A program made the translations under genes and the position numbers. The notes below the pieces were generated by a model. It was not told the DNA's origin. It saw only the letters and a program-made list of their open reading frames with translations, and ran no database searches. From the IMG/VR virus record IMGVR_UViG_3300022927_000008, positions 45,774 to 109,773 of that record: a stretch of 64,000 nt of DNA, one strand, 5' to 3'. How positions within the stretch are numbered: position 1 is the stretch's first letter; the number at the start of each line of letters is the position of its first letter. The stretch is from a virus. Of this stretch, positions 1 through 64,000 are shown in pieces.

Positions 1-11
1 AAACTTAAGTT

Positions 12-563
12 TTACAGTGTTACCTTTTTTTTCAGACATTCAATTGTTTCTTTTGCGGATGTGTGTAATATACCAATTCCTCCTTTAGATTCCCACTGCT
101 CAATGTTATCTTTTCGATCATCAATCAAAATGTGAGAAGGAGCAGCATACTTTTGCTTGTTATGGGAATAAGCCAAATTCAACTTAACTCCTAACTTGTG
201 GTTTCTAACCCACAACCGCTTACCTAACCGTGAGTGTTCTGCTCTTGAAGGGGAGGAAAGCAACTCAACGTAGAAGTTTTCAGTAATAAATTTAAATAGT
301 TCCTTACCATCTTCCATCCAATCCATTCCTACCCAAAAACCTACTCCTCTACCATCAATAAGTTCCCAAAACTCATCTTTACCGTTTTTTTCAGTAAACT
401 TTTTGGGACCCCAAGGGTGAATTTCGCTAAACTGCTTATCAAAGTCAGTAAGCACTCCATCCATATCACAATAGATCTTGGGCCGAAACTCTTTCGATAC
501 CGTAAGTGCTTCCTCTTCGGATAGCTCCAAACTGTTCATTGTTGTAAATTGGTTTTGCTTCAT
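12..563 (-). CDS. HAD-family 5'(3')-deoxyribonucleotidase (NT5C-like); start uncertain
   Basis: IYCDMDGVLTDF (HAD motif I) and LIDDR motif IV, typical of T4-like phages; N-terminus overlaps the upstream ORF. Confidence 0.85.
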   Translation of the reverse strand: MKQNQFTTMNSLELSEEEALTVSKEFRPKIYCDMDGVLTDFDKQFSEIHPWGPKKFTEKNGKDEFWELIDGRGVGFWVGMDWMEDGKELFKFITENFYVELLSSPSRAEHSRLGKRLWVRNHKLGVKLNLAYSHNKQKYAAPSHILIDDRKDNIEQWESKGGIGILHTSAKETIECLKKKVTL

Positions 564-708
564 TTATATCTTCACTAAAATATGGATACCCTCTCCTCAA
601 TCCGGCAAACACCCTTGCATACTCATCTATTACATAAAATGGGCGTTTGCGTTCTTCTGCTATTTTAAGGTCGATCTCGTTCTCCTGGCGCCTCAGGTCG
701 ATGTACAT
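466..708 (-). CDS. hypothetical protein
   Basis: Co-directional 80-aa ORF in a packed operon. Confidence 0.5.
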   Translation of the reverse strand: MYIDLRRQENEIDLKIAEERKRPFYVIDEYARVFAGLRRGYPYFSEDINEAKPIYNNEQFGAIRRGSTYGIERVSAQDLL

Positions 709-865
709 AATTCTGGGATTTACGTTGGATTTCTTCTGCTATAAACCTTATATGCTGGAGGTGGGTAAATACTTCCTCAGTAACTTCAGAGAAGTGTTTG
801 CGGTCAATTTCATTGAGTTGGTTAAGGATGTATTGTGCTTCCTTATAGATCTTATTCCTCTCCAT
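665..865 (-). CDS. hypothetical protein
   Basis: Co-directional 66-aa ORF. Confidence 0.5.
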   Translation of the reverse strand: MERNKIYKEAQYILNQLNEIDRKHFSEVTEEVFTHLQHIRFIAEEIQRKSQNYVHRPEAPGERDRP

Positions 866-1082
866 CGAGCATCAGATTATTGTTTTCTAAAAAATACCAG
901 AAACGTTCGAGCCATAGGGCAATTCGTACGTCATCAATGGTGTCGTCAAATTTAGCACCTTCAGCACGGGCATCTGCTACTTTCATGATACCGAAGTCAG
1001 CTAGATCACGTGCTTTGTCTTCATCACCACGTGCTAGTGCTTCACGTGCGTTTGCGTAACAATCAGAGACTGTCATTTTCAT
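852..1082 (-). CDS. hypothetical helical protein (start reassigned to MKMTVS)
   Basis: The longer track start overlaps the small ORF at 1063-1197. Confidence 0.55.
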   Translation of the reverse strand: MKMTVSDCYANAREALARGDEDKARDLADFGIMKVADARAEGAKFDDTIDDVRIALWLERFWYFLENNNLMLDGEE

Positions 1083-1197
1083 TTTTATGTTTTGTTTTAC
1101 GGGTATATTTACTTTTGTCAGTATGTACCTTATTAGAGGGTTGGCGGAAATATTTACCCTCAGGTACACTAGCGTTTATGTTTTTCCGCTTTTTCAT
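1063..1197 (-). CDS. 44-aa basic protein with an ArfA-like motif (not in ORF track)
   Basis: Hand translation MKKRKNINASVPEGKYFRQPSNKVHTDKSKYTRKTKHKNENDSL, directly behind the promoter at about 1203-1235. Confidence 0.6.
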   Translation of the reverse strand: MKKRKNINASVPEGKYFRQPSNKVHTDKSKYTRKTKHKNENDSL

Positions 1198-1202
1198 GCA
1201 CC

Positions 1203-1257
1203 ATAAAGATACGAAAGTTCCCGGCAAAAACCACATTTTCATATGACGGGATTATGA
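1203..1257 (-). promoter_or_regulatory. promoter TGTGG-N17-CGTATCTTTA with upstream (G)TCAT boxes
   Basis: Same spacing as the other promoter copies; see findings. Confidence 0.6.
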
Positions 1258-2391
1258 AAATTGATGATTAAAAACAAGATTTCGATTTCCTCCCCATTCA
1301 TGCCACCAATGAAGGTATCCTATTGTGGAACATAATTTATCTTTTAATTTATCTACCCCACAGCAAATAGTTACTTTTTTATTATTTTTTAAGTAAAATT
1401 CTATATTTTGTTTGGTGTATTCAAGATCTTCTTGTGTATTTACTTTAAAAAAAGCATAATCTGCATCTTCCCTAAACTTGAAATACTCTATACCATAATC
1501 AAAAAACAGCTCCCTAATTCTATTTCTAGAACGGGGATTTAATTGAGAATTGTGGATATCAAATTTAAAATTTTGGGGATAATTATAATGATCAGATAAT
1601 AACATACCCACCCACACATCATAACATTCATCATAGTAATGTTCAATAGAATCTAATTCTTCTAAGTTTATTTTAGAATTACGTTTTTCTATAAACCTAC
1701 TATTTTCTTCAACCATAATTTGTAGTTCTTCACTAGGTCTTACTTTATGGGATACTGATGTGTTAGATTCTTGGGAGTAAGTATGTAATACTCTAGGGAG
1801 GAATAAGAGTTTTCCTTTAGTTTCCGTAATATACCCCTTAACAAGATCTTCTGCAAAACTATGTTTAAATTCTCCTTCTTTAGCAAATTCTTCTGTGGAA
1901 CGGGTTTTTATTCTATAAGCTCTAGCATCTCCTAAACTTCTCCACATTTTTTTTCCTTCCTCTAGGTTATAGACCCCCTTATAATGGTTATCTCTATACC
2001 ACTCAATTTTCCCTTTAATATGATTCTTTTTCATTATAGAAGAACAAGATATCATTTCTACTTTGGGGAATTTATCAAAATTATACTTATAAACTTCTAA
2101 TAATTTAGGATGGGGGAAATCATCAACATCCTGTACTAGCATAATGTCTCCTGTAGAAATCTCGACAGGGGGGTTAAAGTAAAATTCTCTTTTCCATCTA
2201 GGTTTAATGTATTTTATCTGAGGGTGGAGTGAGGTGAAATCTATTAGGGTTTTTTCTATAGAGGAATCTTCACTAAAATCATCTGATATGATCCATTCCC
2301 AATTAGTGTAGGTTTGGTTTTTTATACCTTCCCAAACTTGATTTAAGTATTCTATATTATTATAGAACCCACTATATATAGTAAATTTCAT
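1252..2391 (-). CDS. GT2 family glycosyltransferase
   Basis: NQTYTNWEWIISDDFS and QDVDD (DxD) motifs. Confidence 0.85.
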   Translation of the reverse strand: MKFTIYSGFYNNIEYLNQVWEGIKNQTYTNWEWIISDDFSEDSSIEKTLIDFTSLHPQIKYIKPRWKREFYFNPPVEISTGDIMLVQDVDDFPHPKLLEVYKYNFDKFPKVEMISCSSIMKKNHIKGKIEWYRDNHYKGVYNLEEGKKMWRSLGDARAYRIKTRSTEEFAKEGEFKHSFAEDLVKGYITETKGKLLFLPRVLHTYSQESNTSVSHKVRPSEELQIMVEENSRFIEKRNSKINLEELDSIEHYYDECYDVWVGMLLSDHYNYPQNFKFDIHNSQLNPRSRNRIRELFFDYGIEYFKFREDADYAFFKVNTQEDLEYTKQNIEFYLKNNKKVTICCGVDKLKDKLCSTIGYLHWWHEWGGNRNLVFNHQFS

Positions 2392-3329
2392 TATTTTTTA
2401 ACAATACAGTTAGTTCTCCTAAATTCAATATTATTAGTAAATACTAAATCTTCTTTATAATAATAATTCCCTTCTTTATTACTATTTAAAATAAAAATAT
2501 AAGATACAGGGGTGGGTTTAAGAGGGTGTATACTTCCATCTTCATGTTCCAAACTACATGGATCTGGGAAAGTTCCCTCTTTAGGCCAAATCAAATATGA
2601 GTTTTTTTCAGAATAAAAATATATGTTTACTAAAGATTGCCCTAAAGTATATTTTCCATTAAAACTTTTATATACTCCTGAAAAGGGGATATCTTGTGTG
2701 TGTGGGAATTTTTGGTTTGAGTACTTCTCAATTGCCCATTTAAAAAAAGATTCACAGAACCAACCCTCTTTAAGGTTAGGATCATTGACTGTTCCCTCTT
2801 TATACAAATTAAGCACAGGCTCTATAGAATTTACATATGTGTTACAGGGAAGAGCAAATATATTAGTTGCAAAATTATAATCCTCCCCTTCTCCCCAAGG
2901 AAAAAATAAAGGATCTCCTTTTTCCCCTCTGTTAATAAATTTATAAAAGTTTTCTTCACTTAATTCTATATCATAGTTTAGATGATAAACATAATCATAT
3001 CCTAAACTTTGACACAACTTAATTGCTTTAAGTATTTGGTGAAGATGAGCATAGCCATAATCCCATTCTACAAATTCCGCATAAAGATTTTCTCCCCACT
3101 CTATTTTAGGATCTACAAGCTCCCAAAATACAGCATACCTATTAGGTCTAGGATTTTCTTTAATATTTAAAGTATAATCTACCTTTTGTTGTATTTCTAT
3201 AGGAATGGGGAAGTTACCCGCAAATATTACGGGTAACTTTTTATCTTGTAAAAAATCTACAAGTTTGTGAGCAATTTTTATTTTCTCACTATTGTTTATA
3301 TGGGAAGTAACTAATATACAAGGACTCAT
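2391..3329 (-). CDS. hypothetical protein, possibly glycosyltransferase-related
   Basis: 312-aa ORF coupled to the GT2 gene; HLNYD motif. Confidence 0.6.
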   Translation of the reverse strand: MSPCILVTSHINNSEKIKIAHKLVDFLQDKKLPVIFAGNFPIPIEIQQKVDYTLNIKENPRPNRYAVFWELVDPKIEWGENLYAEFVEWDYGYAHLHQILKAIKLCQSLGYDYVYHLNYDIELSEENFYKFINRGEKGDPLFFPWGEGEDYNFATNIFALPCNTYVNSIEPVLNLYKEGTVNDPNLKEGWFCESFFKWAIEKYSNQKFPHTQDIPFSGVYKSFNGKYTLGQSLVNIYFYSEKNSYLIWPKEGTFPDPCSLEHEDGSIHPLKPTPVSYIFILNSNKEGNYYYKEDLVFTNNIEFRRTNCIVKK

Positions 3330-3538
3330 GTCAATGTCATAACCTCAGAATGGTGATAGAATTTACCTCTTTTAAAATCGGCTTTTTTAATCCTACGACC
3401 TTTACCAGACTCTGCTTTTTGTACAAAGTAGTAAGGACCTTCCCTATCATCGTAGGCTACTTGGTTAATTTCAGCAGTAACAATATAATCATTACCCTTA
3501 CGTGAGTCTGGGACTCGGACTTGTTCGAACATTTTCAT
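3326..3538 (-). CDS. hypothetical protein
   Basis: ATGA overlap with the next gene. Confidence 0.6.
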   Translation of the reverse strand: MKMFEQVRVPDSRKGNDYIVTAEINQVAYDDREGPYYFVQKAESGKGRRIKKADFKRGKFYHHSEVMTLT

Positions 3539-3557
3539 TTTATAACTTATTTAGTTG

Positions 3558-3637
3558 TACCTAAGGTGGGACTCGAACCCACACGCCGAAGCACTAGTTC
3601 CTAAGACTAGCGTGTATACCAATTCCACCACTTAGGC
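3558..3637 (-). tRNA. tRNA-Leu(TAG)
   Basis: Cloverleaf; anticodon arm CTAGT-CTTAGGA-ACTAG, long variable arm, GTTCGAGT T-loop. Confidence 0.95.
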
Positions 3638-3646
3638 AAATAACCC

Positions 3647-3871
3647 TTAGTGGGTCATTTTAGCTGTAGGCTCAACAGCTGCAAGGCTATCAAGCAATTC
3701 ACCTACAGTCTCGATTGAGTCTGTATTAAAAGGCATTTCTACACCTGTAGTGTCCCACTGTAGGCTGTCAGTTGCACAGCTATCAGCCATAGGGGTTACA
3801 CAGTTTTCGTCTTCGGTTCCTCCACAAGAGGCAAGAGCAACAATTGCTCCAATAAAAAATAGTTGTTTCAT
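3647..3871 (-). CDS. small lipoprotein
   Basis: MKQLFFIGAIVALASC lipobox followed by an acidic tail. Confidence 0.7.
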   Translation of the reverse strand: MKQLFFIGAIVALASCGGTEDENCVTPMADSCATDSLQWDTTGVEMPFNTDSIETVGELLDSLAAVEPTAKMTH

Positions 3872-4092
3872 CGTTTTGTATTTTGGTTTGTTAAAATGTA
3901 CCATGGTGGTACGTCTGATTTCTTTTTTGGTAGTTTTCTAAATGTTTGTACTTCGGGGTAATTATACCCTTCATGTAGTAATCTAACTGTTTTATCTTTG
4001 GTATTAATGTTAAGAACCTCTCCTTGGACCTCCTCGCCAAATAGAAAAAAATTTATAATATCTCCTACTTTCATTACCAATCCCTTTGACAT
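3868..4092 (-). CDS. hypothetical protein (SH3/KOW-like beta fold possible)
   Basis: MKVGDII...GEV pattern; ATGA overlap with the lipoprotein gene. Confidence 0.55.
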   Translation of the reverse strand: MSKGLVMKVGDIINFFLFGEEVQGEVLNINTKDKTVRLLHEGYNYPEVQTFRKLPKKKSDVPPWYILTNQNTKR

Positions 4093-4289
4093 TGCTTACG
4101 GGGGACCCTAGCATATCTAGTACGAATTCCATTGTTGTAGGAATTACCTCTTCCACTATACCTCATATGAGAAAATTTTCCATCATTAGTAAAAACAGCA
4201 GATTGGGTTCTGCTATTATAATAATAAGGAGAACAACTTGACAATCCAAGGGCAATAAACAACCCCAATAAGTAACTTAAATGTTTCAT
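4074..4289 (-). CDS. small lipoprotein
   Basis: Hydrophobic leader ending LGLSSC; preceded by the ATATTTAT motif. Confidence 0.65.
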   Translation of the reverse strand: MKHLSYLLGLFIALGLSSCSPYYYNSRTQSAVFTNDGKFSHMRYSGRGNSYNNGIRTRYARVPRKQCQRDW

Positions 4290-4305
4290 TTGTAATAAAT
4301 ATTTG

Positions 4306-4375
4306 AGGTTAGGGGTGGAATTGCACCACCGTAATAGGATTTGCGATCCTATACCTTCTAATCGGACACCTAACC
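4306..4375 (-). tRNA. tRNA-Cys(GCA), atypical
   Basis: Acceptor GGTTAGG/CCTAACC with U73; anticodon arm TAGGA-TCGCAAA-TCCTA; non-canonical C33, T-loop TGCAATT and short D arm. Confidence 0.75.
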
Positions 4376-4380
4376 ATATT

Positions 4381-4620
4381 GCCCCAGCCAGCGCTGAGGA
4401 CTTGTCCGTCTGGTATCTCGTCGGACCACTGAGATTCTATATTCTGGGTTATAGAAAACCTAGTCTCCCATATTAGACCAAGGGTTATTATGGGGTGATG
4501 TCTGTTCCCCTCTCTGACCCCAAGTATCAGGCCAACTGGGAATCGAACCCAGAGACATCGACTACTAGAATACTGCCATATCCGTTCGCACTTTTACCCC
4601 TCTCCCCCTGGCAGGGGGGA
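4381..4620 (-). ncRNA. candidate ~240-nt structured ncRNA containing a permuted tRNA-like domain
   Basis: Terminal stem CCCC-GCCAG/CTGGC-GGGG, internal T-arm CTGGG-TTCGATT-CCCAG and further hairpins; no track ORF; lies between two tRNAs. Confidence 0.6.
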
Positions 4621-4623
4621 AAT

Positions 4624-4698
4624 TGGAGCCACTAGTCGGAATTGAACCAACGACCGATGCTTTACAAGAGCATTGCTCTACCGCTGAGCTATAGTGGC
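4624..4698 (-). tRNA. tRNA-Thr(TGT)
   Basis: Cloverleaf, ATGCT-CTTGTAA-AGCAT, encoded CCA. Confidence 0.95.
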
Positions 4699-4718
4699 TA
4701 CATTCGCCTCACACGCTG

Positions 4719-4792
4719 TGATCCCGCTGGGACTCGAACCCAGGACCCTCTCATTAAAAGTGAGATGCTCTAACCAACTGAGCTACGGGATC
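4719..4792 (-). tRNA. tRNA-Lys(TTT)
   Basis: Cloverleaf, TCTCA-CTTTTAA-TGAGA. Confidence 0.95.
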
Positions 4793-4795
4793 AAT

Positions 4796-5140
4796 AAATG
4801 AAGGAATGGGTAAAGAGTTATTCAGGCTCTTAAGCGCGACAAGCAGGCGGTTGTATTGGTAAATCATAATGGCACAAGAGGAGTGTTAAACCCGCATCCC
4901 ATTAATCATTTCACTTCATGGCTGCTAACCCCAATTGAAGTTCACAATATCGCTTAGTAGAATTTAGTTCCACTATCACACAACCACACCCTAATAGGCC
5001 CACACCGGGCTTTCACCCCCTACAGCGCTTGCTGTAAGTCGAGCTACCTATTAACATGTGTACTTTATTCCCCTAATCATAGGAACACATTCAGTCATAC
5101 CCCCCCGTGCGTGATCAGCGCGGTAGGGTTTCCTTCATTT
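4796..5140 (-). ncRNA. candidate ~345-nt highly structured ncRNA (unclassified)
   Basis: Perfect 11-bp closing stem AAATGAAGGAA/TTCCTTCATTT; several helices with G-U pairs only on the minus strand; GAAA tetraloop; fills the Ile-Lys tRNA gap. Confidence 0.7.
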
Positions 5141-5141
5141 G

Positions 5142-5215
5142 TAGGAACGGCAGGAATCGAACCTGCGACCTTCAAGATATAAGCTTGATGCTCTAACCAA
5201 TTGAGCTACGTTCCC
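5142..5215 (-). tRNA. tRNA-Ile(TAT)
   Basis: Cloverleaf, TCAAG-CTTATAT-CTTGA. Confidence 0.9.
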
Positions 5216-5289
5216 ATATTGGTGCGTCATTTTATTACGCAGTGACGTCATCAGCGAATGCTATTTATTTCAATAAGTAAAGAACCTAG

Positions 5290-5363
5290 TACTCCCTACA
5301 GGATTTGAACCTGTGACCCACAGCTTAGAAGGCTGTTGCTCTATCCAGCTGAGCTAAGGGAGC
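5290..5363 (-). tRNA. tRNA-Arg(TCT)
   Basis: Cloverleaf, ACAGC-CTTCTAA-GCTGT. Confidence 0.95.
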
Positions 5364-5371
5364 ATATTTTG

Positions 5372-5456
5372 TAGCGCTGGGGGGACTCGAACCCCCACGG
5401 ACCTACGGTCCAACAGATTTTAAGTCTGTCGTGTCTACCACTTCCACCACAGCGCC
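5372..5456 (-). tRNA. tRNA-Leu(TAA)
   Basis: Cloverleaf, ACAGA-CTTAAAA-TCTGT, long variable arm. Confidence 0.95.
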
Positions 5457-5467
5457 ATATTTTTATT

Positions 5468-5557
5468 TTATTTTTTAATGTACTTAAAGTAAGTGTAAGT
5501 ATTAAAAATAACCAATAAACTCAAAAAACTCCAACAATAAATTTGAAAATCTGTCAT
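5468..5557 (-). CDS. 29-aa single-TM peptide (paralog of 5836-5931; not in track)
   Basis: MTDFQIYCWSFLSLLVIFNTYTYFKYIKK, behind a promoter. Confidence 0.55.
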   Translation of the reverse strand: MTDFQIYCWSFLSLLVIFNTYTYFKYIKK

Positions 5558-5580
5558 TTCTCTGCCTTAACTTTACCCCA

Positions 5581-5612
5581 TGAATATACGAACGGGATCT
5601 TACAACCCCAAA
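5581..5612 (-). promoter_or_regulatory. Bacteroidota-like promoter TTTGG-N17-CGTATATTCA (likely drives the tRNA cluster)
   Basis: Recurrent motif with invariant 17-nt spacer. Confidence 0.7.
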
Positions 5613-5630
5613 TCCCTCGCGGGAAATTTT

Positions 5631-5828
5631 TTATTCTTCAAGATAAAGAATAATAATAAGGGTAATGATAACTAATCCAAACAAAAGCATATAATAATTA
5701 GCAGGCTCTGGGTCTCCGCTAATGATGATGTGCGTGTTTGCAATAAAGTTTAAAATAAAGAGTATTAATTGCAAAAGCAAAAATGCTGCCCCAAGAAAAT
5801 TCAGGATATAGAAGACAAATGCATTCAT
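5631..5828 (-). CDS. small two-TM membrane protein (start at MNAFVF)
   Basis: Two hydrophobic segments; the track start overlaps the peptide ORF. Confidence 0.6.
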   Translation of the reverse strand: MNAFVFYILNFLGAAFLLLQLILFILNFIANTHIIISGDPEPANYYMLLFGLVIITLIIILYLEE

Positions 5829-5835
5829 TTTTATT

Positions 5836-5931
5836 TTATTTTTTAATGTACTTAAAGTAATTGTAAATATTGATAGGAATACAAACCCCAAACACAACTC
5901 CATAAATAATAATCCAAACCTGATCTGTCAT
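5836..5931 (-). CDS. 31-aa single-TM peptide (not in track)
   Basis: MTDQVWIIIYGVVFGVCIPINIYNYFKYIKK. Confidence 0.55.
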   Translation of the reverse strand: MTDQVWIIIYGVVFGVCIPINIYNYFKYIKK

Positions 5932-5954
5932 TTCTCTGCCTTAACTTTACCCCA

Positions 5955-6012
5955 TGAATATACGAACCGGATTTTCGGATCCCACATTTTGGGATGACTT
6001 TAAGATGACCTT
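5955..6012 (-). promoter_or_regulatory. promoter TGTGG-N17-CGTATATTCA with tandem GTCATC boxes
   Basis: 31-bp block repeated at 6395-6425 with one mismatch. Confidence 0.7.
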
Positions 6013-6346
6013 ATTTTATTTTTCTGTAATAATAACGCTTAAGATTTAAAATCTCTGCTTTAAGATTTTCATCTACTACTTGCACTTGTTGCTTATAACT
6101 TTTAAAATCATTAATTGACTTAATATAACGAGCATATCTGTAGACATAAACTTTATGAACGTCATCAACGAAGTCTTCTCGAACTTCATACATCATATCA
6201 TTAAGTAGAGTAAACGAGAAGTATGTCTTATGATTAGGATTCCAAACTATGAACGGCTTAGCTTCATCAAATTGCTCAACGTCGTAAGCGTAATAGCTAG
6301 TACTCATTCTGTACTCATCGAACTTTGAAACGTAATTAGTACTCAT
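6011..6346 (-). CDS. hypothetical protein
   Basis: 111-aa ORF bounded by promoters. Confidence 0.65.
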   Translation of the reverse strand: MSTNYVSKFDEYRMSTSYYAYDVEQFDEAKPFIVWNPNHKTYFSFTLLNDMMYEVREDFVDDVHKVYVYRYARYIKSINDFKSYKQQVQVVDENLKAEILNLKRYYYRKIK

Positions 6347-6367
6347 GTTGCTTTTTTTTCTTCGCGT

Positions 6368-6425
6368 TAAATATACGATGAAAGATCAGCAATTCCACAT
6401 TTTAGGATGACTTTAAGATGACCTT
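6368..6425 (-). promoter_or_regulatory. promoter TGTGG-N17-CGTATATTTA with tandem GTCATC boxes
   Basis: Repeat of the 5982-6012 block. Confidence 0.7.
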
Positions 6426-6727
6426 CTTCTTCCTTTTTTAGGCTCAATACCCAACTGCCTTTCCAATTCACGCAACTCACGGTTCCGCTTGACTTTTTCC
6501 TTACCAACAGCAACCTGCTGTTTGCTAGGGACTCGGTCCTCCATCTCACCACGGAACTCCCTCATGAACTCCTCGCAGTCACGGCGGTCCATTTTTCCGC
6601 CATAACGTACTGCCTCTTTATAATGCCTAGCAACAGCTTCAGCATTTCCAGTAATCATAGCATAGGCTAGTTCAGCCATCCTACCATGGTAGTTCCGCTT
6701 ACGGCGGCGATTGTTGTGATTACGCAT
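6413..6727 (-). CDS. basic hypothetical protein
   Basis: Arg/Lys-rich termini; noticeably higher GC than neighbours. Confidence 0.65.
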   Translation of the reverse strand: MRNHNNRRRKRNYHGRMAELAYAMITGNAEAVARHYKEAVRYGGKMDRRDCEEFMREFRGEMEDRVPSKQQVAVGKEKVKRNRELRELERQLGIEPKKGRRRSS

Positions 6728-7148
6728 TTTTTAGTTCTTTAATATGTTTACACTCTCTAGTTTTCGATCTCCAAACACCTGGGCAGTTACAACTAAATGT
6801 AATTTTTCCAGTGGGTAAAGTCACCTTACGTGCCTCATAGGTAATATCAGGATTACTCTTAGAAGTAAACTCCATAACTACCATATTTGGCTCTTTTGGC
6901 TTAACCTCAGGACGTTCCCATTTAATGTCACTCAATTTGGTTTCAGGATGTACCTCTGTCCAAGTAGGCATAATGTATTTTTTACCATCCATCACTATAA
7001 GTGAAGGGGGCATCCAATCGTGTTCATGCTCATATGTCAAGCGTTGCACATTCACAAACTTGTGTCCTTTAGGTTTATACTTAAATTGTGAAGAATCTTG
7101 TACTACCTCTCGGTATTTACCGTCTTCCCAAATTTGAAAAATCGCCAT
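6720..7148 (-). CDS. SWIM zinc-finger protein
   Basis: C-terminal CxC...CKH (SCNCPG...ECKHI). Confidence 0.75.
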   Translation of the reverse strand: MAIFQIWEDGKYREVVQDSSQFKYKPKGHKFVNVQRLTYEHEHDWMPPSLIVMDGKKYIMPTWTEVHPETKLSDIKWERPEVKPKEPNMVVMEFTSKSNPDITYEARKVTLPTGKITFSCNCPGVWRSKTRECKHIKELKNA

Positions 7149-7384
7149 TGCTTAAACTTATTCCATAAATATAAGAATAAATTTTTAGGCTTCCCCGGTT
7201 TTGCTATGACGATTTTATGACTGACTTCTTTATCTTCCTTTTCTAATTGGTCTTCTAAAGTAACCATCATACACATTCCATTAAGCATCATGGGGTAATA
7301 AGCCGCTACAAAGGCTAAATCTTCATCAGACATAGCCTCCATAGCCTGCTTAGCTGTCACTATTTGGGGGTCAACGTTTACCAC
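7103..7384 (-). CDS. hypothetical protein (start approximate, probably GTG)
   Basis: 3' part of track ORF 7103..7519; its 5' part is occupied by another ORF. Confidence 0.45.
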   Translation of the reverse strand: MVNVDPQIVTAKQAMEAMSDEDLAFVAAYYPMMLNGMCMMVTLEDQLEKEDKEVSHKIVIAKPGKPKNLFLYLWNKFKQWRFFKFGKTVNTER

Positions 7385-7550
7385 GCTTACCACTGTAGTA
7401 ATCTTCCAAGTCCTCTTCTTCTGGTGGGAGGTAACCTGGTTTTTTGGGTTTTTTCTTCTTGCGCTCCTTATAAGCAGGAGACTCATGTTCCATAAAACGA
7501 TCCCATTTTTGGAACGCATCTAACCTTTGGTGTGGGCTATTTTTGCTCAT
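7371..7550 (-). CDS. 59-aa hypothetical protein (not in track)
   Basis: MSKNSPHQRLDAFQKWDRF...GKRGKR; ATGA-coupled to the upstream ORF. Confidence 0.55.
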   Translation of the reverse strand: MSKNSPHQRLDAFQKWDRFMEHESPAYKERKKKKPKKPGYLPPEEEDLEDYYSGKRGKR

Positions 7551-7687
7551 CGTCCTTGACCTCTATAGGCTTTTTTATAGTTTTTAGAATTTTTATTTTT
7601 GCTGGTTTTTGTTTTAGCGTGAACACCAGGGCGGCTCACTTTGTTGGTGCTGGGGGCATTTTCCAATGCGCTGATTTTCCTAGCCAT
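7547..7687 (-). CDS. 46-aa basic phage protein with YRGQGR C-terminus (not in track)
   Basis: MARKISALENAPSTNKVSRPGVHAKTKTSKNKNSKNYKKAYRGQGR; motif I recognise from many phages. Confidence 0.75.
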   Translation of the reverse strand: MARKISALENAPSTNKVSRPGVHAKTKTSKNKNSKNYKKAYRGQGR

Positions 7688-7991
7688 TTTTTGATTTTAA
7701 ATAGTTTATTGCTTCAGTTATTTTAATACAATCTTCGTATTCTTCTTCACGCTCATAATGAGCTAAGTTTGTTCCTAAGATATCAATAAATTCATCTGTT
7801 TCCATTGATAATGTATAAATAGCTCCTTCTTCCTCCACTTCTACTTCAAACACAGGAATTTGTTTTTTCTTAGTATCCAAATTATTTAGTATCTTTTCTA
7901 CAATTCCTTTAGCAAGCATAAAATCTTTAGTTTTAGCCATATTAAGGAATTCTTCATACGTTCCTACCTTTATGTGTTTCACGTACGGCAT
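7680..7991 (-). CDS. protein with C-terminal UvrB/UvrC (UVR)-like motif
   Basis: YEREEEYEDCIKITEAI. Confidence 0.65.
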   Translation of the reverse strand: MPYVKHIKVGTYEEFLNMAKTKDFMLAKGIVEKILNNLDTKKKQIPVFEVEVEEEGAIYTLSMETDEFIDILGTNLAHYEREEEYEDCIKITEAINYLKSKNG

Positions 7992-7992
7992 A

Positions 7993-8148
7993 TCAAAATA
8001 GATCAAGGTAATCTCCTTTTATTTGTTTTGACTTGAATTTAAGCATCTTTTCGTCATTCTCCAAACTTTTTGTCGCAAGCTTTTCAAGATGTTTACGTTT
8101 TTGTCCATCGTAATCGTCTACTAATTTTTGATGCTTACGCTTTTTCAT
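7993..8148 (-). CDS. 51-aa hypothetical protein (not in track)
   Basis: MKKRKHQKLVDDYDGQKRKHLEKL...DYLDLF fills the gap between genes. Confidence 0.55.
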   Translation of the reverse strand: MKKRKHQKLVDDYDGQKRKHLEKLATKSLENDEKMLKFKSKQIKGDYLDLF

Positions 8149-8842
8149 ACTTAAAGTATTTTATAGTAAAGTTACTAAGTGGTATTTCTGAATAGGGCAT
8201 ATCCTGTGTAACATGGTTATTTATTACAACATTCATTTTAGTATTATTTACCTGTTTCATTACAACTGGATCACTTATTACACGGACTAATCTGTCATTG
8301 TAATAAAACTTTAATGAGTCTAAGCTCCAATTTAATTTGTACTTTAAGAAGTGTTTTGTGGGATCTTTAAAGCCCATAAAATGACTTTTAGGTCCCCACA
8401 TTTTATTTTTACCCTCTTCAGAGTAGTGTACATTTGTATCTATATGCCTACAAGCCCAAGGTTTGTTCCAATTAAACCTATGATAATTTGGTTTTTTATG
8501 AGAATAACCTTCAAATATATCAATTTCAGGGGGCCAACTGTCCCAACTCCACATCCAAAAAGCAGGCCATAAGTTCTTACCATATGGTAATTTAGCTTTT
8601 ATTTCAAATATGCCAGGACCAAATTCAGTAGCACATGATACCAAACCTACACCTACTTTAGGTCTAATTCCTAATTCTTTAAACTCCTTAGGGTTGTATT
8701 GGGTTTTTAAAGTTAAATAGTTTTTTAATGTAATTTGAACTGCACTAGGATCATACCAACAATAGGGTTTATCCTTGTGTACCTGTCCCCACCTTTCTTG
8801 GGTTAACCATTTATATCCTGACCATTCTATTACTTTGCTCAT
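8135..8842 (-). CDS. glycoside hydrolase family 16 (laminarinase-like)
   Basis: WPAFWMW and catalytic EIDIFE (ExDxxE) motif. Confidence 0.85.
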   Translation of the reverse strand: MSKVIEWSGYKWLTQERWGQVHKDKPYCWYDPSAVQITLKNYLTLKTQYNPKEFKELGIRPKVGVGLVSCATEFGPGIFEIKAKLPYGKNLWPAFWMWSWDSWPPEIDIFEGYSHKKPNYHRFNWNKPWACRHIDTNVHYSEEGKNKMWGPKSHFMGFKDPTKHFLKYKLNWSLDSLKFYYNDRLVRVISDPVVMKQVNNTKMNVVINNHVTQDMPYSEIPLSNFTIKYFKYEKA

Positions 8843-9465
8843 ATCCTTGATATCAAATCTAATTCATCTTTATCTTCTAAACCTAGTTCTTTTAGGCGTT
8901 GAAGGTGATAATCATCAATTTCCCAATCTACTTGACCTTCATTAACTGGTTTATATTCCTCCATTGTTTGGATTTGTTTGTCACTAAATATGTCCCCAAC
9001 TGTTAAAAAGTAACAATTATAACAAAGGAGTTCTACGTTATCTAATTTATAATTTTTTTTATTATTGTCTTTAAAGTTCATTATTAACGGAACTTTGTAA
9101 TCTAACACCCTGCGTTCATTAAATGAACAATTTGAACAACAATCCTCTAAATAACCCTCCCCTATCATTCTCTCACGAATTTTAGCAGCTGAAAAGTGGG
9201 AACTATCAACTCTACCTTCTATAATGTCTAACACAGCAGGTTGTTTTACACTACCATTTAAAAACTTGGGTATACCTTTACCTGCTTGGTTTTTATGTTG
9301 TTCAAATAGGTCTGGGTAACCTTCTTCAGTGGCTTCATAATTTTTGGCCCATTTTTTGTAGTGAATGTAGGAAACACCTAAGTAACGAGCGGCTGCACGG
9401 TTAGACATAGTCTTATTCATAGCTGCTTGTATCTGTTGTTTACTTAGGGGTTTTGCCTTGGGCAT
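8839..9465 (-). CDS. HTH + degenerate HNH-like zinc domain protein
   Basis: N-terminal AAARYLGVS HTH; CSNC...LLCYNC; HNH histidines absent. Confidence 0.7.
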   Translation of the reverse strand: MPKAKPLSKQQIQAAMNKTMSNRAAARYLGVSYIHYKKWAKNYEATEEGYPDLFEQHKNQAGKGIPKFLNGSVKQPAVLDIIEGRVDSSHFSAAKIRERMIGEGYLEDCCSNCSFNERRVLDYKVPLIMNFKDNNKKNYKLDNVELLCYNCYFLTVGDIFSDKQIQTMEEYKPVNEGQVDWEIDDYHLQRLKELGLEDKDELDLISRI

Positions 9466-9868
9466 TTTTATCTATTTTTATTTTTAGATCTACTAAGTAT
9501 TCCCACAATTCTTCTTTAGTATTAAACATATATTCAACACCTTCATCATCTAAAAAGGGTACTACTCGTTTATTATCGTCAAATCTTGTGTATACATAAA
9601 ATAGTATAGCTTCTGCAGCAACAGGTTCAAAGCAGAAATGGACTAGACTTTCTATAACTTGAAAGTAAATATCATCAATTGTTGATATATCTATTTTAAA
9701 TTCATCGTACAATTTATGTTGACGCTGCCAAGCTTCCTCAAATAAACCTATTATACGAATAAACTCATTTTTTATTTTAGCTTCAGTGTCTGCCTTATCA
9801 CTAGTAAGGTGAACAGTGGTTCCTAAAATAGATTCAAGTATTTCCTTTATTTCTTTTTTCTGCCCCAT
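9440..9868 (-). CDS. hypothetical protein
   Basis: 142-aa co-directional ORF. Confidence 0.7.
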   Translation of the reverse strand: MGQKKEIKEILESILGTTVHLTSDKADTEAKIKNEFIRIIGLFEEAWQRQHKLYDEFKIDISTIDDIYFQVIESLVHFCFEPVAAEAILFYVYTRFDDNKRVVPFLDDEGVEYMFNTKEELWEYLVDLKIKIDKNAQGKTPK

Positions 9869-10181
9869 TAACCTTTTGTTTTAACTTAACCAATTTAGCA
9901 CACTTATCATAATCTTCTTGTTTCTCGTAAAACTTAATAACTCCTTCAATAGCAGCTTTAAAATTACGTCTGTATATTATTACTGAACATTCTAAATTAG
10001 GTATGTGGATTATTTTAGCTTGAGTAAAGTTAGTCTCTAATGCTTCTTCTATCCCACTTACAACTTCATCAAATAATAGCTTGTGGAAATCCTCAGATTC
10101 AGTTAGTATATCTAAATCTTCTTTATCATCATAAAGTATTTCCACAGCAAGGATTTCACGTTTTTTATTTTCCTTATCCAT
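9834..10181 (-). CDS. protein with C-terminal UVR-like motif
   Basis: YEKQEDYDKCAKLVKLK; resembles 7680-7991. Confidence 0.7.
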   Translation of the reverse strand: MDKENKKREILAVEILYDDKEDLDILTESEDFHKLLFDEVVSGIEEALETNFTQAKIIHIPNLECSVIIYRRNFKAAIEGVIKFYEKQEDYDKCAKLVKLKQKVNGAEKRNKGNT

Positions 10182-10193
10182 GGTTATAAATAT

Positions 10194-10970
10194 TTAGAAA
10201 TCTAACATTTTAGAGTTATTGTCTGGGTTGTGTTTAGCCCATTGCCCCCATTTGTACTTAAAATATTCGTGGCAAAGTTGTTCTTTTTGCTGTTTGTTAA
10301 TTTTTTCTTCATAAGTAGCTTCTGTGCCATATGAAACAAAGTGATAAAAATGGCACTCGTAAGTTCTTAACATTCTTAATCCTGCTATCTCACATTTAAG
10401 AAAAAAGTCCCAATCAACAACCCAAGCACCAGGATAAGATTCATCCCATCCCCCTATTTTCATATAATCCCATTTATTCATAAAAATAGGTAAGGTACAC
10501 CCAGTTTCTTCAACTTTACTTTCTTCTATAATACTTTCTTCATACTCCCAAAATGCCTTTAAATCAAACTTTTTAGGATCCCTACCTAAATTTTTAATAT
10601 GCATCTGTTTGAACATGCTAGGAATAGGTTCAATTTGATTGGGAGTAACTACAGATCCAGGAGAATAACTTGCTATTAATGCTATATCCCATTGGTCTGG
10701 GAATACATTGTCATCGTTGACTATAAGGATTTTGTTTGATGTAGCATTAAAAACTCCTAAGTTAGTAGCCCTGCTAAGACCCACATTTTCTTCTAAGTTA
10801 AGGATTTCAATGTGTTTTTTATACTTTTCAAGGATCTCTTTATTTAGATCATAAAAACCATCTACTACTACTATTATTTGATTCTTTTCAGTTTGACCTT
10901 CAATAGCAGATTTTAAACACAGATCTAAAACTTCAGGTTCTTTATAAGTAGGAATAATTACAGAAATCAT
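10194..10970 (-). CDS. GT2 family glycosyltransferase
   Basis: ISVIIPTY, VVVDG, NDD and GGWDE motifs. Confidence 0.9.
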   Translation of the reverse strand: MISVIIPTYKEPEVLDLCLKSAIEGQTEKNQIIVVVDGFYDLNKEILEKYKKHIEILNLEENVGLSRATNLGVFNATSNKILIVNDDNVFPDQWDIALIASYSPGSVVTPNQIEPIPSMFKQMHIKNLGRDPKKFDLKAFWEYEESIIEESKVEETGCTLPIFMNKWDYMKIGGWDESYPGAWVVDWDFFLKCEIAGLRMLRTYECHFYHFVSYGTEATYEEKINKQQKEQLCHEYFKYKWGQWAKHNPDNNSKMLDF

Positions 10971-10987
10971 ATTTTAAAATTATTTTA

Positions 10988-11728
10988 TTAAGAAGTAATT
11001 TTTATGCTATATAGTTCACCTTCAAATAAAGTTGTAGTAAGGTAACCTAATAACCTTTCGAACCCATGGGCTAAACTACCATAGCGGTCATATCCCTCTT
11101 CAAATTTAGGAAGGAGAGAAGGAATATCTATTAAATTATAAAGATTTTTCATATAGAGATCATTTACTAAAAACATAGTCCCAGCAAAAAAAGGAGGGGC
11201 AAGTCTTTTATCTTTAAATACTAAAGTAGAGTCTGTGTTGAGGAGTTTTAATGCTTTTTTTATAAAGGGAAGAGCATCTAGATAATTTACGTTATCTAAA
11301 GTTTCACTAAATAACCAAGGAGCAGAACCTACCATACAGGGGACCGTATTAGATGAAAGCTCAGAAAGAGCAGTAACATATTGCATATTACTATGTAAAA
11401 AGCTATCTACTAATTGAGTTCTCCACATTTCTCCTAACTTAGGGGTATGAATAGACTTTTTTCCATGGATCTTTATATAATATTTATAAGGAATTGACTT
11501 AATTTGATCACAAACATGTAAGAAAGGAGCTACATCTAACCCTTTATTTTCTACTAAAAATACTTCTTTACTATACTTACTAATATCTTTTATATAGGGG
11601 GTATTTAAATTGTTTACACTAACATACAAATCAGTTTTAGGATTATTTTGCAAAATAGATTTTAACCTAACTCTAAACCAAGGCCACAAATCTTGATAGT
11701 GTAAATGTAAAATAATAGCTACTTTCAT
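10988..11728 (-). CDS. RgpF (rhamnan synthesis F)-like protein
   Basis: LHLHYQDLW, ENKGLDVAPF, KIHGKKS, FFAGTMF, AHGFER. Confidence 0.8.
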   Translation of the reverse strand: MKVAIILHLHYQDLWPWFRVRLKSILQNNPKTDLYVSVNNLNTPYIKDISKYSKEVFLVENKGLDVAPFLHVCDQIKSIPYKYYIKIHGKKSIHTPKLGEMWRTQLVDSFLHSNMQYVTALSELSSNTVPCMVGSAPWLFSETLDNVNYLDALPFIKKALKLLNTDSTLVFKDKRLAPPFFAGTMFLVNDLYMKNLYNLIDIPSLLPKFEEGYDRYGSLAHGFERLLGYLTTTLFEGELYSIKITS

Positions 11729-12345
11729 CCTATTTGTGCATATCTATTATTTTGAAAAACTTGTCGTTCTATTTCTTTATTATGAATAATACTAAAATGT
11801 TCTTCCATAGGTAAAGTAACATAAGTTTCATAACCTTTAACCATCCCATGTACTTGATGTCCTTCCCACTGAATTTTGGAGGAATTTTTATATATTCTTT
11901 TTTGAGGGTCAGGCCAGTTTACCCATCCTTCAGGTGATACCTGCCATCCCCATTGTTTAGTGTGTTGGGGGGTAAGACCTTCTACTATGTTTTTTCTGGG
12001 GGTAATTAATAAATCAACAGGGTTCTCTTTAAGGATATTTTTTAGGTTAATTAGAAGAATCTCACTAGGAATCTCATCAGCATCTAATTGAAATATGTAG
12101 TCCCCAGTACATTTAGTTTGGAGGTAATTTTTATTTTCTAAAAAGTTTTGTTTAAAATCAAAAGGATAGTAATCAATGTCATCTTCATACTTTTCAAGAA
12201 CTTCTATAGTCTCATTAGTAATCCGATTCTTATCATATACTATTACAATTTCATCTTCATTGTCAATTTTTTCTATTAAATAAGAAATTAAATTATCTAT
12301 TTCTTTATCTTCATTACATACTGTAAGGCCGTAACTTATTTTCAT
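11725..12345 (-). CDS. GT2 family glycosyltransferase
   Basis: FQLDADE motif. Confidence 0.85.
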   Translation of the reverse strand: MKISYGLTVCNEDKEIDNLISYLIEKIDNEDEIVIVYDKNRITNETIEVLEKYEDDIDYYPFDFKQNFLENKNYLQTKCTGDYIFQLDADEIPSEILLINLKNILKENPVDLLITPRKNIVEGLTPQHTKQWGWQVSPEGWVNWPDPQKRIYKNSSKIQWEGHQVHGMVKGYETYVTLPMEEHFSIIHNKEIERQVFQNNRYAQIG

Positions 12346-12773
12346 TTTTTTTCTTCTTTAAACATACCAATATAATCAAGAGCTTCCATATAATCGTGTT
12401 CGGCAAAGTGTTTTAGATTTTGCATATCCATTTTATAAGTTTTTTCACTTTGATCTTCAGAAAGAGCTTTTACAGCAGCCCATCTCCATTCTTTAACATT
12501 TTTACCATCAGCATACACCATTCCTTTTTCAGGATTATTAGTAGCAGAAGGCATCCAATTTAAACCTTTATCATCTACATAAATAAGATCCTTATACAAC
12601 TCGGGAAGTATTTCTATTTGCTCACTAAGAAATGAACTGCCAGATTGCATTAAAGTATTAGTTGTAAATCCACACCCATAACATAAACTTATAACGTAAT
12701 CCGCCCCCATTTCTTGTTCGTAACAAGCATCGCTTCCACAACGAGGACATATTGTTAATTTATCTTTCAACAT
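12342..12773 (-). CDS. zinc-ribbon hypothetical protein
   Basis: CPRC...CYGC. Confidence 0.7.
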   Translation of the reverse strand: MLKDKLTICPRCGSDACYEQEMGADYVISLCYGCGFTTNTLMQSGSSFLSEQIEILPELYKDLIYVDDKGLNWMPSATNNPEKGMVYADGKNVKEWRWAAVKALSEDQSEKTYKMDMQNLKHFAEHDYMEALDYIGMFKEEKK

Positions 12774-14040
12774 TTTCTAATTTTTTAAGTTTAGGTAATT
12801 TCAAACTAATTTCATTAGGGACATCAGGTAAGTGTTCTTCCATTATTACCTCTAAAGCTTGTTTCATATTTCCATAACTAAAATGGTTTTTACTTTTATG
12901 GTATTGGAGTAATGCCTGTTTTTTATATTTAGGATAGTTATCAAAAACATCTTTTAAATAGGAAACTGCCTGAGAGGGTTCTACTGAGAACCAACTTCCT
13001 TCTTTAAGGAGAATGTTTTTTACTAATGCACTATCATGTACTTTAGTAAGCTTTCCTTCTAACAAAGTAGTAAATTTACTATCTAAAAAATCAATATGGC
13101 CACTCCAATTAGTAGTAATAATAGGTTTTTTAGTTAAACTAAATTCTAATAAGGGTCTACCAAATCCTTCCCCTTTAGTTAAAGATATCATAGCTTTAAC
13201 TTTTTTATGATTGTAAAGATTATTCATCTCTTCATCAGTAAGTTCACCATGAAGTAAATAAATATTAGGTAAAGTGTCTGCTTCTATTGTTTTTTTAATT
13301 TCATCTATTTTATCTAAGATCATTTCTCTATCCATATAAGATGCACCCGCCCCACTAGTTTTTAAAATTAATGCAGGTGTTTTTTTCTGGTTTTTGAATG
13401 TTTCGTAGAAGAGTTTTATCATTAGGCCTACATTTTTCCTATCTTCTCCTACAACTCCTTGCATCCAATGTCCTACAAATAAGTAAGCAAATTGATCTTT
13501 TATATCTTTTAAATCAAATTTATTAGTTTCTTTTGAAGGAAAATATTTAGTTAAATCCGCTCCTTCAAATAATACTTCTATAGGTTTTTCTATATATATT
13601 TCAACAGGAGTATCTCCTTCTTTATGTTCAAATCTAAGGTTTTCAAATGTATTTTTGGAATGATTTGAAGATACTAAATTTAAATCCATTCTATTTAATC
13701 CCTGGATCCATGAGGGATCACATACGGTGGTTTCTATGCCGGCAGTAATTCCAATATTATATTCCCCTACAGGTTGGAATTCATTAGGTACACTAATTTG
13801 AGCCCACACTTGGGGTTTCGCAGGAAGTTGATTACCTGGAGGAAGAAGGTGGGGTTGTATAAATCCCCATTCCTCTAAATTATTTTCTATAAACCCCCAA
13901 GGGCAACTCCCCCATCTTTGGGGTAGAACTTTTACATTATATTTGTCAAGCTCAATAATAGCTCTAACTAAATCTCGAGAACGTGCTCCATAACCTGAGT
14001 AAGTGTCTATGGGGCAACTTATTATAAATAAAGGTTTCAT
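12760..14040 (-). CDS. GT4 family glycosyltransferase
   Basis: SGYG, DRKN and EGFGRPLLE motifs. Confidence 0.9.
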   Translation of the reverse strand: MKPLFIISCPIDTYSGYGARSRDLVRAIIELDKYNVKVLPQRWGSCPWGFIENNLEEWGFIQPHLLPPGNQLPAKPQVWAQISVPNEFQPVGEYNIGITAGIETTVCDPSWIQGLNRMDLNLVSSNHSKNTFENLRFEHKEGDTPVEIYIEKPIEVLFEGADLTKYFPSKETNKFDLKDIKDQFAYLFVGHWMQGVVGEDRKNVGLMIKLFYETFKNQKKTPALILKTSGAGASYMDREMILDKIDEIKKTIEADTLPNIYLLHGELTDEEMNNLYNHKKVKAMISLTKGEGFGRPLLEFSLTKKPIITTNWSGHIDFLDSKFTTLLEGKLTKVHDSALVKNILLKEGSWFSVEPSQAVSYLKDVFDNYPKYKKQALLQYHKSKNHFSYGNMKQALEVIMEEHLPDVPNEISLKLPKLKKLENVER

Positions 14041-15491
14041 TAATATTCTAATTTATGGGGTGTTACTTTTGGTTTTCTAGTGTCTATTTTGATTAGTTCA
14101 TACCTTTCTCGGGGCTTCCAATTTTTAAATAATGTATCTATATTATCTATAATACGGTAGGACATTTTTTCTGCAGTGAATCCTGCTTCATCACTTAGAG
14201 CCCACTTTCTTCCTATTTCTCCTTTAATTTTTCTTTCTTTAGCCCCCATTTCCCATACCTCAAATAATCTATTAGCGGCATCACTAGAATCACATCTATC
14301 ATCAAAAATATAAGGGGTAGGAGGGGAACCTTGGATTGAAATACTTGAAGGGAAAATAGGAAAGGCCCATTCTCCATGTTGGGTATATGTTTTTCTATGG
14401 TTTGAAGGTATTTTCTCATTAGGGGTAAACCATTTTCCTTTATTATCTATAAATCTCATTTGGTCTTGCATTCCCCCGGTAACATTAGCTACTATAGGGT
14501 TACCTACAAGTAAAGCTTCGGTTAAACTTAACCCCCACCCTTCATTAGATGTAAGTTGGATCTGAACATCAGAGCAATTATATAGAAAATTCATATGCTC
14601 AGTATCCAATTTATCCTCTACAAATAAAATGTTATACTTTTTATCATCCCCACACAAAGTTTCAATAACAGCAGGTAAATTGGTACCATTAGGATCTATC
14701 CTTTGGGTTTTTAATATTAGAAGACATTTCTCAGCTTGCTTGGGAGTAAGTTTATCAACGAATTGTTTATAGGCCCAAATAGTATCTGGTATCTGTTTAC
14801 GCCTAATGTTTCTAGAGTTGTAAAGGGTAACAAAATCATATTCTTTGCCTTTAAAAAGCTCAGTTTTAAACTCTTCAAGCTGAGTGGCTTTTTCGTGTGA
14901 TTTGTCGATAGGGAAAAATATTTTATGATTTAGCCCATGGGGAACATAAGAAATAATTTTATTTTTAGCTTTATCTCCTAATACTAATTTATTTATATTA
15001 ACAGTCTGTTTTGAAATGCCCATTAACAAATCACATGATTCATAATATTCTTTATTATACATTGGGGCTGGGAAGTCGTCCCAAATATTTAAATAAATAA
15101 TAGGAATATTTTGCCTAATTTCGTTTTCCATTTGAAACAACCAAGTCCAATATCTGGGGTCAGTAAATATAAAAATGGCATCAGGCTGCTCTCTTTTTAT
15201 AAAGAACCTCACTGCATCGGGGTTCCCATACCCATTACTAGGGTATATAGTTACTGAGGTGTCTTCTAATCCTGTTATTTTATTGGTTTCAGGGCTTAAA
15301 TCTATAATTTTTCCTTCTTCAGGGTGTTGTATTGCTGCTCCTATATTTACCCAATTATAGTGATGGCAGGTATGGAGCACCATTTCTTTGGCTATAGTCC
15401 CTATTCCCGAATGAGTCCTAATATCATCACACATTAGGAGTATCTTTTTACGTTCCTCTTTGGGAACATATCCTTTCATTTTCGTAACCAT
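14040..15491 (-). CDS. GT4 family glycosyltransferase
   Basis: RNIRRK and EGWGLSLTEA motifs. Confidence 0.9.
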   Translation of the reverse strand: MVTKMKGYVPKEERKKILLMCDDIRTHSGIGTIAKEMVLHTCHHYNWVNIGAAIQHPEEGKIIDLSPETNKITGLEDTSVTIYPSNGYGNPDAVRFFIKREQPDAIFIFTDPRYWTWLFQMENEIRQNIPIIYLNIWDDFPAPMYNKEYYESCDLLMGISKQTVNINKLVLGDKAKNKIISYVPHGLNHKIFFPIDKSHEKATQLEEFKTELFKGKEYDFVTLYNSRNIRRKQIPDTIWAYKQFVDKLTPKQAEKCLLILKTQRIDPNGTNLPAVIETLCGDDKKYNILFVEDKLDTEHMNFLYNCSDVQIQLTSNEGWGLSLTEALLVGNPIVANVTGGMQDQMRFIDNKGKWFTPNEKIPSNHRKTYTQHGEWAFPIFPSSISIQGSPPTPYIFDDRCDSSDAANRLFEVWEMGAKERKIKGEIGRKWALSDEAGFTAEKMSYRIIDNIDTLFKNWKPRERYELIKIDTRKPKVTPHKLEY

Positions 15492-15503
15492 TTTGTTTTT
15501 TTA

Positions 15504-15686
15504 TTATAAATCTAAACTATTGTGATTGTGGATTTGACGTTTAAAGTCTTCATCAGTAAGATACAAATGAACACAACGGTCAGCAAGTTTTTGAAAAGAA
15601 AACTTATGTCTAACACATGCTACTTTAAATTCTTCAAATAAATCACTTTGAATTTTTACGCTTGTTAATGTTAAATCTTTTTTCAT
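15504..15686 (-). CDS. ribbon-helix-helix-like small DNA-binding protein
   Basis: LTSVKI beta-strand followed by two helices. Confidence 0.6.
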   Translation of the reverse strand: MKKDLTLTSVKIQSDLFEEFKVACVRHKFSFQKLADRCVHLYLTDEDFKRQIHNHNSLDL

Positions 15687-15719
15687 AGCTAATATATTTT
15701 GATATAAATATTCGCGAAA

Positions 15720-16460
15720 TTAAAAAGATGTGTTTCGGGTATAACCCTCCTCAAAATGATCAACAGTTAACTTATTGATAAATACAGGTTTTAAATCATG
15801 TTGTTTCATCCAAGGGTTAACTCTATTATAAAAATTTATATCTCCAGGTTCACGTCTTCCATAAAAATATAAAGGGTCTCTTCTTCTTAAAGGTATAATT
15901 CTATAGTTAATACAAGTACTAGAATTAATTATATTAATAGGAGTTGGGGGGAGATTAGTATAAAGTTCTGGGGGGTTTTGGCGGGGTAAAACACCATTTA
16001 GGTATTTGGATTTAGTATAAAGAAATGGAGATTGAGTAGTTTCTATTGCTGTAGCTAAGGTTTCTAAATGATCAGGAAAATAAATATCATCGTGGTCTAA
16101 TTTACAGATATAATCATAACCTTCGTTTATAGCATATTCTATCCCTATGTTGGTACCGTGGGCACCCCCACTATGCCATAAATCCTCTCCTCCTTTAGGA
16201 TACCTTTTCCTTTCTACAGCCACTGGAAGGTTAATGGGTAGGGTTTTATTTGGGGGGCAAAGTTTAATTATTTGTTCAAATTCTGCTTTGTCTTTGTAAT
16301 TATCTCCTATTAAGTATATTTTCCAATTTTTATATGTTTGGTTAAAAACACTTTGTAAGGTATTTTTTATATAACTAAATGTTTTACCATCAGGTCTATA
16401 ATAAGTAGTTACAACTATTGCTAATTTAGGGTTACTATATTTTTTATTTATAAGTTCCAT
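15720..16460 (-). CDS. GT2 family glycosyltransferase
   Basis: NQTYKNW and LDHDD motifs. Confidence 0.85.
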   Translation of the reverse strand: MELINKKYSNPKLAIVVTTYYRPDGKTFSYIKNTLQSVFNQTYKNWKIYLIGDNYKDKAEFEQIIKLCPPNKTLPINLPVAVERKRYPKGGEDLWHSGGAHGTNIGIEYAINEGYDYICKLDHDDIYFPDHLETLATAIETTQSPFLYTKSKYLNGVLPRQNPPELYTNLPPTPINIINSSTCINYRIIPLRRRDPLYFYGRREPGDINFYNRVNPWMKQHDLKPVFINKLTVDHFEEGYTRNTSF

Positions 16461-17269
16461 AGTGGAATTCCTTTAAGGTTGGGTTCAATGTTTTTTTTCT
16501 TTTTAGCAGGAATTCCTATATAAACTCCACTATCTTTTATGTTTTTAATTACTACACTTCCTGCTCCTAATATTATATTATCTGATTGGAGTTCTATTCT
16601 AGGGTTTATGATGGTGGCACAACCTAAGAAACAATTATTAGATATCTTAACAGAACCCCCTATAGTAACATTATTAGCAAAATGTACATTTTCTCCAATT
16701 TTAGTTCCATGACCTATACAGCAACCAGGAGCTAAGTTAACATTGTCTTTTAAGGTTGTGTATTCATTTGCTGATCCTCTTACTATTGAAGTATTACTAC
16801 CAATAATACAGTTGTTTCCTATTTTAACTCCACCTAATTGTCTTAAAAAAACTTTAGTAGCCCCATCCCACACCCACATCATACCTTCGGTTCCAATACT
16901 GCAATTAGCATCTATCCTTGTTCCATTTCCTACTTCAGTTTTAGAATAAACTACAGAATTAGGGCCAATAATTACATTATCACCAATTACAACACCATCA
17001 CCAATTACAGCTGTAGGGTCTATAGAACAATTATCACCCTTAATATATGATTTTTTATCAAAAGTGTATGGGTATTTTACTTGATGGGATAACCTATAAA
17101 ATTCTAGTTGGGGATTTTTTACAATAACTTGTACTACATTATTTAATCCTTCAAATTTTTGTTTGCAAAATAATTTACAATTTTTTAAATGTTTTACATG
17201 TTCAGGATTATCACCTACATAATAAGTAATCATTCCTTCTTTAGTATTAGGTAAAATTGATAATATCAT
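16448..17269 (-). CDS. LpxD-like hexapeptide-repeat acyltransferase
   Basis: Left-handed beta-helix repeats; IGTEG, QLGGVKIG, IGHG. Confidence 0.85.
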   Translation of the reverse strand: MILSILPNTKEGMITYYVGDNPEHVKHLKNCKLFCKQKFEGLNNVVQVIVKNPQLEFYRLSHQVKYPYTFDKKSYIKGDNCSIDPTAVIGDGVVIGDNVIIGPNSVVYSKTEVGNGTRIDANCSIGTEGMMWVWDGATKVFLRQLGGVKIGNNCIIGSNTSIVRGSANEYTTLKDNVNLAPGCCIGHGTKIGENVHFANNVTIGGSVKISNNCFLGCATIINPRIELQSDNIILGAGSVVIKNIKDSGVYIGIPAKKKKNIEPNLKGIPLWNL

Positions 17270-17751
17270 TTATTGTCCTTATATTTTTTAGCGGGAATCC
17301 CATACCAAATTTCATCTGCAGGAATATCATTTCTTACTTGGGAATTAGCACCTATAATTGAATTATTTCCAACTGATGTATCAGGCATTAAGGTTACATT
17401 TGCACCAATTAGCACAAAATTACCTATACCTTTTACAATTTTTGTTGAATTTTCTTCAAGGTTTGGAGTGTCGGTTAATACAAACCCATATTTAATTACA
17501 CAATTTTTCCCAATAGTAGCGTTTGCTGAGATTGTGCATCTGCTTCCCATAGAGGTTCTATCACCCACTACGACGTTATTTCTAATTTCACAATAAGCAG
17601 TAAATGAACAATTCTTACCAATCTTCGCACCAGTCCTCACAATGCAAAACGGACCAATTTTAGTGTTATCACCAATTTCTACACCATCTTCTATTAGTGC
17701 TAGGGGATGAATTTCTACATTTTTACCTATTTTTGATTTGTTTGATATCAT
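17266..17751 (-). CDS. hexapeptide-repeat sugar N-acetyltransferase
   Basis: IG repeats and GIPAK C-terminus. Confidence 0.85.
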   Translation of the reverse strand: MISNKSKIGKNVEIHPLALIEDGVEIGDNTKIGPFCIVRTGAKIGKNCSFTAYCEIRNNVVVGDRTSMGSRCTISANATIGKNCVIKYGFVLTDTPNLEENSTKIVKGIGNFVLIGANVTLMPDTSVGNNSIIGANSQVRNDIPADEIWYGIPAKKYKDNK

Positions 17752-18377
17752 TTCTTATATATTTCAAATTTACTTAAATCGGGATAAGGTAGTTCCAAAT
17801 CTTCATTGTGTTTCTTACCACCACCCATTTCATAGAATTGTCCCATAAGTAACAACCCCCTAGCTGCAAGTTCCGGCATCATGTAAAAGTTCCAACCTAA
17901 CATATCAAAGTTATCTTCGTGATATGAACATTCTCTTCTTCCACTATATCTAGCTCTTTTAAACCATAAATAAGCCTCATGTGAGTCAGTTAATATAGCA
18001 CCACCTTTAGATAGCTTAAAATGTTTATAAGGTCCAGTGAATGAAATACACATATGTGTGTTAGGTAAATACATGTCTGCTGTAAATCTTAGAGCAGAAT
18101 CCCATACGTTAGAGCCCTCTAATTGGTATGCTCCTTTTATGGTCTTTCCTTTTACAGGTTTAAATTTAACTTTCCCCCCAGCATGAATAATTTCACAAGG
18201 GACTGATGGGTAGGTTCTAGAAGGAATAGTAATTTCTTTTCCTTCTATATTTTCATACTTTAAAGCTAAAAATAAAGCATTAGAAGCATTATCTACCGTA
18301 ATAGCATACCTTGCTCCTGTATAATCTGCGAGTTTGGCTTCAAACTCTTCAGTAATTTTATATATCCCGTTGGCCAT
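17748..18377 (-). CDS. DegT/DnrJ/EryC1/StrS-family aminotransferase, short form
   Basis: FEAKLADY, NASNAL, DSA, SFTGPYK, GGAIL, GWNFYM. Confidence 0.85.
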   Translation of the reverse strand: MANGIYKITEEFEAKLADYTGARYAITVDNASNALFLALKYENIEGKEITIPSRTYPSVPCEIIHAGGKVKFKPVKGKTIKGAYQLEGSNVWDSALRFTADMYLPNTHMCISFTGPYKHFKLSKGGAILTDSHEAYLWFKRARYSGRRECSYHEDNFDMLGWNFYMMPELAARGLLLMGQFYEMGGGKKHNEDLELPYPDLSKFEIYKK

Positions 18378-18379
18378 TT

Positions 18380-19009
18380 TTAATATTTAACTTTAATTAT
18401 AAATTCGTTGCTTAACTCTTTAGAAGCAGGTTTAGCTTTAAATTCATTTTTTAAAGTTCCAATTATTTCATAATTGGGGTCTAACTCTTTTACTATATGA
18501 TCTACAGCTGGTTTTACTTCAGGGGAGTGTTTAAAATCTAAGTAATCATCAAATATAATATAGCCTCCTACAGGAACTAAATCTTTATAGTTATAAAAAT
18601 CATCAATTACAGCTTGATAACTATGATCCCCATCAATAAACAAAAGATCAATTACAGGGAATTTATTTTTTACAATATTAATAGTAGAAAGATTACGAGA
18701 ACTACCTTTAAAGTATTCCCAAGTATTATGTTCCTTTTTATATTTAGCTACATTTGCTTTAGCTATTTCTGGGGGGATGGGGCTTCCTATATCAATAGAT
18801 AAGCAATTGGTAGGATAGGGGTGGGAGGTCATTAAACATGCTGACCCTCCAGCAAAACATCCTATTTCAACATAATTAATAGAATCTTTCCCTAAAAAAG
18901 TTCTTAAATCGTATAATATATGATAATGATGATGGAAAGTATGACTCTCCATATTATTTGAAATAAATTCAACTAATTCTTTAGACTCTTGAGTAATTAT
19001 TTGTTGCAT
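18380..19009 (-). CDS. class I SAM methyltransferase (Methyltransf_24-like)
   Basis: VEIGCFAGGS, LFIDGDHSY, GGYIIFDDY. Confidence 0.9.
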   Translation of the reverse strand: MQQIITQESKELVEFISNNMESHTFHHHYHILYDLRTFLGKDSINYVEIGCFAGGSACLMTSHPYPTNCLSIDIGSPIPPEIAKANVAKYKKEHNTWEYFKGSSRNLSTINIVKNKFPVIDLLFIDGDHSYQAVIDDFYNYKDLVPVGGYIIFDDYLDFKHSPEVKPAVDHIVKELDPNYEIIGTLKNEFKAKPASKELSNEFIIKVKY

Positions 19010-19920
19010 AACTCTTTATTATTATTAAAGGGACACCATTCACATAATTTAGATACAATTTTTGGGTGCTCCACGTTTAAATGTTTCCCTTCAGAAGAAA
19101 AACACTCAGTAATAAACTCATCTAATATACGGTCTGCTTTTTTAAGTTTATTTCTACCTGCAGCGGGTCTATGTTGTTGTACTCTATGAATTGGGTAATC
19201 ACTATTTTCCCATATTTTTCTACGCACAATAAAGAATTCCACTTCTATATTTTCAAGCGGGATACCATATTGTTCATTAAAGAACTTCTTATAAAGCACA
19301 AGCTGCATTTGCTTGTTTTCGTCTTTTTTAGCTGTATCGTTCCATCCCCTAGTAGACGTTTTTATATCGTATACATAAAATTTGTTTGTGGGTTCATGGT
19401 ATAATACGAGGTCAATAAAACCTTTGTATACTAAATTTCTACCAACGTTCATTACAATTGGTAACTCGATTCCTGCTAGATGCCAACCACGATTACCAAA
19501 GTATTGTTTACGTTTTTTCTTAAGAAAGTCAAGTATTGCTACACCATCTTCAAAAAACTCTCGTAGTTCTTCTGGGGAGGAATAATGGGTGTCTTTATTT
19601 TGTTTGTATCCTTCTTTATACAATCCTATAAATTTTTCTTGAAATAACTCCTCTAAATTCATAGCATCTGCTTTTACCCCTGACTGTTCATATAATACAG
19701 TAAGCCAATCTTGGATTACTTCATGCATTGCCGTACCAAAAGTAAAATGGATAGATTGTTCATTTTGATAGTGTCCATCTTTGTACTGGAGTGCCCACTT
19801 GTGTGGGCAACTCCTGTACATAGACATTTGCGAATAAGAAATTGTCTTTTGGTAAGCATAATTTACCTCAGGCAATTCTTTATTCTGTATCTCCTTGAGT
19901 ATTTGGGGCTTCTTGGCCAT
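18997..19920 (-). CDS. PD-(D/E)XK RecB/Cas4-like exonuclease
   Basis: SYSQ...CP, GTAMH, GFID, DIKT, QL and CEWCPF...C Fe-S cysteines. Confidence 0.9.
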   Translation of the reverse strand: MAKKPQILKEIQNKELPEVNYAYQKTISYSQMSMYRSCPHKWALQYKDGHYQNEQSIHFTFGTAMHEVIQDWLTVLYEQSGVKADAMNLEELFQEKFIGLYKEGYKQNKDTHYSSPEELREFFEDGVAILDFLKKKRKQYFGNRGWHLAGIELPIVMNVGRNLVYKGFIDLVLYHEPTNKFYVYDIKTSTRGWNDTAKKDENKQMQLVLYKKFFNEQYGIPLENIEVEFFIVRRKIWENSDYPIHRVQQHRPAAGRNKLKKADRILDEFITECFSSEGKHLNVEHPKIVSKLCEWCPFNNNKELCNK

Positions 19921-20095
19921 ATATTTTTTCTAATTTCTCTAAATAAAGTATGGCATCCATTAACTCTTCTTTCATATGAGTGACCCATTCGGGGAATTGT
20001 AGATCTCCTCGATCCATGTTAACTCCATACTTTTGTTCACCCATTTTAGAACGGGTTTCAAATTGTTTAATTACTGAGGTAACTATGCTATCCAT
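19880..20095 (-). CDS. small conserved phage protein, MazG-like helix motif
   Basis: KYG...EELMDAILYLEK. Confidence 0.65.
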   Translation of the reverse strand: MDSIVTSVIKQFETRSKMGEQKYGVNMDRGDLQFPEWVTHMKEELMDAILYLEKLEKIYGQEAPNTQGDTE

Positions 20096-20505
20096 TACTT
20101 AAATAATTCTTTAATTTCGTCTTTTTGTAAGCCCTGTTGTTGTAGTGCTTCCTTAATATACTTTTTATCAAGTATGTTTATCCAATCTACTGCTTGAGCG
20201 GTAGAAACTTCATAGAGGGAAGCAATTGTTTCCACTAATTTTTTATTGGGTTGTTTCATACTTGATTTAATGTATTTTAACCAAACATTTTGTTTAGGGA
20301 GTAAACCACAATACACTGTATAGTATTTTTTCTTATCAGTGTAAGGTATGGTTTGAACATAATTTACCAACTCAACAAAGGGTTGGTGCATAGATAAAAA
20401 ACGATTAACCATATAAGGATTAAAGGACTCCCTCTCTTTATCCGAGAAGGAGTCCCAATCTCGTTTCTTACCTGTTAACTCTTTGAGCCAATCAAAAAGT
20501 GTCAT
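20095..20505 (-). CDS. clamp loader small subunit (gp62-like)
   Basis: FNPYMVNRFLS motif; near the clamp loader ATPase. Confidence 0.75.
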   Translation of the reverse strand: MTLFDWLKELTGKKRDWDSFSDKERESFNPYMVNRFLSMHQPFVELVNYVQTIPYTDKKKYYTVYCGLLPKQNVWLKYIKSSMKQPNKKLVETIASLYEVSTAQAVDWINILDKKYIKEALQQQGLQKDEIKELFK

Positions 20506-20734
20506 ACTCGTCTCTCAATTCAGATGGGAGAGTTTCCGAGTAAATTTTTCCTGTGGCCCCATCATAAAATACTGGAATGGGGAGGACAGCATCCTCACCA
20601 CCTGTAATAAAACGGGATACTTTACGCAAGACAAATCCTTGCTTAAATATTTGGTCCCCATTTTCAGTAGTGATTGAGGTAGTTTTGCTCAAATCAAGTT
20701 GTGGTTGTTGAGCTGTCATTTCTGATTTCTTCAT
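20492..20734 (-). CDS. hypothetical protein
   Basis: 80-aa co-directional ORF. Confidence 0.65.
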   Translation of the reverse strand: MKKSEMTAQQPQLDLSKTTSITTENGDQIFKQGFVLRKVSRFITGGEDAVLPIPVFYDGATGKIYSETLPSELRDEYDTF

Positions 20735-20924
20735 AGTTTATTGTTTTAATTTCGTTGCAAAAATAATATAATTCTTCTTTTTTAAGCACTGTGTCACAAT
20801 GCCAGTATTGTTTTAATATGTTAGGATCTATTTTATCAGTAACCTTAGCGGTACGATACAATAGAAACATTCGTTCTCCAAATTCAAATATGTCTTTATA
20901 TAACAACTTTACCAGAGATTTCAA
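20694..20924 (-). CDS. hypothetical protein
   Basis: 76-aa co-directional ORF. Confidence 0.55.
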   Translation of the reverse strand: MKSLVKLLYKDIFEFGERMFLLYRTAKVTDKIDPNILKQYWHCDTVLKKEELYYFCNEIKTINYEEIRNDSSTTTT

Positions 20925-21816
20925 GTAGTTTAGAAATACATGCCATTATGTTAATTTCCTTATCAATTCGGAAATTTGAATGGTACATATATTCTTCAAT
21001 AATAATAATTGCTTCTGCAGGACGTGATGTGTATTCGTCCATACGCTCATATAAAGCTTTATATAGCGCTTCAAAATCATTTACATTGGAATCTGCAATT
21101 ACTTGTCGAATTTGTTTAAATGAATTTGGATTAACCAATAATTCAATAACTTTATCAACATAATTGGATGATACAAGTGTTTGTTTATCTAATACAAGCT
21201 CACCATCTTTAGTAGACATTTGGCATACGTTAAGCATTTTACGTACATCTGGGTAATATTGGTTTACAAGATCTTTAAGATGGTCAGTGCTATGTTGTAC
21301 ATTCTCTTTAGATAAGATATTAAAAAGGTGTGCAGCAACAGCACCTTTAGTTGGGGGTACAATTTTAAGTACTTGGCAACGTGACTGTAGAGGATCAATA
21401 ATACGCTCTACGTAATTACAAGTTAATATAAACCTTGTACTTTTAGAGAACGTTTCAATGACATTGCGGAGAGAAGCTTGTGCCTGGATAGTAAGAAAAT
21501 CAGCCTCATCCAGAATAACCACTTTAAGTGGTTTAAACGACATTGTGCTAGCAAACCCCGATACTTTATCCCTAATTGTTTCAATACCTCTTTCATCGCT
21601 GGCATTAATATAAAGGTGCTCACAATCAAGATTCTTAACCAAAAGTTTGGCGAGTGTAGTTTTTCCTGTACCAGCGGGTCCATAGAAGATTAGATTTTGT
21701 ATATCGTTCTCTTCTAAATATCGTTTAACAATATTTTTTAGATGCTCATTGCCTACATAATTTTCAAGTACATTGGGCCGATACTTTTCTACCCATAAAC
21801 TATTATTAATAGCCAT
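20896..21816 (-). CDS. clamp loader AAA+ subunit (gp44/RFC-like)
   Basis: WVEKYRP, GPAGTGKTT, LDEAD, SRC motifs. Confidence 0.95.
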   Translation of the reverse strand: MAINNSLWVEKYRPNVLENYVGNEHLKNIVKRYLEENDIQNLIFYGPAGTGKTTLAKLLVKNLDCEHLYINASDERGIETIRDKVSGFASTMSFKPLKVVILDEADFLTIQAQASLRNVIETFSKSTRFILTCNYVERIIDPLQSRCQVLKIVPPTKGAVAAHLFNILSKENVQHSTDHLKDLVNQYYPDVRKMLNVCQMSTKDGELVLDKQTLVSSNYVDKVIELLVNPNSFKQIRQVIADSNVNDFEALYKALYERMDEYTSRPAEAIIIIEEYMYHSNFRIDKEINIMACISKLLEISGKVVI

Positions 21817-22069
21817 CTCCATAAAAATCAAATGTTTTGATTGGTTCCTGTTCTATTTCTACTTCTACTCTATCTACAGCATACAAAGCACTTCCAATAG
21901 GATCTAAATAAAATGCTTTGTTAAATTTAGTTTTTTGAAAATATGCTTCTAATGTGTCTGTAAGTGACTCATAAATAGTACTACTATCACTAGTAAGGGA
22001 CCACCGGTCTCCCGGTGGTACCCTTTTAGCGATTAGTTGCTTTTGCTCTACTGTTTCAAATTCAGCCAT
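21806..22069 (-). CDS. hypothetical protein
   Basis: 87-aa ORF. Confidence 0.7.
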   Translation of the reverse strand: MAEFETVEQKQLIAKRVPPGDRWSLTSDSSTIYESLTDTLEAYFQKTKFNKAFYLDPIGSALYAVDRVEVEIEQEPIKTFDFYGDGY

Positions 22070-22078
22070 TGGCTAAAA

Positions 22079-23704
22079 TTAATACATTCCAGACATAGCT
22101 CCAACCTCATCTTGATTTTCTTGAGGTTTATTAACTACAGTACATTCTGTTAACAAAATAGTACCTGCAATTGAAGCTGCATTTTCGAGAGCACAACGCG
22201 TAACTTTGGTAGGATCAATAATACCTTTTTTAAGGAAATCATCAAACTTACCAGTTTTAATATTGTAACCTATATTAGCATTTTCAGCTGATGTAGTACT
22301 AAATTCGATGCGGGGAGCATCTTCTATACCAGCATTTATAAGGATTTGTCTAAAGGGTTTACGCAGAGCTGCATTCATAATAGCACATCCTAGTTTTTGG
22401 TCATCGTTAGTAGTTTTACACGTTACGTTTTCACTAGAACGAAGCAATGCTACTCCCCCACCAGGTACAATACCTTCTTCAATAGCCGCTTTAGTAGCTT
22501 GAAGAGCATCATCAACTCTATCTTTACGTTCACGCATTTCAGTTTCAGTGTTCCCACCTACATGGACAACAGCTACTCCACCTGTAAGTTTAGCTAAACG
22601 CTCTTGGAGTTTTTCAGTTTCAAAAGGTGAAGTAGAATTTTCAATTTGAGATTGAAGTTGGGCACACAGCCCCTCAATAGCTTCTTCGGTACCTGCACCA
22701 TCAACAAGAGTAGTTGATTCTTTAGTGACAGTAACTGTACGGCACTCACCTAACCAATTTAGGTCAAACTTATCAAGTTTCATACCTTTGTCTTTATCAA
22801 CAACAGTACCACCTGTAAGGGTAGCCATATCATTCATAAGCAAAGTACGACGATCACCAAAATCAGGGGCTTTAACACAGCATACGTTCAAAATACCTCT
22901 CATTTTATTAACAACAAGTGTAGCAAGTGCTTCACCATCAATATCTTCAGCAACAATAAGAAGTGATTTAGCTTGCTGTGATAGATTTTCAAGGAGGGGG
23001 AGCAAATCTTTTACAGTAGTAATTCTACCGTTATAAAAAAGAATAGCTGCATCCTTGAGTACACAACTCATATTGTCATTGTTAGTAACAAAATAAGGTG
23101 ATTTATAGCCCCTATCAAATTGTAGGCCCTCTACTGTTTCAAGGTAGGTTTCACCTGTACGTGACTCTTCAATAGTTACTACACCATCACGTCCAACTTT
23201 TTCCATAGCAGTAGCAATCAACTCACCTACCTCTTCATCATTATTAGCTGAGATAGTAGCTACCTGGCGGAGTTGCTTTTCGCTAGAAATATCTTGAGAT
23301 ATCTCCCTAAGATAATCTACATGGGCTTTAACACATACATCAATACCACGTTTAATCTCTACAATGTTATGTCCCTTATCACTGTAGCGCATACCTGCAT
23401 TTACAATTTCACGGGCCAGCAAAGTAGAAGTGGTAGTACCATCACCTGCTTGTTCAGCAGTTTTAATAGCAGCCTGCTTAACCATTTGAGCACCCGTATT
23501 TTCAACAGTATCCTCAAGTTCAATAGCTTTAGCTACAGTTACTCCATCCTTAGTACTTTGGGGAACACCTTGTTCATTTTGGATAACAACATTACGACCA
23601 TTTGGCCCCAAAGTAGTTACGACTGCATCTGCGAGTTGATTAACCCCACTAATTAATTTTTTACGGGAGTCGTCTCCGTAGTTTACGATAGTTGTTTTAT
23701 TCAT
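22079..23704 (-). CDS. groEL: chaperonin GroEL
   Basis: [29 protein letters not shown] motifs. Confidence 0.98.
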
Positions 23705-23988
23705 TTTTCAATAATTCCTAAAATTTTATTTTCTTCAATCATGTAGTATTCCTGCCCTTCATAGTCTACTTTAGTAGGACCCATTTGGGGAAGAAGTGCA
23801 ATATCCCCTACTTTTATAGTAGTCTCAATAAAGTGTCCCATACCTGAATAGTAACCAGGACCAACAGATACTACTTCACCTTTAAGGTTTTTTTCTTTGC
23901 CCATATCAGGAACAATAATGCTCCCATGGACACTTTCTTCTTCTTCGATCGGTTTTATAATAACCGCGTTAAATAATGCTTTTACCAT
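23701..23988 (-). CDS. groES: co-chaperonin GroES
   Basis: IIVPD, GEVVSVGPG, KVGD; ATGA-coupled to groEL. Confidence 0.95.
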   Translation of the reverse strand: MVKALFNAVIIKPIEEEESVHGSIIVPDMGKEKNLKGEVVSVGPGYYSGMGHFIETTIKVGDIALLPQMGPTKVDYEGQEYYMIEENKILGIIEK

Positions 23989-24242
23989 TACAAAAAGTGT
24001 TGTTTAAATTCGTTTTTAATATTTCTAAGTTCAATAATATAATCCTTAATACTAGTATAAGAACTTTGTTTCATTTTATTTTCAACAACCTTATTAAGTG
24101 CTGCTTCGAGGCTACTACAATGTCCTATACAGGAATCATAAGGTGTACCACTATCTGGCATGATTGTTTTGTAAACAGAATAGTTGTAATCATCAACTTG
24201 GATGAAATACTCACCGAGGAGTGGGTCTTTAATAAAATTCAT
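23988..24242 (-). CDS. hypothetical protein
   Basis: 84-aa ORF downstream of the promoter at about 24266-24297. Confidence 0.65.
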   Translation of the reverse strand: MNFIKDPLLGEYFIQVDDYNYSVYKTIMPDSGTPYDSCIGHCSSLEAALNKVVENKMKQSSYTSIKDYIIELRNIKNEFKQHFL

Positions 24243-24308
24243 AACTTTGTTTTTTCTAATACGCGGGAATATACGAAAGGATCTTCAGGACACCAACCCT
24301 AAAGTAAA

Positions 24309-24749
24309 TTACTTAATAGTAATTGATTTTGGTTTTGATTCAAGTGCAAACGGGATACTAATTACAAGCAAACCATTTACCATTTCAGCATTAGCTTTAG
24401 CTAGATTAAACCTACGGGAGATTTTCCAACCTAAATTGAAGTTACTTTTTTTAATACCTGAGTGGTAGTAGCGGGTTCCATTTTCTTCAGTTTGGGTTGA
24501 TGGGGTGGGTTTTCCTTTGTCATAGGAAAGTCTAAGAACATCCCCTTCAATGTTAATGTTTACATCTTTTTTATCAATACCCGTACAAGCTACTTCGAGT
24601 GTAAGGCCATTTTGATCTTCAAATACATCAATAGGATGTGTTACTGTGGGTCGACTAGGCTTATCAAATGTACCTTGTGAGTCGAAAAAATTTCTAACTA
24701 GTACATCAAGTGGACTAGTATAATTTTCATTAAATAATACGTGTGTCAT
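24309..24749 (-). CDS. small heat shock protein Hsp20
   Basis: Alpha-crystallin domain, AEMVNGLLVISIP. Confidence 0.9.
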   Translation of the reverse strand: MTHVLFNENYTSPLDVLVRNFFDSQGTFDKPSRPTVTHPIDVFEDQNGLTLEVACTGIDKKDVNINIEGDVLRLSYDKGKPTPSTQTEENGTRYYHSGIKKSNFNLGWKISRRFNLAKANAEMVNGLLVISIPFALESKPKSITIK

Positions 24750-24855
24750 TTTGTTTTGTTTTGTGTCCCCTAAGGTGACGGTTAATAATTATAATAACTA
24801 GGTTGGTGCCCTAAAGTCACCAATAAATATACATAATTTTTAAGAAATTACCAAA

Positions 24856-25191
24856 TTATTTGATAATTCCTGCGCGACGCTGCCATTGGCGCTTTGTCCA
24901 TTCATTTAGATTTTTTTCTTCTTTAAATCTATTATAATCCCTAATAAAATAAGCTTCTGCTTCTTGATCACTAGATTTAACAGGATTAGGTTCAGTTGAA
25001 TCCCACCCTTTATAAAACCCATTATACTCTGATCTTTCAGGGTATGTTTGTGGGGCTTCATTATATAAGAAAGCATCTATGTCTTTATCTTCATTAGGAA
25101 ACTTTCTTTTAAGAAAACCTTCTATGGGACCTATTTTCCAAGTAGGGGTTCCAAATGCCATTTCCCCATACGTTGTTTCTTTTTTTTCCAT
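24856..25191 (-). CDS. hypothetical protein, possible internal head protein
   Basis: C-terminal LNE...WQRRAGIIK; preceded by the ATATTTAT motif. Confidence 0.6.
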   Translation of the reverse strand: MEKKETTYGEMAFGTPTWKIGPIEGFLKRKFPNEDKDIDAFLYNEAPQTYPERSEYNGFYKGWDSTEPNPVKSSDQEAEAYFIRDYNRFKEEKNLNEWTKRQWQRRAGIIK

Positions 25192-25202
25192 GTCAATAAA
25201 TA

Positions 25203-25955
25203 TTAATAATCTGCTTTTCGTACGACAAAGTACATAGAGTCTATATTCTCATCTTCGGATCTAAAGATAAGGCGAAGAAGGCCATCATCCACAAAACTCA
25301 TTTGACATTCATCTGACGTTTTGTTAGCGTTAAATATTTCTCTAAGCATTTCACTACTAAAGGGAATCTTATTATCTTCTCTAACATTATCTTCAAATTT
25401 AGCTGCAACATGAAATTCTACTTTATTTGAGAAATCCATACGTTCACCAAATGTAAATTGAAGTACTGAGTTACCGATAATATCTTGTGTGGGGTTTACT
25501 GTAACAAGCTCGTTTCCTTGAATAGCTCCTGCTGCTCTAATAAACGTTTGGAAGTCTTCATTATCAAAATTAGCTCTAGCTTGCCATTGAACATCTTCAT
25601 TTACCTCACCTACTTTAGGTATCATAAGTGGATCAGCAAGTGAGTAGTTAATAGTAGATTTGGCGTCTTGGATATTAAGTTTAGTAAGTATTGCTTTGGT
25701 TTTTTCAGCATCAAGTACCAAATCACCTGATAGTACATTCAATAGCCTATTAAGTTGAGTTGTGTTAAAGATAGCTAATGTGCCCTCAGTTGTGATAGGA
25801 AATTCCCAAGCAATTACCCTACCAATCATATCCTTAGTAGGAGCCATAAAGTCGATAGTTAAAGTACCTCCTTCAATTTCCCATTTAACGGATTCTACTT
25901 TACCTCCAAGATAATACTTAGAGATAACTGATTGTAATCTATTTTTTGATATCAT
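25203..25955 (-). CDS. sliding clamp (gp45/PCNA-like)
   Basis: 250 aa, immediately after the DNA polymerase; GLLRLIF...YFVV C-terminus. Confidence 0.75.
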   Translation of the reverse strand: MISKNRLQSVISKYYLGGKVESVKWEIEGGTLTIDFMAPTKDMIGRVIAWEFPITTEGTLAIFNTTQLNRLLNVLSGDLVLDAEKTKAILTKLNIQDAKSTINYSLADPLMIPKVGEVNEDVQWQARANFDNEDFQTFIRAAGAIQGNELVTVNPTQDIIGNSVLQFTFGERMDFSNKVEFHVAAKFEDNVREDNKIPFSSEMLREIFNANKTSDECQMSFVDDGLLRLIFRSEDENIDSMYFVVRKADY

Positions 25956-26881
25956 TAGAAACTAAAAAATTTATTTATGTTTGGATTTAAATTTAATGTC
26001 CAGCCTAGGTCATTATAAAACCCTTCCAACTTAGATTGTAGTATAGTTTCAAATGATTTTTTCCTATCAGCATAGTCCTCAAGAAATATACGAAACTTAT
26101 CTGGCATGTCAAAGGTTAAGAAGCCTATTTGTTCAATTTTGTAGGGATTATCTTTTAAATAGACCCATTTGATTTTATCTCCCTGTACTATTCGGCTATG
26201 GTTTTTAATACCCCAAAAGTTAAGCAAATCATTATACTTTACTGCTGCCTTAACATTAACAGGGGCACCTTTTTTAAGTTCAGTCATTACCTCACCTGCT
26301 CTAGGTTTACGAACTACATACTCATTTAGTGTTTTTACAGAGGTAGGATTGCCAAGTTTAGCTATATCTAAATCTTTAGACATAACATGATTCCTAAAAT
26401 CTAAAATTAACTTATCAATATGTTTTTGATCTGCTCCTTTTAGAATTTGCTCTAAGATATCATTAAAGAAATCTCCAAATATAGGAGGAAAGTTAGCTTT
26501 TTTAAACTCAAGTCCTTTAACATCTAGTGATTCTTTAGCTATACCCTCTTGTTTAGTTATCCACTGAGCATATCTACGAGTTGCTCTAAAATAAGCAGAA
26601 CGGATAACGCACTCTGTTTTCATTTCAAGTCGATGTGTACCGACATTGAAGCAGTCCCTAGCCAACTCATCATAATGAGAAGTAATGATGTCCTGATACT
26701 TAAGTGCGATTTGTTCAAGTAGGTTGTCTTTTTCTTCATCAGTTTTACTTTCAAAATCTGGGTAGAGATGTAGTAAGAGGGGTTCAGCGTTAAAGTAATT
26801 TGAGTCTGTGTCTACATAAGCACAGAAATTTTTATCTCCTTCGTCACATATCCACCAAGGTGTTTCTTCTAAGTGTATCAT
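25955..26881 (-). CDS. family B DNA polymerase, C-terminal subunit (motif C, thumb)
   Basis: YVDTDS, RRYA, VKGLE. Confidence 0.92.
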   Translation of the reverse strand: MIHLEETPWWICDEGDKNFCAYVDTDSNYFNAEPLLLHLYPDFESKTDEEKDNLLEQIALKYQDIITSHYDELARDCFNVGTHRLEMKTECVIRSAYFRATRRYAQWITKQEGIAKESLDVKGLEFKKANFPPIFGDFFNDILEQILKGADQKHIDKLILDFRNHVMSKDLDIAKLGNPTSVKTLNEYVVRKPRAGEVMTELKKGAPVNVKAAVKYNDLLNFWGIKNHSRIVQGDKIKWVYLKDNPYKIEQIGFLTFDMPDKFRIFLEDYADRKKSFETILQSKLEGFYNDLGWTLNLNPNINKFFSF

Positions 26882-28563
26882 AGTTTTACTTCTCCTCTAA
26901 TTACTTTATTCATATGTCTATTAGCACACAAAGCACTTTCTTGAATAATACGCTGACCAGATAGAGTGATTGCCTCACTAAGGATTACGTTACCGTATCT
27001 AAAACTACCAAGAGCAGTTGCACCATACAAGCTATTTAACAAAATTTTCATTGTGTGTTGACGTTGATGCCAAAACGCACCCTTTTCTTTATCACCAGCT
27101 TTATATGCTTTTTTCATATAACCTTTATATTCCACTCGCTCATCAAACCATTTAGCAAGTATAGTTGACAAAACAGAAGGCTTATCAGTTCTAAACATTA
27201 CACCATTAGCTGAGATGGCTAAGTTATTATTTTCTATAGTTTCAATAATTTTTTTACAGGGAATATAAGTTTGTTTACGTTGTAGGTTTTCAACACACAA
27301 TTCTTTATTAGGGTCCATTGCTTTAAGATCATTTAACCCTAAACGATTATTTCGATCATCAAACAAATCCATTACTCTACCAACATATGTTTCTTTACCA
27401 ATGTTAAGAGACATAATAATTGAAGGATACAGTGAAGTTAGATCCTCATCAAACATGTACTTATACAAACCTGCAGCAGGACAAAATAGATAACCACCTG
27501 CATAACCCTTTTTATGAATTGGATTTTTATCTCTAGAAGGTGGGACAATATTTTGTCCTAACAAATAAGCTGAAATTGCTCCGTCTTGGGTTTTAGTGTT
27601 TGCATAAACCTCTCCATAATTGTGTTTTCCTTTATGTGATAGGTTTTTTACAAGGCCAATATATTCAAATTTTTCATCTAGTGCCTTAAGTATTTCTACA
27701 TCTCGAAAGTTGTATTGAATAAACTTTTGGATATCATCTTCGAATAAACGATCTAGATTACCATCATATTCAACTTTACCTAAATTAACATATTTTTCTC
27801 CAATAGCATCTAGTCTCATTGAGGGTTCATCTCGGAAACTAAACTTTTTATGTAGTTTCATATAGTCTAGTGATTCAACTCCTGCAATATTGAGCCATCC
27901 GTTGCGGTTCCAAGCACTTTCGTCTTTTACAACATCTATAGGAGATAAGGCATTAGCAAAATCTTCACCTAGCACTCTACTAATCCTAAAATAAAGATAA
28001 GGAATATCAAAGTAATCACTATTCCATCCTACAAGGATGTCTGGGTTTATTTCTCTAAATTTTTCTATAAACTTACTAAGTAGTTCTTCTTCACTAGCAC
28101 AAGGGATAATTTCTTTGTGTCCCTTAGTATGTTTAATTTGATTCTTTTTATCTAAAATAAGAATTACCCATTCATCAGGTGTTTTATCATACCAAGCAAT
28201 TGAAGTTACAGGTTTAGGAGCTTCTTTAATATACTCTTCTGTAAGTGCTCCACCCATTTCAATCTCAATATCAAAAAATACTTCACGGTGTCCCTTAGAC
28301 ACTTCATCATTAGTTCCATATTTTTCAATAAGGAACTTTTGGTAAGCAGGCATGTCATGGAAGTGGAGGCCAGGGGTATCTTTGTCCCATTTATAGGTTT
28401 TCTTTAACCATTCCCCCTTCAAACCCTGGTATTGAGCTTCATTTTCAGAGCACTCAACATAAGCAGGATTGCTCCAAGGAATTATATTATAATTATCTTC
28501 TTCCCATAGATGTATCTTATACCGGTTTTTACCAGCATATTCAGCATAACATTTTTTGTACAT
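26878..28563 (-). CDS. family B DNA polymerase, N-terminal subunit (3'-5' exonuclease, motifs A and B)
   Basis: FFDIE, GWNSDYFD, YNFRDV, DLTSLYPS, KILLNSLYG. Confidence 0.95.
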   Translation of the reverse strand: MYKKCYAEYAGKNRYKIHLWEEDNYNIIPWSNPAYVECSENEAQYQGLKGEWLKKTYKWDKDTPGLHFHDMPAYQKFLIEKYGTNDEVSKGHREVFFDIEIEMGGALTEEYIKEAPKPVTSIAWYDKTPDEWVILILDKKNQIKHTKGHKEIIPCASEEELLSKFIEKFREINPDILVGWNSDYFDIPYLYFRISRVLGEDFANALSPIDVVKDESAWNRNGWLNIAGVESLDYMKLHKKFSFRDEPSMRLDAIGEKYVNLGKVEYDGNLDRLFEDDIQKFIQYNFRDVEILKALDEKFEYIGLVKNLSHKGKHNYGEVYANTKTQDGAISAYLLGQNIVPPSRDKNPIHKKGYAGGYLFCPAAGLYKYMFDEDLTSLYPSIIMSLNIGKETYVGRVMDLFDDRNNRLGLNDLKAMDPNKELCVENLQRKQTYIPCKKIIETIENNNLAISANGVMFRTDKPSVLSTILAKWFDERVEYKGYMKKAYKAGDKEKGAFWHQRQHTMKILLNSLYGATALGSFRYGNVILSEAITLSGQRIIQESALCANRHMNKVIRGEVKL

Positions 28564-28583
28564 AACTTAATTATAATCTATTG

Positions 28584-29621
28584 TTAACTCTGAGGATTTA
28601 GGGGGAATCTTCGTTTTTTTTTTGGGAGGGGTTGGGGTTTTGATGGAGGTGGAGTTTGAATTGTTGGTGGATTTGTTTGTGGGGAAGAAAATAGGGGTTT
28701 TTCTTTTTTAGTTTCCCCATATACTTCTAAGGGTTTTTCTTCTTTTACAACTTCTTCTTTATGTCTTTCAAAAGCTTGTTTTAAAGCTTCATTAGGTTCA
28801 TTTTCATCTTTATTTCTTAACTGTGCAAAAGCAAAGTTTGCAGCTACTACTAAAGATATGGCCAAAGGATCAAATACAAAAATTATTATTAAAAGAAGAT
28901 AATTTATTATTTTATCCATACCTAAGCCAGTTAAACCTGATAAGTATTTAAGGGGGCCTAGTTCACTAGCAACATCACTTCCAGTTTGGATGTTTACTAT
29001 TTCGGTTTCGTACTCAAATAATTGTTGATTTAAATCGTCTACTCTAGTATTAATTTGAATTTGACGTTCAATTGCCTGGTCGAGTTGTTTTTCTAGAGCT
29101 TTACGAGTTGAACTAGAAGTAGTTGTTATTATTTCACCCGTTTCAGGGTCTTTATACTGTATTATATTGTTAGATAAACCATCTCGCAATGAAGCCACAG
29201 CAGTATTAATAGAAGATTTTTCTTCATTATATACCGCTAATTGTTCTTTAACATTGTCCCTTTTAGTTTCTACAAGAGCAACTTGAGCATCAATGTTACC
29301 TGCTAAAGCAGCAGTTTCTTGATATGCTGAAGATAAAAAACCATAGATGCCTGCTGAGGTAATTAAAATAAGGACAAAACAAGCTATGCCTAGGTAAGTT
29401 CTAAGTCCTTTATTAATTGTGTCCCAATACTGATAGAGTAAGGAAGCAATTACTAGTTTAGCTACTTCTAAAGAACCTGCCATTATAAGCACTTCAGTTG
29501 AAGCACCAGCAAACAATTTACTTAATCCTGTAACTGAGTAAAATGCTGCTGATGCTGAAACTGATAGAGCGCTTAATGCTATAATGAAAGGAAATATTCT
29601 TTCTTGTAGCTTTTTAAGCAT
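28584..29621 (-). CDS. membrane protein with coiled coil
   Basis: N-terminal TM helices, coiled coil, IFVFDPLA TM segment. Confidence 0.75.
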   Translation of the reverse strand: MLKKLQERIFPFIIALSALSVSASAAFYSVTGLSKLFAGASTEVLIMAGSLEVAKLVIASLLYQYWDTINKGLRTYLGIACFVLILITSAGIYGFLSSAYQETAALAGNIDAQVALVETKRDNVKEQLAVYNEEKSSINTAVASLRDGLSNNIIQYKDPETGEIITTTSSSTRKALEKQLDQAIERQIQINTRVDDLNQQLFEYETEIVNIQTGSDVASELGPLKYLSGLTGLGMDKIINYLLLIIIFVFDPLAISLVVAANFAFAQLRNKDENEPNEALKQAFERHKEEVVKEEKPLEVYGETKKEKPLFSSPQTNPPTIQTPPPSKPQPLPKKKRRFPLNPQS

Positions 29622-29872
29622 TAGTTTTGATTATACATATCGAGGTAGGCTTGCTTTGAATGTACCCCCATTTTTCTAGTTACTTCATTACCCATACCAT
29701 CAATTAAAACTACAGCAGGGATACTTCTTATCCCATAGTGGCTTGATATTTCAGGACTATTGTCTATGTTTATTTTTTGAACGTTTGCTTCTTGGGCAAC
29801 TTCTTCCATTACAGGACCTAATACTTTACAAGGAGTGCACCAAGGGGCACTAAAATAAATTAATTTTTTCAT
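29621..29872 (-). CDS. thioredoxin
   Basis: WCTPC, IRSIP. Confidence 0.92.
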   Translation of the reverse strand: MKKLIYFSAPWCTPCKVLGPVMEEVAQEANVQKINIDNSPEISSHYGIRSIPAVVLIDGMGNEVTRKMGVHSKQAYLDMYNQN

Positions 29873-30120
29873 ACTAATTCTTCAATTATACCTACTACTT
29901 CACTTATTATAAGTAAAATAACAGCTGTTAACATATTAAAAGGAATAAAACCATACCCCAATATACGTATCCCTGATTTTATAAATGAGAGAACACGATG
30001 CCATTTTTGGTCTGGCATTTTGTCTATGTTTTTGGCTTTAGGGGTAGTTGTGAGAATTTTTTTATATCTAGTATGGGAGTAAGTATTTCCCTTTAGGGCT
30101 TCATTTAATCCATCACTCAT
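29869..30120 (-). CDS. small membrane protein
   Basis: SFIKSGIRILG...EVVGIIEELV. Confidence 0.65.
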   Translation of the reverse strand: MSDGLNEALKGNTYSHTRYKKILTTTPKAKNIDKMPDQKWHRVLSFIKSGIRILGYGFIPFNMLTAVILLIISEVVGIIEELV

Positions 30121-30623
30121 TTTAATTCATCTTTAGTAAAAAATTGTTTAAGATCGGGTCTAAAGTAATTTATATTTTTCATTACTTTACGATCACGCGA
30201 GCGGTAAACAATATACTTATCGCCAACCTTTTCATAATGGCAGGGTTCACCTTGCTCTTCGGATCTCTTTTCAACTGTTGCTCGTGCCTCATCTTCACTC
30301 GAGCAAGCTTTTGATAGGTTAGAGGCTTGAACTTCTTGATAGGCGGGCCAAATTTTATCCTTAAGGCCATGTAACATAACTCCATTCCCCAATGAGACGT
30401 AAGCAATGTCGCACAAAGCGTCCAAAACTTCAACGATGTCACCTCGTTGACATGCCTCTCTATATTCCTCAAGTTCCTCCAGTACGAAGTTGTAAACGAA
30501 CTCCCACTCTTTTGTTTCGGGTATAGTAGGTTCATAATTGTTTGGTTTATTCATTAATTGATTAAACTCTTCCACTTCATCAACAAAAGGGACTTTGGTA
30601 AATAACTCTAATTGTTCACTCAT
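30117..30623 (-). CDS. MazG-like / PRA-PH family NTP pyrophosphohydrolase
   Basis: EELEE, DALCD, EVQASNLSK, KVMK. Confidence 0.88.
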   Translation of the reverse strand: MSEQLELFTKVPFVDEVEEFNQLMNKPNNYEPTIPETKEWEFVYNFVLEELEEYREACQRGDIVEVLDALCDIAYVSLGNGVMLHGLKDKIWPAYQEVQASNLSKACSSEDEARATVEKRSEEQGEPCHYEKVGDKYIVYRSRDRKVMKNINYFRPDLKQFFTKDELK

Positions 30624-30628
30624 AACTA

Positions 30629-31324
30629 TTATATTTGATGCCCTCCGTTATTGATTTTTAAACTATCAAAAAACTCTTTACGGGCTTGATTACTATCATC
30701 TCTAAATACTCCACTTGCTTTAGTGGTAACCATCGCTGCACCTGAGTGCTTAATTCCTCTGCAACTTACACAGTTGTGGGTTGCAACTACAGTAACAATA
30801 ACCCCTAAATTACCTTCACATACTTTTTCTACACCTTGGTGAATAGCAGATGTAAGCTGTTCTTGGATTGCTCCTCTACGACCAAAGTGTTCTACAATCC
30901 GGTTTAATTTAGACAAACCAATTACTCTTCCTTCTGCACCTGCAACGTAACCAATATGAACAACTCCATGAATAGTTTGGTGATGATGGGAACACATACT
31001 AGTAAGGGGAATATTACGTTCAATGACGATACCGTCATAACCATCACTAGGAAAAGACGTAATATCAGTGAATCCATCATACCTACCCGCCCATAAATCA
31101 TTTACATATGCCTTTGCTACTCGTTTTGGGGTTTCCATTGAATTGGGATCATTTCTCCAATCACATTTTAAAGCATCTAGAAACCTACTATAGGCATCTG
31201 CTGCTTCATTAATCATAACTTCTTTTTCATGGGGGGTAAGTGGACGATCCATTGCAGCCCCATTTGCATAACCTGTAGGTACACACTCAATATCGTTGTG
31301 TAACTTTCTTCGTTTGTTTTCCAT
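30629..31324 (-). CDS. folE: GTP cyclohydrolase I
   Basis: ETPKRVAK, SMCSHH, GLSKLNR, QE, HNCVSCRG. Confidence 0.97.
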   Translation of the reverse strand: MENKRRKLHNDIECVPTGYANGAAMDRPLTPHEKEVMINEAADAYSRFLDALKCDWRNDPNSMETPKRVAKAYVNDLWAGRYDGFTDITSFPSDGYDGIVIERNIPLTSMCSHHHQTIHGVVHIGYVAGAEGRVIGLSKLNRIVEHFGRRGAIQEQLTSAIHQGVEKVCEGNLGVIVTVVATHNCVSCRGIKHSGAAMVTTKASGVFRDDSNQARKEFFDSLKINNGGHQI

Positions 31325-31836
31325 TATATAGTATAAATTGTACTTAAATTTCTATTGTGGCCCTTATCATCATCCATACCATAACCTATATACCAAGGAT
31401 CAAATACAGAATCAGTAGGTTGGTATAAGATATGATAAACTTTATCAAAATCCCCGCTTTCCTTATAAATTGCTACAACAGGAGTAACTGTTTTTGGTTC
31501 TTTAACTGAGAGGAATTTAGAGACTGCTTTCATAGTATTACCTGAATCTAAAATATCGTCTACAAGATAAACATGTTTGCCTTTAATTTTAGTTTCTAAG
31601 TCTTTACTAACTACTAAATCACCTTGTTTTCTACCAAAGTAAGATTTGCAACGAATAAAATCTATTTCAATAGGGATTGTAATTTGTTTTACCAAATCAC
31701 TAAAGAACATAAATCCACCATTTAGTATACAAACTAATACTACAGGGGTAGGATCATCTTTATGTTCGTCATTAATTTTTTTAGCTATTAACTTTAATTT
31801 AAAGTCTAAGTCTTTTTCACTTATTGCTTGTTCCAT
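31324..31836 (-). CDS. hpt: hypoxanthine-guanine phosphoribosyltransferase-like protein
   Basis: ILNGGFMF, LVDDILDSGNT (PRPP loop), IGYGMD. Confidence 0.9.
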   Translation of the reverse strand: MEQAISEKDLDFKLKLIAKKINDEHKDDPTPVVLVCILNGGFMFFSDLVKQITIPIEIDFIRCKSYFGRKQGDLVVSKDLETKIKGKHVYLVDDILDSGNTMKAVSKFLSVKEPKTVTPVVAIYKESGDFDKVYHILYQPTDSVFDPWYIGYGMDDDKGHNRNLSTIYTI

Positions 31837-31856
31837 TTTACTAAAATATAAAATTT

Positions 31857-31888
31857 AGAGGGCTACTCCCCGTTAAGGGAGTAGCCTT
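31857..31888 (-). terminator. probable intrinsic terminator hairpin
   Basis: GGCTACTCCC-N6-GGGAGTAGCC 10-bp stem after the OMP gene; weak U-tract. Confidence 0.65.
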
Positions 31889-31916
31889 CTTATTTACAAT
31901 TAACCTTGAGATTATT

Positions 31917-32399
31917 TTAGAATTTTAGGCCAAACCCAATTCTCAAGTTAGCGGTTCCATCTGTAGTGTTATAAACTACACGAGGGTCTAAGTACATATT
32001 ATTAGTAGTAGTAGTAAACAATTTACCAACACCAATATTTAGTCCAAAGTCGGTTGTTAGGTTTTGAGTACCAATGTACCCAAAAAAACCTTTGTAAAAA
32101 TAACGAGCATGGACATCTAAATTCAAATCACCTGCTACAGTAGCACCTGTGCTATCAGTAGTGGTTCCTTGATTTAAAGAAAATCCTGCCATAACGTCAT
32201 CAGTAAAAGCATACCCTACAGTGGGGGTAAGCATCCACTGAGTCCATGCAGTATTAGAGATGTCACCAGTACCTATGTACCAATCTCCTTTAGCGTTATC
32301 GTGGTTGTGGGTTTCACAACACGTAGTAGTATCACCTTGGGCGGCAGCAAATGAAGTTGCTCCCAAGATTAATGTAAGAGTTAAAAATAAATTTTTCAT
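31917..32399 (-). CDS. small outer-membrane beta-barrel protein
   Basis: Signal peptide MKNLFLTL...AAA; amphipathic strands; terminal Phe (GFGLKF). Confidence 0.8.
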   Translation of the reverse strand: MKNLFLTLTLILGATSFAAAQGDTTTCCETHNHDNAKGDWYIGTGDISNTAWTQWMLTPTVGYAFTDDVMAGFSLNQGTTTDSTGATVAGDLNLDVHARYFYKGFFGYIGTQNLTTDFGLNIGVGKLFTTTTNNMYLDPRVVYNTTDGTANLRIGFGLKF

Positions 32400-32442
32400 A
32401 TTAAATTTGGTTTTATATATATATGTAACGTGGTTAATTGTA

Positions 32443-33051
32443 TTATGTAATATCGTCTGATTCAATTAGGGTATATGTAAATGAATTACCCCAAATGTCT
32501 CTAGATTGTCTAACAAGGCCCATAAAATCTTGCCAATCATCATTAGAAGCAATTACTTGGCAACCTGCAGACCATTTATCGATTTGAGTAGAAGTTTTAC
32601 CTTCATATTTAGTTGCTCGGTGAATGTTAATTCCAAAAATACCTTTTTCAATATTTTCTTCATCTAGATCATAACAAACATCTAAGTTATTATCCCTGTA
32701 AACTTGTACAGGTTTTACTTGACGTAGTGCTTCGTATTTACCTTGGTGCAACCCAATTTGGTAAGTACTTCTATACTGATTAGGCTTTAAAATAGCAACA
32801 CCTGATTCTTTCATAATATTTTCAACCCAATACTTGCCTGGGTCGGTTGTGCATCCGAAGCAACTATAATTCCACATACCATCTACCTTATAGGAGACAG
32901 TCATGTAGTCATCAAATTTATTAGTTACTTCGTTTAATGTTTCAGAGTTTCTAACTCCTACTATGTTTAAATTGTAATCTCCACTTTCAAACCATTTGTA
33001 TTCTTTAGACTTGACTGCGGTTTCAATTTGTTCTCTTGTTGGACAATTCAT
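32443..33051 (-). CDS. putative endolysin / L,D-peptidase-like cell-wall hydrolase
   Basis: GINIHRA...WSAGCQV His/Cys motif; YTL C-terminus. Confidence 0.7.
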   Translation of the reverse strand: MNCPTREQIETAVKSKEYKWFESGDYNLNIVGVRNSETLNEVTNKFDDYMTVSYKVDGMWNYSCFGCTTDPGKYWVENIMKESGVAILKPNQYRSTYQIGLHQGKYEALRQVKPVQVYRDNNLDVCYDLDEENIEKGIFGINIHRATKYEGKTSTQIDKWSAGCQVIASNDDWQDFMGLVRQSRDIWGNSFTYTLIESDDIT

Positions 33052-33144
33052 TTTTTATCATTTTTATTCTTAATAATAGATACTATAGACAAAACTACAA
33101 TTGTAAATGTCATAGCTATAAATAAAGTATCTACTAAAGAAATG

Positions 33145-34083
33145 TTAAAGTACATAATGTATTAATAATACTATTGCTACTGATACCATTAATCCTACTA
33201 ATAATTTTAGGAAATCTTTAGCTACAATAGGGAATACTTGCTTAAGATTACCCTTTTTAGTAAGGTATGTATTCAATGCTAACTCTCTACCACACAACAA
33301 TCCAACAAATACCCAGGTAGTTGACATAGGAATGTTATTTATTTGTTTAAAATAAAGTAATAGGAAAGCATACACTAAATCAATTAAAGTAGCTGATCTA
33401 ACATATTTTGTATTTTGTTTGTCTAAGACAATTTGTTGTATTTTACCTCCTTGTTGATAAAAAATCCATCCTAGACCTGCTGTAAAGAAGGTAATTACTC
33501 CTATAAGCTCTACAACTGAAAGTTGGCGAGGGAGGAATACAGCAATATTAGCTACATCATGAGACAACCAAGTAAACCATAGGAATCCTGTAGTGAACCA
33601 TTGTCCTATTCTCCAATATTTTTTATTTTCTTCCTTAATATCTTTATTTTCATCAAAGAAATTAGAGATAATAAACCAAAGGGTATATGCTACTATTGCT
33701 GCTAATCCGTAACCCACTACACTTTTAAGTAGCATTTTTTCAAGTACAAAAGTAGAGGCGAATGCTGAGAGTACAAGGAATGAAGTAGATACAGGAATAC
33801 CTTTTCTAGTAAGTGCAACTAGTGCTAAAGGTGCTAGTGCATGATACCACTGTACTTCTTGGAATGGTATTTTAGTTAATCTTCCATATGATATATCTCC
33901 ATCATAGGCATACCACCCATAAACCATAGTACCTATCATTACTGCAGAAGCTGCAGCCCACATAACGTACCATTTAAATTTTTCTCTGTTAGAGGCAATC
34001 CAAGTGCCTAGTGTTTGAACGCTGTCGTTAGCGATAACTGAATAACCGGCAAGGCAAAACCCTACCATTGCTAATAAACTCAT
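33145..34083 (-). CDS. PiT/PHO4-like inorganic phosphate transporter
   Basis: ANDSVQ, GIPVSTS, HDVANIA, IPMSTT repeat signatures; about 10 TM segments. Confidence 0.8.
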   Translation of the reverse strand: MSLLAMVGFCLAGYSVIANDSVQTLGTWIASNREKFKWYVMWAAASAVMIGTMVYGWYAYDGDISYGRLTKIPFQEVQWYHALAPLALVALTRKGIPVSTSFLVLSAFASTFVLEKMLLKSVVGYGLAAIVAYTLWFIISNFFDENKDIKEENKKYWRIGQWFTTGFLWFTWLSHDVANIAVFLPRQLSVVELIGVITFFTAGLGWIFYQQGGKIQQIVLDKQNTKYVRSATLIDLVYAFLLLYFKQINNIPMSTTWVFVGLLCGRELALNTYLTKKGNLKQVFPIVAKDFLKLLVGLMVSVAIVLLIHYVL

Positions 34084-34092
34084 TTTGTTGTG

Positions 34093-34536
34093 TTAAATTT
34101 TAATTGAAATTCTAAATCGTATTGTGTTTGAAGTATCCCATCCTACTCTATAAACGTAGTTTTTATATGGAATATCTGTTGCTATTGCAAAATTATATAT
34201 TTCGTCGAACCAAAATTCTTGTTGTACCCAAAGTTTAAATTTTTCAAACTTATAAATTAAACGTGGTTCCCAAGTAGGTTCGTTTTTTTCTCTTTTGTAG
34301 TGAAGTGGGACACTAAATACTACTTTGTCTGTTACTTTAAAATTGTGTCTATAAGTAAATCGATTTTCACCTAAATCAGTTTTATGTCTTAATTCAAGTC
34401 CACCTTTATTGTGTATTTTATGACTTATAGTAAGGTATGATTTACCGTTTGTTCTTAACTCATATCCTATTTTTTGGGAATGGCAAACGCTTGCTATTAT
34501 AAGAACTAAATTAAATAATATAAATAAATGTTTCAT
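34093..34536 (-). CDS. secreted small beta-barrel-like outer-membrane protein
   Basis: Signal peptide and alternating beta-strand pattern. Confidence 0.6.
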   Translation of the reverse strand: MKHLFILFNLVLIIASVCHSQKIGYELRTNGKSYLTISHKIHNKGGLELRHKTDLGENRFTYRHNFKVTDKVVFSVPLHYKREKNEPTWEPRLIYKFEKFKLWVQQEFWFDEIYNFAIATDIPYKNYVYRVGWDTSNTIRFRISIKI

Positions 34537-34538
34537 GC

Positions 34539-35198
34539 TTATACGTATCCTAAAGCGTTCGAGATCACTGGGAATTTGTTTATAAAGTGTTTTTTAATCT
34601 CTTTAGCTACTAATTGGATTTCTTTTTGAGCATGTTCATCATCTCTTAGTTCAAGAAAATGAATCCAACTACGAATACTACCTGTCATATGAATTTTAGT
34701 AGTTGTAGCAAGTGGAAGAACCATACGTGCTTGTTCACGAGCTACTCCTGCTTCTAAAAGCTCATTATATAAAGCATGAGTTCTTTTTAAATGAGCATCT
34801 ATAACTTCAGATGCTTTACCTTTAAAATAACTTTGATTGTTATTAAAAATTTCAGGATTAATTATTTCTGTTGAACTTTGTCTATTATCTTCACATTGTG
34901 CTCTTAGTTCAATAGGTTCAAACATACCTTCAAGCTTGTTAACATCTTGGTATCGTTGGCTAAACTCTTGAAATGAAAATGAACGGTGTCTGATTAATTG
35001 TATACCTATTGCTTTTGATGTTTCGATTTCAAAAGTAACATGTCCATGTTCAAATGGAGACCAATGTTTATGTTTAATTAGGTAATTAAGAAGACCTTCA
35101 GGTTTGCTTTTTTTGTCTTTACGTGAGCTAGATACACGTGCTACTTCTACTATATGCTCTTCAGCATTTGGTGTAACATTTAATAGCGTAACTTTCAT
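34539..35198 (-). CDS. thyX: FAD-dependent thymidylate synthase
   Basis: HWSPFE, RHRSFSFQEFSQRY, HAQKEI. Confidence 0.97.
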   Translation of the reverse strand: MKVTLLNVTPNAEEHIVEVARVSSSRKDKKSKPEGLLNYLIKHKHWSPFEHGHVTFEIETSKAIGIQLIRHRSFSFQEFSQRYQDVNKLEGMFEPIELRAQCEDNRQSSTEIINPEIFNNNQSYFKGKASEVIDAHLKRTHALYNELLEAGVAREQARMVLPLATTTKIHMTGSIRSWIHFLELRDDEHAQKEIQLVAKEIKKHFINKFPVISNALGYV

Positions 35199-35249
35199 TT
35201 GGTTAATAAATTTGATATAACTTTACGAACAATTTTTGAAAAAACCAAG

Positions 35250-36725
35250 TTAACGTAAAATTATAACGTGTCCTCTTAATTCTTTTACTTCAGCTGTCCC
35301 TACTTTCCTTGCTTGGAACCACCACAAATACATTTCATTTTGTACATAATAATCACCCCCTCTAAAATTACCATTCCAAACTAAGTTATTTACATCATAA
35401 GATTCCCATACTATATTTCCCCATCTACTTATTACTTGAACCTTAACATCAGTCCAACATTCAGGATCTAGTACTATCTCCCACCCATCATTATACCCAT
35501 CATTATCTGGGGTGAAGGCGTTAGGAATGTAAACATTACATTCTTTATTCCTAATTTCACTACAAGGTAAACCTGTTTCACAATCTATTTCTACAAACTC
35601 ATATATAGTAACTGTATCACTTTGTATTATATAAATTGTATCTACAGAATAGATGTATTCTGTTTCAATTACAGTATCAGTTACAAAAATAAATTCTGTC
35701 TCAGTTACAGTAATTGTATCTGTTATAAATATAGTTTCAGTAACTGTGTCCGGGGGTAGTTCTATATAGAGTGTATCAATTTCAGTTACAATAATTGTAT
35801 CGGGAGGTAGCTCTATATAAAGTGTATCAATTTCAGTTACAGTAATAATAAGAGTATCTATTTCATATATAGTATCAGGGGGTAGTTCTATGTAAACAGT
35901 ATCACACTCAACTTCTTCAGGACAATCAAAAGCATTAAAATAAAAATCCCAATAACCGTCTGAGTTTTGGTATTCATTACATAGTTCTTCACCATTAGGA
36001 GTATCACAATAAATACAAAACCCACCTGGTTCAAACCATTGGTTGTTGTAATTACAAGCTATTGGGTTATTACATTCATCTAATATTAATGGTTCTTCGG
36101 GTTCCTCGCAAGGTCCTACGATTATCCAATTGTCTAAAAAGTTAGTATCTTCATACAACCCACTCCCATAACTGGTCCCATCACCATTTGCCCCTACTTC
36201 TGCCCAACCCCCATCTTCAGCATACATTGTAGGCCCATAGCTAATCTGCCATATTACTGCTTGAATGCTATAACCTTCATCATACCAATATTGTAAATTA
36301 TTGGCAAGTTGAGAAGTTGTATTGATATTTGTTGATTGATAAACATTATCCAAAGGAAAAGTTAAAGTATCCCCCGTATAGTAAGGGGGTTGTAATTCAG
36401 GACCATAGTTATTAGTCCAATTACCAAATATTTCAGTTGTAGTAGCTGAGTATAACCATCCAGGATGATTACTGTTATCAGGGATAGATATTCCACTAGG
36501 GAAATCCCAACCAATATTCATAGCATTACAGTTACTATCTATTGCTTGAAACCCAAATTGAATTTCAGATATACCATCAGGCCCACCTGTCCCCCCACAG
36601 TTATTTGTATTGTTAAAAGCTACAGTAATTGTAGCATCATTAACATTAAAATCAAGTATTTCAAGATCACATTGTCCTAATATACTAAATGGTAAAAAAA
36701 GTAAAGCTAATAATAATTTCTTCAT
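35250..36725 (-). CDS. secreted protein with T9SS type-B (gliding motility-associated) C-terminal domain
   Basis: Signal peptide; repeated DTxYIELPPDT stalk; YIPNAFTPDNDGYND...SRWG...WNG...ILR. Confidence 0.85.
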   Translation of the reverse strand: MKKLLLALLFLPFSILGQCDLEILDFNVNDATITVAFNNTNNCGGTGGPDGISEIQFGFQAIDSNCNAMNIGWDFPSGISIPDNSNHPGWLYSATTTEIFGNWTNNYGPELQPPYYTGDTLTFPLDNVYQSTNINTTSQLANNLQYWYDEGYSIQAVIWQISYGPTMYAEDGGWAEVGANGDGTSYGSGLYEDTNFLDNWIIVGPCEEPEEPLILDECNNPIACNYNNQWFEPGGFCIYCDTPNGEELCNEYQNSDGYWDFYFNAFDCPEEVECDTVYIELPPDTIYEIDTLIITVTEIDTLYIELPPDTIIVTEIDTLYIELPPDTVTETIFITDTITVTETEFIFVTDTVIETEYIYSVDTIYIIQSDTVTIYEFVEIDCETGLPCSEIRNKECNVYIPNAFTPDNDGYNDGWEIVLDPECWTDVKVQVISRWGNIVWESYDVNNLVWNGNFRGGDYYVQNEMYLWWFQARKVGTAEVKELRGHVIILR

Positions 36726-38722
36726 TAATGTTGTTGGTGATAGATTTTTTTACTAATCACAAAACCATTTGTCCATTCTTGAACTATAAAATAGATTCCT
36801 GTATCTAGATAATCATTATATTGTACTTCTTGTCCTTGCAAATTATATAGTTTTTGAGTAACAACTTCTTCTCCTGCCTCTTGTACTAATCGTCTAAAAC
36901 TATCTAATGGGGGAGACATTAAACCTGTTCCACATTCAGTATCAAAATTAGCAATAGCATCTAATATATCATCTACCCCTACAACCCCATCTTGGTTGAT
37001 ATCAAATTGGTTACAAGGTTCTACTTCAAGTCCATAATATTGTATAATTTGTAGTATATCACTTACCCATACAAATCCATTACCATCTACATCCCATGGA
37101 CAATCGTTAGGGGGACAAAAAGAGGGTATTACATAAAAGGGTAAAGGTTCACCATCAGCCCACCCTCCTTGGATTGAGTTTAATGTATCATTCCCACTTA
37201 TAATTGAGATAAGCCCATACTCATCAGGATTATCTACACAATAATAATGTAACCCATTACCAAAAATATCTTCTAACACTAAAACATAGTTACCTTCAGG
37301 TAAACAAAAACTATAAGTTTCAGATTCACAAGAATAATCAGCATTAGTATATGTCTGGCTTCCTACCCCACTAATAGCATCTCCTATAGGATTGTTTAAA
37401 CTATCAGCCTCGTATAAAACCCAATGGAATCCGTAGGGAAGGGCGTCAAATTGTATATTAATATCAATAAGAGAACCTTCATAATTGTCAAGTTGAACTG
37501 ACTGAGTGTTATTATCTGCGTAGACATCTCCTAAGGCATCTACATTAATTTCAATATCTACTAGACCATAACCTACTTCAAAATTAGGTATAGTTATAGT
37601 TTCACTTTCACCAAATCCTAAATTACCTGTCCAAATCATAAATAACTCTTCACCATTAATTGTATAATTAATAGTGGTTTCAGTTAAAGTATCACCATAA
37701 CTAGTTAATATAAATTCTATATCTTGTGTAGGGTCACAACCAAGATTTGGTATAGTAACACCACTTACACCAGCATCTACACCATCAATAGCACCACAAG
37801 CTAGTGTGTTATTTACTACCCCTGGGCGAGCTGTTTCTAGTCTGCTAAGCATTCTTAAAGCTTGACCCTGGGTAAAACTATCCATGCATTGGTCATTAGA
37901 ATAATCCATGAAATTCTCCACCAATGTTTCAGGACATGATAAAGGTCCACATCCCGCAGAACCTGTAGTTGGTGGGGTATCGCATACAGCATCACCTTGG
38001 CTGACGCAATTACCAGTAGGATTACACGTAGAAGTATTGTGGAATGTATGGAATAACCCACAATAATGTCCTAGTTCGTGTACTAGTGTTCTATTTAAAG
38101 CATAATTATTTTGATACCCAGTTATTCCAAAGTAATTTGTACCTACAAATACCCCATAATTTGAAGGGGCTAAATAAGCAAATCCTAAAGGACTAGTAAA
38201 AGGTGCAACAAAAATATTACAATAATTACTACGATCATACCCAATTAAATTAGAAACATTTACATTATTTAAGTAAAAATCAGAAATGTCACCGAAACCT
38301 AAATCATCCCAATTATAATATCTAATACCTTCAATTGGAGCACCACTAGTAGATAAATTTGCAATACAAAAATCTATTTCTGTATTTGCTGTGGGGTCGT
38401 CACTAAACTCACCTGCAAAGTTTTGGTTGGCATTATCAATAGCTTCTTGAACATATTCAATAGGTAAATGGTTATCCACTCCATAGGGCTCACCAAGGTG
38501 AATAATATGGACAATAACCGGTACAGTTATAGGAAGATCAGGCATAGATGAAGCCCTTTTAGCTTCTTCTGCTTCCTTAGCTATTTTTTCAAGTTTTAAA
38601 TAGCTTCGTTTAAATTTAGGATCTTGTAGCTGTTGCTCAAAAAGAGCATCTGTGCCACATCTTTCTTGCCCATAAAGGGGCAATGTCATAAGTAGTAAAA
38701 ATAGGAAAATCAGTTTTTTCAT
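36725..38722 (-). CDS. secreted M43 (pappalysin/ulilysin-like) zinc metalloprotease with dockerin-like Ca repeats and T9SS type-A-like tail
   Basis: Signal peptide, RCG cysteine switch, HELGHYCGLFH, NFMDY Met-turn, DVDGNG/DINQDG, LYNLQGQ...GIYF...KK. Confidence 0.9.
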   Translation of the reverse strand: MKKLIFLFLLLMTLPLYGQERCGTDALFEQQLQDPKFKRSYLKLEKIAKEAEEAKRASSMPDLPITVPVIVHIIHLGEPYGVDNHLPIEYVQEAIDNANQNFAGEFSDDPTANTEIDFCIANLSTSGAPIEGIRYYNWDDLGFGDISDFYLNNVNVSNLIGYDRSNYCNIFVAPFTSPLGFAYLAPSNYGVFVGTNYFGITGYQNNYALNRTLVHELGHYCGLFHTFHNTSTCNPTGNCVSQGDAVCDTPPTTGSAGCGPLSCPETLVENFMDYSNDQCMDSFTQGQALRMLSRLETARPGVVNNTLACGAIDGVDAGVSGVTIPNLGCDPTQDIEFILTSYGDTLTETTINYTINGEELFMIWTGNLGFGESETITIPNFEVGYGLVDIEINVDALGDVYADNNTQSVQLDNYEGSLIDINIQFDALPYGFHWVLYEADSLNNPIGDAISGVGSQTYTNADYSCESETYSFCLPEGNYVLVLEDIFGNGLHYYCVDNPDEYGLISIISGNDTLNSIQGGWADGEPLPFYVIPSFCPPNDCPWDVDGNGFVWVSDILQIIQYYGLEVEPCNQFDINQDGVVGVDDILDAIANFDTECGTGLMSPPLDSFRRLVQEAGEEVVTQKLYNLQGQEVQYNDYLDTGIYFIVQEWTNGFVISKKIYHQQH

Positions 38723-38756
38723 AGCGGTTTGGTTGTAACTTTCGGTTATAAATATT

Positions 38757-38784
38757 AAAAAAGGCACCCGAAGGTGCCCTTTTT
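38757..38784 (-). terminator. intrinsic terminator
   Basis: GGCACC-TTCG-GGTGCC plus T6 on the minus strand. Confidence 0.9.
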
Positions 38785-38803
38785 GGCATAAATTTGTAAG
38801 TCG

Positions 38804-39577
38804 TTAAACTCCACGTTCTGTATTATAAGCTATAATATGGTCTCGACCAGTCATATTATATCCATGCTCAGCGACCATTTCAAATACTTTAGGGTACATT
38901 TCAACTAGTGTTTCTCTTGTATCCCCTGCAGGCATAACAAATGTTTTATTTTTAGGAATATTCATTTTAACTCTAAATTCCTCAATTTCAGCTAAACACT
39001 CATCGGTACCATCCCAAACTGGTTTATAATGATAATCACTATGAAAATCAATCATTTTCTGAATGTTCTCATAATGGAGTCTAAACTTGTTATGCTGAGT
39101 GACAAACCTTTCATCAACCACTTTACCACCGGGAGTAGTAATACCCACACGAGGGACAGAATTAGAAAACTTAGGGCTAAGGGATACGAGACCAAGTGGA
39201 AAATCCGTTTCCACGAAGTGAGACCCTTCGGTTTCGATTGTAATGAGAATTCCTCTTTCGTTGGCAAAATGGGTAAGTTCATTTACAAGGGCAGCATGCA
39301 TTGTTGGTGAACCCCCTGTTAACATCATCTCTTTTACTTGAGGATTCTCATCATAAATATTGATAATGTCATTAAATGTAAACGTACCTTTTTCAGGGTG
39401 GATTGAAGTATACCACGAATCACACCACCCACCTTCACCAAACCAACAGCGGTGGGTACATCCTGTAGTTCGAACGGCAATAGTGGGGCGCCCGAAACGG
39501 GAGCCCTCACTTTGCACGCATCGATATACCTCTAATACAGGTAATACTTTATCGTAATCTTCTATCCTTTTAAGCAT
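38804..39577 (-). CDS. queE: 7-carboxy-7-deazaguanine synthase (radical SAM)
   Basis: QSEG, CTHRC...WCDS, LTGGSP, IETEG, SLSPK. Confidence 0.92.
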   Translation of the reverse strand: MLKRIEDYDKVLPVLEVYRCVQSEGSRFGRPTIAVRTTGCTHRCWFGEGGWCDSWYTSIHPEKGTFTFNDIINIYDENPQVKEMMLTGGSPTMHAALVNELTHFANERGILITIETEGSHFVETDFPLGLVSLSPKFSNSVPRVGITTPGGKVVDERFVTQHNKFRLHYENIQKMIDFHSDYHYKPVWDGTDECLAEIEEFRVKMNIPKNKTFVMPAGDTRETLVEMYPKVFEMVAEHGYNMTGRDHIIAYNTERGV

Positions 39578-39578
39578 A

Positions 39579-40199
39579 TTATCTTTCGATCTTTAGAAAC
39601 TTTTCACCATTTTTAATATAAATGGAGTTAAAGGGAATTTGATCGTAGCTATCAATTTCTTGACCCATAATATTATAGTAAATATTATTTTGTGGGGTTT
39701 TATTTTCTAGCTCTAGTATTGAATTAGTACTACTAGGTACAAGAACAGCATCAATAACATGAACAACACCATTATCTGTGACAAGGTCAGCAACTGTGAC
39801 CATGGCATATTCAACTGTGACTCCTGTGCTATCTACACCAATAGTTAAAGTACCATTGTTTAGTGCTGTTACTTCCATACCATCATACAGATCAGTACTT
39901 AGAGCTGTGGTTCCCACAACATGATATGTAAGAATATCTGCCAAGTTTTGTAACTCTAATAGATCAGTGGGTTCGAGTTGGAGTGAGGTTGCTAAAGTAA
40001 TAAATGCACTATCTGTAGGTGCAAATACTGTAAATGTTCCTGTTGTGTCGCTTAAAGCTTCAACTAATCCTGCTTCTACTACTGCAGCTTCTAACAAGGT
40101 GTGGTCTTCGCTATTTACAATAACATCAACAACAGTTGTTTGTGCAGAACTAACTAGGGTGGTTAAGGCCAACCCAAAGGCCATAATTGTTTTTTTCAT
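39579..40199 (-). CDS. secreted fasciclin (FAS1) domain protein with short T9SS-like tail
   Basis: FTVFAPTDSAF, ILTYHVV, NGVVHVIDAVL; YYNIMGQ...YIKNGEK. Confidence 0.9.
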   Translation of the reverse strand: MKKTIMAFGLALTTLVSSAQTTVVDVIVNSEDHTLLEAAVVEAGLVEALSDTTGTFTVFAPTDSAFITLATSLQLEPTDLLELQNLADILTYHVVGTTALSTDLYDGMEVTALNNGTLTIGVDSTGVTVEYAMVTVADLVTDNGVVHVIDAVLVPSSTNSILELENKTPQNNIYYNIMGQEIDSYDQIPFNSIYIKNGEKFLKIER

Positions 40200-40227
40200 A
40201 ATTTTGATTTTTGTTATTAACTTTTAT

Positions 40228-40686
40228 TTATTCAGCATAGATTGCTGTGTTTTTTCCGTGTTCTCTAAATTCTACTTGCATAACCTTAACACGTCCATCT
40301 GTTTCTTCTAATACAAACTTGTTAAGTTTCTCATAAATATACTGAGCAAAACGTTCTGCTCCAGTTGCTGGTATTTCTCTAAGTTGAATTACACCTGCTT
40401 CATCCATTCTACGAAATGATTCTAGGAATGGATCGTCTTCAGCTACAAGCATAGTATGATCAAACATATGGTCCATCCAAGCTTTAGGATTCATACCATC
40501 AATTTCGGTTTTAGCACGTTTCATACCCCCAAAATCCCAAACCCAATTACGTTCGTCTAGTTCCCCTTTAAACCATACTTTAAACGAGATTCCATAACCA
40601 TGGAGAAATCTACAATGTGTGCCTTCTGCTTTAGCTTGACGAAACACACAGCTAAACCCATCAAATACTTTAGTTGATATAAACAT
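40228..40686 (-). CDS. queD: 6-carboxytetrahydropterin synthase
   Basis: CRFLHGY, WVWDFG, FDH, TGAE, EH. Confidence 0.9.
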   Translation of the reverse strand: MFISTKVFDGFSCVFRQAKAEGTHCRFLHGYGISFKVWFKGELDERNWVWDFGGMKRAKTEIDGMNPKAWMDHMFDHTMLVAEDDPFLESFRRMDEAGVIQLREIPATGAERFAQYIYEKLNKFVLEETDGRVKVMQVEFREHGKNTAIYAE

Positions 40687-41522
40687 TAGGCTTCAGCTAA
40701 AACTTGTTCAACATGTTGTTTTACAGTATTCCATGTAACGGGTCCTCTCTCATCAGCATATTGTACCGGATCCTCTGTCCCCAACTTAATAAACGCTTCG
40801 ACACGTTCCACCGAAGAAGCAGATTTATAGTCGCTGTACCACTTATCACCAAAACTAAGGGGCTTATAAGAAGTATTTGTAAGGGAATAAACTCGGTTGA
40901 AATCAAGTCCCAATTCATCGCAGCATCTTCTTCCATCAAGCAAAATATCATACTTATCCCCACTGAGGTAAGGGGTATGATAGGTAACGCGCCCAGCGTT
41001 CCAATTACCTTCGGTGAAAGCTGCATAGTCAGCGTCCCTGAACTCTTGTCTACAATCGGGGTATATAGCATGATCACCTGCGTGAATACCCATCGCAATA
41101 TGTACTTCAGTATCTTTTTCATTTGCTATTGATAGTGCTACCGCTTGAATTATTGATGAGAAAATTTTATTTCTATTAGGAACAACTGTTTCCTTCATGT
41201 TTTCCTGTTCATAGTGTCCTTCAGGCACCTCATCTCCACCTTCTACAAGGGCACTATTAAGCATAGGAGCCAAACCATCAAGTTTAATTACTCCATATTT
41301 AATTTCTGGGTATTTTTCCCTAAATTCACCTAGTGGGGATTGTTCAAGTCTAACTGTATTAAGGTGGCTTACTAATTCACGAGCACGGGAGAGTTCAACT
41401 TTATGTTTTTGTCCATAATCAAAACTCAAAGCTGTAACCTCGTAGCCTTCTGCTAATAGTCTTAGCAAAACTGTGGAGCTGTCCATTCCTCCACTTAAAG
41501 ATAAAACTGCTTGTTTATTCAT
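40686..41522 (-). CDS. queC: 7-cyano-7-deazaguanine synthase
   Basis: SGGMDS, FDYGQKH, VPNRN, YPDCR. Confidence 0.95.
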   Translation of the reverse strand: MNKQAVLSLSGGMDSSTVLLRLLAEGYEVTALSFDYGQKHKVELSRARELVSHLNTVRLEQSPLGEFREKYPEIKYGVIKLDGLAPMLNSALVEGGDEVPEGHYEQENMKETVVPNRNKIFSSIIQAVALSIANEKDTEVHIAMGIHAGDHAIYPDCRQEFRDADYAAFTEGNWNAGRVTYHTPYLSGDKYDILLDGRRCCDELGLDFNRVYSLTNTSYKPLSFGDKWYSDYKSASSVERVEAFIKLGTEDPVQYADERGPVTWNTVKQHVEQVLAEA

Positions 41523-42337
41523 GTTATATTATTAATTAATTTAAAGTATGTAGTATTATGTCGTATAGCTTCATATATGGCTTCATCAAATTTAGCATCA
41601 ATTACTTCATCTATTTTAGTTTTAGGTTTAGAATCTAGACCCCAATTATTATAAAGAGTACCATCAAATGCCGCCATTACAGGATTTGAAGTGTCTATGC
41701 TTACAATTTGTTTTACATCCTTATAATATAAAAACTCTTGTGGGAGGGAACAACCTAAAAGATGAATTTTATCGCTTTTTCCAATAAGACCCATATTAAT
41801 CATTTTGCTAATAACTAATTGACGTCCCAATGCTTTCCCAATATCCTTATTAGGATGTGGGAATATATCGTTATAATAGCTAGCTCCATATGAAAATGCA
41901 ATTTTGGTGTAACCCAACCACTTATATGTTTGATAACACTTTACTACGTCATCAAATGATTTACCTTGTACTACTGCAACTTTCTTTACTCCTTCAGGTA
42001 ATTCAATAAAGCTCCATTCTTTAGCTTGGCGCATTGATTGGGTGGCGTCTTCCCAAGCATCTGGTACTATAAATTCATCGGGTTTTATTTCCTCAATAAT
42101 AGAAATCATTCTACCTTTTGAGTAAGGTGCTCCAAGTTCATGGAGAGAATTATCCATTATAATGTGACGCTTACCTGCATGGTTGCTTCTTTGGAAGAAT
42201 TCTTTGTACTCCTCAAATTGATCATACAAATGAGGGAGTAAATAGTCATAGTCGTTAAATTCTAGACTAGCTTGTAGGTAAGTAAAAGGTATCTCATGTG
42301 ATACTATTGCTCCCTTTGCTGATGCTTCTATACTCAT
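41519..42337 (-). CDS. TGT/DpdA-like transglycosylase-fold protein
   Basis: MDNS, PD, VVQG, HLLGC, SIDTS motifs; ATGA-coupled to queC. Confidence 0.7.
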   Translation of the reverse strand: MSIEASAKGAIVSHEIPFTYLQASLEFNDYDYLLPHLYDQFEEYKEFFQRSNHAGKRHIIMDNSLHELGAPYSKGRMISIIEEIKPDEFIVPDAWEDATQSMRQAKEWSFIELPEGVKKVAVVQGKSFDDVVKCYQTYKWLGYTKIAFSYGASYYNDIFPHPNKDIGKALGRQLVISKMINMGLIGKSDKIHLLGCSLPQEFLYYKDVKQIVSIDTSNPVMAAFDGTLYNNWGLDSKPKTKIDEVIDAKFDEAIYEAIRHNTTYFKLINNIT

Positions 42338-42847
42338 TTAAAAATATAATTCTTTATTTTTTGGTGGTCGACCTCTACGGGGTGCTGTAGTGGGACGATT
42401 GTATTTACCGTATTTGTCTTCACAGTAATTATAAAATTCCTCCAGTGTACCTCCAACCTCAACTACATCATGATCAAAATCTTGTTTGGTCATACGAAAT
42501 GTGGTAGTAAAATCTTTACGTAATTGGGTCAGATTTTCCTTTTCATACTTTTCATGATCATCAACAAGACGACGGCGACGGTTTTTATCAAGACGGGTCT
42601 CAGCAGCTTGGGCTTGACCATCACCTTCATATTTTTTGTATTTTTGATCAATTTCCCATTGACAATAATGGATTTGCCACAAATAAGGACTTGGGTCGTA
42701 GTCACCATTACGAATTTTGTCAATCAATGGAGCATAATTGTGTAAAGACTGACCCTTACGGCCCCATCTACGCCACCAAAAGAATTGATTGTAATTCAAT
42801 TTTTGGAGTTGCGACAACTGCTCTTCGATAACCTCAATTGTGTGCAT
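42338..42847 (-). CDS. hypothetical protein with C-terminal AT-hook
   Basis: PRRGRPPK; first gene behind the promoter at 42852-42883. Confidence 0.7.
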   Translation of the reverse strand: MHTIEVIEEQLSQLQKLNYNQFFWWRRWGRKGQSLHNYAPLIDKIRNGDYDPSPYLWQIHYCQWEIDQKYKKYEGDGQAQAAETRLDKNRRRRLVDDHEKYEKENLTQLRKDFTTTFRMTKQDFDHDVVEVGGTLEEFYNYCEDKYGKYNRPTTAPRRGRPPKNKELYF

Positions 42848-42851
42848 GAGG

Positions 42852-42883
42852 TGAATATACGAATAAAAATTTAAAGATCCAAA
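42852..42883 (-). promoter_or_regulatory. promoter TTTGG-N17-CGTATATTCA heading the que operon
   Basis: Exact match to the recurrent motif. Confidence 0.7.
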
Positions 42884-42884
42884 T

Positions 42885-43250
42885 TTATCTTTTACCCCCG
42901 TAATAAGGCACTGCTAAATTTTCAGCTAATAATTTTTCACTTAAATTAATGTGATTATGAGCGTTAGGTTCTATTCTTACATCACCCAAACATCTACCAT
43001 ATTTATCTACTCCTTTTGAGTAAAGGAAAAACTGGCCGTCTGTGAGAGCTAAGAGTTCCTCTACTCTTGCTTTGGCTTTTAATCCTTTTTTCTTTTCATC
43101 TAAATCCCTAGTTCGAGATTCATAGGCATCTATTCCGTTTAACCTAATACGGACATGTTTCCATGTATCAAAACCTAAATCTACTAAGGCGTCAATAGTA
43201 TCACCATCAACAACTCTATCAAGTTTAGCATTGTAATAATATAAAACCAT
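42885..43250 (-). CDS. thermonuclease (SNase-like)
   Basis: VVDGDTID, RLNGIDAYE, DKYGR, YYGGKR. Confidence 0.92.
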   Translation of the reverse strand: MVLYYYNAKLDRVVDGDTIDALVDLGFDTWKHVRIRLNGIDAYESRTRDLDEKKKGLKAKARVEELLALTDGQFFLYSKGVDKYGRCLGDVRIEPNAHNHINLSEKLLAENLAVPYYGGKR

Positions 43251-43259
43251 TTTTAAAAC

Positions 43260-43793
43260 TTAGTGAGGAAAAGTATTTTTTTTACTTAACTTTTTGTTAG
43301 TTTCTACCAATGAATCTAAATAAAAAACCCAATTTTGTAAAGAGTCTACATAATTTAATAAATCTTGGTTTTCTTGATTTAATCTTATAATTGTAGGGTA
43401 ACATTCATTACCACACTTATGTAAAGCATGATTTAAATTGTCTTCTATTTCTTGAATTTTTTCTTCAAGAAATAAATTATTTGCTTGGTAGGCAAAAAGT
43501 AAACTATCTTTAGCTCCTAATTCTCCTGATAAATTTGTTAATAGGGCTTCTTCTTGGTTTACTGTATACTGTAATTGGAGAATCTGGTTTCTTGTTTTAA
43601 TTTTGTCTTCAAGGATTTCATCAAGAGCTATATCTGCTACTTCTAAAGTAGCATCTACAGTTGCTAATAAATCTTCATTAAGTTCAACTGATGGGGATAC
43701 ATCTACTTTTACAGGGGTTTTTATATCTTCTCCTGCTTCTACCCCACAGCCTACTAATAGTACAGCTAGTATTAATCTCGTGTGTCTAAACAT
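43260..43793 (-). CDS. coiled-coil lipoprotein (o-spanin candidate)
   Basis: LLVGC lipobox, long coiled coil; overlaps the upstream TM protein. Confidence 0.55.
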   Translation of the reverse strand: MFRHTRLILAVLLVGCGVEAGEDIKTPVKVDVSPSVELNEDLLATVDATLEVADIALDEILEDKIKTRNQILQLQYTVNQEEALLTNLSGELGAKDSLLFAYQANNLFLEEKIQEIEDNLNHALHKCGNECYPTIIRLNQENQDLLNYVDSLQNWVFYLDSLVETNKKLSKKNTFPH

Positions 43794-44038
43794 TCTAATA
43801 ACTTTTCGTTAATTACTTCTAGTTTTTCTTCGTACCTAAGGATAGTTTCTTCTAAGGATTCAATCCTTTCTTTATGATCCTCAATCCTTTGCACACAAGA
43901 AGATTCTAAATTTTCGAGTTGAGCCTCATGAATTTTCATCATGTCTACATACAAATACCCTATTACTCCTATAGCCGCGAATGCTATTGCTGCAACTGGG
44001 TTTTTAGTAAACTGCTCAAATGTTATAGGTGACTTCAT
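43772..44038 (-). CDS. single-TM coiled-coil protein (i-spanin candidate)
   Basis: N-terminal TM then coiled coil; next to the holin. Confidence 0.5.
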   Translation of the reverse strand: MKSPITFEQFTKNPVAAIAFAAIGVIGYLYVDMMKIHEAQLENLESSCVQRIEDHKERIESLEETILRYEEKLEVINEKLLECLDTRD

Positions 44039-44049
44039 TTATTTAATAG

Positions 44050-44093
44050 AAAAAGAGGGTCTAACCAGTATTTATGTAACTGATTAGACCCTC
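44050..44093 (-). terminator. intrinsic terminator
   Basis: GAGGGTCTAA...TTAGACCCTC stem followed by a T-tract. Confidence 0.8.
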
Positions 44094-44114
44094 AAGTTAA
44101 GTTTTTTTGTTTTA

Positions 44115-44300
44115 TTAAGCTTCTGTTTCGGTAGCTTCTGCTTTGTTCTTATCGATCACAGACCAAACACCACCAACGAGTGTCATTACTGCACCAAATA
44201 ATTCCATAAAAGTAGCGTCATCAAGGACACCCTGTGTTACTAAAACACCACCAACAAATGTTAAAGCGTGTCTTACAATTCCTAATACTTTGTCTTTCAT
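44115..44300 (-). CDS. putative two-TM holin
   Basis: GIVRHALTFVGGVLV...WSVIDK. Confidence 0.7.
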   Translation of the reverse strand: MKDKVLGIVRHALTFVGGVLVTQGVLDDATFMELFGAVMTLVGGVWSVIDKNKAEATETEA

Positions 44301-44334
44301 AATAATTTGTTTTTAAGATTCATGTATAAATATA

Positions 44335-46044
44335 TCACCCATCACAAGAAACGCATTCTGCAGTACGGGATCCTAAATCTCCTTTTATCACGGAATCTGT
44401 GCGAAGATAATATAAAGTTTTAACTCCTAATTTCCAAGCCTCCATATGACACTGGTTAATCCATTTAGGGGAATCAGTAGGGTCAAATGAAAGGTTTAGA
44501 GATTGTGTTTGATCAATATATTTTTGTCTAATAGCTGCTTGCCTAACTAATTCAAGTTGATTTACCTCACTAAATGTTAAATATACCTCCTTTTCGTCAG
44601 GTGATAATATATCTTCAGATAAATTTTGAACAGAACCATTGTCTGCTAAGATTTGATCCCATACTTTATCTGTGTTGTGTCCTTTACCTTCTAATAAACA
44701 TTCCAATTCTTTATTTTTAACAATAAATGTTCCTTTAGCACCATTAAAAGTGTAGATATTAGCTGGGATGGGCTCAATACCTGCTGAACAATTGTTTAGG
44801 CGAGAATTTGAGACTGTAGGTGCAATAGCAAGTAAGTGGGTATTTCTCATACCTGTACCCTTACACCAAGTAGGTTCACCATATTCTTCAGCAAGTTGTC
44901 TTGAAGTAGCTTCTGCTTTACTTCTAATATCACTAAAAATAGTATGGGTCCAGGCTGTTGAAGCAATAGAATTAAATGGCAATCCTTTTTGTTGAAGGAA
45001 TGAGTGCCAACCCATTACACCTAATCCTAATGCTCTACCTTTTTTAGCGTGTCTCCAAGTACGAATAAGTGATTCTTTACCTGCACTTTTATCAATAAAC
45101 TCTTGCATTACACCATCTAAAAAGCGAATAGATGTTTCTACTACATCAGTATCTTTCCACTCATCGTATTTTGCGAGGTTTAAAGAGCTTAAACAGCAAA
45201 TAAAACTATGCTCTTCATCTGTGTGGAGTGTAATCTCAGTACAAATATTAGTCATACTGACATCAAGGTTATTCATAGCATATGCTAAAGGGTTGTTTTT
45301 ATTAACATTATCCTTAAACATAATATATGGTTCACCTGTTTCTACACGTGTTTTAAGTATCTCAAGCCAAAGTTTCATAGCATTGCTGTCCCTATCTTGT
45401 AGACGTCTCATAAAAGTATCATCTACTACAACACATTGGTGTAGATTAAGACACTGTCTATTAGGATCACCTTTAGGTCTACGAATCTGCATAAACTCAT
45501 CAATATCAAGGTGATTGATATCTAAGTTTACAGAAGCAGCACCTCTACGAACTGAACCTTGGTTAGTTGCTATGATAGCTGAGTCGTAGATTTTACACCA
45601 TGGTACTACACCTTCACTTTTACCATTACCTGTAATTGTAGTTCCTCTAGGGCGAATTCTAGAAACACTAATACCTACACCACCACCTAAAGCGGTAAGT
45701 TTCATAAGTTCAGCATTTGTTAATCCAATTCCCCTAACGCTATCAGGTGTATCAATACCAAAACAGCTGATGGGAAGACCCCTATCGGTCCCAGTGTTAG
45801 ATAACACGGGAGAAGCAAGGCCAATCCAACCGTTCCAAATATATCTGTAGAACTTATTTTCCAGATCTGGTCTATTAATACGTTCTGCGATCGCTTTCGC
45901 AACTCTTCTGTAGGCTTTCTTTGGTGTTTCATCCGGTAATAAATACCCTTTAGATATAGTTGCTACGCCTACTTCATCCATCCATTCAGGGTAATCCTTT
46001 CCTGCAACCCAATTTGTTGTATCTGCTACTAAATTTCCGTCCAT
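44335..46044 (-). CDS. nrdA: ribonucleotide reductase class I alpha subunit (no ATP cone)
   Basis: PISCF, RRGA, TNICTE, APT, TLYY, C-terminal CVSC. Confidence 0.97.
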   Translation of the reverse strand: MDGNLVADTTNWVAGKDYPEWMDEVGVATISKGYLLPDETPKKAYRRVAKAIAERINRPDLENKFYRYIWNGWIGLASPVLSNTGTDRGLPISCFGIDTPDSVRGIGLTNAELMKLTALGGGVGISVSRIRPRGTTITGNGKSEGVVPWCKIYDSAIIATNQGSVRRGAASVNLDINHLDIDEFMQIRRPKGDPNRQCLNLHQCVVVDDTFMRRLQDRDSNAMKLWLEILKTRVETGEPYIMFKDNVNKNNPLAYAMNNLDVSMTNICTEITLHTDEEHSFICCLSSLNLAKYDEWKDTDVVETSIRFLDGVMQEFIDKSAGKESLIRTWRHAKKGRALGLGVMGWHSFLQQKGLPFNSIASTAWTHTIFSDIRSKAEATSRQLAEEYGEPTWCKGTGMRNTHLLAIAPTVSNSRLNNCSAGIEPIPANIYTFNGAKGTFIVKNKELECLLEGKGHNTDKVWDQILADNGSVQNLSEDILSPDEKEVYLTFSEVNQLELVRQAAIRQKYIDQTQSLNLSFDPTDSPKWINQCHMEAWKLGVKTLYYLRTDSVIKGDLGSRTAECVSCDG

Positions 46045-46047
46045 AAC

Positions 46048-47034
46048 TTAAAATATTGCTTCAGCATCCCATTCCATATGGCCCTTGCTGTAATTTGTGA
46101 CTCTGTTTGCGAAGAAATCAGTGTGCTGTTTACCTGCTGATAAACTATCAAACCATTTCATTCTTTTAAGTGCATTAGGGTCAATTCCATTAACTACACC
46201 CTCATATCCTAAATCCCCCATTTTGGTATTAACTCTATGTTTAATAAATGAGATTAAATCTTCTTTAGAACACCCTTCAAGATCACCCAATTCATATACT
46301 TTCTCAATAAACTCAAGTTCGAGGTGAAGTGAAAGTAATGCAGCTTCTGTTATTGCTGTTTTGAGCTCCGGAGTGTTGAGCTCAGGGTTTTCCTGGATAA
46401 GTGTTCTAAATAACCAGCATCCTGCTTCTGAGTGCATTGATTCGTCTCTAATGCTCCACTCAACAATTTGTCCCACTCCCTTAAGCTTATTTCGCATTTT
46501 AAAAGATAGGAGTACGGCGAAAGAGGAGAATAAATTGACCCCTTCTGTGAAAGCAGAAAATATAGCGAGGGATTTAGCGATTTCGTGCCAATCTTTTTCG
46601 CCATTAAAACTATCCCTAACTGACATAAGGTTTTCAATCTTAGCCATCGTAGTTTCGTCTTCGAGAAATTCTGAAAAGTCATCAAGTCCAAGTTCTTCAT
46701 TTAATAGTGAATATGCTTCCGCATGTATTGTTTCAAAGGCCCCAAACGTTGTGGCCATCATAATTATTTCGGGTTTACGGAACCATTTAGTTACCAAACC
46801 ACTCCAGTAATCGTTTACTACAGTTTCAGTTTGGGCAAAACCTTTTAAAATGGATCCTACTATATTTTTTTCGGTTTCTGTTAAGTTTTGTTTCCAATCG
46901 TTTACATCACTCATCATTGGTACTTCAGTGTGAAGCCAATGTGCCTGTTGTTGTTTTAGCCAATAATTATGTGCTTCGGGATATTCGAAGGGTTTATAGA
47001 CTACTCTCTCCTGCAATAGTTTGCTGTTTGCCAT
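46048..47034 (-). CDS. nrdB: ribonucleotide reductase class I beta subunit
   Basis: ETIHAEAY, EGVNLFSSF, RDESMH, DFF...Y. Confidence 0.97.
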   Translation of the reverse strand: MANSKLLQERVVYKPFEYPEAHNYWLKQQQAHWLHTEVPMMSDVNDWKQNLTETEKNIVGSILKGFAQTETVVNDYWSGLVTKWFRKPEIIMMATTFGAFETIHAEAYSLLNEELGLDDFSEFLEDETTMAKIENLMSVRDSFNGEKDWHEIAKSLAIFSAFTEGVNLFSSFAVLLSFKMRNKLKGVGQIVEWSIRDESMHSEAGCWLFRTLIQENPELNTPELKTAITEAALLSLHLELEFIEKVYELGDLEGCSKEDLISFIKHRVNTKMGDLGYEGVVNGIDPNALKRMKWFDSLSAGKQHTDFFANRVTNYSKGHMEWDAEAIF

Positions 47035-47044
47035 TTAAGTGTTT

Positions 47045-48406
47045 TTAAGAATTAAGTTGAAAAAATTGTTGTGCTAGAAGATCTCGATCTAGGGTATTCA
47101 TACTTGTCCCATCAATTTGTTGTACAGGAGAGGGACCTTCACTATCGTCAAAATGGTGATCCATAACTTCAAAATGACCTGTAGATGTATCTGCGTTGAC
47201 CGAAAATGTCATACCATCCATTCCGTATCTATTTTTCATAATGTGAAATCTACCTGTGCCATTTACTTTATCTTCCTTTTTACGTGAAAGAGATATTGCA
47301 ATGTCAGTAATCATAATTTTATCATAACTGCCAGCTGCCTTATCACCTTCAATTACATCATCTTTTGCCCCTGCTCTGTTTACTTGGGAAACAGACCAAA
47401 CAGGCAATTGTAACTCTTTAGCGAGACCTTTAGTACTAATATAAATATCATCTATTTCTCCTTTACGGTCTTGAACTCGCTTTTTAGATGAAAGAAGATC
47501 TACATAATCAATAATAACTAAATCAGGTTTAAAATCTAAATCCTCGCACTTTTGGAGGTGTGAACGAAGAGTATTTATAGTTGCCTGCCCAGGAGCATAT
47601 TCTTTGATAATAAGTTGGCCAGGTAGTTCTTTAACTATTTCGTCTACTCGTTCCCTATTTTTAAATAGTGTATCTACTGACTTACCTGTGAAAAATGCAT
47701 CGTAGCGTCGACCTACATAATCCTCGCCAAGTTCTAACGTATAGTGAACTACATTAAAGCCTAATTTTACGGCATAGCCACCAAGCGCAACCAAAGTCCA
47801 CGACTTACCTCCTCCAGGATTACCAAATATAAGACCAAAATCTCCGTTACCCAGACCCCCCTGCATAAGGTCATTAAATTTATCCCAAGGAGTTGGTACA
47901 ACTGCTCTTGCTTCTTCCCGATAACGAGCTTCAGTATCTTTAATATATTCATGTCCTATGTTTTTTTCTGCACCTGCTTTTAATGCATTATCAATAAGAT
48001 TCCTAATAGACTCAAAATCACCAGAGTTAAGTAAGTCCACTGAGTTAAGTAGTGCTTTTTTGAGTTGCTGGTTCTTACAGAAAGATGAAAATTCTTTTTC
48101 AACATATTCTAAATCTTCATTTGAGGCTTGGTAAGCTTCTCTAAGTTGTTCTTTAATAGATAGCTGGAGGACATCATTTTCTACTTTTTTCATTTCTACC
48201 CTCAACACTTCCATTGTGGGTGTTGTATGGTATTGTTCGTAATAATCTAAAATTTGTCCAATAATCCACTTGTGTGCTGAATTGTCGAAGTATTCTTCAG
48301 TTAATATATCATATATATTTTGAAGGAATTCTTTGTGTGTAAGCAAAGAGGATAGAACCTTTACTTGAAAGGCTGTACCATATGTTGAGAGACTATTAAG
48401 CGTCAT
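47045..48406 (-). CDS. replicative helicase (gp41/DnaB-like)
   Basis: GNPGGGKS, IIDYVD, SQVNR, KNRYG. Confidence 0.95.
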   Translation of the reverse strand: MTLNSLSTYGTAFQVKVLSSLLTHKEFLQNIYDILTEEYFDNSAHKWIIGQILDYYEQYHTTPTMEVLRVEMKKVENDVLQLSIKEQLREAYQASNEDLEYVEKEFSSFCKNQQLKKALLNSVDLLNSGDFESIRNLIDNALKAGAEKNIGHEYIKDTEARYREEARAVVPTPWDKFNDLMQGGLGNGDFGLIFGNPGGGKSWTLVALGGYAVKLGFNVVHYTLELGEDYVGRRYDAFFTGKSVDTLFKNRERVDEIVKELPGQLIIKEYAPGQATINTLRSHLQKCEDLDFKPDLVIIDYVDLLSSKKRVQDRKGEIDDIYISTKGLAKELQLPVWSVSQVNRAGAKDDVIEGDKAAGSYDKIMITDIAISLSRKKEDKVNGTGRFHIMKNRYGMDGMTFSVNADTSTGHFEVMDHHFDDSEGPSPVQQIDGTSMNTLDRDLLAQQFFQLNS

Positions 48407-49433
48407 AAACTAATCTTGTAAATGTATCTTTTAACCAAAATTCTGTATTTTTAATAATGTGGGTCATACCATCTTCGTTGTATAAACTCATGAACTCAAG
48501 TATACGGAGTTCATTTAATGGTTCCTCGGTTAGTTGAGATAAATCTTGCTTTTCTTTTTCTGATAGCATGGGTTCACTTAAGTCCATAATCTTTTTAGTG
48601 TTTAAAAGCTTGTCCCAATCTTGAATTACCCTAGCATATACTACACTATTTTTTAGCTTTTGTTCACTAATTTTAAATAGTTGATCAAATTCAAGTTCAC
48701 CCTCCCCTAACTCAGGGAAACGCTTTAGCACACCTTTTTTACCTAAGCCTTTAATACCAGGTACTTTATCAGAGGCATCACCTACTAACACTTTATAATG
48801 AATAAAGTTTTGAGGTATAATACCAAACTTTTCCTTTACAGTACGTGGGTCATAAAATTCTCGTTCTATAGGGCGGTAAACTGTTACATTATCATCTATT
48901 AACTGAAGGAAATCCCTGTCACTAGAAACAATATATGATTTTGTATTAAAGCGTTTAGCCATATCTTTTGACATATAAGCTATAATATCGTCTGCTTCTA
49001 CTTTGTCTATTGATACCACTTTAACTGGTAAGCATTTTAGGTATTGGATTAAGCGGATGATTTGGTCTACTTTAGCATTATTTTCATCATCAATACTATC
49101 AAAAATATCCCAATTAGTAATACGAGTTAAGTTTCTACCTGTTTTGTATTCGGGGAGTAGGTACCTCCTATTAGTGGAGGCACCCACTCCATCGAATACT
49201 ATATATATAGAGGTAGGTTGTATTTGGTTTATAAGAGAACCTAACGAACGTAAAAACCCAGACAACCCCCCTATATGTGTGCCTGTATGGTTAACAAATT
49301 TAAGCATAGCAAAATTACGCAAAAATAAGTTTAAACCATCAATAAACACCACCCTCTCATGTTGGCCAGGTTTAGCAGTCGGTTCCCCTTGCTCAATGTT
49401 ATTGAGCATTTCCAAATAATCCTTCCTATTCAT
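48396..49433 (-). CDS. 5'-3' exonuclease / RNase H (FEN-like)
   Basis: IDGLN, EADD, SSDRDF, GDASDKVPGIKGLG. Confidence 0.95.
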   Translation of the reverse strand: MNRKDYLEMLNNIEQGEPTAKPGQHERVVFIDGLNLFLRNFAMLKFVNHTGTHIGGLSGFLRSLGSLINQIQPTSIYIVFDGVGASTNRRYLLPEYKTGRNLTRITNWDIFDSIDDENNAKVDQIIRLIQYLKCLPVKVVSIDKVEADDIIAYMSKDMAKRFNTKSYIVSSDRDFLQLIDDNVTVYRPIEREFYDPRTVKEKFGIIPQNFIHYKVLVGDASDKVPGIKGLGKKGVLKRFPELGEGELEFDQLFKISEQKLKNSVVYARVIQDWDKLLNTKKIMDLSEPMLSEKEKQDLSQLTEEPLNELRILEFMSLYNEDGMTHIIKNTEFWLKDTFTRLVYDA

Positions 49434-50509
49434 TAATCAGGTTCTTTTTCGAAGTGAGAAATATCTTGTACTTCCTGATCTTCTTCCATGATATCAAAAT
49501 CAATACCCCCTAAAATAGCTCTCCAGGCTTCTGCATGAGCGTCCTTATAGGTTTTAATTTCTTTATCATTATCATTGATAAACCCATGAGGTGTCATAAC
49601 AATTTTACCTCTGGTAGTAACTCCATTAATGTGATTTTTATCAATCTGAACATTGGTACGTTTAGCGAATTCTACCTGCTTACCATCTTTGATTGCTTTA
49701 ATTTTAGATGTACCTGCAGACATTACATTGCCAAATGTTACTACAAATGTTGAATCAAACCACATAGCGTATCCACCTTTATTCATCAACTTAGGTTGAC
49801 CCATAGGTGATTCAGGTTTAAGTGTCCACACCTTATTAATACAAACTAATGTATTAGTATATGGACTACTTTCTTTACGTGAAAGTACAATACGCTGGTT
49901 TACATTATTACCGAATTGGGTAGACATAGCACCAGCATTCCACTCATTATTATTTTTATTTGATTTAAGTGACATTTCGCATGGTACTGAGCCAATTGAG
50001 TCCCACAAGAACAATAGATCGTAAGGTAGGTTACCTTTCTTTTGTTCGTCAATCAAATCTAAAATAAACGCTGCTACGTCTTCAATAGAATTAATAGTTT
50101 CTCTATCTACATAAATAAAGTTACCATTATAATCTGTAATTTCACCAGTTTCTTCATCAACTACTTCGTTGATTTCAAGACCCATCATTTTAGCATGTTC
50201 CCAACTCCATTTCATCTCTGTGATAATAAACACAGGGAGTATTCCTCGTTTCTGGCCGGAGACAGCCGCCTCAATTAAGGCGGTTGTCTTACCGGTATCA
50301 GAATGGCCTCTTAGTAGAACAATATGTCCTGCAGGTATGCCTGGAATTGAAGTTACATCCTGGAATGCTTGGGAAAGTGGGATCCATTGTTGGGGCTTAA
50401 ATTTAGCATTAGCATTAAGCATTTTCTTTTCCTTAAATTTGCTAAGGTCGAAATTTGCTTTAAGCTCTGCTGAAACTGCCTCTGTAAGTGATGCTTTTTT
50501 CCTAGGCAT
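49433..50509 (-). CDS. RecA-like recombinase (UvsX-like)
   Basis: GHSDTGKT, WDSIG, KGG. Confidence 0.9.
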   Translation of the reverse strand: MPRKKASLTEAVSAELKANFDLSKFKEKKMLNANAKFKPQQWIPLSQAFQDVTSIPGIPAGHIVLLRGHSDTGKTTALIEAAVSGQKRGILPVFIITEMKWSWEHAKMMGLEINEVVDEETGEITDYNGNFIYVDRETINSIEDVAAFILDLIDEQKKGNLPYDLLFLWDSIGSVPCEMSLKSNKNNNEWNAGAMSTQFGNNVNQRIVLSRKESSPYTNTLVCINKVWTLKPESPMGQPKLMNKGGYAMWFDSTFVVTFGNVMSAGTSKIKAIKDGKQVEFAKRTNVQIDKNHINGVTTRGKIVMTPHGFINDNDKEIKTYKDAHAEAWRAILGGIDFDIMEEDQEVQDISHFEKEPD

Positions 50510-51315
50510 TAGCTAAATAATTCGTCAAATTGGTCTATCTTGCTCGTTTTTGTTGGGGGAGTCTTTAGAGCATAATTGTTTTGAGACCCCCCATTATCAA
50601 AAGGGAGGTCGTCGCCTTTTCCTTCATCAATAATATCTCCTTCTTGGGCTTCATCTTCAGGTGCCAAGAATGTTTGGAGATTGTTTTTCATATCCTCAAA
50701 TGAATAACGCTTAAACACGTCAAGAGGATTTGATTGATCATCTAACCAGCTTTGAATCTGGTCAGCATCACCAAGTGGGGTTTGCTTAGTCTTAACACGA
50801 ACCGAAGACTTATTATAAGCGGTTCCTGTTACATCAGGACCTACAGTATCAACTGTAATATCACGTCCCTGATGAATATCTGTGTAGTCGCCAATGTCGT
50901 CATCATCAGCAAGTGAAAGGAATTCGAGGTAAGTATTCTTACCAAACTGCCAAAGTTTAACACCTTGATCTTCTTCACCACGTACAATTACAGGTACGAA
51001 GATACGCATTTTGGGGTCAAGCTTCTTAGCCAAACGCCAATTTTCCTTATCACTAGTTGTACGAAGTTGCTTCGCAAACTCAACAATTGGATCTTTTTCA
51101 CCATAATTGATAGGTGAAATCATAACACGTTCACCAATCCCATAATGGAAGTATACTTCCGTAAAAGGATTTGCTTTGTTAAACTTATTAGGTACAATAC
51201 GTACTACCTGTTTACCAATGCTTGGTTTCCAAAATAGACTCCGATCGGAGCCTCCATTTCCCTTATTTTGCTGCTGTAGGGAATTCAGCTTACTGCGAAT
51301 TGCGTTTAAATCCAT
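50509..51315 (-). CDS. single-stranded DNA-binding protein (gp32-like)
   Basis: FWKP, VRIVP, DPI, GRD; acidic tail FDELFS. Confidence 0.85.
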   Translation of the reverse strand: MDLNAIRSKLNSLQQQNKGNGGSDRSLFWKPSIGKQVVRIVPNKFNKANPFTEVYFHYGIGERVMISPINYGEKDPIVEFAKQLRTTSDKENWRLAKKLDPKMRIFVPVIVRGEEDQGVKLWQFGKNTYLEFLSLADDDDIGDYTDIHQGRDITVDTVGPDVTGTAYNKSSVRVKTKQTPLGDADQIQSWLDDQSNPLDVFKRYSFEDMKNNLQTFLAPEDEAQEGDIIDEGKGDDLPFDNGGSQNNYALKTPPTKTSKIDQFDELFS

Positions 51316-51376
51316 AATATAACTGTTTAAAATGTAACTTTCATTAAATATAAGGACCTAAATTTAAGGTCCCAAA

Positions 51377-51763
51377 TTAAAGTTCAATGATCTTGTGGAT
51401 CCTTGTCTTTAATTGTCTTAACTCATTGTGCTGGGTTAGCAAAATGGTGTTTCTGTAATGTTGCCAATTCACCTTATATCTCACATCAACTACCCCTCCG
51501 TTTAAAGATTTAATTAGTTCATTAAGGGCGTTAATTGTATATAAAGTATTGGATTCTTTTTTTCTGTGGACTAATATGGTTTCGGGTAAAATTCTCTCTA
51601 CGCTGCTCGGCTCTACGTTATATGTGCAAACATATTCGTCATTACTTTTTATATATAAAACAAAAATCTTTTTATAGAGTATATCGTAGCTAGATTTTAC
51701 CTCCAATAATGTCCTCTCTAAATCCTCTAAAGAGGTAAAGGTACAAAATAGCTTGTTGTTCAT
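51377..51763 (-). CDS. conserved hypothetical phage protein
   Basis: KLFCTF, HRKKESNTLYTINALN. Confidence 0.75.
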   Translation of the reverse strand: MNNKLFCTFTSLEDLERTLLEVKSSYDILYKKIFVLYIKSNDEYVCTYNVEPSSVERILPETILVHRKKESNTLYTINALNELIKSLNGGVVDVRYKVNWQHYRNTILLTQHNELRQLKTRIHKIIEL

Positions 51764-51785
51764 GTTTGGGCTTTACATATAAATA

Positions 51786-53042
51786 TTACACCCTTTCTAA
51801 AGAACTATAATTGGGACCTGCCTCTACTTTAGTAGAAAATCCATATTTCTTAAATACAGCGAGGATAGACAACACTACATATTTCTCATCCTTAGATACA
51901 TCTAACAAGAATGAATCATAAGTATAATGAACAATCTTAGTTTCACTATTTTTAAGTATATGTATGATTTCTTCTAAAATAAGCACATTATAATACGTTT
52001 CCGTGTTTTGAAGTATGTAATTAAACAGTTTTTGAGGCTTCATATCTGTTTTAAAAACATATCCAGATTTACACTTGTATTCTTCCTTACTACTTATATC
52101 CTCTATATATTTTTCTACACGTTTAAAGAATTCTAACTCTTTATATTCCTTAAATACCCCTCCGTATAGCTGTTTAAAAGTTAACTCCTTAGCCTTTTTA
52201 TAATCTACCCCATACATGTCAGCAAATGCTTGGTGTATGTCTTCATGCTCAAATTTGTATCCTACCAATTGTGCCGCTAATGTAGGGTGATAAGCACTAA
52301 TATCAATCTCTAATAAAAAGTCGTTTTTAGGTATAAACGCTTCTCGACAACCATTTTTTTTATCCAACGCCATATAATTTACACCTCCATAAGTGTTTGA
52401 GGGTCGCGTAGTAGTTGTTTTTAGATTAAAACACGTATAAACATGGTCCCAAGGGGTAACATTAGCTTTAAAATACTTTTCAAATAACTCGGGATCTACC
52501 TTAATTCCCTCTTGTTCAATCCAATAAAACACATTTGTAGCTTTGATATTATAAAACTCAAAGTGTGGTGGTTTCTCCATAGAAAACACATGCTTAACCG
52601 CGTGAAATATCGTTTCACAACGTTCATAATGCTTTACTATGGGGATGATGCTACCTATATTGGCTATGTTAGGATATTGCCTATAGAAAAACTCATGGCA
52701 TGGGAATGAGTCTGGGATATCTGTAGGATATATATAGTCTATGTCGCTAAGCTTTTTATTAGGTGCTATATTTAAAAATGCTTTCCTATCCCTTACAAAT
52801 ATTTCATCAAAACTATATATTAGATCATAAATTTCATCCATACCACAACTAGTGGTTTCGCTATGTTGTAGTACAACTATAAATCCTTTTTTATAGTTTA
52901 CTTCCCTAATATAAAACCCTTGGATTCCCCTATGGTAGGGGTGAACGTTTTCATTAGACCATATAGGTTCAATAAAAACATTCTTAAAATTCTTTGCCCT
53001 AAGTTGGGTTAATTGTTCATTATTCTCTATGAGCCAAAACAT
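51786..53042 (-). CDS. compact family A DNA polymerase-like protein
   Basis: TTRPS, EIDISAYHP (motif A), KELTFKQLYG (B), NYILQ, YTYDSFL (C). Confidence 0.8.
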   Translation of the reverse strand: MFWLIENNEQLTQLRAKNFKNVFIEPIWSNENVHPYHRGIQGFYIREVNYKKGFIVVLQHSETTSCGMDEIYDLIYSFDEIFVRDRKAFLNIAPNKKLSDIDYIYPTDIPDSFPCHEFFYRQYPNIANIGSIIPIVKHYERCETIFHAVKHVFSMEKPPHFEFYNIKATNVFYWIEQEGIKVDPELFEKYFKANVTPWDHVYTCFNLKTTTTRPSNTYGGVNYMALDKKNGCREAFIPKNDFLLEIDISAYHPTLAAQLVGYKFEHEDIHQAFADMYGVDYKKAKELTFKQLYGGVFKEYKELEFFKRVEKYIEDISSKEEYKCKSGYVFKTDMKPQKLFNYILQNTETYYNVLILEEIIHILKNSETKIVHYTYDSFLLDVSKDEKYVVLSILAVFKKYGFSTKVEAGPNYSSLERV

Positions 53043-54206
53043 TCACTCCAATATACGAACAAGAGCATTAGCAACCAAATCTGGGGTTATAGATTTTGAG
53101 CATTCAAAATGGCGGGGGGTATCTTTATGGTGGGGACACCACTCCCAATCTCCTGCATCTAATTTATGAGTATTAAAACATCCACGGCATACATTAGAGG
53201 GGGCACTTATTCTTTCACAATTTTGGAATTCAGTATACTCATCACTAAATCCTGAGATAAGAATTGTAGGGGTATTTAAGGCCCAGCTAACCCAGGATAA
53301 ACCACTACCTGTTCCTACAAAAGCTTCAGCGTTAAAAATGTCTGTGAATCTATCTTGGAAAGAATAGTCACCTGTTTTATCTATTACATTTTGTAAGGTT
53401 CCTCCTAGTTTAGAATCATGCCAGCTATTTCCTAATTTTTCATAGGAAATCATAACTACTTTATATCCTGTTTCATTTAACCAATCAATTATAAGTTGCC
53501 ACCCCCCCTTATTATTCCAATAAGAAGCATGTTTGGTTCCATGGGGGGCTATAACAACATATTTTTCTTTTATATTGCGTTTTTTATTTTTAATAAAAAT
53601 AGAAGGTTTAATTTCTTGATATTGTAACCCCAATATGTCACTTGCAGTTTTTTGTAAGGGTTGGGTTTTTACTTCTTTTGGATTTTTATTTAAATTGATA
53701 TTTTCTTCTTCGTAAAACCATCCTACTCTATACATAGCATATAAATCATGCACTATAGTATTAGGTTCTACAAATTCAACATTAGGATATTCTTTTTTAA
53801 ACCAATCATTATGAAATGTAGAACACACAACTTTGCAATTATGTTGTTCTTGAAATTGTTTTATATAAGGAAACCATGCTAATGTATCTCCAATGGATTT
53901 AGAATCTAAATGAATATAAACTCTTTTATTAGTACAATCAAAAATATGTTCTTTTATTTTGTTTCCATTATTCCAAACTTCTACCCTCCACTTTATAAAA
54001 TATTGAGGGTTAGGGGAAGTCCACATGTTATTGCTAATAGTATCCTCCCATATAAGTTCATTAGTTTTATAATTAAAGAACTTAACTAAATATTTCTTAT
54101 CAAAAGAACCATTAATTTCAACTTTAGCTCCTTCAATGAAAGAAATATTTATTTTATTTTCATTAGTATTATAAGAAGCATTATAACTTAAATTATCGTA
54201 TATCAT
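53043..54206 (-). CDS. TibC/AAH-like (BAHT family) protein O-heptosyltransferase homolog
   Basis: YFIKWRVEV, SIGDTLAWFP, QPLQ, YWNNKGGW, GSGLSW, ISGFS and CxxC-x13-C-x11-C iron-finger. Confidence 0.9.
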   Translation of the reverse strand: MIYDNLSYNASYNTNENKINISFIEGAKVEINGSFDKKYLVKFFNYKTNELIWEDTISNNMWTSPNPQYFIKWRVEVWNNGNKIKEHIFDCTNKRVYIHLDSKSIGDTLAWFPYIKQFQEQHNCKVVCSTFHNDWFKKEYPNVEFVEPNTIVHDLYAMYRVGWFYEEENINLNKNPKEVKTQPLQKTASDILGLQYQEIKPSIFIKNKKRNIKEKYVVIAPHGTKHASYWNNKGGWQLIIDWLNETGYKVVMISYEKLGNSWHDSKLGGTLQNVIDKTGDYSFQDRFTDIFNAEAFVGTGSGLSWVSWALNTPTILISGFSDEYTEFQNCERISAPSNVCRGCFNTHKLDAGDWEWCPHHKDTPRHFECSKSITPDLVANALVRILE

Positions 54207-55144
54207 AATTTTTCTAAAATTAAATTTTTAGTTTGATTAACATCCCCATTTGTATATGATACTAAATTATTGTTATCATACTGGTTTAAGTAGGTGGGGA
54301 GTTTTCTCATCAGAATAGGGAGTTTGTAGGAAAGTGATTCTTTAACTACTAAGGGGTTTAACTCTAAAATACTACTAAAATAAAATAAATCAGCAGCTTG
54401 TAAAAACTTTTCTACATCATTTCTTTCCCCCCATACTTTACAGTTTTTAGGTTTATTTTTCATTAAGGGACCCCAATAATCTTCAAAATTACCTGCTTGG
54501 TTTCCTATAAAGTGGAATATTATATCTTTATCTGTAAGGTGTTTTGCAACTTCGAATATTTCACTTTGGTTTTTACCAGGGGTAAATAATCCTATATTAA
54601 TTATATGTTTATAACTAGGATCAAATCCTAATTCTTTTTGGTATTTTTCTTTATTAGGAATTAAATCCTCAATCGGATATTCCCAAATATCACAAGGAAT
54701 TTTTACTACCGATTCAAATCTATTTTTACTCCACTCAGATACTAAAATAAATTTGTCTGGTAGTGAAGATAATTGGTTAGGGTCAGTGTATGAAGAATGT
54801 GTAGTAGATAAAATATAATAAGAACGATTAGGTTTATTAAAAATTTTATCTAAAATAATAGTATCTATAAAATGCTCAGGAATTTCTTCAAAATGAACAA
54901 TATCAGGTTTTATATTTTCTATGTGTTGTAATAAAACCTGTTTATCTTCATAAAGGGTAATTAATTTATTTTCCCCTAGTAATTGTTTTATCTTATTTTT
55001 TTGAACAACGTATTCCCAACTTAAATCTTGATATTCTATTACATAAATGTTAAATTGAGATTTAAAATACTCTATTTTTTTTAAAAGATATTGTGGTAAC
55101 CCTCCTGTTGACAAGTGAGGAGTTACGTAAAGTAACTTTTGCAT
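54203..55144 (-). CDS. GT4-like glycosyltransferase
   Basis: PHLSTGGLPQ, GLFTPGKNQ, ELNPLVVKE; ATGA-coupled to the BAHT gene. Confidence 0.85.
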   Translation of the reverse strand: MQKLLYVTPHLSTGGLPQYLLKKIEYFKSQFNIYVIEYQDLSWEYVVQKNKIKQLLGENKLITLYEDKQVLLQHIENIKPDIVHFEEIPEHFIDTIILDKIFNKPNRSYYILSTTHSSYTDPNQLSSLPDKFILVSEWSKNRFESVVKIPCDIWEYPIEDLIPNKEKYQKELGFDPSYKHIINIGLFTPGKNQSEIFEVAKHLTDKDIIFHFIGNQAGNFEDYWGPLMKNKPKNCKVWGERNDVEKFLQAADLFYFSSILELNPLVVKESLSYKLPILMRKLPTYLNQYDNNNLVSYTNGDVNQTKNLILEKL

Positions 55145-55181
55145 AACATTTAATATAATAATTTTAATTTAAAAAAACAAA

Positions 55182-56615
55182 TTAAAGTTTATTTAAAGTA
55201 AGTGTGTGAGAATGAAACATATACCTAGTGCTAGAGGCATTTGTGGTGCTCTTTGCTCCTATAATAAGGAGGTCCCCCTTAGATAGGGATTGGGGTTGGT
55301 AGTTAACACTTCCCGTTACAGGAAAAGAACTATCAGAAGAATTAAATTCTACACTAGCACTAGTAATTATACTCATATTAGGGTTTCCAGAAGAAGGTTG
55401 GCTTCTAATAACAAGGAAATCATGAGATTGACCTTGATATTCTGCAGCAGTAACATCACTGGTGGGTTGGGAAGAAACATAAGCTCTAACGGCAAGGTTT
55501 ACATTATAAGTTCCATCTTCGGGGACAACATATCCTGCTTTCATGTAACTTCCTGCACCTGTAGTAAGAGTAGTAGGGGAAGCTAATGAGTACATATCAA
55601 AAATACCAATACTATAACCATACTGCCTACTGCCCATATAATGGTAATATTGATCAGTTGTAGTACTTAACAAGGTTTGTCCTGAGTTCGCGAATGTTGT
55701 TTTTACATGTATAGCTGCTAAAGACGCAGATACACTACCCCAATCATCTATAGTGATATCGCTTCCTGTTATTTCACCTGTGGGTCCATGTAAAAATATA
55801 GTGCCAGTTCCAAATTTATTATTTATTTGAATTAGACCCCCTAGATTGGTAGTTCCAGGGTTGTCTGTTCTAATAATTACATAAGGATTGGTTCCATTAC
55901 TAAGTACAAAACTAGCGTTTTCAGTAGGAGTGGTTTGGGGGTTAGTATCTTTTATTTCAATAGAATGACTAGTAACTGTAGAGTAAAAATCAGAATAGGC
56001 ACCATGATTATGCGCCATGTCTACCATATCAACCTCGGTATTAATATTCCTTGATATAGCAAAAGTTAATTGACCATTTACTCCTTGTGTAGCACTAGGG
56101 ACATCATTTACTCTAGTTTTAATACGAGCAATAGAACCTGTAGTTGTGATATCATTAAAAGAAGCACTGTCAATTACAAAATTAATTATTCCTGCTTCAT
56201 CACCTACTTGTGCTCCTACAGATTCACGGCTGGAGCGGATAAGTAATTCTGTTCCTCTACTATTTTCTATTTTGGATTTTATATCAAATGCTTTAATAGG
56301 CTTTTCACTTGTACTAAACCCAATACCTATGCGTGGCTCATTATTACTACCAGTTGCAGATATTTTAAATATTGGTTCTCCTTTTGAAGTATTATTTTCT
56401 GGGGAGGGTACTCTAAATATTAATTCACCTGAGGAGCCGGTTTGGTCCGCACTGGTAATGATAGCTTCTATAGAGGCAACTGAGGATGTTGTTAAAACAT
56501 TCGAACTGGTTGCAGGGGAATATACAAAAAATATTCCTGGGATGGAAGATGTTGTGGGTAATGTGTACGACCCTGTGCTTCCTAGAGCTATTCCTATTGC
56601 AGAACCAAAAATCAT
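55182..56615 (-). CDS. putative virion/tail fibre protein
   Basis: Ser/Thr/Gly-rich beta protein with RIGIG; C1q-like end (YVVPEDGTY). Confidence 0.6.
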   Translation of the reverse strand: MIFGSAIGIALGSTGSYTLPTTSSIPGIFFVYSPATSSNVLTTSSVASIEAIITSADQTGSSGELIFRVPSPENNTSKGEPIFKISATGSNNEPRIGIGFSTSEKPIKAFDIKSKIENSRGTELLIRSSRESVGAQVGDEAGIINFVIDSASFNDITTTGSIARIKTRVNDVPSATQGVNGQLTFAISRNINTEVDMVDMAHNHGAYSDFYSTVTSHSIEIKDTNPQTTPTENASFVLSNGTNPYVIIRTDNPGTTNLGGLIQINNKFGTGTIFLHGPTGEITGSDITIDDWGSVSASLAAIHVKTTFANSGQTLLSTTTDQYYHYMGSRQYGYSIGIFDMYSLASPTTLTTGAGSYMKAGYVVPEDGTYNVNLAVRAYVSSQPTSDVTAAEYQGQSHDFLVIRSQPSSGNPNMSIITSASVEFNSSDSSFPVTGSVNYQPQSLSKGDLLIIGAKSTTNASSTRYMFHSHTLTLNKL

Positions 56616-56616
56616 A

Positions 56617-57147
56617 TTATATAAATAAATATGTTCCCTTTACCATTTTTGCTCCTCCTCTAACAGCTAATCTACATGAAAAAGTTTTAGTAGAATCATT
56701 ATAAGTAATATTATTATAATCTACAGTGTCATTTCCCAACATTGAATAGGGTTGAGGAGTAGTATAAGTAATATTATTAGGACTAGCGACATTTAAAGGC
56801 GTATATTTAAAACTTGAATGGGTTGAATTGTCAGGTCTAATTATAGCAATTTGTTCAAACCTAATAGGTTGGGTCCCCCCAACAAGATTAGTAAGTGTAT
56901 TAGGTAGTTGGCGGGGCATTACTATCCCTTTTACATGAAGGCCTATAGGGACAAAGTTTAAAGAATCAGGAATAACTTCTAAATACACAATGGGAGTAGT
57001 ACCTGCTGATCCTCCGGCAACGGTATAGTTTATAAAGGCTTTTTGGGTAGTATAGGGTTGCTCAAATGAAGAGGATACATATAACCCCTCCCCACTAACA
57101 TCATTATATGCTATATTTAATTGGTTAAGTGTTTTTAAATTTCCCAT
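56617..57147 (-). CDS. putative virion structural protein
   Basis: Beta-rich; ends KGTYLFI, similar to its neighbour (RGNYLMY). Confidence 0.55.
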   Translation of the reverse strand: MGNLKTLNQLNIAYNDVSGEGLYVSSSFEQPYTTQKAFINYTVAGGSAGTTPIVYLEVIPDSLNFVPIGLHVKGIVMPRQLPNTLTNLVGGTQPIRFEQIAIIRPDNSTHSSFKYTPLNVASPNNITYTTPQPYSMLGNDTVDYNNITYNDSTKTFSCRLAVRGGAKMVKGTYLFI

Positions 57148-57157
57148 AATTTTTAAT

Positions 57158-57775
57158 TTAATACATTAAATAGTTTCCTCTAACTATAAAAGGATCAAGT
57201 TGTTTACTCATCCACCATTTTAATTGAAATGTTTGGTTAAGGTTATTATAAACTATATTAAATGTTTGGGTGGGGTTTCCTGCATTATCATAATAACCAG
57301 CAGGATCTACTGCATTAAATAGATTCCAATCCCCTTCCTCGTTAAAATGGTCTTCTTTAAAACTAAAAGGGTAATTTATACCCTCAGAGGATACAGCTCC
57401 TTCTGTGTATTCATCACCATTACTAGCGTGGGTAACAGCAGATGATATCATTGTAAAAGTAAAAGGACCTGTGTTGAAATTAACACCTATAGGTTCAACA
57501 GAAATAAACATTTCTAATATATTAGCCCCAATTCTATCAGGATCTCCAAAAGCTAAAGCTTGGTCTTCAGCAAAAGTGTTAGCAAATCTATATCTTGAAA
57601 TTTCAAATATAACAGATCCAGTATAATCATTACCAAGGGGGTAATCTTGGTCATTATCAGGGATATAAACTGTATTATAAAAAGACCCATACAAAGGATT
57701 ATATACATAATTTACATTATCATTTATACTAGAACTAGCAATAGCAATTTCATGATATAAAGGGGAATTTATCAT
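57158..57775 (-). CDS. putative virion structural protein
   Basis: Beta-rich ORF in the structural block. Confidence 0.55.
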   Translation of the reverse strand: MINSPLYHEIAIASSSINDNVNYVYNPLYGSFYNTVYIPDNDQDYPLGNDYTGSVIFEISRYRFANTFAEDQALAFGDPDRIGANILEMFISVEPIGVNFNTGPFTFTMISSAVTHASNGDEYTEGAVSSEGINYPFSFKEDHFNEEGDWNLFNAVDPAGYYDNAGNPTQTFNIVYNNLNQTFQLKWWMSKQLDPFIVRGNYLMY

Positions 57776-58476
57776 ATATATTCAATTATAGTTCTTATGT
57801 TTCGTGTACTCCCAGGTGGTGGAACAGTCATAATCCCCGCTATATATATAAAATCATTACTAGATGTGTCTACTTCATTATCTACCATTCCTGATGAAGA
57901 TGGATCTCTTCCTACATAAAAATAAGGGGGGCCTTGAAACATGTTATTATAAAAAAAATATGTAGTAAAATCTGTATTGATGGGGGAGGTTATTAAATTT
58001 AGTTGGAAATTTGTAGGGTTAGTTAACGTAAGATCTGTGGGGGTTGTTACTGAATTGTCTCCTTCTAGTGTAGAAGGGAGTCTTCCTATTATTTCAAAAA
58101 TTGCATTATCATAGAATCCTCCTTGATTATTAGAATTGCTATCGTTATAAAAATACATATACCCTTTAAAAGCTGATCTATAGGGCTTGGTAGAGGTGGT
58201 TCCTTCTTTAATTATGGGGAATTTTGCAAAAATGGATAGGGTTGTTGAATTCGAAGTTATTATTCTATTGCAACAATATTTTTGAGAGGAAAATGGAAAA
58301 ACTCCATCATTTCTGTCTGTAAATGCTGAGGTGTTATCATTGGTGAATTGTTCATGTATTAAGTTAGAGTAATTTAAGGCCTGTATATTACTACCACCAC
58401 CCTCACTTTTAGCAAAAATATACTTACTTTTTTTGGGGTGTAAATTTAGTTTATCAAATACAGGGGAACTACTCAT
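57772..58476 (-). CDS. putative virion structural protein
   Basis: ATGA-coupled start at MSSSP. Confidence 0.55.
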   Translation of the reverse strand: MSSSPVFDKLNLHPKKSKYIFAKSEGGGSNIQALNYSNLIHEQFTNDNTSAFTDRNDGVFPFSSQKYCCNRIITSNSTTLSIFAKFPIIKEGTTSTKPYRSAFKGYMYFYNDSNSNNQGGFYDNAIFEIIGRLPSTLEGDNSVTTPTDLTLTNPTNFQLNLITSPINTDFTTYFFYNNMFQGPPYFYVGRDPSSSGMVDNEVDTSSNDFIYIAGIMTVPPPGSTRNIRTIIEYI

Positions 58477-58958
58477 AACAAAATATATTTTAAACAATAA
58501 TAAACATTATCAATATCATATTGATAAATTTCAAAATTTAAACCCCCATTACTATCAAAAGAACCCGTAACCCTTTTTATGTCATAAATAACCTTATCTT
58601 CGGGATATCTAACATCTTCTACAGTACTGCTTACTAAACTATCTCCTGAACTTGAGTCCCATATTAAAGTGGTACGCATAGCTTGGTGTTGGGTATAAGA
58701 TCCTTGAGTTACGGCATCACATTCAATTCGTGCATATCCAAATTCTCCCGACACATTTTGGGGATAATTAGTAGGATCTAAAGTAATATTAATAGTGTAA
58801 ACTCCGGGACCATCATTAGGACCCGCACATATATATCCTTCATTATTTCTAAGGTCAAATTCTTTTTTTTGGTTATCCCATACCACATAAGAAGAAGGAG
58901 GGGGGCTGCATGCATCAAGTGGTACTATAACATTATGTCTTGTTGTTCCTTGAGCCAT
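58473..58958 (-). CDS. putative virion structural protein
   Basis: Preceded by the ATATTTAT motif. Confidence 0.55.
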   Translation of the reverse strand: MAQGTTRHNVIVPLDACSPPPSSYVVWDNQKKEFDLRNNEGYICAGPNDGPGVYTINITLDPTNYPQNVSGEFGYARIECDAVTQGSYTQHQAMRTTLIWDSSSGDSLVSSTVEDVRYPEDKVIYDIKRVTGSFDSNGGLNFEIYQYDIDNVYYCLKYILL

Positions 58959-58986
58959 TTATTATAAATATTAAAATTATATAGAT

Positions 58987-60099
58987 TTATTCAAATCTAT
59001 CAAGTTCAGCATTATAATTTTGTGTAACTTGATTTGCACTAAGGGCAAAATCATACATTCTTACTATAGCAATTTTTCCTTTAAAATATTGAGATGTATA
59101 TGTTCCTATTCTTACAAGAGGGTTATAGAGCAAAGTTGCTGTAGTGTCAATATTTAATGATGAAAAAGTGTTTGTTAAGGATCCATTTTTGTACACTTTA
59201 ACAGTATTATTAGCACCATCAATAGTTACTACTAAGTGCATCCAAGGTCCAGGGTTCCCTGTAGTTAGGGGTGGGAAAAAATTATTGATGGTATTACTAT
59301 AATTTGTAGTTGAACCTTCGATATTAACTCTAAGATCTCTACCACTAGTACCTTTTTTAGTTAGTCTTACATGTCTAGAGAATGAAGTCATTAGTATTTC
59401 TTCTTCAACATTATTATCACGGTTACGATCTGATGCTAACCATATTTCTATACTAGATGTATTAAGATTTTGAAATCTATATATGGCCGCAGTTGCTTCA
59501 CTTGAGTCGGGGTCAGGGGAAAGATATTTAACAACTCCACCAGTGGCTTGGATAAAATCATCTGTTCCATCCAACCCTAAATATTTAGCACTTCCTGTAG
59601 TATCATATAAAGGACCATTAGCAAATATTGCAGCTAAACTTCCTGTAAGTTCTATTTCAGTACCTCCTGCTATAAGGGGGGTACCTGTACCACCAAGGGG
59701 TAATACGGTATAAGTAGTTCCAGGGTCATAATTATCCAAAGATTGCCATAAGGGTCTATTGGCTTGGGAGGGATTCCCACTAACATTAGGATTAACATCC
59801 CCCCAAAGTTGAGATCCTGAATCTTCAGCATCTAAGTGGAGCATTAGGCCTGTAGTAACATAATCAGGGGTGTTTGAAGAGGGTATAAAAGAATGGGTTC
59901 CTAATAATTCTACATAAGTTTTACCTACTAAACTTTCAGTAACATATGAGGAATTTAAAGCCACATAATTTTGACTTAATAAATTAGTACTACCAATTTG
60001 ACCCTTTAATAAAGTATTTGTAATAAAACCTTGTTGTTCAATTGTAATAAATCCTGTTACAGACTCTGATTTGTATGTTGCATTTAAGTTTAAAGTCAT
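58987..60099 (-). CDS. LamG/concanavalin A-like lectin domain virion protein
   Basis: GLMLHLDA, LDGTDD, WMHLVVT, YKNG, GKIAIVRMYDFALS...QNYNA. Confidence 0.85.
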   Translation of the reverse strand: MTLNLNATYKSESVTGFITIEQQGFITNTLLKGQIGSTNLLSQNYVALNSSYVTESLVGKTYVELLGTHSFIPSSNTPDYVTTGLMLHLDAEDSGSQLWGDVNPNVSGNPSQANRPLWQSLDNYDPGTTYTVLPLGGTGTPLIAGGTEIELTGSLAAIFANGPLYDTTGSAKYLGLDGTDDFIQATGGVVKYLSPDPDSSEATAAIYRFQNLNTSSIEIWLASDRNRDNNVEEEILMTSFSRHVRLTKKGTSGRDLRVNIEGSTTNYSNTINNFFPPLTTGNPGPWMHLVVTIDGANNTVKVYKNGSLTNTFSSLNIDTTATLLYNPLVRIGTYTSQYFKGKIAIVRMYDFALSANQVTQNYNAELDRFE

Positions 60100-61085
60100 G
60101 TTATTCCTGCAACTAAGCCATGAGTAGGAGCAAAGTGTTGATAAACTTGGTTTACTTCGCTGTCTGAAAGGAAACGGTTATATACTAACATTAGTGATGA
60201 TTCAAAACTAGAGGCATCATCATGAGTAGTAACCAGACCCCATGCATTGGTAGAACCAGCGGTTGCAAATTCATAAGTTTTGTCGAAGGTTGCTTGGGTT
60301 TTAATATTAGCACTATATTCAGGATCATCACTCCAATTCCAAGTTACTTGGTTTTTCCCTATAACTTTTATATCAATGTCTTCACCCGCTCCAGACTTTG
60401 CAGTTATTCTTATGACCAACATATGCCATTCTGAAGTGTCGATAAGAAAAGAATCAGTAAAATAATTGTAAACTCTAGGGATAGTACCAGTCATACCTAC
60501 TGGAACATCGACATGTAAATGGTCTGAGTTAGGGTTAGGCCCTCTGCTTATTCTGTATCTTTGATTAGGGCTGCTGGAGGCATTACGGTATATATACTCA
60601 TCGGGGTTTATATTAACATTACGTATCCACATTATATGGGTTACAGGATCTGTGGTTGCGAAATCTAAAGTATTGTTAACATTTATGTTATCCATAAATT
60701 TATTATTATCAAATTTAAAGTACCTTACACTATACTTACCATTTTCGGTAATACCAAAGTCGTTAATAGTAGGATTTTCTGAAGGATTGTTTATATTTTC
60801 AAAAAATAGAGTATAATCATGTTCTTCGGGAGATTGATCTTTATATCGCTTATAGTATCCAATAAAGGTAGTACTTGAAGCATGACCATCATACGTGCTT
60901 AAATTACTACCTGTTGCTTGAGAAACTATAAAAAGGTATAATCCATTTGTAATTAAAGGAACAGGGTCATAAGGGATATCATGTCTTGCTTTTAAGAAAA
61001 CATTTCGACCATGTTGACCTCTAAGTTGGACATTCCTAATATCCCCTTGAAGAAGAATTTTATCTTTACCTAATAAATTACCCAT
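60096..61085 (-). CDS. divergent LamG-like lectin domain protein
   Basis: TNGL, WHML, VYNRFLSDSEVNQVY. Confidence 0.7.
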   Translation of the reverse strand: MGNLLGKDKILLQGDIRNVQLRGQHGRNVFLKARHDIPYDPVPLITNGLYLFIVSQATGSNLSTYDGHASSTTFIGYYKRYKDQSPEEHDYTLFFENINNPSENPTINDFGITENGKYSVRYFKFDNNKFMDNINVNNTLDFATTDPVTHIMWIRNVNINPDEYIYRNASSSPNQRYRISRGPNPNSDHLHVDVPVGMTGTIPRVYNYFTDSFLIDTSEWHMLVIRITAKSGAGEDIDIKVIGKNQVTWNWSDDPEYSANIKTQATFDKTYEFATAGSTNAWGLVTTHDDASSFESSLMLVYNRFLSDSEVNQVYQHFAPTHGLVAGIT

Positions 61086-61091
61086 TTATTT

Positions 61092-61511
61092 TTAGACTCT
61101 TGATGCAGAGGGGAATAAAGCTTTATTTAGGGTAAAGGTACCTCTAGATACTACTACACTATTTTCTCCATTACTATCTGCTAAAACTAATTCATGTTCG
61201 TATGTAGCGTTAATTTCGTCTGCATCAGAATCCAAGTTATCTGTTAACCATCCAAAATCATCTTTAGTTATTGAAACTAAAAATTTATTATCAGGTTGGT
61301 ATGCAATTCCTCCTTCACCACTAAAATCACTAGCTCCAGTTGTTTTTACTATTCTTTTAGTAGTATTTGAATTTGCAATTCCGGTAGGTACAGGGCCCGC
61401 TGACCAATAAGCTTTATAAGTGGATATGTCCCCCACATCAGTAGTAATAGTAAATTGAATAGTGAAAGTATCATATGCATACTTTGTAAAATTTTGATTT
61501 AAAGAAGCCAT
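61092..61511 (-). CDS. BppU-like / baseplate adaptor-type beta-sandwich protein
   Basis: DTFTIQFTI...YEHELVL...SRGTFTL. Confidence 0.55.
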   Translation of the reverse strand: MASLNQNFTKYAYDTFTIQFTITTDVGDISTYKAYWSAGPVPTGIANSNTTKRIVKTTGASDFSGEGGIAYQPDNKFLVSITKDDFGWLTDNLDSDADEINATYEHELVLADSNGENSVVVSRGTFTLNKALFPSASRV

Positions 61512-61539
61512 AATGTTGTAAGTTTTATTTATAAATATT

Positions 61540-64000
61540 TTAAGTTATTGTTACCGATGGAGAAATTACAATTGCGGGATCATCATATTTTCTTACTTGG
61601 AATAAACATTTAAAATCTACATCAAAAGATAAATTATTTGTAAGTTTTACAGTAATATCGTCATCAGCAGGGTTATCTGTTAATTCTACACATATTTCAT
61701 TAATTTTTATTGGGAGGAATCCAACATTAGAGTCTCTTCTAATCCCATTAAAATCTGTTATATCTAAATAATAGGTAACATCATTAGTTCCACTAATATT
61801 AGTAAAGGCATCACACTCTAGTTGTATAGTTAATGCAAGATAACTTGCTCCTGTAGCATTAAATACTATAATTCCTTCTATATGTATGGAATCTTGAGTA
61901 TCAGTGGGAACTATACTAGATATTACTCTACTACCGCCTGAAAATAAAGTAGTTTCAGTAGACCAAACTTCTGATATAGAAGTACCACTAGTACCTGAGG
62001 TACCTGAAGAACCGGAAGTACCGCTTGAGCCTGAAGTACCTGATGAGCCACTAGTACCTGAGGAACCTGATGTACCACTAGAGCCTGAGGTACCTGAAGA
62101 ACCACTAGTACCTGATGAGCCTGAAGTACCTGAGGAACCTGATGTACCGCTTGAACCTGAGGTACCTGAAGAACCACTAGTACCTGAGGAACCTGATGTA
62201 CCACTAGAGCCTGAGGTACCTGAAGAGCCGCTAGTACCTGATGAGCCTGATGTACCTGAGGAACCTGATGTGCCACTAGAGCCTGAAGTACCTGAAGAAC
62301 CACTAGTACCTGAGGAACCTGATGTACCTGAGGAACCTGATGTACCTGAGGAACCTGATGTACCGCTTGAACCTGAGGTACCTGAAGAACCACTAGTACC
62401 TGAGGAACCTGATGTACCTGATGAACCACTGGTACCTGATGAGCCTGAAGTACCACTTGAACCTGAGGTACCTGAGGAACCTGAGGTACCTGAAGAACCA
62501 CTAGTACCTGAGGAACCTGATGTACCTGAGGAACCTGATGTACCGCTTGAACCTGAGGTACCACTAGTACCTGATGAGCCTGAAGTACCACTAGAGCCTG
62601 AGGTACCTGAAGAACCACTAGTACCTGAGGAGCCTGATGTACCACTTGAACCTGAAGTACCTGATGAGCCTGATGTACCTGATGAACCACTGGTACCTGA
62701 TGAACCTGAGGTACCACTTGATCCTGAGGTACCACTGGTACCTGAGGAACCTGATGTACCTGAAGAACCACTAGTACCTGATGAGCCTGATGTACCTGAT
62801 GAGCCTGATGTGCCACTAGTACCTGATGAGCCTGATGTACCTGAGGAACCTGATGTACCTGATGAGCCTGAGGTACCGCTTGAACCTGAAGTACCTGAAG
62901 AACCACTAGTACCTGATGAGCCTGATGTACCTGAGGAACCTGATGTACCGCTTGAACCTGAGGTACCTGATGAACCTGAAGTACCTGATGAACCTGAAGT
63001 ACCTGAGGAACCTGATGTACCACTGGAGCCTGATGAACCTGAAGTACCTGAGGAACCTGATGTACCACTAGAGCCTGATGAGCCTGATGTACCTGATGAA
63101 CCTGATGTACCACTAGAGCCTGAGGAACCTGATGTACCACTGGAGCCTGATGAACCTGAAGTACCTGAGGAACCTGATGTACCACTAGAGCCTGATGAAC
63201 CTGAAGTACCTGAGGAACCTGATGTACCACTGGAGCCTGATGAACCTGATGTACCTGAGGAACCTGATGTACCTGAGGAACCTGATGTACCACTGGAACC
63301 TGATGAACCTGATGTACCTGAGGAACCTGATGTACCTGAGGAACCTGATGTACCACTGGAACCTGATGAACCTGATGTACCTGAGGAACCTGATGTACCA
63401 CTGGAGCCTGATGAACCTGATGTACCTGAGGAACCTGATGTACCTGAGGAACCTGATGTACCACTGGAACCTGATGAACCTGATGTACCTGAGGAACCTG
63501 ATGTACCTGATGAACCTGATGTACCACTAGAGCCTGATGAACCTGATGTACCTGAGGAACCTGAAGTACCTGAGGAACCTGATGTACCGCTTGAACCTGA
63601 GGTACCTGAAGAGCCGCTAGTACCTGAAGAACCACTAGTACCTGAGGAACCTGATGTACCACTAGAGCCTGAGGTACCTGAAGAGCCGCTAGTACCTGAT
63701 GAGCCTGATGTACCTGAGGAACCTGATGTACCACTGGAACCTGATGAACCTGATGTACCACTAGAGCCTGATGAACCTGAAGTACCTGAGGAACCTGATG
63801 TACCACTGGAGCCTGATGAACCTGATGTACCTGATGAACCTGATGTACCTGAGGAACCTGATGTACCACTGGAACCTGATGAACCACTTGTACCTGAAGT
63901 ACCTGATGATCCTGAAGTACCTGATGTACCTGATGAACCACTTGTACCTGAAGTACCTGATGATCCTGAAGTACCTGATGTACCTGATGAACCACTTGTA
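61540..64000 (-). CDS. giant Gly-(Ser/Thr)-Ser repeat fibre protein, 5'-truncated by the window (true frame; replaces track ORF 61923..63995)
   Basis: Frame reads GTSGSSGTSG... through the repeat, then a ~146-aa unique domain ISEVWSTET...PSVTIT ending in TAA at 61540-61542. Confidence 0.9.
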   Translation of the reverse strand, partial: TSGSSGTSGTSGSSGTSGTSGSSGTSGTSGSSGTSGTSGSSGSSGTSGSSGTSGSSGTSGSSGSSGTSGSSGTSGSSGSSGTSGSSGSSGTSGSSGTSGSSGTSGSSGTSGSSGTSGSSGTSGSSGTSGSSGTSGSSGTSGSSGTSGSSGTSGSSGSSGTSGSSGTSGSSGTSGSSGSSGTSGSSGTSGSSGTSGSSGSSGTSGSSGTSGSSGSSGTSGSSGTSGSSGTSGSSGSSGTSGSSGTSGSSGTSGSSGSSGTSGSSGTSGSSGSSGTSGSSGTSGSSGSSGTSGSSGSSGTSGSSGTSGSSGSSGTSGSSGTSGSSGSSGTSGSSGTSGSSGTSGSSGTSGSSGTSGSSGTSGSSGTSGSSGTSGSSGTSGSSGTSGSSGTSGSSGTSGTSGSSGTSGSSGTSGSSGTSGSSGTSGTSGSSGTSGSSGTSGSSGTSGSSGTSGSSGTSGSSGTSGSSGTSGSSGTSGSSGTSGTSGSSGTSGSSGTSGSSGTSGSSGTSGSSGTSGSSGTSGSSGTSGSSGTSGSSGTSGSSGTSGSSGTSGSSGTSGSSGTSGSSGTSGSSGTSGSSGTSGSSGTSGSSGTSGSSGTSGSSGTSGSSGTSGSSGTSGSSGTSGSSGTSGSSGTSGSSGTSGSSGTSGSSGTSGSSGTSGSSGTSGSSGTSGTSGTSISEVWSTETTLFSGGSRVISSIVPTDTQDSIHIEGIIVFNATGASYLALTIQLECDAFTNISGTNDVTYYLDITDFNGIRRDSNVGFLPIKINEICVELTDNPADDDITVKLTNNLSFDVDFKCLFQVRKYDDPAIVISPSVTIT
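61981..64000 (-). repeat. 9-bp-period tandem repeat encoding GTS/GSS triplets (about 224 units in the window)
   Basis: Units such as ACCTGATGT/ACCTGAGGA/ACCACTAGT with synonymous third-position variation. Confidence 0.97.

What the first reader, a model, noticed from the sequence alone, without database searches (positions are those of the whole stretch)
4796..5140. Unclassified ~345-nt structured RNA filling the gap between tRNA-Ile and tRNA-Lys
It is closed by a perfect 11-bp stem (4796-4806/5130-5140) abutting both tRNAs, so tRNA processing would release it. Internal helices include 4849-4856/4978-4985, 4955-4962/4968-4975, 4992-4998/5047-5053, a GGGU-GAAA-GCCC tetraloop hairpin (5007-5018) and 5021-5036. 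Three helices have G-U pairs on the minus strand that would be A-C mismatches on the plus strand, supporting a minus-strand RNA. It has no track ORF, is GC-richer than coding DNA, and shows no RNase P or tmRNA signature I can recognise. Large ncRNAs such as GOLLD and ROOL occur in phage tRNA clusters, but this one is shorter.
Basis: seen in the sequence. Interest (0 to 1): 0.72.

Follow-up and report, generated by a model that had tools for sequence, protein, structure and literature searches.

The report
New folded RNA in phage tRNA operon
The 348-base gap between two tRNA genes of this uncultured marine T4-like phage is a real, conserved, folded RNA gene that matches no catalogued family; it may be an enlarged distant relative of the phage "manA" RNA, and its function is unknown.

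Summary
Window 4793-5140 (minus strand) fills the gap between tRNA-Ile(UAU) and tRNA-Lys(UUU) and is closed by a perfect 11-bp stem.

I found four homologues in IMG/VR phage contigs, 86-98% identical, all between the same two tRNAs.
- The five sequences support a 14-helix, 110-pair fold: 97.8% of cells are paired.
- Seven pairs show compensatory double changes, against 2.1±1.1 in shuffles and 0-1 in slid controls.
- Eighty-one G·U cells fix the strand as that of the tRNAs.
- There is no conserved ORF.
- In related metagenome contigs the element is 97-99% identical where nearby ORFs and spacers are about 88-91%.

No Rfam family reaches its threshold.
- The only structured hit is weak: manA (RF01745), 18.6 and 13.6 bits in two of the five, against a gathering score of 55.2.
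- That hit covers the 5' ~75 nt, including an exact UGACUGAAU.
- My reciprocal model did not find genuine manA RNAs.

Best reading: a stable RNA released by tRNA processing, possibly an enlarged manA-type RNA. Its function is unknown.

Earlier notes of this scan describe enlarged manA-like RNAs in other phages' tRNA clusters. Those lie on other DNA with no sequence likeness to this one.

The parts
4793..5141 (-). Whole RNA as predicted after processing (about 349 nt): from the base after the tRNA-Ile discriminator to the base before tRNA-Lys +1
   Evidence: Four homologues sit at the same place between tRNA-Ile(UAU) and tRNA-Lys(UUU). The ends are inferred from the known cleavage sites of RNase P and RNase Z; they were not observed.
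5130..5140 (-). Closing stem P1, 5' strand (RNA positions 1-11, AAAUGAAGGAA)
   Evidence: Perfect 11-bp complement of 4796-4806 (I3). Invariant in all five sequences, so there is no covariation for or against it (helix 1).
4796..4806 (-). Closing stem P1, 3' strand (RNA 335-345)
5105..5123 (-). First hairpin (RNA 18-36) with the invariant loop UGAUCAC, which contains the self-complementary UGAUCA
   Evidence: helix 2. Aligned with high posterior probability to the first hairpin of manA.
5062..5106 (-). Invariant G-run plus UAUGACUGAAUGUG, a hairpin, then UAAAGU (RNA 35-79): the manA-like core
   Evidence: Invariant apart from the hairpin. The hairpin has U-A to C-G in two sequences in the register. 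UGACUGAAU matches the manA consensus 9 of 9.
4985..5060 (-). Three-way junction domain (RNA 81-156): a long stem carrying two hairpins
   Evidence: helices 5-7. Each has one compensatory pair. One sequence has an inserted U-A pair in helix 6.
5007..5018 (-). GNRA hairpin GGGU-GAAA-GCCC (RNA 123-134)
   Evidence: GAAA in three sequences, GAGA in L166, and the whole hairpin deleted in L165. It is therefore peripheral and dispensable.
4975..4981 (-). Long-range helix, 5' strand (RNA 160-166, GUGUGAU)
   Evidence: Pairs with 4834-4840. 100% paired, with one compensatory A-U to G-C and one U.G to C-G change (helix 8).
4834..4840 (-). Long-range helix, 3' strand (RNA 301-307, GUCGCGC)
   Evidence: helix 8.
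4956..4974 (-). Hairpin (RNA 167-185, loop CUAAA)
Evidence: Retained in all five sequences, but with shifted registers, so the automatic alignment scores it at 77% (helix 9; read by eye).
4905..4948 (-). Invariant 44-nt hairpin domain (RNA 193-236) with loop GGUUAGCAG
   Evidence: helices 11-12. Loop bases AGCAG are complementary to CUGCU at RNA 295-299. This is a possible pseudoknot or intermolecular contact; it cannot be tested because both sides are invariant.
4867..4904 (-). Hairpin (RNA 237-274) with 10-nt loop UUUAACACUC
   Evidence: helix 13: one compensatory U-A to C-G.
4841..4866 (-). Conserved, mostly single-stranded stretch (RNA 275-300), except the 3-bp helix 10 at RNA 292-294. It contains CCUGCUU.
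4813..4831 (-). 3' hairpin AAGAG-CCUGAAUAA-CUCUU (RNA 310-328)
   Evidence: Two compensatory pairs in L167 (G-C to A-U and A-U to G-C) in a 5-bp stem (helix 14).
4808..4811 (-). ACCC (RNA 330-333), a candidate 3' strand of a manA-like pseudoknot with GGGU at RNA 39-42
   Evidence: Inference only. A second ACCC at RNA 12-15 competes for the same G-run (this is the pairing RNAalifold chose). All of these bases are invariant.
5141..5215 (-). Upstream tRNA-Ile(UAU). CCA is not encoded: the discriminator A is followed by CAA.
4718..4792 (-). Downstream tRNA-Lys(UUU)

Best explanation
Window 4793-5140 is a gene for a roughly 345-nt structured non-coding RNA. It belongs to a small, uncatalogued family carried inside the tRNA operon of a clade of uncultured marine and estuarine T4-like phages.

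How it is probably made:
- It is transcribed on the minus strand, together with the tRNAs.
- RNase P cutting at the 5' end of tRNA-Lys would leave its 3' end 3 nt past the closing stem.
- 3'-end maturation of tRNA-Ile would leave its 5' end 1 nt before that stem. CCA is not encoded, so this is probably RNase Z.
- The 11-bp closing stem then clamps both ends of a multi-domain fold of 14 helices.

What it probably is: its 5' third looks like the conserved core of the manA RNA of T4-like cyanophages, so it is probably an enlarged, tRNA-flanked manA-type RNA.

How it probably acts: as a free, self-folded RNA particle acting in trans during infection, possibly self-associating, and not as a 5'-UTR switch.

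What is shown: conserved sequence, the fold, the strand, the position, and the absence of any Rfam membership.
What is inferred: co-transcription, the processing sites, the kinship to manA, and trans action.
For: Family and position.
- Four homologues, 86-98% identical, all lie between tRNA-Ile(UAU) and tRNA-Lys(UUU).
- The flanks are mosaic. tRNA-Lys, tRNA-Thr and tRNA-Leu are only 77-87% identical in some loci, while the element stays at 86-98%.

Fold.
- 110 pairs, 97.8% of cells paired.
- Seven pairs have compensatory double changes, against 2.1+-1.1 in shuffles (0 of 500 reach 7) and 0-1 in slid controls.
- An eighth compensatory pair appears in an alternative register of one hairpin.

Strand and coding.
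- 81 G.U cells; pairing falls from 529 to 453 of 541 cells on the other strand.
- No conserved ORF.

Conservation in metagenomes.
- Contigs from coral, marine and freshwater-labelled runs cover the element with 0-8 differences.
- The coral and marine relatives are only about 88-91% identical in the ORFs and other spacers.

Processing.
- The closing stem abuts both tRNAs within 0-8 nt in all five loci.
- T4 places its small stable RNA rnaD 1 nt after tRNA-Arg in the same way.

manA.
- manA is the only structured Rfam hit, at E=0.01 and E=0.32 on the two slices.
- manA is a family of marine T4-like phages (PMC2864571).
- By my own reading of the consensus, the order of elements in manA maps one for one onto this RNA: hairpin, G-run, UGACUGAAU core, hairpin, UAArGU, multi-stem with a GNRA hairpin, a 7-bp stem, a 5-bp hairpin, then a C-rich strand.
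Against: - There are only five sequences, and two of them are almost identical.
- The closing stem and the large conserved blocks are invariant, so they carry no covariation.
- Transcription is not demonstrated. The runs are kept as contigs, and in the salt-marsh RNA run the contig over the element has the same depth as the neighbouring 5-kb contig (17.1 against 15.7).
- The manA link is weak: 18.6 and 13.6 bits against a gathering score of 55.2. Nothing was found for the window's own copy or for the most divergent copy.
- My 5'-domain model did not find genuine manA RNAs.
- Plain sequence alignments to manA are not significant.
- The middle domain has two hairpins where manA has three, and it lacks manA's conserved GUGGUG and ACCA loops.
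- No function is shown.
Confidence: 0.6

Rival explanations
1. It is a real, processed, stable structured RNA, but of an independent new class unrelated to manA. The weak manA hit comes from chance plus generic hairpins. Function would be open, for example a protein scaffold or a decoy for a host factor.
For: - All the evidence for structure and conservation applies.
- manA scores are far below threshold and appear only in the two copies whose second hairpin is GC-richer (against 13, 106).
- The reciprocal model search failed.
- Sequence alignment is not significant.
Against: - The one family that rings, out of 4227, is one typical of marine T4-like phages.
- The match falls on the invariant unpaired core, not only on the hairpins.
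- The order of elements corresponds along the whole RNA.
Confidence: 0.28
2. It is a cis-acting part of the tRNA transcript, not a product in its own right: a riboswitch-like or processing element that controls read-through, stability or maturation of the downstream tRNAs and genes.
For: - manA was proposed to be cis-regulatory (PMC2864571).
- Glycosyltransferase genes lie downstream and upstream, and manA and wcaG RNAs are associated with sugar and exopolysaccharide genes.
Against: - What follows directly is a tRNA, not an ORF.
- No terminator-like hairpin or ribosome-binding-site-sequestering element lies at its 3' end.
- The end-to-end closing stem that abuts two tRNAs suits an excised molecule.
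- The first downstream glycosyltransferase is 2.4 kb away, beyond three tRNAs and several small ORFs.
Confidence: 0.08
3. It is a DNA-level feature: a miniature inverted-repeat mobile element, or the remnant of one, inserted between two tRNA genes. The 11-bp repeats would then be terminal inverted repeats.
For: - Perfect 11-bp terminal inverted repeat.
- One marine contig joins the tRNA-Lys region directly to the tRNA-Ile region, with about 27 other bases in place of the element (joint 4772 to 5138).
- T4 has a homing endonuclease gene inside its tRNA cluster.
Against: - Compensatory changes occur in six internal helices, and there is a strong G.U strand bias.
- There is a single copy in each record.
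- No target-site duplication is visible at the ends.
- The nine prokaryote genome hits to the repeat pattern share no similarity with the element.
- The location is the same in all five loci.
Confidence: 0.03
4. It is a very divergent member of a classical RNA of similar size (RNase P RNA, tmRNA, 6S, SRP RNA, a group I intron) that the models miss.
For: - The size and the closing stem recall RNase P RNA.
- It sits next to RNase P substrates.
- A few short strings resemble P4 and SRP motifs (my reading).
Against: - No hit to any of these families at E<=10 on the slice or in the four homologues.
- ARAGORN finds no tmRNA.
- The supported fold has no P4-type long-range pseudoknot between conserved strands.
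- The only GNRA loop is dispensable.
- Model R1 found nothing in 151 Bacteroidota genomes.
Confidence: 0.02

Closest known systems
manA RNA motif (Rfam RF01745; Weinberg et al. 2010, PMC2864571)
   Same: - Found in marine T4-like phages.
- It is the only structured Rfam family that rings on this RNA.
- Shared 5' core: hairpin, G-run, UGACUGAAU (9 of 9), hairpin, UAArGU.
- The same order of the later elements, including a GNRA hairpin in a multi-stem, a 7-bp stem, a 5-bp hairpin and a trailing C-rich strand.
- manA was recently reported to form RNA-only 8-, 10- and 60-mers through kissing loops (bioRxiv 10.64898/2026.07.01.735769).
   Different: - Scores are 18.6 and 13.6 bits against a 55.2-bit threshold. 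Genuine manA RNAs of P-SSM4 and P-SSM2 score 184 and 182 bits.
- It is nearly twice as long.
- About 134 nt of extra helices sit where manA has a simple P4 hairpin.
- It has two hairpins, not three, in the multi-stem, and lacks the conserved GUGGUG and ACCA loops.
- It has an added 11-bp closing stem.
- It lies between tRNAs, not in a 5' UTR.
- The reciprocal model search failed.
GOLLD and ROOL RNAs
   Same: Large ornate RNAs of phages and prophages, often next to tRNA islands, of unknown function, with no known protein partner (PMC12286853).
   Different: - No Rfam match to either at E<=10.
- Much shorter: about 345 nt against about 580 and 800 or more.
- Different fold.
T4 small stable RNAs rnaC (species 1, 139 nt) and rnaD (species 2, 119 nt)
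   Same: - Encoded in the tRNA cluster of a T4-type phage.
- rnaD starts 1 nt after tRNA-Arg, so these RNAs also depend on tRNA processing.
- Function unknown (annotation).
   Different: - No similarity: model R1 finds only trivial hairpins in the T4 region.
- Less than half the size.

Membership tests
manA RNA (RF01745) | Score at or above Rfam's gathering threshold (55.2 bits) | tested here: not met
   Best scores are 18.6 bits (L182) and 13.6 bits (L190). No hit for the window slice or for L183. Genuine manA RNAs score 182-184 bits.
manA RNA (RF01745) | 5' hairpin, then GGGaG, then the conserved GUGaCUGAAUAAaCUU core, a hairpin, then UAAgGu closed by aC/Gu pairs | tested here: met
   The order is the same, and UGACUGAAU is exact. 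The AC...GU closing pairs are predicted independently by RNAalifold (cols 46-47/79-80). UAAAGU follows the hairpin. The bases after UGAAU differ (GUG against AAaCUU).
manA RNA (RF01745) | Multi-stem P3 with three hairpins, including the conserved GUGGUG and uaACCA loops and a GNRA hairpin | tested here: not met
   There are two hairpins, and only the GNRA hairpin corresponds. That hairpin is deleted in L165.
manA RNA (RF01745) | Pseudoknot between the 5' G-run and a C-rich strand after the last hairpin | tested here: inconclusive
   GGGU (RNA 39-42) and ACCC (RNA 330-333) are in the right places. They are invariant, and a second ACCC (RNA 12-15) competes for the same G-run.
manA RNA (RF01745) | Reciprocal detection: a model of this family finds genuine manA RNAs | tested here: not met
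   Model R2 (5' domain) finds nothing at the P-SSM4 or P-SSM2 manA loci at E<=5. The model has an effective sequence number of 0.8, so its reach is short.
GOLLD (RF01998) / ROOL (RF03087) | Match to the family covariance model | tested here: not met
   No hit at E<=10. The two accession numbers are quoted from memory and were not checked here.
Bacterial RNase P RNA / tmRNA | Match to the Rfam models or an ARAGORN tmRNA call; a conserved P4 core or a tRNA-like domain with a tag | tested here: not met
Stable RNA released from a tRNA precursor (functional class, like T4 rnaC and rnaD) | Co-transcribed with tRNAs, with ends set by RNase P and 3'-processing cuts | not testable with these tools
   Position supports it in five loci. 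The runs are kept only as contigs, which show no ends.

The most novel reading that the evidence does not exclude
The RNA is an enlarged manA-type module that, once cut out of the tRNA precursor, self-assembles into an RNA-only multimer, as reported for manA, GOLLD and ROOL. The invariant self-complementary UGAUCA loop and the loop-to-strand complementarity AGCAG/CUGCU would serve as intermolecular contacts. This would link RNA cages directly to phage tRNA operons.
Probability: 0.15. Interest if true: 0.8.

Novelty: new variant of a known kind. Interest (0 to 1): 0.6.

Why it matters
Phage tRNA islands repeatedly harbour large folded RNAs whose function nobody knows: T4 rnaC and rnaD, GOLLD and ROOL.

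This one is compact, at about 345 nt. Its ends are predicted precisely by the flanking tRNAs. Near-identical copies lie in the four metagenome and metatranscriptome runs I laid (salt marsh, coral, marine, freshwater-labelled). That makes it a convenient case for in-vitro processing, structure probing and cryo-EM.

If the manA kinship is real, it would show that the manA core is used as a free-standing, excised RNA and not only as a 5'-UTR element. That bears on the unresolved question of whether manA is a riboswitch at all.

Tried and rejected
Searches for homologues that found nothing:
- blastn of the element against 50,697 GenBank phages: no match.
- 162 loci around homologues of the neighbouring glycosyltransferase, from IMG/VR and JGI metagenomes: no homologue by nhmmer, blastn or model R1. 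Relatives at 55-64% protein identity (L086, L087) have no tRNAs there.
- Three exact 18-mers from the RNA: GGGGGTGAAAGCCCGGTG found none. The other two found only the four known homologues, plus one unrelated family by chance (L177-L180).
- The closing-stem pattern in prokaryote genomes: nine hits, none similar to the element.
- Model R1 in 151 Bacteroidota genomes: nothing. This is a sample, so it does not prove absence.
- A scan for the 'empty site' (tRNA-Lys next to tRNA-Ile): nothing in IMG/VR.
- L187, a more distant relative found through the conserved small basic protein, carries other tRNAs after tRNA-Arg, and its contig ends there.

Tests of specific ideas:
- T4 rnaC and rnaD: no similarity.
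- A second, nested manA core in the 3' half: no second hit and no internal duplication.
- RNase P, SRP or tmRNA likeness seen by eye: not supported by any model.
- Several loop-loop complementarities (CUAAA with UUAG; UUAACA with UGUUAA): not conserved among the five sequences.

Limits of the run data:
- The RNA-run contigs cannot show transcription, ends or abundance.
- The list of variant bases was cut, and showed no base substitutions inside the element (only four insertions or deletions), so it gave no covariation data.

Full report
WHAT IS THERE

The window is the 3' 64 kb of a 109.8-kb IMG/VR phage record. Almost every ORF of 200 aa or more is on the minus strand.

The phage is a distant T4-type myovirus:
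- Its family-B DNA polymerase is 29-35% identical to gp43 of cyanomyoviruses and T-even phages.
- It also encodes GroEL, ribonucleotide reductase and a DnaB-type helicase.
- One protein has a CHU_C type-IX secretion sorting domain. Together with about 32% GC, this hints at a Bacteroidota host. That is an inference.

A tRNA operon lies on the minus strand, in this order:
- tRNA-Leu(UAA) 5371-5456
- tRNA-Arg(UCU) 5289-5363
- a 73-nt spacer
- tRNA-Ile(UAU) 5141-5215
- the 348-nt element, 4793-5140
- tRNA-Lys(UUU) 4718-4792
- tRNA-Thr(UGU) 4624-4698
- a 248-nt gap
- a tRNA seen only by Rfam, 4306-4375
- three small ORFs
- tRNA-Leu(UAG) 3557-3637.

CHECKING THE OBSERVATION

- The 11-bp perfect inverted repeat 4796-4806 / 5130-5140 is real, and is the only perfect 11-mer pair in 1.2 kb.
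- The element has no ORF longer than 37 codons.
- It is GC-richer than its coding surroundings.
- Folding energy alone says little: z = -1.75 on the minus strand and -3.45 on the plus strand.
- No Rfam family reaches threshold in the window. None appears inside the element at E<=10, either in a 2.4-kb search or on the 376-nt slice alone.

FINDING RELATIVES

Routes that failed:
- GenBank phages hold nothing similar.
- Synteny searches through the neighbouring glycosyltransferase gave 162 loci but no homologue.

Public runs:
- The run index lists 20 runs from 18 studies that hold at least part of window 4600-5300, including six metatranscriptomes. Only four of these were laid on the window.
- Contigs of those four runs cover the element with few differences. 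The coral run has 8 in 294 nt. The marine run has 3 in 114 and 1 in 111. The freshwater-labelled run has 0 in 147 and 1 in 111. The salt-marsh RNA run has 0 in 610.
- The coral and marine relatives are only about 88-91% identical in the small ORFs and other spacers.
- These are contigs. They cannot show transcription, ends or abundance. In the salt-marsh RNA run the contig over the element has the same depth as its 5-kb neighbour.

The route that worked:
- I scanned IMG/VR for the two strands of the closing stem at the right distance.
- This gave four loci: L167 (97.7%), L164 (95.7%), L166 (92.4%) and L165 (86.2%).
- In every one the element lies between tRNA-Ile(UAU) and tRNA-Lys(UUU), 0-5 nt after the first and 3-8 nt before the second.
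- The neighbourhood is mosaic. In some loci tRNA-Lys, tRNA-Thr and tRNA-Leu(UAA) are only 77-87% identical, and the downstream tRNA set differs, while the element stays at 86-98%.

STRUCTURE

RNAalifold on the five sequences (alignment A2) gives 110 pairs in 14 helices. Counted independently:
- 97.8% of cells are standard pairs.
- Seven pairs have changes on both sides that keep the pair. Shuffles give 2.1+-1.1, with 0 of 500 reaching 7. When the 3' partners are slid by 1-3 columns the count is 0-1.

The compensatory changes lie in six different helices:
- the three-way-junction stem
- both of its hairpins; one sequence also has an inserted U-A pair in one of them
- a long-range helix, RNA 160-166 / 301-307
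- the hairpin at RNA 237-274
- the 5-bp 3' hairpin, which has two.

An alternative register of the second hairpin turns two otherwise unexplained changes into a U-A to C-G swap in two sequences.

The GNRA hairpin is GAAA in three sequences, GAGA in one, and absent in L165. It is therefore peripheral.

Eighty-one of 541 cells are G.U. On the opposite strand only 453 cells would pair, against 529. The RNA is therefore made from the same strand as the tRNAs.

The sixth is 95% paired, but it has two mismatches, no compensatory change, and overlaps the better-supported long-range helix.

The closing stem and two long blocks (RNA 17-56 and 189-232) are invariant. They say nothing about pairing, but they point to sequence-specific constraints.

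WHAT IT RESEMBLES

Running Rfam on the homologues, and then on slices, gave one structured hit: manA (RF01745).
- L164 type: 18.6 bits, E=0.01.
- L166 type: 13.6 bits, E=0.32.
- Nothing for the window's own copy or for L165.

The well-aligned part is RNA 18-80. It comprises a hairpin, a G-run, UGACUGAAU (exact), a second hairpin closed by the same AC/GU pairs that RNAalifold predicts, then UAAAGU.

Reading the manA consensus against the fold, the remaining elements also follow in the same order:
- a multi-stem with a GNRA hairpin
- a 7-bp stem, here carrying about 134 nt of extra helices
- a 5-bp hairpin
- a C-rich strand that could pair with the G-run.

manA is a family of marine T4-like cyanophages (PMC2864571). 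The identity of the one family that rings is therefore itself informative.

Against the kinship:
- The scores are far below the 55.2-bit threshold. Genuine manA RNAs of P-SSM4 and P-SSM2 score 184 and 182 bits.
- The two copies that ring are those with a GC-richer second hairpin.
- A model of my 5' domain did not find the genuine manA RNAs. It was built from near-identical sequences, so its reach is short.
- Plain sequence alignments are not significant.

I rate the kinship as about even odds, and I do not file the RNA as a member.

After I had found this lead, the scan's earlier notes showed that other agents had described enlarged manA-like RNAs in tRNA clusters of other phages.
- Those are unchecked notes on other DNA. 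No sequence likeness to this window was found.
- They led me to a 2026 preprint reporting that manA RNAs assemble into RNA-only 8-, 10- and 60-mers through kissing loops (10.64898/2026.07.01.735769).
- I looked for a second nested manA core here and found none.

Other comparisons:
- GOLLD and ROOL share the genomic habit: phages, next to tRNA islands, function unknown (PMC12286853). They share no model match.
- T4 encodes the small stable RNAs rnaC and rnaD in its tRNA cluster, with rnaD starting 1 nt after tRNA-Arg. This is the nearest precedent for release by tRNA processing. There is no similarity to them.
- RNase P RNA, tmRNA, SRP RNA, 6S RNA and group I introns are excluded as far as models can tell.
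- Model R1 found nothing in 151 Bacteroidota genomes.

HOW IT MOST LIKELY WORKS

Shown: a conserved, strand-specific, multi-helix RNA fold at a fixed place inside a tRNA operon.

Inferred from established tRNA processing:
- RNase P cutting at tRNA-Lys +1 leaves ...UUCAUUU-AUU-3'OH.
- tRNA-Ile has no encoded CCA, because CAA follows the discriminator. RNase Z would therefore cut after the discriminator and leave 5'-C-AAAUGAAGG.
- The product would be about 349 nt, with both ends locked in an 11-bp helix. That is a form that resists exonucleases.

Inferred from resemblance: a manA-type core with added peripheral helices, acting as a free particle.

Speculative: the invariant self-complementary UGAUCA loop and the AGCAG/CUGCU complementarity could be contacts between copies.

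The rival readings (an independent new class, a cis-regulator, a miniature mobile element, a divergent classical RNA) are weighed in their own sections. The mobile-element reading is the only one that uses the one marine contig in which the tRNA-Lys and tRNA-Ile regions are joined without the element. It is contradicted by the RNA-level covariation and by the single, fixed location.

VERDICT

This is a real RNA gene, not in Rfam, with five members so far plus near-identical copies in four laid runs and indexed matches in others. It belongs to the known kind 'ornate phage RNAs in tRNA islands' and may be an enlarged manA variant. Its function is unknown. Interest is moderate to high for RNA biologists. 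The main limits are the small and shallow alignment and the lack of read-level expression data.

Noticed in passing
window 4376-4623: The 248-nt gap after tRNA-Thr is GC-rich (about 0.50) and 95-97% conserved in L166 and L167. In L164 only its first 111 nt are kept, followed by tRNA-Pro and tRNA-Asn. It contains a perfect T-arm-like hairpin (4536-4552, CTGGGAATCGAACCCAG) and a G/C hairpin at 4598-4622, yet neither ARAGORN nor Rfam calls a tRNA or any other family there. It may be a decayed tRNA or a second unclassified RNA.
   Followed up: partly
window 5216-5288: The 73-nt spacer between tRNA-Arg and tRNA-Ile is 91-97% conserved in the homologues (only 44 of its 73 nt align in L165). It carries two GTCAT boxes 21 nt apart (GCGTCAT at 5222, ACGTCAT at 5243) within imperfect palindromes. 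Another first-stage note on this window describes GTCAT boxes at some promoters. This may be an internal promoter or a protein-binding site just upstream of tRNA-Ile and the RNA.
   Followed up: no
window 4306-4375: A tRNA found by Rfam (48.4 bits) but not by ARAGORN.
   Followed up: no
window 6413-6727 (minus): A small, very basic protein (104 aa) with the arginine-rich N-terminus MRNHNNRRRKRNY and a basic C-terminus. It has no Pfam or PHROG family. It is conserved about 1 kb upstream of the tRNA operon in all four homologous loci and in the more distant L187. It could bind nucleic acid. No link to the RNA is shown.
   Followed up: partly
window 4772 to 5138 (joint in run X19): One marine metatranscriptome contig joins the tRNA-Lys region to the tRNA-Ile region, with 27 other bases in place of the element. 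It is a relative, or another organism, with the two tRNAs adjacent. No such empty site was found in IMG/VR.
   Followed up: partly
window 3300-5500 against L164-L167: The tRNA operon is mosaic among close relatives. tRNA-Lys, tRNA-Thr and tRNA-Leu(UAA) are 77-87% identical in some loci, while tRNA-Ile, tRNA-Arg and the RNA are 86-100%. The set of downstream tRNAs also differs (Val, Pro and Asn come and go). This suggests frequent recombination at tRNA genes.
   Followed up: partly
window 1252-2391, 8135-8842, 10194-16460: The operon is surrounded by an unusual number of sugar-handling genes: several family-2 and family-1 glycosyltransferases, a GH16 glycoside hydrolase and an RgpF-like rhamnan synthesis protein.
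   Followed up: no
L195 (S-RSM4, NC_013085 142403-142544): A sub-threshold manA match (12.5 bits) in cyanophage S-RSM4. It may be a degenerate or divergent manA.
   Followed up: no

Follow-up and report, generated by a model that had tools for sequence, protein, structure and literature searches.

Which molecule would a phage-encoded glycosyltransferase modify when its gene closes a block of fibre genes? The question is raised by the window analyzed here, i.e., the final 64 kb (64,000 nucleotides) of a 109,773-bp IMG/VR contig from an uncultured Flavobacterium-type phage. The contig covers 74% of the phage genome, with the capsid and tail-tube genes in the absent 26%, and its end falls inside a long Gly-Ser/Thr repeat. 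The TibC-TibA and Aah-AIDA-I pairs of E. coli (PDB 4RAP/4RB4) serve as the comparison. There, too, the enzyme gene has a linked acceptor gene whose product is Ser-rich and highly repetitive, an arrangement that points to one protein being hyperglycosylated at many hydroxyls. A sequence-only reading of the window had proposed that the phage glycosylates its own fibre. Co-occurrence, synteny and bacterial loci now speak for this proposal; as all of these are comparative genomics, we uphold it as a prediction. With a probability of about 0.62, a two-enzyme cytoplasmic O-glycosylation module, consisting of a TibC/Aah-family enzyme (BAHT) and a GT4-family glycosyltransferase, would act on the phage's own (Gly-Ser/Thr-Ser)n collagen-like fibre.

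Table 1. Features of the window, with positions counted from its first nucleotide.
Feature	Position	Strand	Evidence
Distal glycan-gene cluster	10194..19009	-	Pfam matches
TibC/Aah-family protein O-glycosyltransferase (BAHT), 387 aa	53043..54206	-	TIGR04414, TibC alignment, AF2/Foldseek
GT4-family glycosyltransferase, 313 aa	54203..55144	-	PF00534 3.7e-12; phrog_2170; ATGA overlap with BAHT start
Five tightly packed genes (161, 241, 205, 176, 477 aa)	55182..58958	-	ORFs, composition
Two proteins of the fibre block (329 and 370 aa)	58987..61085	-	Second with ConA-like lectin (Laminin_G_3) domain
139-aa Ser/Thr-rich (22%) protein	61092..61511	-	Directly after fibre gene; ORF list
Proline-free collagen-like fibre protein, C-terminal 819 aa, proposed acceptor	61540..63999	-	Pfam Collagen PF01391 E=2e-95
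Repeat array, 224 triplets	61978..63993	-	Triplet count by script; Tandem Repeats Finder

By sequence and predicted fold, the product of 53043-54206 is a genuine member of the TibC/Aah family. It scores 306.5 bits against the curated equivalog HMM TIGR04414 (hepto_Aah_TibC; cut-off 200 bits), covering HMM positions 9-373 of 374, and the match was reproduced by a six-frame genome search. Comparison with TibC gave E=3e-50 for 4RAP (about 1e-50 for 4RAP/4RB4) at an identity to TibC/Aah of only about 30%. The AF2 model (pLDDT 91.2, pTM 0.88) has the same fold and domain order as TibC, i.e., an N-terminal beta-barrel, a GT-B catalytic domain and a Cys4 iron finger. The sequence-only reading had proposed an AlphaFold comparison with TibC, and Foldseek indeed matched the model to 4RB4/4RAP with a TM of 0.85 (rmsd 2.6 Å, about 377 aligned columns), while the runner-up matches, the GT9 enzymes WaaC/WaaF, reached a TM of only about 0.5. 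The hallmarks that it had named, being a catalytic-Asp motif, a WNN..GW motif and iron-finger cysteines, are present as SIGDTLAWFPY, YWNNKGGW and C340-R-G-C343-x13-C357-x11-C369.

Several residues known from TibC (numbering from PMC4358343) are shared. Asp107 aligns with the catalytic base Asp110, and Cys340/343/357/369 align with the iron-coordinating Cys339/342/358/370. Among 34 non-redundant BAHT domains (phage domains and two plasmid references), the Asp is invariant and the iron-finger cysteines are found in 33. For the ADP-heptose ligands Thr226, Arg286 and Trp305 of TibC, the equivalents are Thr224, Arg286 and Trp305. Other positions differ. Lys230, a beta-phosphate ligand in TibC, is replaced by Ser in the window and in phage locus L003, with a Lys three residues earlier ('GTKHAS' versus 'STxQAK'). 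The thumb tip (Phe265/Val266) shows no conservation in the pairwise alignment, and the position for D,D/L,D-heptose selectivity, which is Pro300 in TibC and Ser in Aah, is a Gly. The differences at Lys230 and at the thumb tip count against the proposed module. DNA glycosylation as a role for the enzyme was set aside because both fold and residues mark a protein O-glycosyltransferase and because the gene is linked to that of a repeat protein.

The GT4 gene lies upstream of the BAHT gene, and the ATGA coupling of the two genes, reported earlier, was confirmed by direct reading of the sequence. Homologues of this GT4 (40-49% identity) adjoin or are fused to a BAHT in 32 phage loci. Single-polypeptide fusions occur in L006 (714 aa), L028 (1016 aa), L030 (760 aa) and Microcystis phage Mel-JY01 (1226 aa). 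FkbM methyltransferases are also paired with BAHTs in relatives. As judged from these loci, GT4 and BAHT form a conserved, often fused pair, which supports GT4 as the functional partner of the BAHT. Mel-JY01 is a cultured carrier of a BAHT.

The proposed acceptor resembles collagen in part. Gly occupies every third residue throughout 224 consecutive triplets, as in collagen, but the array is composed of Gly, Ser and Thr only, and the helix-stabilising Pro/Hyp or charged pairs of collagen are absent. The uninterrupted triplets (115 GSS and 109 GTS) amount to 672 residues with 448 hydroxyls (339 Ser, 109 Thr), in line with the at least 670 residues and about 450 hydroxyls estimated before. Tandem Repeats Finder reports a period of 9/18 over 61979-63993. 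The label 'giant' holds for this 672-residue array and not for the whole gene: because the contig ends inside the repeat, the N-terminus is lacking and the full length is not fixed. At the other end, the repeat frame runs on into a 146-aa non-repeat C-terminus, in which no known domain and no recognisable trimerisation domain was found. This C-terminal domain had no homologues among proteins of 450-1434 aa and just three weak matches in a library of 1.84 billion representatives, and AF2 yielded no usable model of it (pLDDT 34.8). Among phages, there are collagen-like tail fibres that carry Peptidase_S74 as an intramolecular chaperone; they share the Pfam Collagen match with the window's fibre and differ from it in this C-terminus and in the residues of the repeat. 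Two shadow ORFs over the repeat, one Pro/Glu-rich (61904-64000, plus strand) and one of Val/His/Gln (61923-63995, minus strand), start or stop at the repeat borders and were rejected. The Gly-Ser/Thr-Ser frame was accepted because it alone continues into a unique domain and has homologues.

All genes at 55182-64000 lie on the minus strand and are tightly packed. In agreement with the sequence-only reading, the enzymes directly follow this structural block: it begins with the collagen-like protein and is closed by the BAHT. The block also contains the several Ser/Thr-rich proteins that had been noted, with contents of 26% (477 aa), 22% (139 aa) and 21% (370 aa). The lectin-domain protein (370 aa) matches PF13385 (1.6e-12) and phrog_8510, 'virion structural protein' (5.4e-17). 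The 139-aa protein is a positional analogue of the small protein between fibre and GT4 in phages L295, L118, L047 and L028; no sequence homology to these counterparts was detected. The five genes at 55182-58958 gave no Pfam, PHROG or NCBIfam matches; their products are presumed to be fibre or virion proteins and are possible additional acceptors. No terminator-like site was found between these five genes and GT4/BAHT. The sigma-70 promoter/terminator scan performed no better than on shuffled sequence and therefore says little on co-transcription.

The fibre and the enzymes are separated by 6.4 kb and eight genes, which counts against the fibre as acceptor. We consider it unlikely that BAHT and GT4 modify, solely or mainly, other virion proteins such as the tail sheath or the Ser/Thr-rich non-repeat proteins at 55182-61511. 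Several proteins with 21-26% Ser/Thr between fibre and enzymes would fit this alternative, as does the gene order elsewhere: the GT4-BAHT genes abut the tail sheath gene in L004, L006, L029 and L030, against the fibre reading, and in these and L118 they lie directly upstream of sheath/tube genes. Moreover, classical BAHT substrates are folded beta-helices, not threads (PMC4358343). In mycobacteriophages, phage-encoded glycosyltransferases have been shown experimentally to O-glycosylate structural proteins of the phage itself, namely those of capsid and tail tube (Freeman et al. 2023, Cell Host Microbe; cited in PMC12619734). This resembles the proposal for the window in that phage enzymes act on the phage's own proteins. 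The system differs in its enzyme families, its acceptors (C-terminal tails of capsid/tail-tube subunits, no collagen-like fibre) and its Actinobacteria hosts. Two observations speak against other virion proteins as main target: selecting contigs by the repeat alone raises the BAHT count from 0/65 to 25/66, and chromosomal clade members in bacteria, without a phage sheath, still adjoin GTS-repeat lipoproteins.

The co-occurrence of BAHT and GTS repeats among phages, suggested as a check by the sequence-only reading, turned out strongly positive in both directions. Starting from the enzyme, the (G[ST][ST])4 DNA pattern is found in 15 of 33 BAHT-bearing viral records, most of which are small fragments (reversed-pattern control: 0). 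Starting from the repeat, a BAHT scores above the cut-off in 25 of 66 viral contigs chosen solely by the (G-S/T-S/T)4 DNA pattern. The 65 control contigs, which were chosen by a Gly-Pro-X pattern and differ in phage type and completeness, yielded none (Fisher p=3.6e-9). As many records are related, these phage counts are not independent events. In one repeat-picked set with 18 positive records, the distance between BAHT and repeat is no more than about 15 kb in 13. Five divergent phages (L295, L118, L047, L028 and Mel-JY01) share one gene order: fibre, small protein, GT4, BAHT. In L005, a Collagen and Peptidase_S74 tail-fibre protein with a GTS/GSS collagen region, i.e., the exact chaperone-bearing architecture described above, immediately follows the BAHT. 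There are exceptions: the megaphage LR756504, of the same BAHT clade, has no strict repeat nearby. As a within-lineage check, the related Flavobacterium phage immuto carries neither BAHT nor repeat pattern.

The same relatedness of positive records, the control set of another phage type and the exceptions in both directions would also suit the absence of any functional link, with BAHT and repeats as independent traits of one broad aquatic phage group and another substrate for the BAHT. We regard this as most improbable, since the carriers' phage genomes span 69 kb to 735 kb, and since repeat and enzyme are immediate neighbors in phylogenetically distant bacteria, where the repeat can be genome-unique beside the BAHT. 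These bacterial loci were found by an alignment-based scan of genome contigs; a single-sequence scan of genome contigs returned nothing. Where the bacterial BAHT shares at least 36% identity with that of the window, a GTS-repeat ORF is present at 22 of 31 loci (19 within 3 kb), versus 1 of 49 more distant, classical autotransporter-type loci (Fisher p=1.5e-11), so that the co-occurrence also holds in bacteria. All 31 pattern matches of a 3.9-Mb Methylococcales genome are located beside the BAHT, as are 6 of the 7 in a 5.2-Mb Arenicellales genome. The adjacency extends across Methylococcales, Arenicellales, Bradyrhizobium, Pseudobdellovibrionaceae and Burkholderiaceae. The tree unites all phage and GTS-linked BAHTs in a single clade (SH-like support 99) that excludes the autotransporter-linked ones; the clade members Methylomicrobium lacus and Methylomagnum have no strict repeat near the BAHT. 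The classical autotransporter arrangement is seen in the E. coli plasmid locus L293, and the 64-kb window contains no autotransporter gene. The enzyme of the window thus differs from TibC/Aah in clade, in being phage-encoded and in its pairing or fusion with GT4, and its partner is a proline-free Gly-x-y thread instead of an autotransporter beta-helix. On this genomic evidence, its clade is coupled to Gly-Ser/Thr-Ser/Thr repeat proteins in phages and bacteria alike.

The bacterial partners are signal-peptide proteins or lipoproteins, and bacteria thereby own secreted GTS-repeat proteins paired with the same BAHT clade. This bears on the idea that the enzymes act on the host: modification of its LPS or its surface proteins, Gly-Ser/Thr-Ser lipoproteins among them, would then prevent superinfection or reshape the envelope. 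Such a role is the standard literature view of glycosyltransferases near phage tail-fibre genes (PMC7029224) and would suit the many LPS-type GT2, GT4 and RgpF genes of the phage. It is, in our view, quite unlikely: known BAHTs are cytoplasmic protein O-glycosyltransferases and not LPS enzymes, the phage has its own repeat of at least 672 residues within the same tightly packed gene block, and the fibre-GT4-BAHT microsynteny recurs across phages of widely differing genome size. Given a true BAHT, the GT4 pairing and a positive co-occurrence in phages and bacteria, the Gly-Ser/Thr-Ser fibre is the best-supported target.

The donor had been suspected to be a new sugar, as many Bacteroidota lack heptose in their LPS. 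This suspicion is weakened. The equivalents of Thr226, Trp305 and Arg286, which reads adenine N1 in TibC, are kept, and of 101 Flavobacteriales genomes sampled, 40 have a D-beta-D-heptose-1-phosphate adenylyltransferase that passes the TIGR02199 cut-off. A phage-encoded heptose pathway was not found in the BAHT phages examined: no gmhA or rfaE kinase homologue was found in the covered 74% of the phage genome, and a search of five BAHT phages gave no gmhA. Two complete phages, but not the window phage, have PfkB-like kinases with sub-threshold scores and small CTP_transf_like proteins. The distal cluster comprises three GT2, two GT4, an RgpF-like protein, two hexapeptide acyltransferases, a DegT fragment and a sugar O-methyltransferase. 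It possibly belongs to the same glycosylation system; in L005, N-terminally similar GT4/GT2 genes (likeness judged by eye) are located less than 10 kb from the BAHT and the collagen fibre.

If the fibre is the acceptor, the BAHT would transfer a sugar from an ADP-activated donor, most likely host ADP-heptose, to many Ser/Thr hydroxyls of the repeat late in infection. Asp107 would serve as base, and by analogy with the dodecameric ring of TibC the enzyme is probably an iron-finger-dependent ring oligomer. GT4 may extend or complement the glycan, and the other glycosyltransferases and the methyltransferase of the phage perhaps contribute. The outcome would be an extended fibre with a dense cover of glycans and, if triple-helical, a length of at least about 190 nm. 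Its sugars may stabilise or stiffen it in place of hydroxyproline, or may act as a shield. The sequence-only reading had suggested, besides a shield, a stiffened spacer or an anti-adsorption role, all of them hypothetical. Sugars on Thr or other hydroxyls of Gly-x-y repeats, as proposed here, are found elsewhere: the GPT repeats of Bacillus exosporium BclA carry O-linked rhamnose oligosaccharides, Gly-X-Thr(Gal) sugars stabilise the triple helix of Riftia cuticle collagen without hydroxyproline, and Mimivirus has glycosylated collagen-like fibrils. These repeats differ in containing Pro or Lys, and their glycosyltransferases are unrelated to BAHT. To our knowledge, neither a BAHT nor a tailed phage is involved in any of these cases.

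A bolder extension, which we offer tentatively, is that the BAHT clade of phages and diverse bacteria gave up beta-helical autotransporters as acceptors and turned to proline-free Gly-Ser/Thr-Ser threads, the ring enzyme and its fused or adjacent GT4 in phages processively coating a fibre of hundreds of nanometres whose O-glycans replace hydroxyproline in helix stabilisation. Such a switch, if true, would mean that collagen-like virion fibres dependent on glycans exist as a new class, and that bacterial surface glycoproteins include a family so far not described.

Our literature searches on phage BAHTs, or on BAHTs with collagen-like acceptors, gave nothing relevant. A proline-free, glycan-stabilised collagen-like rod would be of interest for biomaterials. 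If the fibre is indeed glycosylated, the habit of annotating glycosyltransferases close to tail-fibre genes as host-LPS modifiers would be challenged, and the mycobacteriophages would be joined by a second case of virion glycosylation through phage enzymes, with a different mechanism. The BAHT family would gain a second, simple and predictable acceptor motif, and O-heptosylation, so far a virulence trait of a few enterobacterial adhesins, would extend to environmental phages and many non-pathogenic bacteria.

The 387-aa product of the window BAHT gene (bacterial autotransporter heptosyltransferase of the TibC/Aah family) carries all the motifs listed in the sequence-only reading and scores 306.5 bits (cut-off 200) against the NCBIfam equivalog TIGR04414, the autotransporter strand-loop-strand O-heptosyltransferase. 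The TibC crystal-structure chains match its residues 25-378 with an E-value of about 1e-50. An AlphaFold2 model with 22 homologues as input (pLDDT 91.2) superimposes on TibC (4RB4, 4RAP) with a TM-score of 0.85 and an rmsd of 2.6 Å over ~377 columns, a fit that takes in the N-terminal beta-barrel; for LPS heptosyltransferases the TM-score is only about 0.5. Equivalents of the TibC residues that serve as catalytic base (Asp110) or are assigned to the beta-phosphate (Thr226), adenine N1 (Arg286) and heptose O4 (Trp305) (PMC4358343) are all kept, as are the four iron-finger cysteines. Where TibC has Lys230, the window BAHT has a Ser, preceded by a Lys at a distance of three residues, a swap found otherwise only in a 79%-identical relative (L003), and the D,D/L,D-heptose selectivity position holds Gly, compared with Pro300 in TibC and Ser in Aah. 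By sequence, fold and catalytic residues, the window BAHT belongs to the TibC/Aah family, from which it differs in one shifted ligand position and in its context, as the window contains no autotransporter. With an intact iron finger, the element behind TibC assembly, the enzyme is likely an oligomeric ring.

The window forms the final 64 kb of a viral IMG/VR contig of 109,773 bp, for which CheckV estimates 74% completeness and no terminal repeats turned up; nearly all window genes lie on the minus strand (Table). Among GenBank phages, DNA-level similarity was limited to the Flavobacterium myophages vB_FspM_immuto, which are 71% identical across the ribonucleotide reductase genes. In the direction of transcription, the GT4 glycosyltransferase gene and the BAHT gene are preceded by nine closely spaced genes (gaps of 0-37 nt), a fibre block in which no terminator-like site was found. 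Several of its proteins are Ser/Thr-rich, and one combines a ConA-like lectin domain with a PHROG virion-structural match. The repeat protein matches Pfam Collagen at 2e-95, and its triplets (115 GSS and 109 GTS) contain 448 hydroxyl residues. As a triple helix, the visible repeat would extend over ~190 nm (computed at 0.286 nm per residue); since the contig end falls inside the repeat, the gene lacks its 5' end. Two further frames across the repeat were rejected as shadow ORFs, a mis-annotation risk for gene callers. On the other side of the BAHT gene, the match of the 418-aa ORF to a PHROG DNA polymerase family is confined to the C-terminal part (positions 962-1231 of 1445); the polymerase gene may be split or fragmentary. 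The 7-deazaguanine precursor genes elsewhere in the window suggest a deazaguanine base in the phage's own DNA.

Table. Positions of the features discussed, in window coordinates.
Feature	Position	Strand	Content
Further glycan genes	1252-2391 and 10194-19009	-	four GT2, RgpF-like, two GT4, two hexapeptide acyltransferases, DegT fragment, sugar O-methyltransferase
7-deazaguanine precursor genes	38804-41522	-	radical-SAM QueE-like, PTPS/QueD-like, QueC
Replication block			starts downstream of BAHT; DNA polymerase fragment, gp32-like SSB, RecA-like protein, flap endonuclease, DnaB, RNR
418-aa ORF	51786-53042	-	begins straight after the BAHT stop
Window BAHT	53043-54206	-	TIGR04414
GT4	54203-55144	-	upstream, overlaps the BAHT start by ATGA
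Repeat protein	61540-63999	-	first fibre-block gene; 224 uninterrupted triplets, then a unique 146-aa C-terminus
Shadow ORF	61904-64000	+	Pro/Glu/Val-rich
Shadow ORF	61923-63995	-	Val/His/Gln-rich

The claimed ATGA coupling of GT4 and BAHT is indeed present in the window. A scan of IMG/VR for BAHT relatives yielded 33 loci, 25 of which have a homologue of the window GT4 (~44% identity) directly upstream of BAHT. Both domains share one polypeptide (714-1226 aa) in L006, L028, L030 and the cultured Microcystis phage Mel-JY01, and FkbM methyltransferase domains occur beside or inside GT4/BAHT clusters. Judged by gene order and fusion, GT4 and BAHT are partners.

The sequence-only reading had also proposed to check whether BAHT genes co-occur with such repeats; in phages the two are coupled, whether approached from the BAHT or from the repeat. 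From the BAHT side, a DNA pattern that encodes (G-[ST]-[ST])4 is found in 15 of the 33 BAHT-bearing records and in 14 of the 18 longer than 55 kb, while a reversed-pattern control gave zero matches in these records. From the repeat side, IMG/VR was scanned for the repeat pattern alone, with a Gly-Pro-X collagen pattern as control, and parent records of at least 16 kb were then searched with TIGR04414. BAHT occurs in 17 of 42 repeat-picked compared with 0 of 43 Gly-Pro-X-picked records in the first batch and in 8 of 24 compared with 0 of 22 in the second (pooled, 25/66 versus 0/65; Fisher p = 3.6e-9, with related genomes counted and the two sets differing in phage type). Among repeat-picked records at least 90% complete, four out of five have a BAHT match. 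BAHT and repeat are no more than ~15 kb apart in 13 of 18 positives from the search of the first repeat-side batch. Carrier sizes extend from 69 kb (a complete genome) to 299 kb, in addition to a 735-kb megaphage; among GenBank phage records, only 4 of 50,697 have any BAHT. Both BAHT and the repeat pattern are absent from the related immuto phage.

L295, L118, L047, L028 and Mel-JY01, with BAHTs that share 41-57% identity with that of the window, have a common gene order: fibre, small protein, one or two GT4s, BAHT. In Mel-JY01 the cassette runs fibre, structural protein, GT4-FkbM-BAHT. In L005, the next gene after a BAHT fusion encodes a trimeric tail fibre by domain content: its 678-aa product combines GTS/GSS Collagen repeats with a Peptidase_S74 chaperone. 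Over positions 1-3052 of Mel-JY01 (PP395634.1), GenBank annotates minus-strand hypothetical proteins that look like shadow ORFs: the plus strand is a 1016-aa open frame holding 219 residues of Gly-Ser/Thr-Ser repeats. No annotation exists for this collagen-like fibre, which adjoins the GT4-FkbM-BAHT protein.

Scanning one genome for each GTDB species with an alignment yielded at least 578 BAHT relatives. Within the best 80, which were examined, a (G[ST][ST])n ORF accompanies 22 of the 31 loci at least 36% identical to the window BAHT, 19 of them at most 3 kb away (five of the nine repeat-less loci are contigs of at most 6 kb), versus only 1 of the 49 loci below 36% (Fisher p = 1.5e-11), which come from Burkholderia, Pandoraea, Selenomonadales and others of classical type. 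Matches to the repeat pattern lie beside BAHT in 31 of 31 cases in a 3.9-Mb Methylococcales genome and in six of seven on a 5.2-Mb Arenicellales chromosome. A quick FastTree phylogeny with several long branches, rooted on an E. coli BAHT, unites all phage and repeat-linked bacterial enzymes in one clade (SH-like support 99) that takes in 30 of the 31 repeat-labelled rows. Three clade members, LR756504.1, L297 (Methylomicrobium lacus) and L303 (Methylomagnum), have no strict Gly-Ser/Thr-Ser array nearby, and LR756504 has none anywhere in its 636-kb genome. A phage-type GT4 accompanies BAHT on eight 'bacterial' MAG contigs, which probably represent misbinned phage DNA. Going by these gene neighbourhoods, the BAHT clade is coupled to Gly-Ser/Thr-Ser/Thr repeats, and that enzyme and repeats travel together without any functional link seems very improbable.

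On the bacterial side, the repeat partners are secreted proteins or lipoproteins of small size, in which (GTS)n or (GSS)n comes after a signal peptide or lipobox. Those adjoining BAHT in L308, L321, L318, L296 and L301 (Methylococcales, Arenicellales and other Proteobacteria) consist for the most part of these repeats and often end in poly-Asp. Such proteins may constitute an as yet undescribed class of surface glycoproteins in bacteria.

Regarding the donor, the 74% of the genome covered by the contig encodes no GmhA, RfaE-type kinase or cytidylyltransferase-like enzyme; two complete BAHT phages have sub-threshold PfkB-like kinases and small CTP_transf_like proteins. The Arg for adenine N1, kept in the window BAHT, is replaced by T, I, L or V in 14 of 34 aligned BAHT domains, all 14 from phages, and these Arg-less enzymes may use a different nucleotide carrier. 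In the same alignment, the L174 domain has lost all four iron-finger cysteines. Of 101 Flavobacteriales genomes sampled, 40 have a heptose-1-phosphate adenylyltransferase match (TIGR02199) above cut-off. Given this and the retained Arg, host-supplied ADP-heptose is a plausible donor, and the earlier suggestion of a new donor sugar is a weak argument for this phage. The window also holds about a dozen further glycan genes, a large set in a lytic-looking phage; the 209-aa DegT fragment covers only positions 24-97 of a 360-position profile. These genes could extend the BAHT glycan or serve an unrelated purpose.

We favour the collagen-like fibre as the probable BAHT acceptor (probability of roughly 0.6), on the strength of comparative evidence, the coupling between enzyme and repeat. 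Other virion proteins are an unlikely acceptor, even with a sheath gene as immediate neighbour of the enzymes in several relatives. Modification directed at the host, the usual reading in the literature (PMC7029224), appears about as unlikely next to the recurrent fibre-GT4-BAHT order. Full-text literature searches returned no report of phage BAHTs, nor of BAHTs with collagen-like or Gly-Ser/Thr-Ser repeats as acceptors. For mycobacteriophages it is established that phage enzymes glycosylate the virion, as cited in PMC12619734, although the enzymes and acceptors in that account differ from BAHT and fibre. With the fibre as acceptor, BAHT would attach O-linked sugars to the repeat, acting in the cytoplasm before the fibre is assembled or as it assembles, and GT4 would add to the glycan; the sugars may then stiffen, stabilise or shield the fibre.

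Follow-up and report, generated by a model that had tools for sequence, protein, structure and literature searches.

A phage contig that breaks off inside a long tandem repeat raises two linked questions: which of the open frames across the repeat is the gene, and how the encoded chain could hold a fold if it has none of the residues that usually stabilize such repeats. The window analyzed here covers the final 64 kb of a record that consists of one contig of 109,773 bp, and it ends within the repeat.

Reading frame and extent of the repeat

Three frames are open across the repeat, and the remaining three contain stops. The relevant features are as follows (window coordinates).

61540..63999, minus strand: fiber ORF of 819 aa, running off the contig on its 5' side
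63994..64000, minus strand: cut triplet at the contig end (base 109,773), beyond which the assembly lacks the N-terminal coding part
61978..63993, minus strand: Gly-(Ser/Thr)-Ser array, 224 unbroken triplets (672 aa), to which the codon and residue counts and the PF01391 and PHROG matches below refer
61543..61977, minus strand: C-terminal domain, 145 aa, predicted all-beta, in frame with the repeat
61540..61542, minus strand: stop codon of the fiber gene, 28 nt upstream of the start of the next gene
61923..63995, minus strand: spurious 690-aa "VHQVPQ" ORF, a shadow frame
61904..64000, plus strand: spurious "PEVPEEP" ORF, an antisense shadow frame

The open frames differ sharply in how strictly they hold their residues. 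Amino acid entropy, summed over the three positions of a triplet, amounts to 1.0 bit for the G-[ST]-S frame, 2.6 bits for PEVPEEP on the plus strand, and 3.5 bits for the VHQ frame, where residues vary at all triplet positions. After two residues of the cut triplet, the fiber ORF enters 224 G-X-Y triplets in which Gly is invariant (224/224; GGT 186, GGC 35, GGA 3), X is either Ser (115) or Thr (109), and Y is always Ser (224/224), encoded by 173 TCN and 51 AGY codons. Invariant Gly and Y-position Ser specified by varying synonymous codons bear out the original prediction of a proline-free Gly-(Ser/Thr)-Ser product under protein-level selection. The same prediction had called the annotated VHQ frame wrong, which agrees both with its entropy and with its termination inside the true C-terminal domain of the fiber. 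PEVPEEP is the sole plus-strand ORF of such size in a window whose genes all lie on the minus strand. The VHQ and PEVPEEP ORFs are shadow frames of the repeat. Wrong frames or strands are a frequent error of gene callers and GenBank records over such repeats, with further examples in the related protein P0003 and in the cultured Microcystis phage Mel-JY01, where an antisense shadow ORF has likewise been mis-annotated; our literature search found no paper on Mel-JY01.

As anticipated, the contig end cuts the fiber gene, leaving its 819-aa ORF open at the 5' side. We found no sequence shared between the two ends of the contig. The last 127 nt of the contig recur at a 54-nt offset, and exact internal repeats within the array of the window reach 134 nt. 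Because the contig ends inside the repeat and the array contains exact repeats of this length, the copy number is a lower bound and is locally uncertain. Length variability of the locus is plausible.

An orthologue from a separate metagenome (L263) carries 318 of 318 pure G-[ST]-S triplets, uses all six Ser codons, and has no exact DNA repeat longer than 33 nt. Its C-terminal domain is homologous to that of the window's fiber, and the gene that follows is also the same. Since this independent assembly retains array, tip domain, and synteny, an assembly artifact was ruled out as the origin of the repeat. The broader alternative, that the repeat is non-coding or artifactual, or that VHQ or PEVPEEP is the real gene, draws on the three open frames, the contig break, and the long exact repeats. 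Only the G-[ST]-S frame, however, combines residue invariance with synonymous variation, and it runs into a conserved domain whose synteny recurs in L263; we assign this alternative next to no probability.

The composition itself is not unprecedented, contrary to what had been implied. Collagen-like regions built on Ser and Thr are already known from the GTS/GSS regions of Bucl3 (PMC4565658) and are common in viral metagenomes. We found more than 1,500 Pro-poor, Ser/Thr-rich collagen-family proteins; IMG/VR contains no fewer than 120 of the long arrays. Across relatives the X and Y residues vary widely, yet the Gly register is never lost. Many Ser/Thr-rich relatives (e.g., L003) terminate in a trimerizing Peptidase_S74 chaperone domain (PF13884). 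As wrong frames and strands are annotated and assemblies break within the repeats, the class is under-counted.

A collagen-family fiber and its tip domain

The Pfam Collagen model (PF01391) scores 312.9 bits on the repeat against a cut-off of 27.2, a score partly inflated by low-complexity composition, and collagen-like tail-fiber PHROGs (5073, 6320, 1806, and others) match it with E values from 1e-87 to 1e-57. The Gly-X-Y rod is joined to a non-collagen C-terminal domain in a genome with confirmed phage gene content. On these sequence grounds, the window contains the 3' portion of a gene that encodes a collagen-family (PF01391) phage fiber of great length. A baseplate gene at the opposite end of the contig is in keeping with this class. 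We infer both that the fiber chains form trimers and that the fiber has its place on the virion; its N-terminal attachment domain falls beyond the contig end. If triple-helical, the at least 224 triplets would form a rod of at least about 190 nm. None of the 672 repeat residues is Pro or charged, so the array has neither imino acids (Pro/Hyp) nor inter-chain KGE/KGD charge pairs as collagen stabilizers.

In line with the original prediction, a unique, non-repetitive domain of 145 aa follows the repeat in frame. Its homologues are confined to L263, P0003, and L264, with identities of 31-38%. An exhaustive representative search with this domain returned three matches, of which P0003 is the sole true relative; P0002 and P0004 were rejected as FN3/Ig-like repeat proteins that matched via compositional bias. 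The domain had no match among phages by tblastn, and none in longer proteins, IMG/VR, 26 RNR-related records, or 2.3 Mb of fetched loci, while the protein atlas gave unnamed clusters at 0.90 only. An AlphaFold 2 model of low confidence (pLDDT 57.6; only 35 from a single sequence) has as its best structural matches the C-terminal domains of phage tail fibers and tailspikes (Z 5.9-8.7). The model thus points to the tip domain as the likely trimerizing or receptor-binding end of the fiber.

Downstream of the fiber gene lie the following genes.

61092..61511, minus strand: 139-aa gene, directly downstream of the fiber gene
58987..61085, minus strand: two genes, 329 aa and 370 aa, candidates for virion-associated products
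54203..55144, minus strand: GT1-family (GT-B) glycosyltransferase (PF00534, E 3.7e-12), sharing 4 nt with the beginning of the TibC-like gene
53043..54206, minus strand: TibC/Aah-family protein O-glycosyltransferase, 387 aa, candidate fiber modifier

The 139-aa product is 49% identical to that of the gene after the L263 fiber and had no match in Pfam, PHROG, or NCBIfam and no close relative in IMG/VR. The 370-aa product contains a Laminin_G_3/concanavalin-like domain (PF13385, E 1.6e-12), and a phrog_8510 "virion structural protein" match falls within the 329/370-aa pair (E 5.4e-17), which suggests that both products are likely virion-associated. At the DNA level, the search against GenBank phages gave only a 255-bp match, inside the GT1 gene.

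A TibC-like enzyme near the fiber gene

The 387-aa product matches TIGR04414 with 306.5 bits (cut-off 200) over profile positions 9-373 of 374 and aligns with the TibC structures 4RB4/4RAP over its full length (E 1.4e-50). In the alignment, it keeps the catalytic base Asp110, the iron-finger cysteines C339, C342, C358, and C370, and the sugar-binding residues T226, R286, and W305, whereas K230 is replaced by Ser, with a Lys three residues earlier, and the stereoselectivity residue P300 by Gly (residue roles from PMC4358343). Profile and alignment together identify it as a TibC/Aah-family enzyme. A GmhA/SIS_2 gene was searched for in the phage record without a match, and no heptose pathway gene was found there. 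Given the K230 and P300 substitutions and the missing GmhA-type gene, heptose appears doubtful as the sugar of this enzyme. The TibC-family enzyme also occurs here without its usual autotransporter partner, none being found in the phage record.

The adjoining GT1 is 45% identical to the N-terminal domain of an 885-aa glycosyltransferase that follows the fiber gene of another record, G063. The contig of the window lacks equivalents of the sheath and tube genes of G063 and of the genes flanking them there, so what the two have in common is the glycosyltransferase cassette plus the RNR gene rather than the whole genome.

The TibC-like gene lies 7.3 kb downstream of the fiber gene, with eight genes between the fiber and the GT1/TibC pair, so the linkage is looser here than in L003, L250, and L252. 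In L003 and G063, the fiber adjoins the glycosyltransferase and TibC genes. Among 48 viral records chosen solely for long G-[ST]-S arrays, which are fragments and not phylogenetically independent, 16 contain a TibC-like gene; among those of at least 50 kb, the fraction is 12/18. A Ser/Thr-rich GXY ORF lies within 10 kb of the TibC-like gene in 12 of the 16, the smallest gaps being 2 and 51 nt. Giant G-T/S-S ORFs are present in all five whole records of another TibC clade. The base rate is low, as TibC-like genes occur in 4 of 50,697 GenBank phage records. G-[ST]-S arrays are found in two of the three distinct TibC-positive GenBank phages, and LR756504 has a TibC-like gene with no array under the strict pattern. 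In a control set chosen by RNR, 5 of 26 records were TibC-positive, with the gene mostly at a contig end; that set is too close to this phage to be a clean negative control, and we took the base rate from the GenBank phages. Conversely, G014 (84% complete) has an array and no TibC-like gene. Our literature search found no paper tying TibC/BAHT enzymes to phages or collagen-like proteins.

The idea that the repeat is glycosylated, raised in the original prediction as a possible need for folding, has thereby acquired real genomic support. That support takes the form of an association, namely a TibC/Aah-family gene and a GT1 about 7 kb downstream, the TibC/Aah family having a strong link to these arrays in phages generally. 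With a serine-glycosylating TibC-family enzyme nearby, the fiber is probably sugar-coated.

A proposed sugar-coated rod and its alternatives

Our preferred reading, to which we assign a probability of roughly 0.6, is a long Ser/Thr collagen-family phage fiber with a beta-rich tip and a rod glycosylated by the TibC/Aah-family enzyme. Collagen folding is described as requiring Pro/Hyp or inter-chain Lys-Glu/Asp pairs, and salt bridges have been proposed as a general collagen folding code that includes viruses (PMC11923368). With neither proline nor salt bridges, the bare repeat chain should be a flexible coil. We propose that the TibC/Aah enzyme and the adjoining GT1, perhaps with the larger glycan gene set of the window, would load sugars onto Ser/Thr hydroxyls in the cytoplasm. 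The C-terminal domain would gather three chains, and the triple helix would zip from the C-terminus to the N-terminus. The glycans may then stiffen or stabilize the rod, giving a sugar-coated fiber that binds the host through its tip domain. A precedent is Ac-(Gly-Pro-Thr)10, which is a coil unless its Thr residues are galactosylated (PMC11923368). Glycosylation of the fiber, like the identity of any sugar on it, is our inference. A more demanding version is a collagen that depends on glycosylation: TibC sugars on nearly every triplet of a chain unable to fold unaided would take the place of proline or salt bridges and would drive and stabilize a triple helix of 0.2 to more than 0.7 micrometers. 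We regard this version as possible but less likely than not.

An extended, heavily O-glycosylated bottle-brush of the mucin type, a tether with no triple helix in which the strict Gly spacing reflects a glycosyltransferase acceptor motif, would fit the lack of imino acids and charge pairs, the hydroxyl on two-thirds of the residues, and the genetic link to enzymes that hyperglycosylate, which applies here as well. Gly that never varies, through 224 triplets here and 318 in the diverged L263, is, however, the signature of tight three-chain packing, the relatives carry trimer-specific C-terminal chaperone domains, and their Gly register survives the use of many X/Y residues; we consider such a tether rather unlikely. 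Also unlikely, and ranked below the tether, is a triple helix that forms unglycosylated, Ser/Thr hydroxyls and ordered water being sufficient, while the TibC-like enzyme has some other target, such as a different virion protein, a glycolipid, or a protein of the host surface. Against such a helix stands the common use of Gly/Ser-rich sequences as flexible linkers, as does the tight and recurrent adjacency of fiber and TibC genes, hard to explain if the two were unrelated. In its favor are the GTS/GSS regions of Bucl3, described without a dedicated glycosyltransferase (PMC4565658), the eight intervening genes here, and the array of G014; yet without sugars the chain stays a coil even in the case of (Gly-Pro-Thr)10 (PMC11923368).

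The original prediction also entertained a polyglycine-II bundle or antifreeze-like fold. In proteins of the snow-flea antifreeze type, Gly occupies more than one face of each short PPII helix, and turns connect the helices into an antiparallel bundle. The repeat has in common with them only a three-residue Gly periodicity. Its Gly content is exactly 33%, with no Gly-Gly-X units and no turn or break in 672 residues that would permit antiparallel packing; the genes around it are phage structural and glycosylation genes, and it has no sequence or fold match to such proteins. We therefore abandon this fold as very improbable.

Known systems resemble the proposed glycosylated fiber in part. BclA of the Bacillus anthracis exosporium forms a Thr-rich Gly-X-Y filament of GPT triplets that is O-glycosylated within its collagen-like region, ends in a trimerizing globular C-terminus, and has its length set by repeat number (as cited in PMC11923368). 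The fiber has a comparable Thr-rich Gly-X-Y rod and C-terminal globular domain, but BclA is a spore-surface protein with proline-rich GPT triplets and different glycosyltransferases, and we found no sequence relation between the two outside the repeat. Bucl3 of Burkholderia has a proline-free collagen-like region of mostly GTS/GSS triplets, with a repeat number that ranges from 38 to 63 between strains (PMC4565658). It differs from the fiber in being bacterial and far shorter, with a signal sequence, a Talin-1-like domain, and unrelated non-collagen parts, and the paper on Bucl3 reports no TibC-type enzyme linked to it. Collagen-like fibers of phages and prophages (PHROGs 5073, 6320, and 1806; EPclA of an EHEC prophage, PMC3368898) likewise place a Gly-X-Y rod between non-collagen domains. 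As quoted in PMC11923368, the characterized ones depend on proline and about 22% charged residues, whereas the fiber of the window has neither, exceeds them several-fold in length, and has a protein glycosyltransferase linked to it.

On the enzyme side, TibC-TibA and Aah-AIDA-I are autotransporter heptosyltransferase systems that hyperglycosylate Ser in repetitive substrates in the cytoplasm (PMC4358343; PDB 4RAP/4RB4). The 387-aa enzyme is homologous to them along its whole length and retains both the iron finger and the catalytic Asp, but departs from them at K230 and P300 and in its presumed substrate, a collagen-like repeat rather than a beta-helix autotransporter. Mycobacteriophages O-glycosylate virion proteins with their own glycosyltransferases (Freeman et al. 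2023, PMC10527164, as cited in PMC12619734). There, the targets are C-terminal tails of capsid and tail-tube subunits, the enzymes belong to other families, and no collagen-like fiber appears.

Present explanations of collagen stability invoke hydroxyproline, proline, or Lys-Glu/Asp salt bridges. This fiber and its many relatives have none of these, yet their Gly register is perfect over hundreds of triplets. The fiber and the TibC-like enzyme constitute a defined candidate enzyme-substrate pair for O-glycans that replace the known stabilizers. To our knowledge, phage virion glycosylation has so far been shown in mycobacteriophages only. If the proposal is true, it would extend phage virion glycosylation from mycobacteriophages to large aquatic phages. 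The glycosylation-dependent version, if true, would add a third, sugar-based route to collagen stability and mean that virions are widely glycosylated in a way not described before.

Coding frame and extent of the repeat

The fiber gene lies in a minus-strand frame that is open up to the contig end, where two residues of a cut triplet precede 224 uninterrupted G-X-Y triplets. A 145-aa non-repetitive domain continues in frame after the repeat, with its stop 28 nt ahead of the next gene.

Features of the fiber gene
61540..63999, minus strand: fiber frame
61978-63993, minus strand: repeat
61543-61977, minus strand: C-terminal tip domain
Repeat, Gly position: 224/224; codons GGT, GGC, GGA
Repeat, X position: Ser 115, Thr 109; codons TCN, ACN
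Repeat, Y position: Ser 224/224; codons TCN 173, AGY 51

The original prediction of a Gly-X-Ser frame ending at 61540 with a unique C-terminal domain is confirmed by the invariant Gly, the invariant Ser at Y, and the 145-aa domain. A rival reading is that the repeat is non-coding or that the real gene occupies another frame; two others, termed VHQ and antisense PEVPEEP, are open over the repeat, and the remaining three are interrupted by stops. The fiber frame has a summed residue entropy of 1.0 bit per triplet, versus 3.5 bits in VHQ and 2.6 bits in PEVPEEP, which bears out the earlier view that VHQ is the wrong frame. Exchange between TCN and AGY codons, which takes at least two substitutions, preserves Ser in the fiber frame only, and single-step neighbors of Ser (e.g., Pro, Ala) are absent from the 224 triplets.

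Exact repeats within the array reach 134 nt, and the final 127 nt of the contig form a 54-nt-offset repeat. Because the assembly broke inside the array, the gene has at least 224 triplets. An orthologue on L263, an independent metagenome contig, has a 5'-open ORF that holds 318 uninterrupted G-[ST]-S triplets (Y Ser, 318/318), using all six Ser codons and with a longest exact DNA repeat of 33 nt. Its C-terminal domain shares 31–33% identity with that of the window, and the gene after the fiber shares 49% identity with window 61092-61511. This orthologue, with its 318 triplets, homologous tip domain, and same next gene, rules out an assembly artifact; it likewise rules out recent slippage as the origin of the repeat. 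The comparison indicates that purifying selection acts on the repeat protein. The public gene call on L263 (P0003) is a 94–96-aa fragment that starts at an internal Met; mis-annotation of such repeat genes evidently also occurs outside the window.

The phage and its glycan genes

The window covers the final 64 kb of one viral record of 109,773 bp (74% complete by CheckV), and its minus strand carries every sizeable gene. Its genes mark the source as a large tailed phage; RNR, DnaB-type helicase, and GroEL genes are present. A baseplate wedge gene lies at the opposite end of the contig from the fiber gene, and a search for overlap between the two contig ends found none. The family-B DNA polymerase is nearest to that of Microcystis phage Mel-JY01 (35% identity); its gene (window 25955-28563) is seemingly split into 561-aa and 308-aa ORFs, the former having been used for the match search. 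Window 35250-38767 encodes a 491-aa protein with a CHU_C type IX secretion (T9SS) sorting domain and a 680-aa M43 metallopeptidase that weakly matches dockerin. Although the polymerase is nearest to that of a cyanophage, the T9SS tail is a hint of a Bacteroidota host.

Glycan-related genes of the window
53043-54206, minus strand: TibC-like gene (387 aa), putative TibC/Aah-family protein O-glycosyltransferase
54203..55144, minus strand: GT1 gene, overlapping the start of the TibC-like gene
8135-19009: GH16, three GT2, RgpF (rhamnan synthesis), two phrog_2170 glycosyltransferases, aminotransferase, hexapeptide acyltransferase, O-methyltransferase

The TibC-like protein matches TibC structures 4RB4/4RAP over its full length (E 1.4e-50) and clears the TIGR04414 equivalog cut-off (306.5 versus 200 bits). 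By alignment, with residue roles taken from PMC4358343, it retains the catalytic Asp110, T226, R286, W305, and all four iron-finger cysteines, and it differs at K230 (Ser) and P300 (Gly). The large, dense 8135-19009 gene set could serve to lengthen O-glycans of virion proteins or have another use, e.g., on host or DNA targets; its aminotransferase is of the DegT family and apparently split over two ORFs, and its sugar O-methyltransferase is of the rhamnosyl/macrocin type. Five ORFs that separate the LamG genes from the GT1/TibC pair (window 55182-56615, 56617-58958; 477, 176, 205, 241, and 161 aa) had no Pfam or PHROGs match, and the 477-aa ORF had no NCBIfam match either.

Pairing of TibC-like genes with repeat arrays

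Among 48 viral records picked solely by their array, 16 carry a TibC-like gene (E ≤ 4e-63), a count drawn from fragments that are not independent of each other; the proportion is 12/18 among records 50 kb or longer and 2/2 among those at least 90% complete. In 12/16, the TibC-like gene has an S/T-rich GXY ORF no more than 10 kb away, with two gaps of 2 and 51 nt. At locus L003, a fiber with 99 triplets (98% S/T) begins 66 nt after a TibC domain. Record G063 encodes a 2,732-aa S/T/N-rich fiber, then an 885-aa glycosyltransferase, GT1, and a TibC-like gene with 59% identity to that of the window. In another TibC clade, collagen-family ORFs occur in 5/5 whole records, including 1,910–1,913-aa frames in which at least 279 G-T/S-S triplets run without interruption. 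GenBank phage records with a TibC-like gene number 4/50,697: Mel-JY01 and three uncultured megaphage records, two of them mutual duplicates. Arrays are present in Mel-JY01 and LR756501; in LR756504 the strict pattern found none, and this record is, with G014, an exception to the pairing. The records chosen by RNR as a control set are relatives of the window's phage. In four RNR-related records (G057, G062, G069, and G073), the TibC-like gene sits 2–5 kb from a contig end, on the expected fiber-gene side, which suggests that assemblies routinely break at G-[ST]-S arrays.

In Mel-JY01 (PP395634.1), the closest cultured relative, the record starts within a plus-strand S/T-rich GXY gene (L265 1-3052, at least 1,016 aa) that is annotated as two minus-strand "hypothetical proteins" and a 177-aa fragment. 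The N-terminal 754 aa of this gene are encoded, without annotation, at the record end (L274 4739-7000), the frame being unbroken over the linear-record junction for a total of ~1,771 aa. The TibC domain forms the C-terminal part of a 1,226-aa CDS named "methyltransferase FkbM."

Proposed folding and modification, and class of the fiber

The tip domain is almost an orphan across sequence searches. An AF2 model from a four-sequence alignment is all-beta at modest confidence (pLDDT 57.6); its best seven structural matches are C-terminal domains of phage tail fibers, tailspikes, or T4 gp9 (Z 5.9–8.7), and lower-ranked matches are generic Ig and lectin folds. The modeled matches fit a fiber tip, as a lead rather than proof. 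At L264 1-299, a copy of the tip domain's final 75 residues has three stop codons and unrelated sequence ahead of it; this copy may be a remnant or recombinant tip cassette.

We envisage a trimeric fiber whose C-terminal domain would nucleate folding and bind the host. A bare G-S/T-S chain would be flexible, since even (Gly-Pro-Thr)10 is a coil unless galactosylated (PMC11923368). Modification of the chain would take place in the cytoplasm, by the TibC-like enzyme together with further glycosyltransferases; heptose is doubtful as the sugar, given that GmhA was not found in the phage record and two donor-site residues are unlike TibC. Under rival readings, the same chain would form a helix without glycosylation, a mucin-like tether that is not helical, or a polyglycine-II bundle. 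The last, originally proposed with an antifreeze likeness, finds no support: Gly is exactly one in three, and 672 residues pass without a turn.

Each element has precedent on its own, namely phage collagen-like fibers, collagen-like regions of GTS/GSS triplets, the TibC family, and glycosylation of phage virions; we found no literature tying TibC-family enzymes to phages or collagen-like proteins. Against Pfam Collagen (cut-off 27.2), the repeat reaches 312.9 bits, and it matches several PHROG collagen-like tail-fiber families. A word-seeded search gave 1,531 collagen-family proteins among 8,000 candidates (E ≤ 1e-3). Among the 120 of these matches listed, nearly all are Pro-poor and S/T-rich, ~10 have at least 94% Ser+Thr at X and Y, the longest unbroken run is 119 triplets, and about a quarter carry the C-terminal trimer-specific Peptidase_S74 chaperone domain. 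A DNA pattern search of IMG/VR found at least 120 stretches of long in-frame G-[ST]-S arrays, and Burkholderia Bucl3 has a collagen-like region of variable length that resembles the window repeat in its GTS/GSS triplets and lack of Pro (PMC4565658). The composition is unusual relative to characterized collagens but, given these arrays, the S/T-rich relatives, and Bucl3, not unprecedented. The fiber ORF of G063 (L243 7756-15954) is complete at 2,732 aa, and record G007 (L252 10539-19934) has a frame with 893 triplets that stays open for at least 3,132 aa and begins 2 nt past a TibC-like gene; as triple helices, both fibers would measure at least 0.7 micrometre. The fiber in the window is a truncated, compositionally extreme example.
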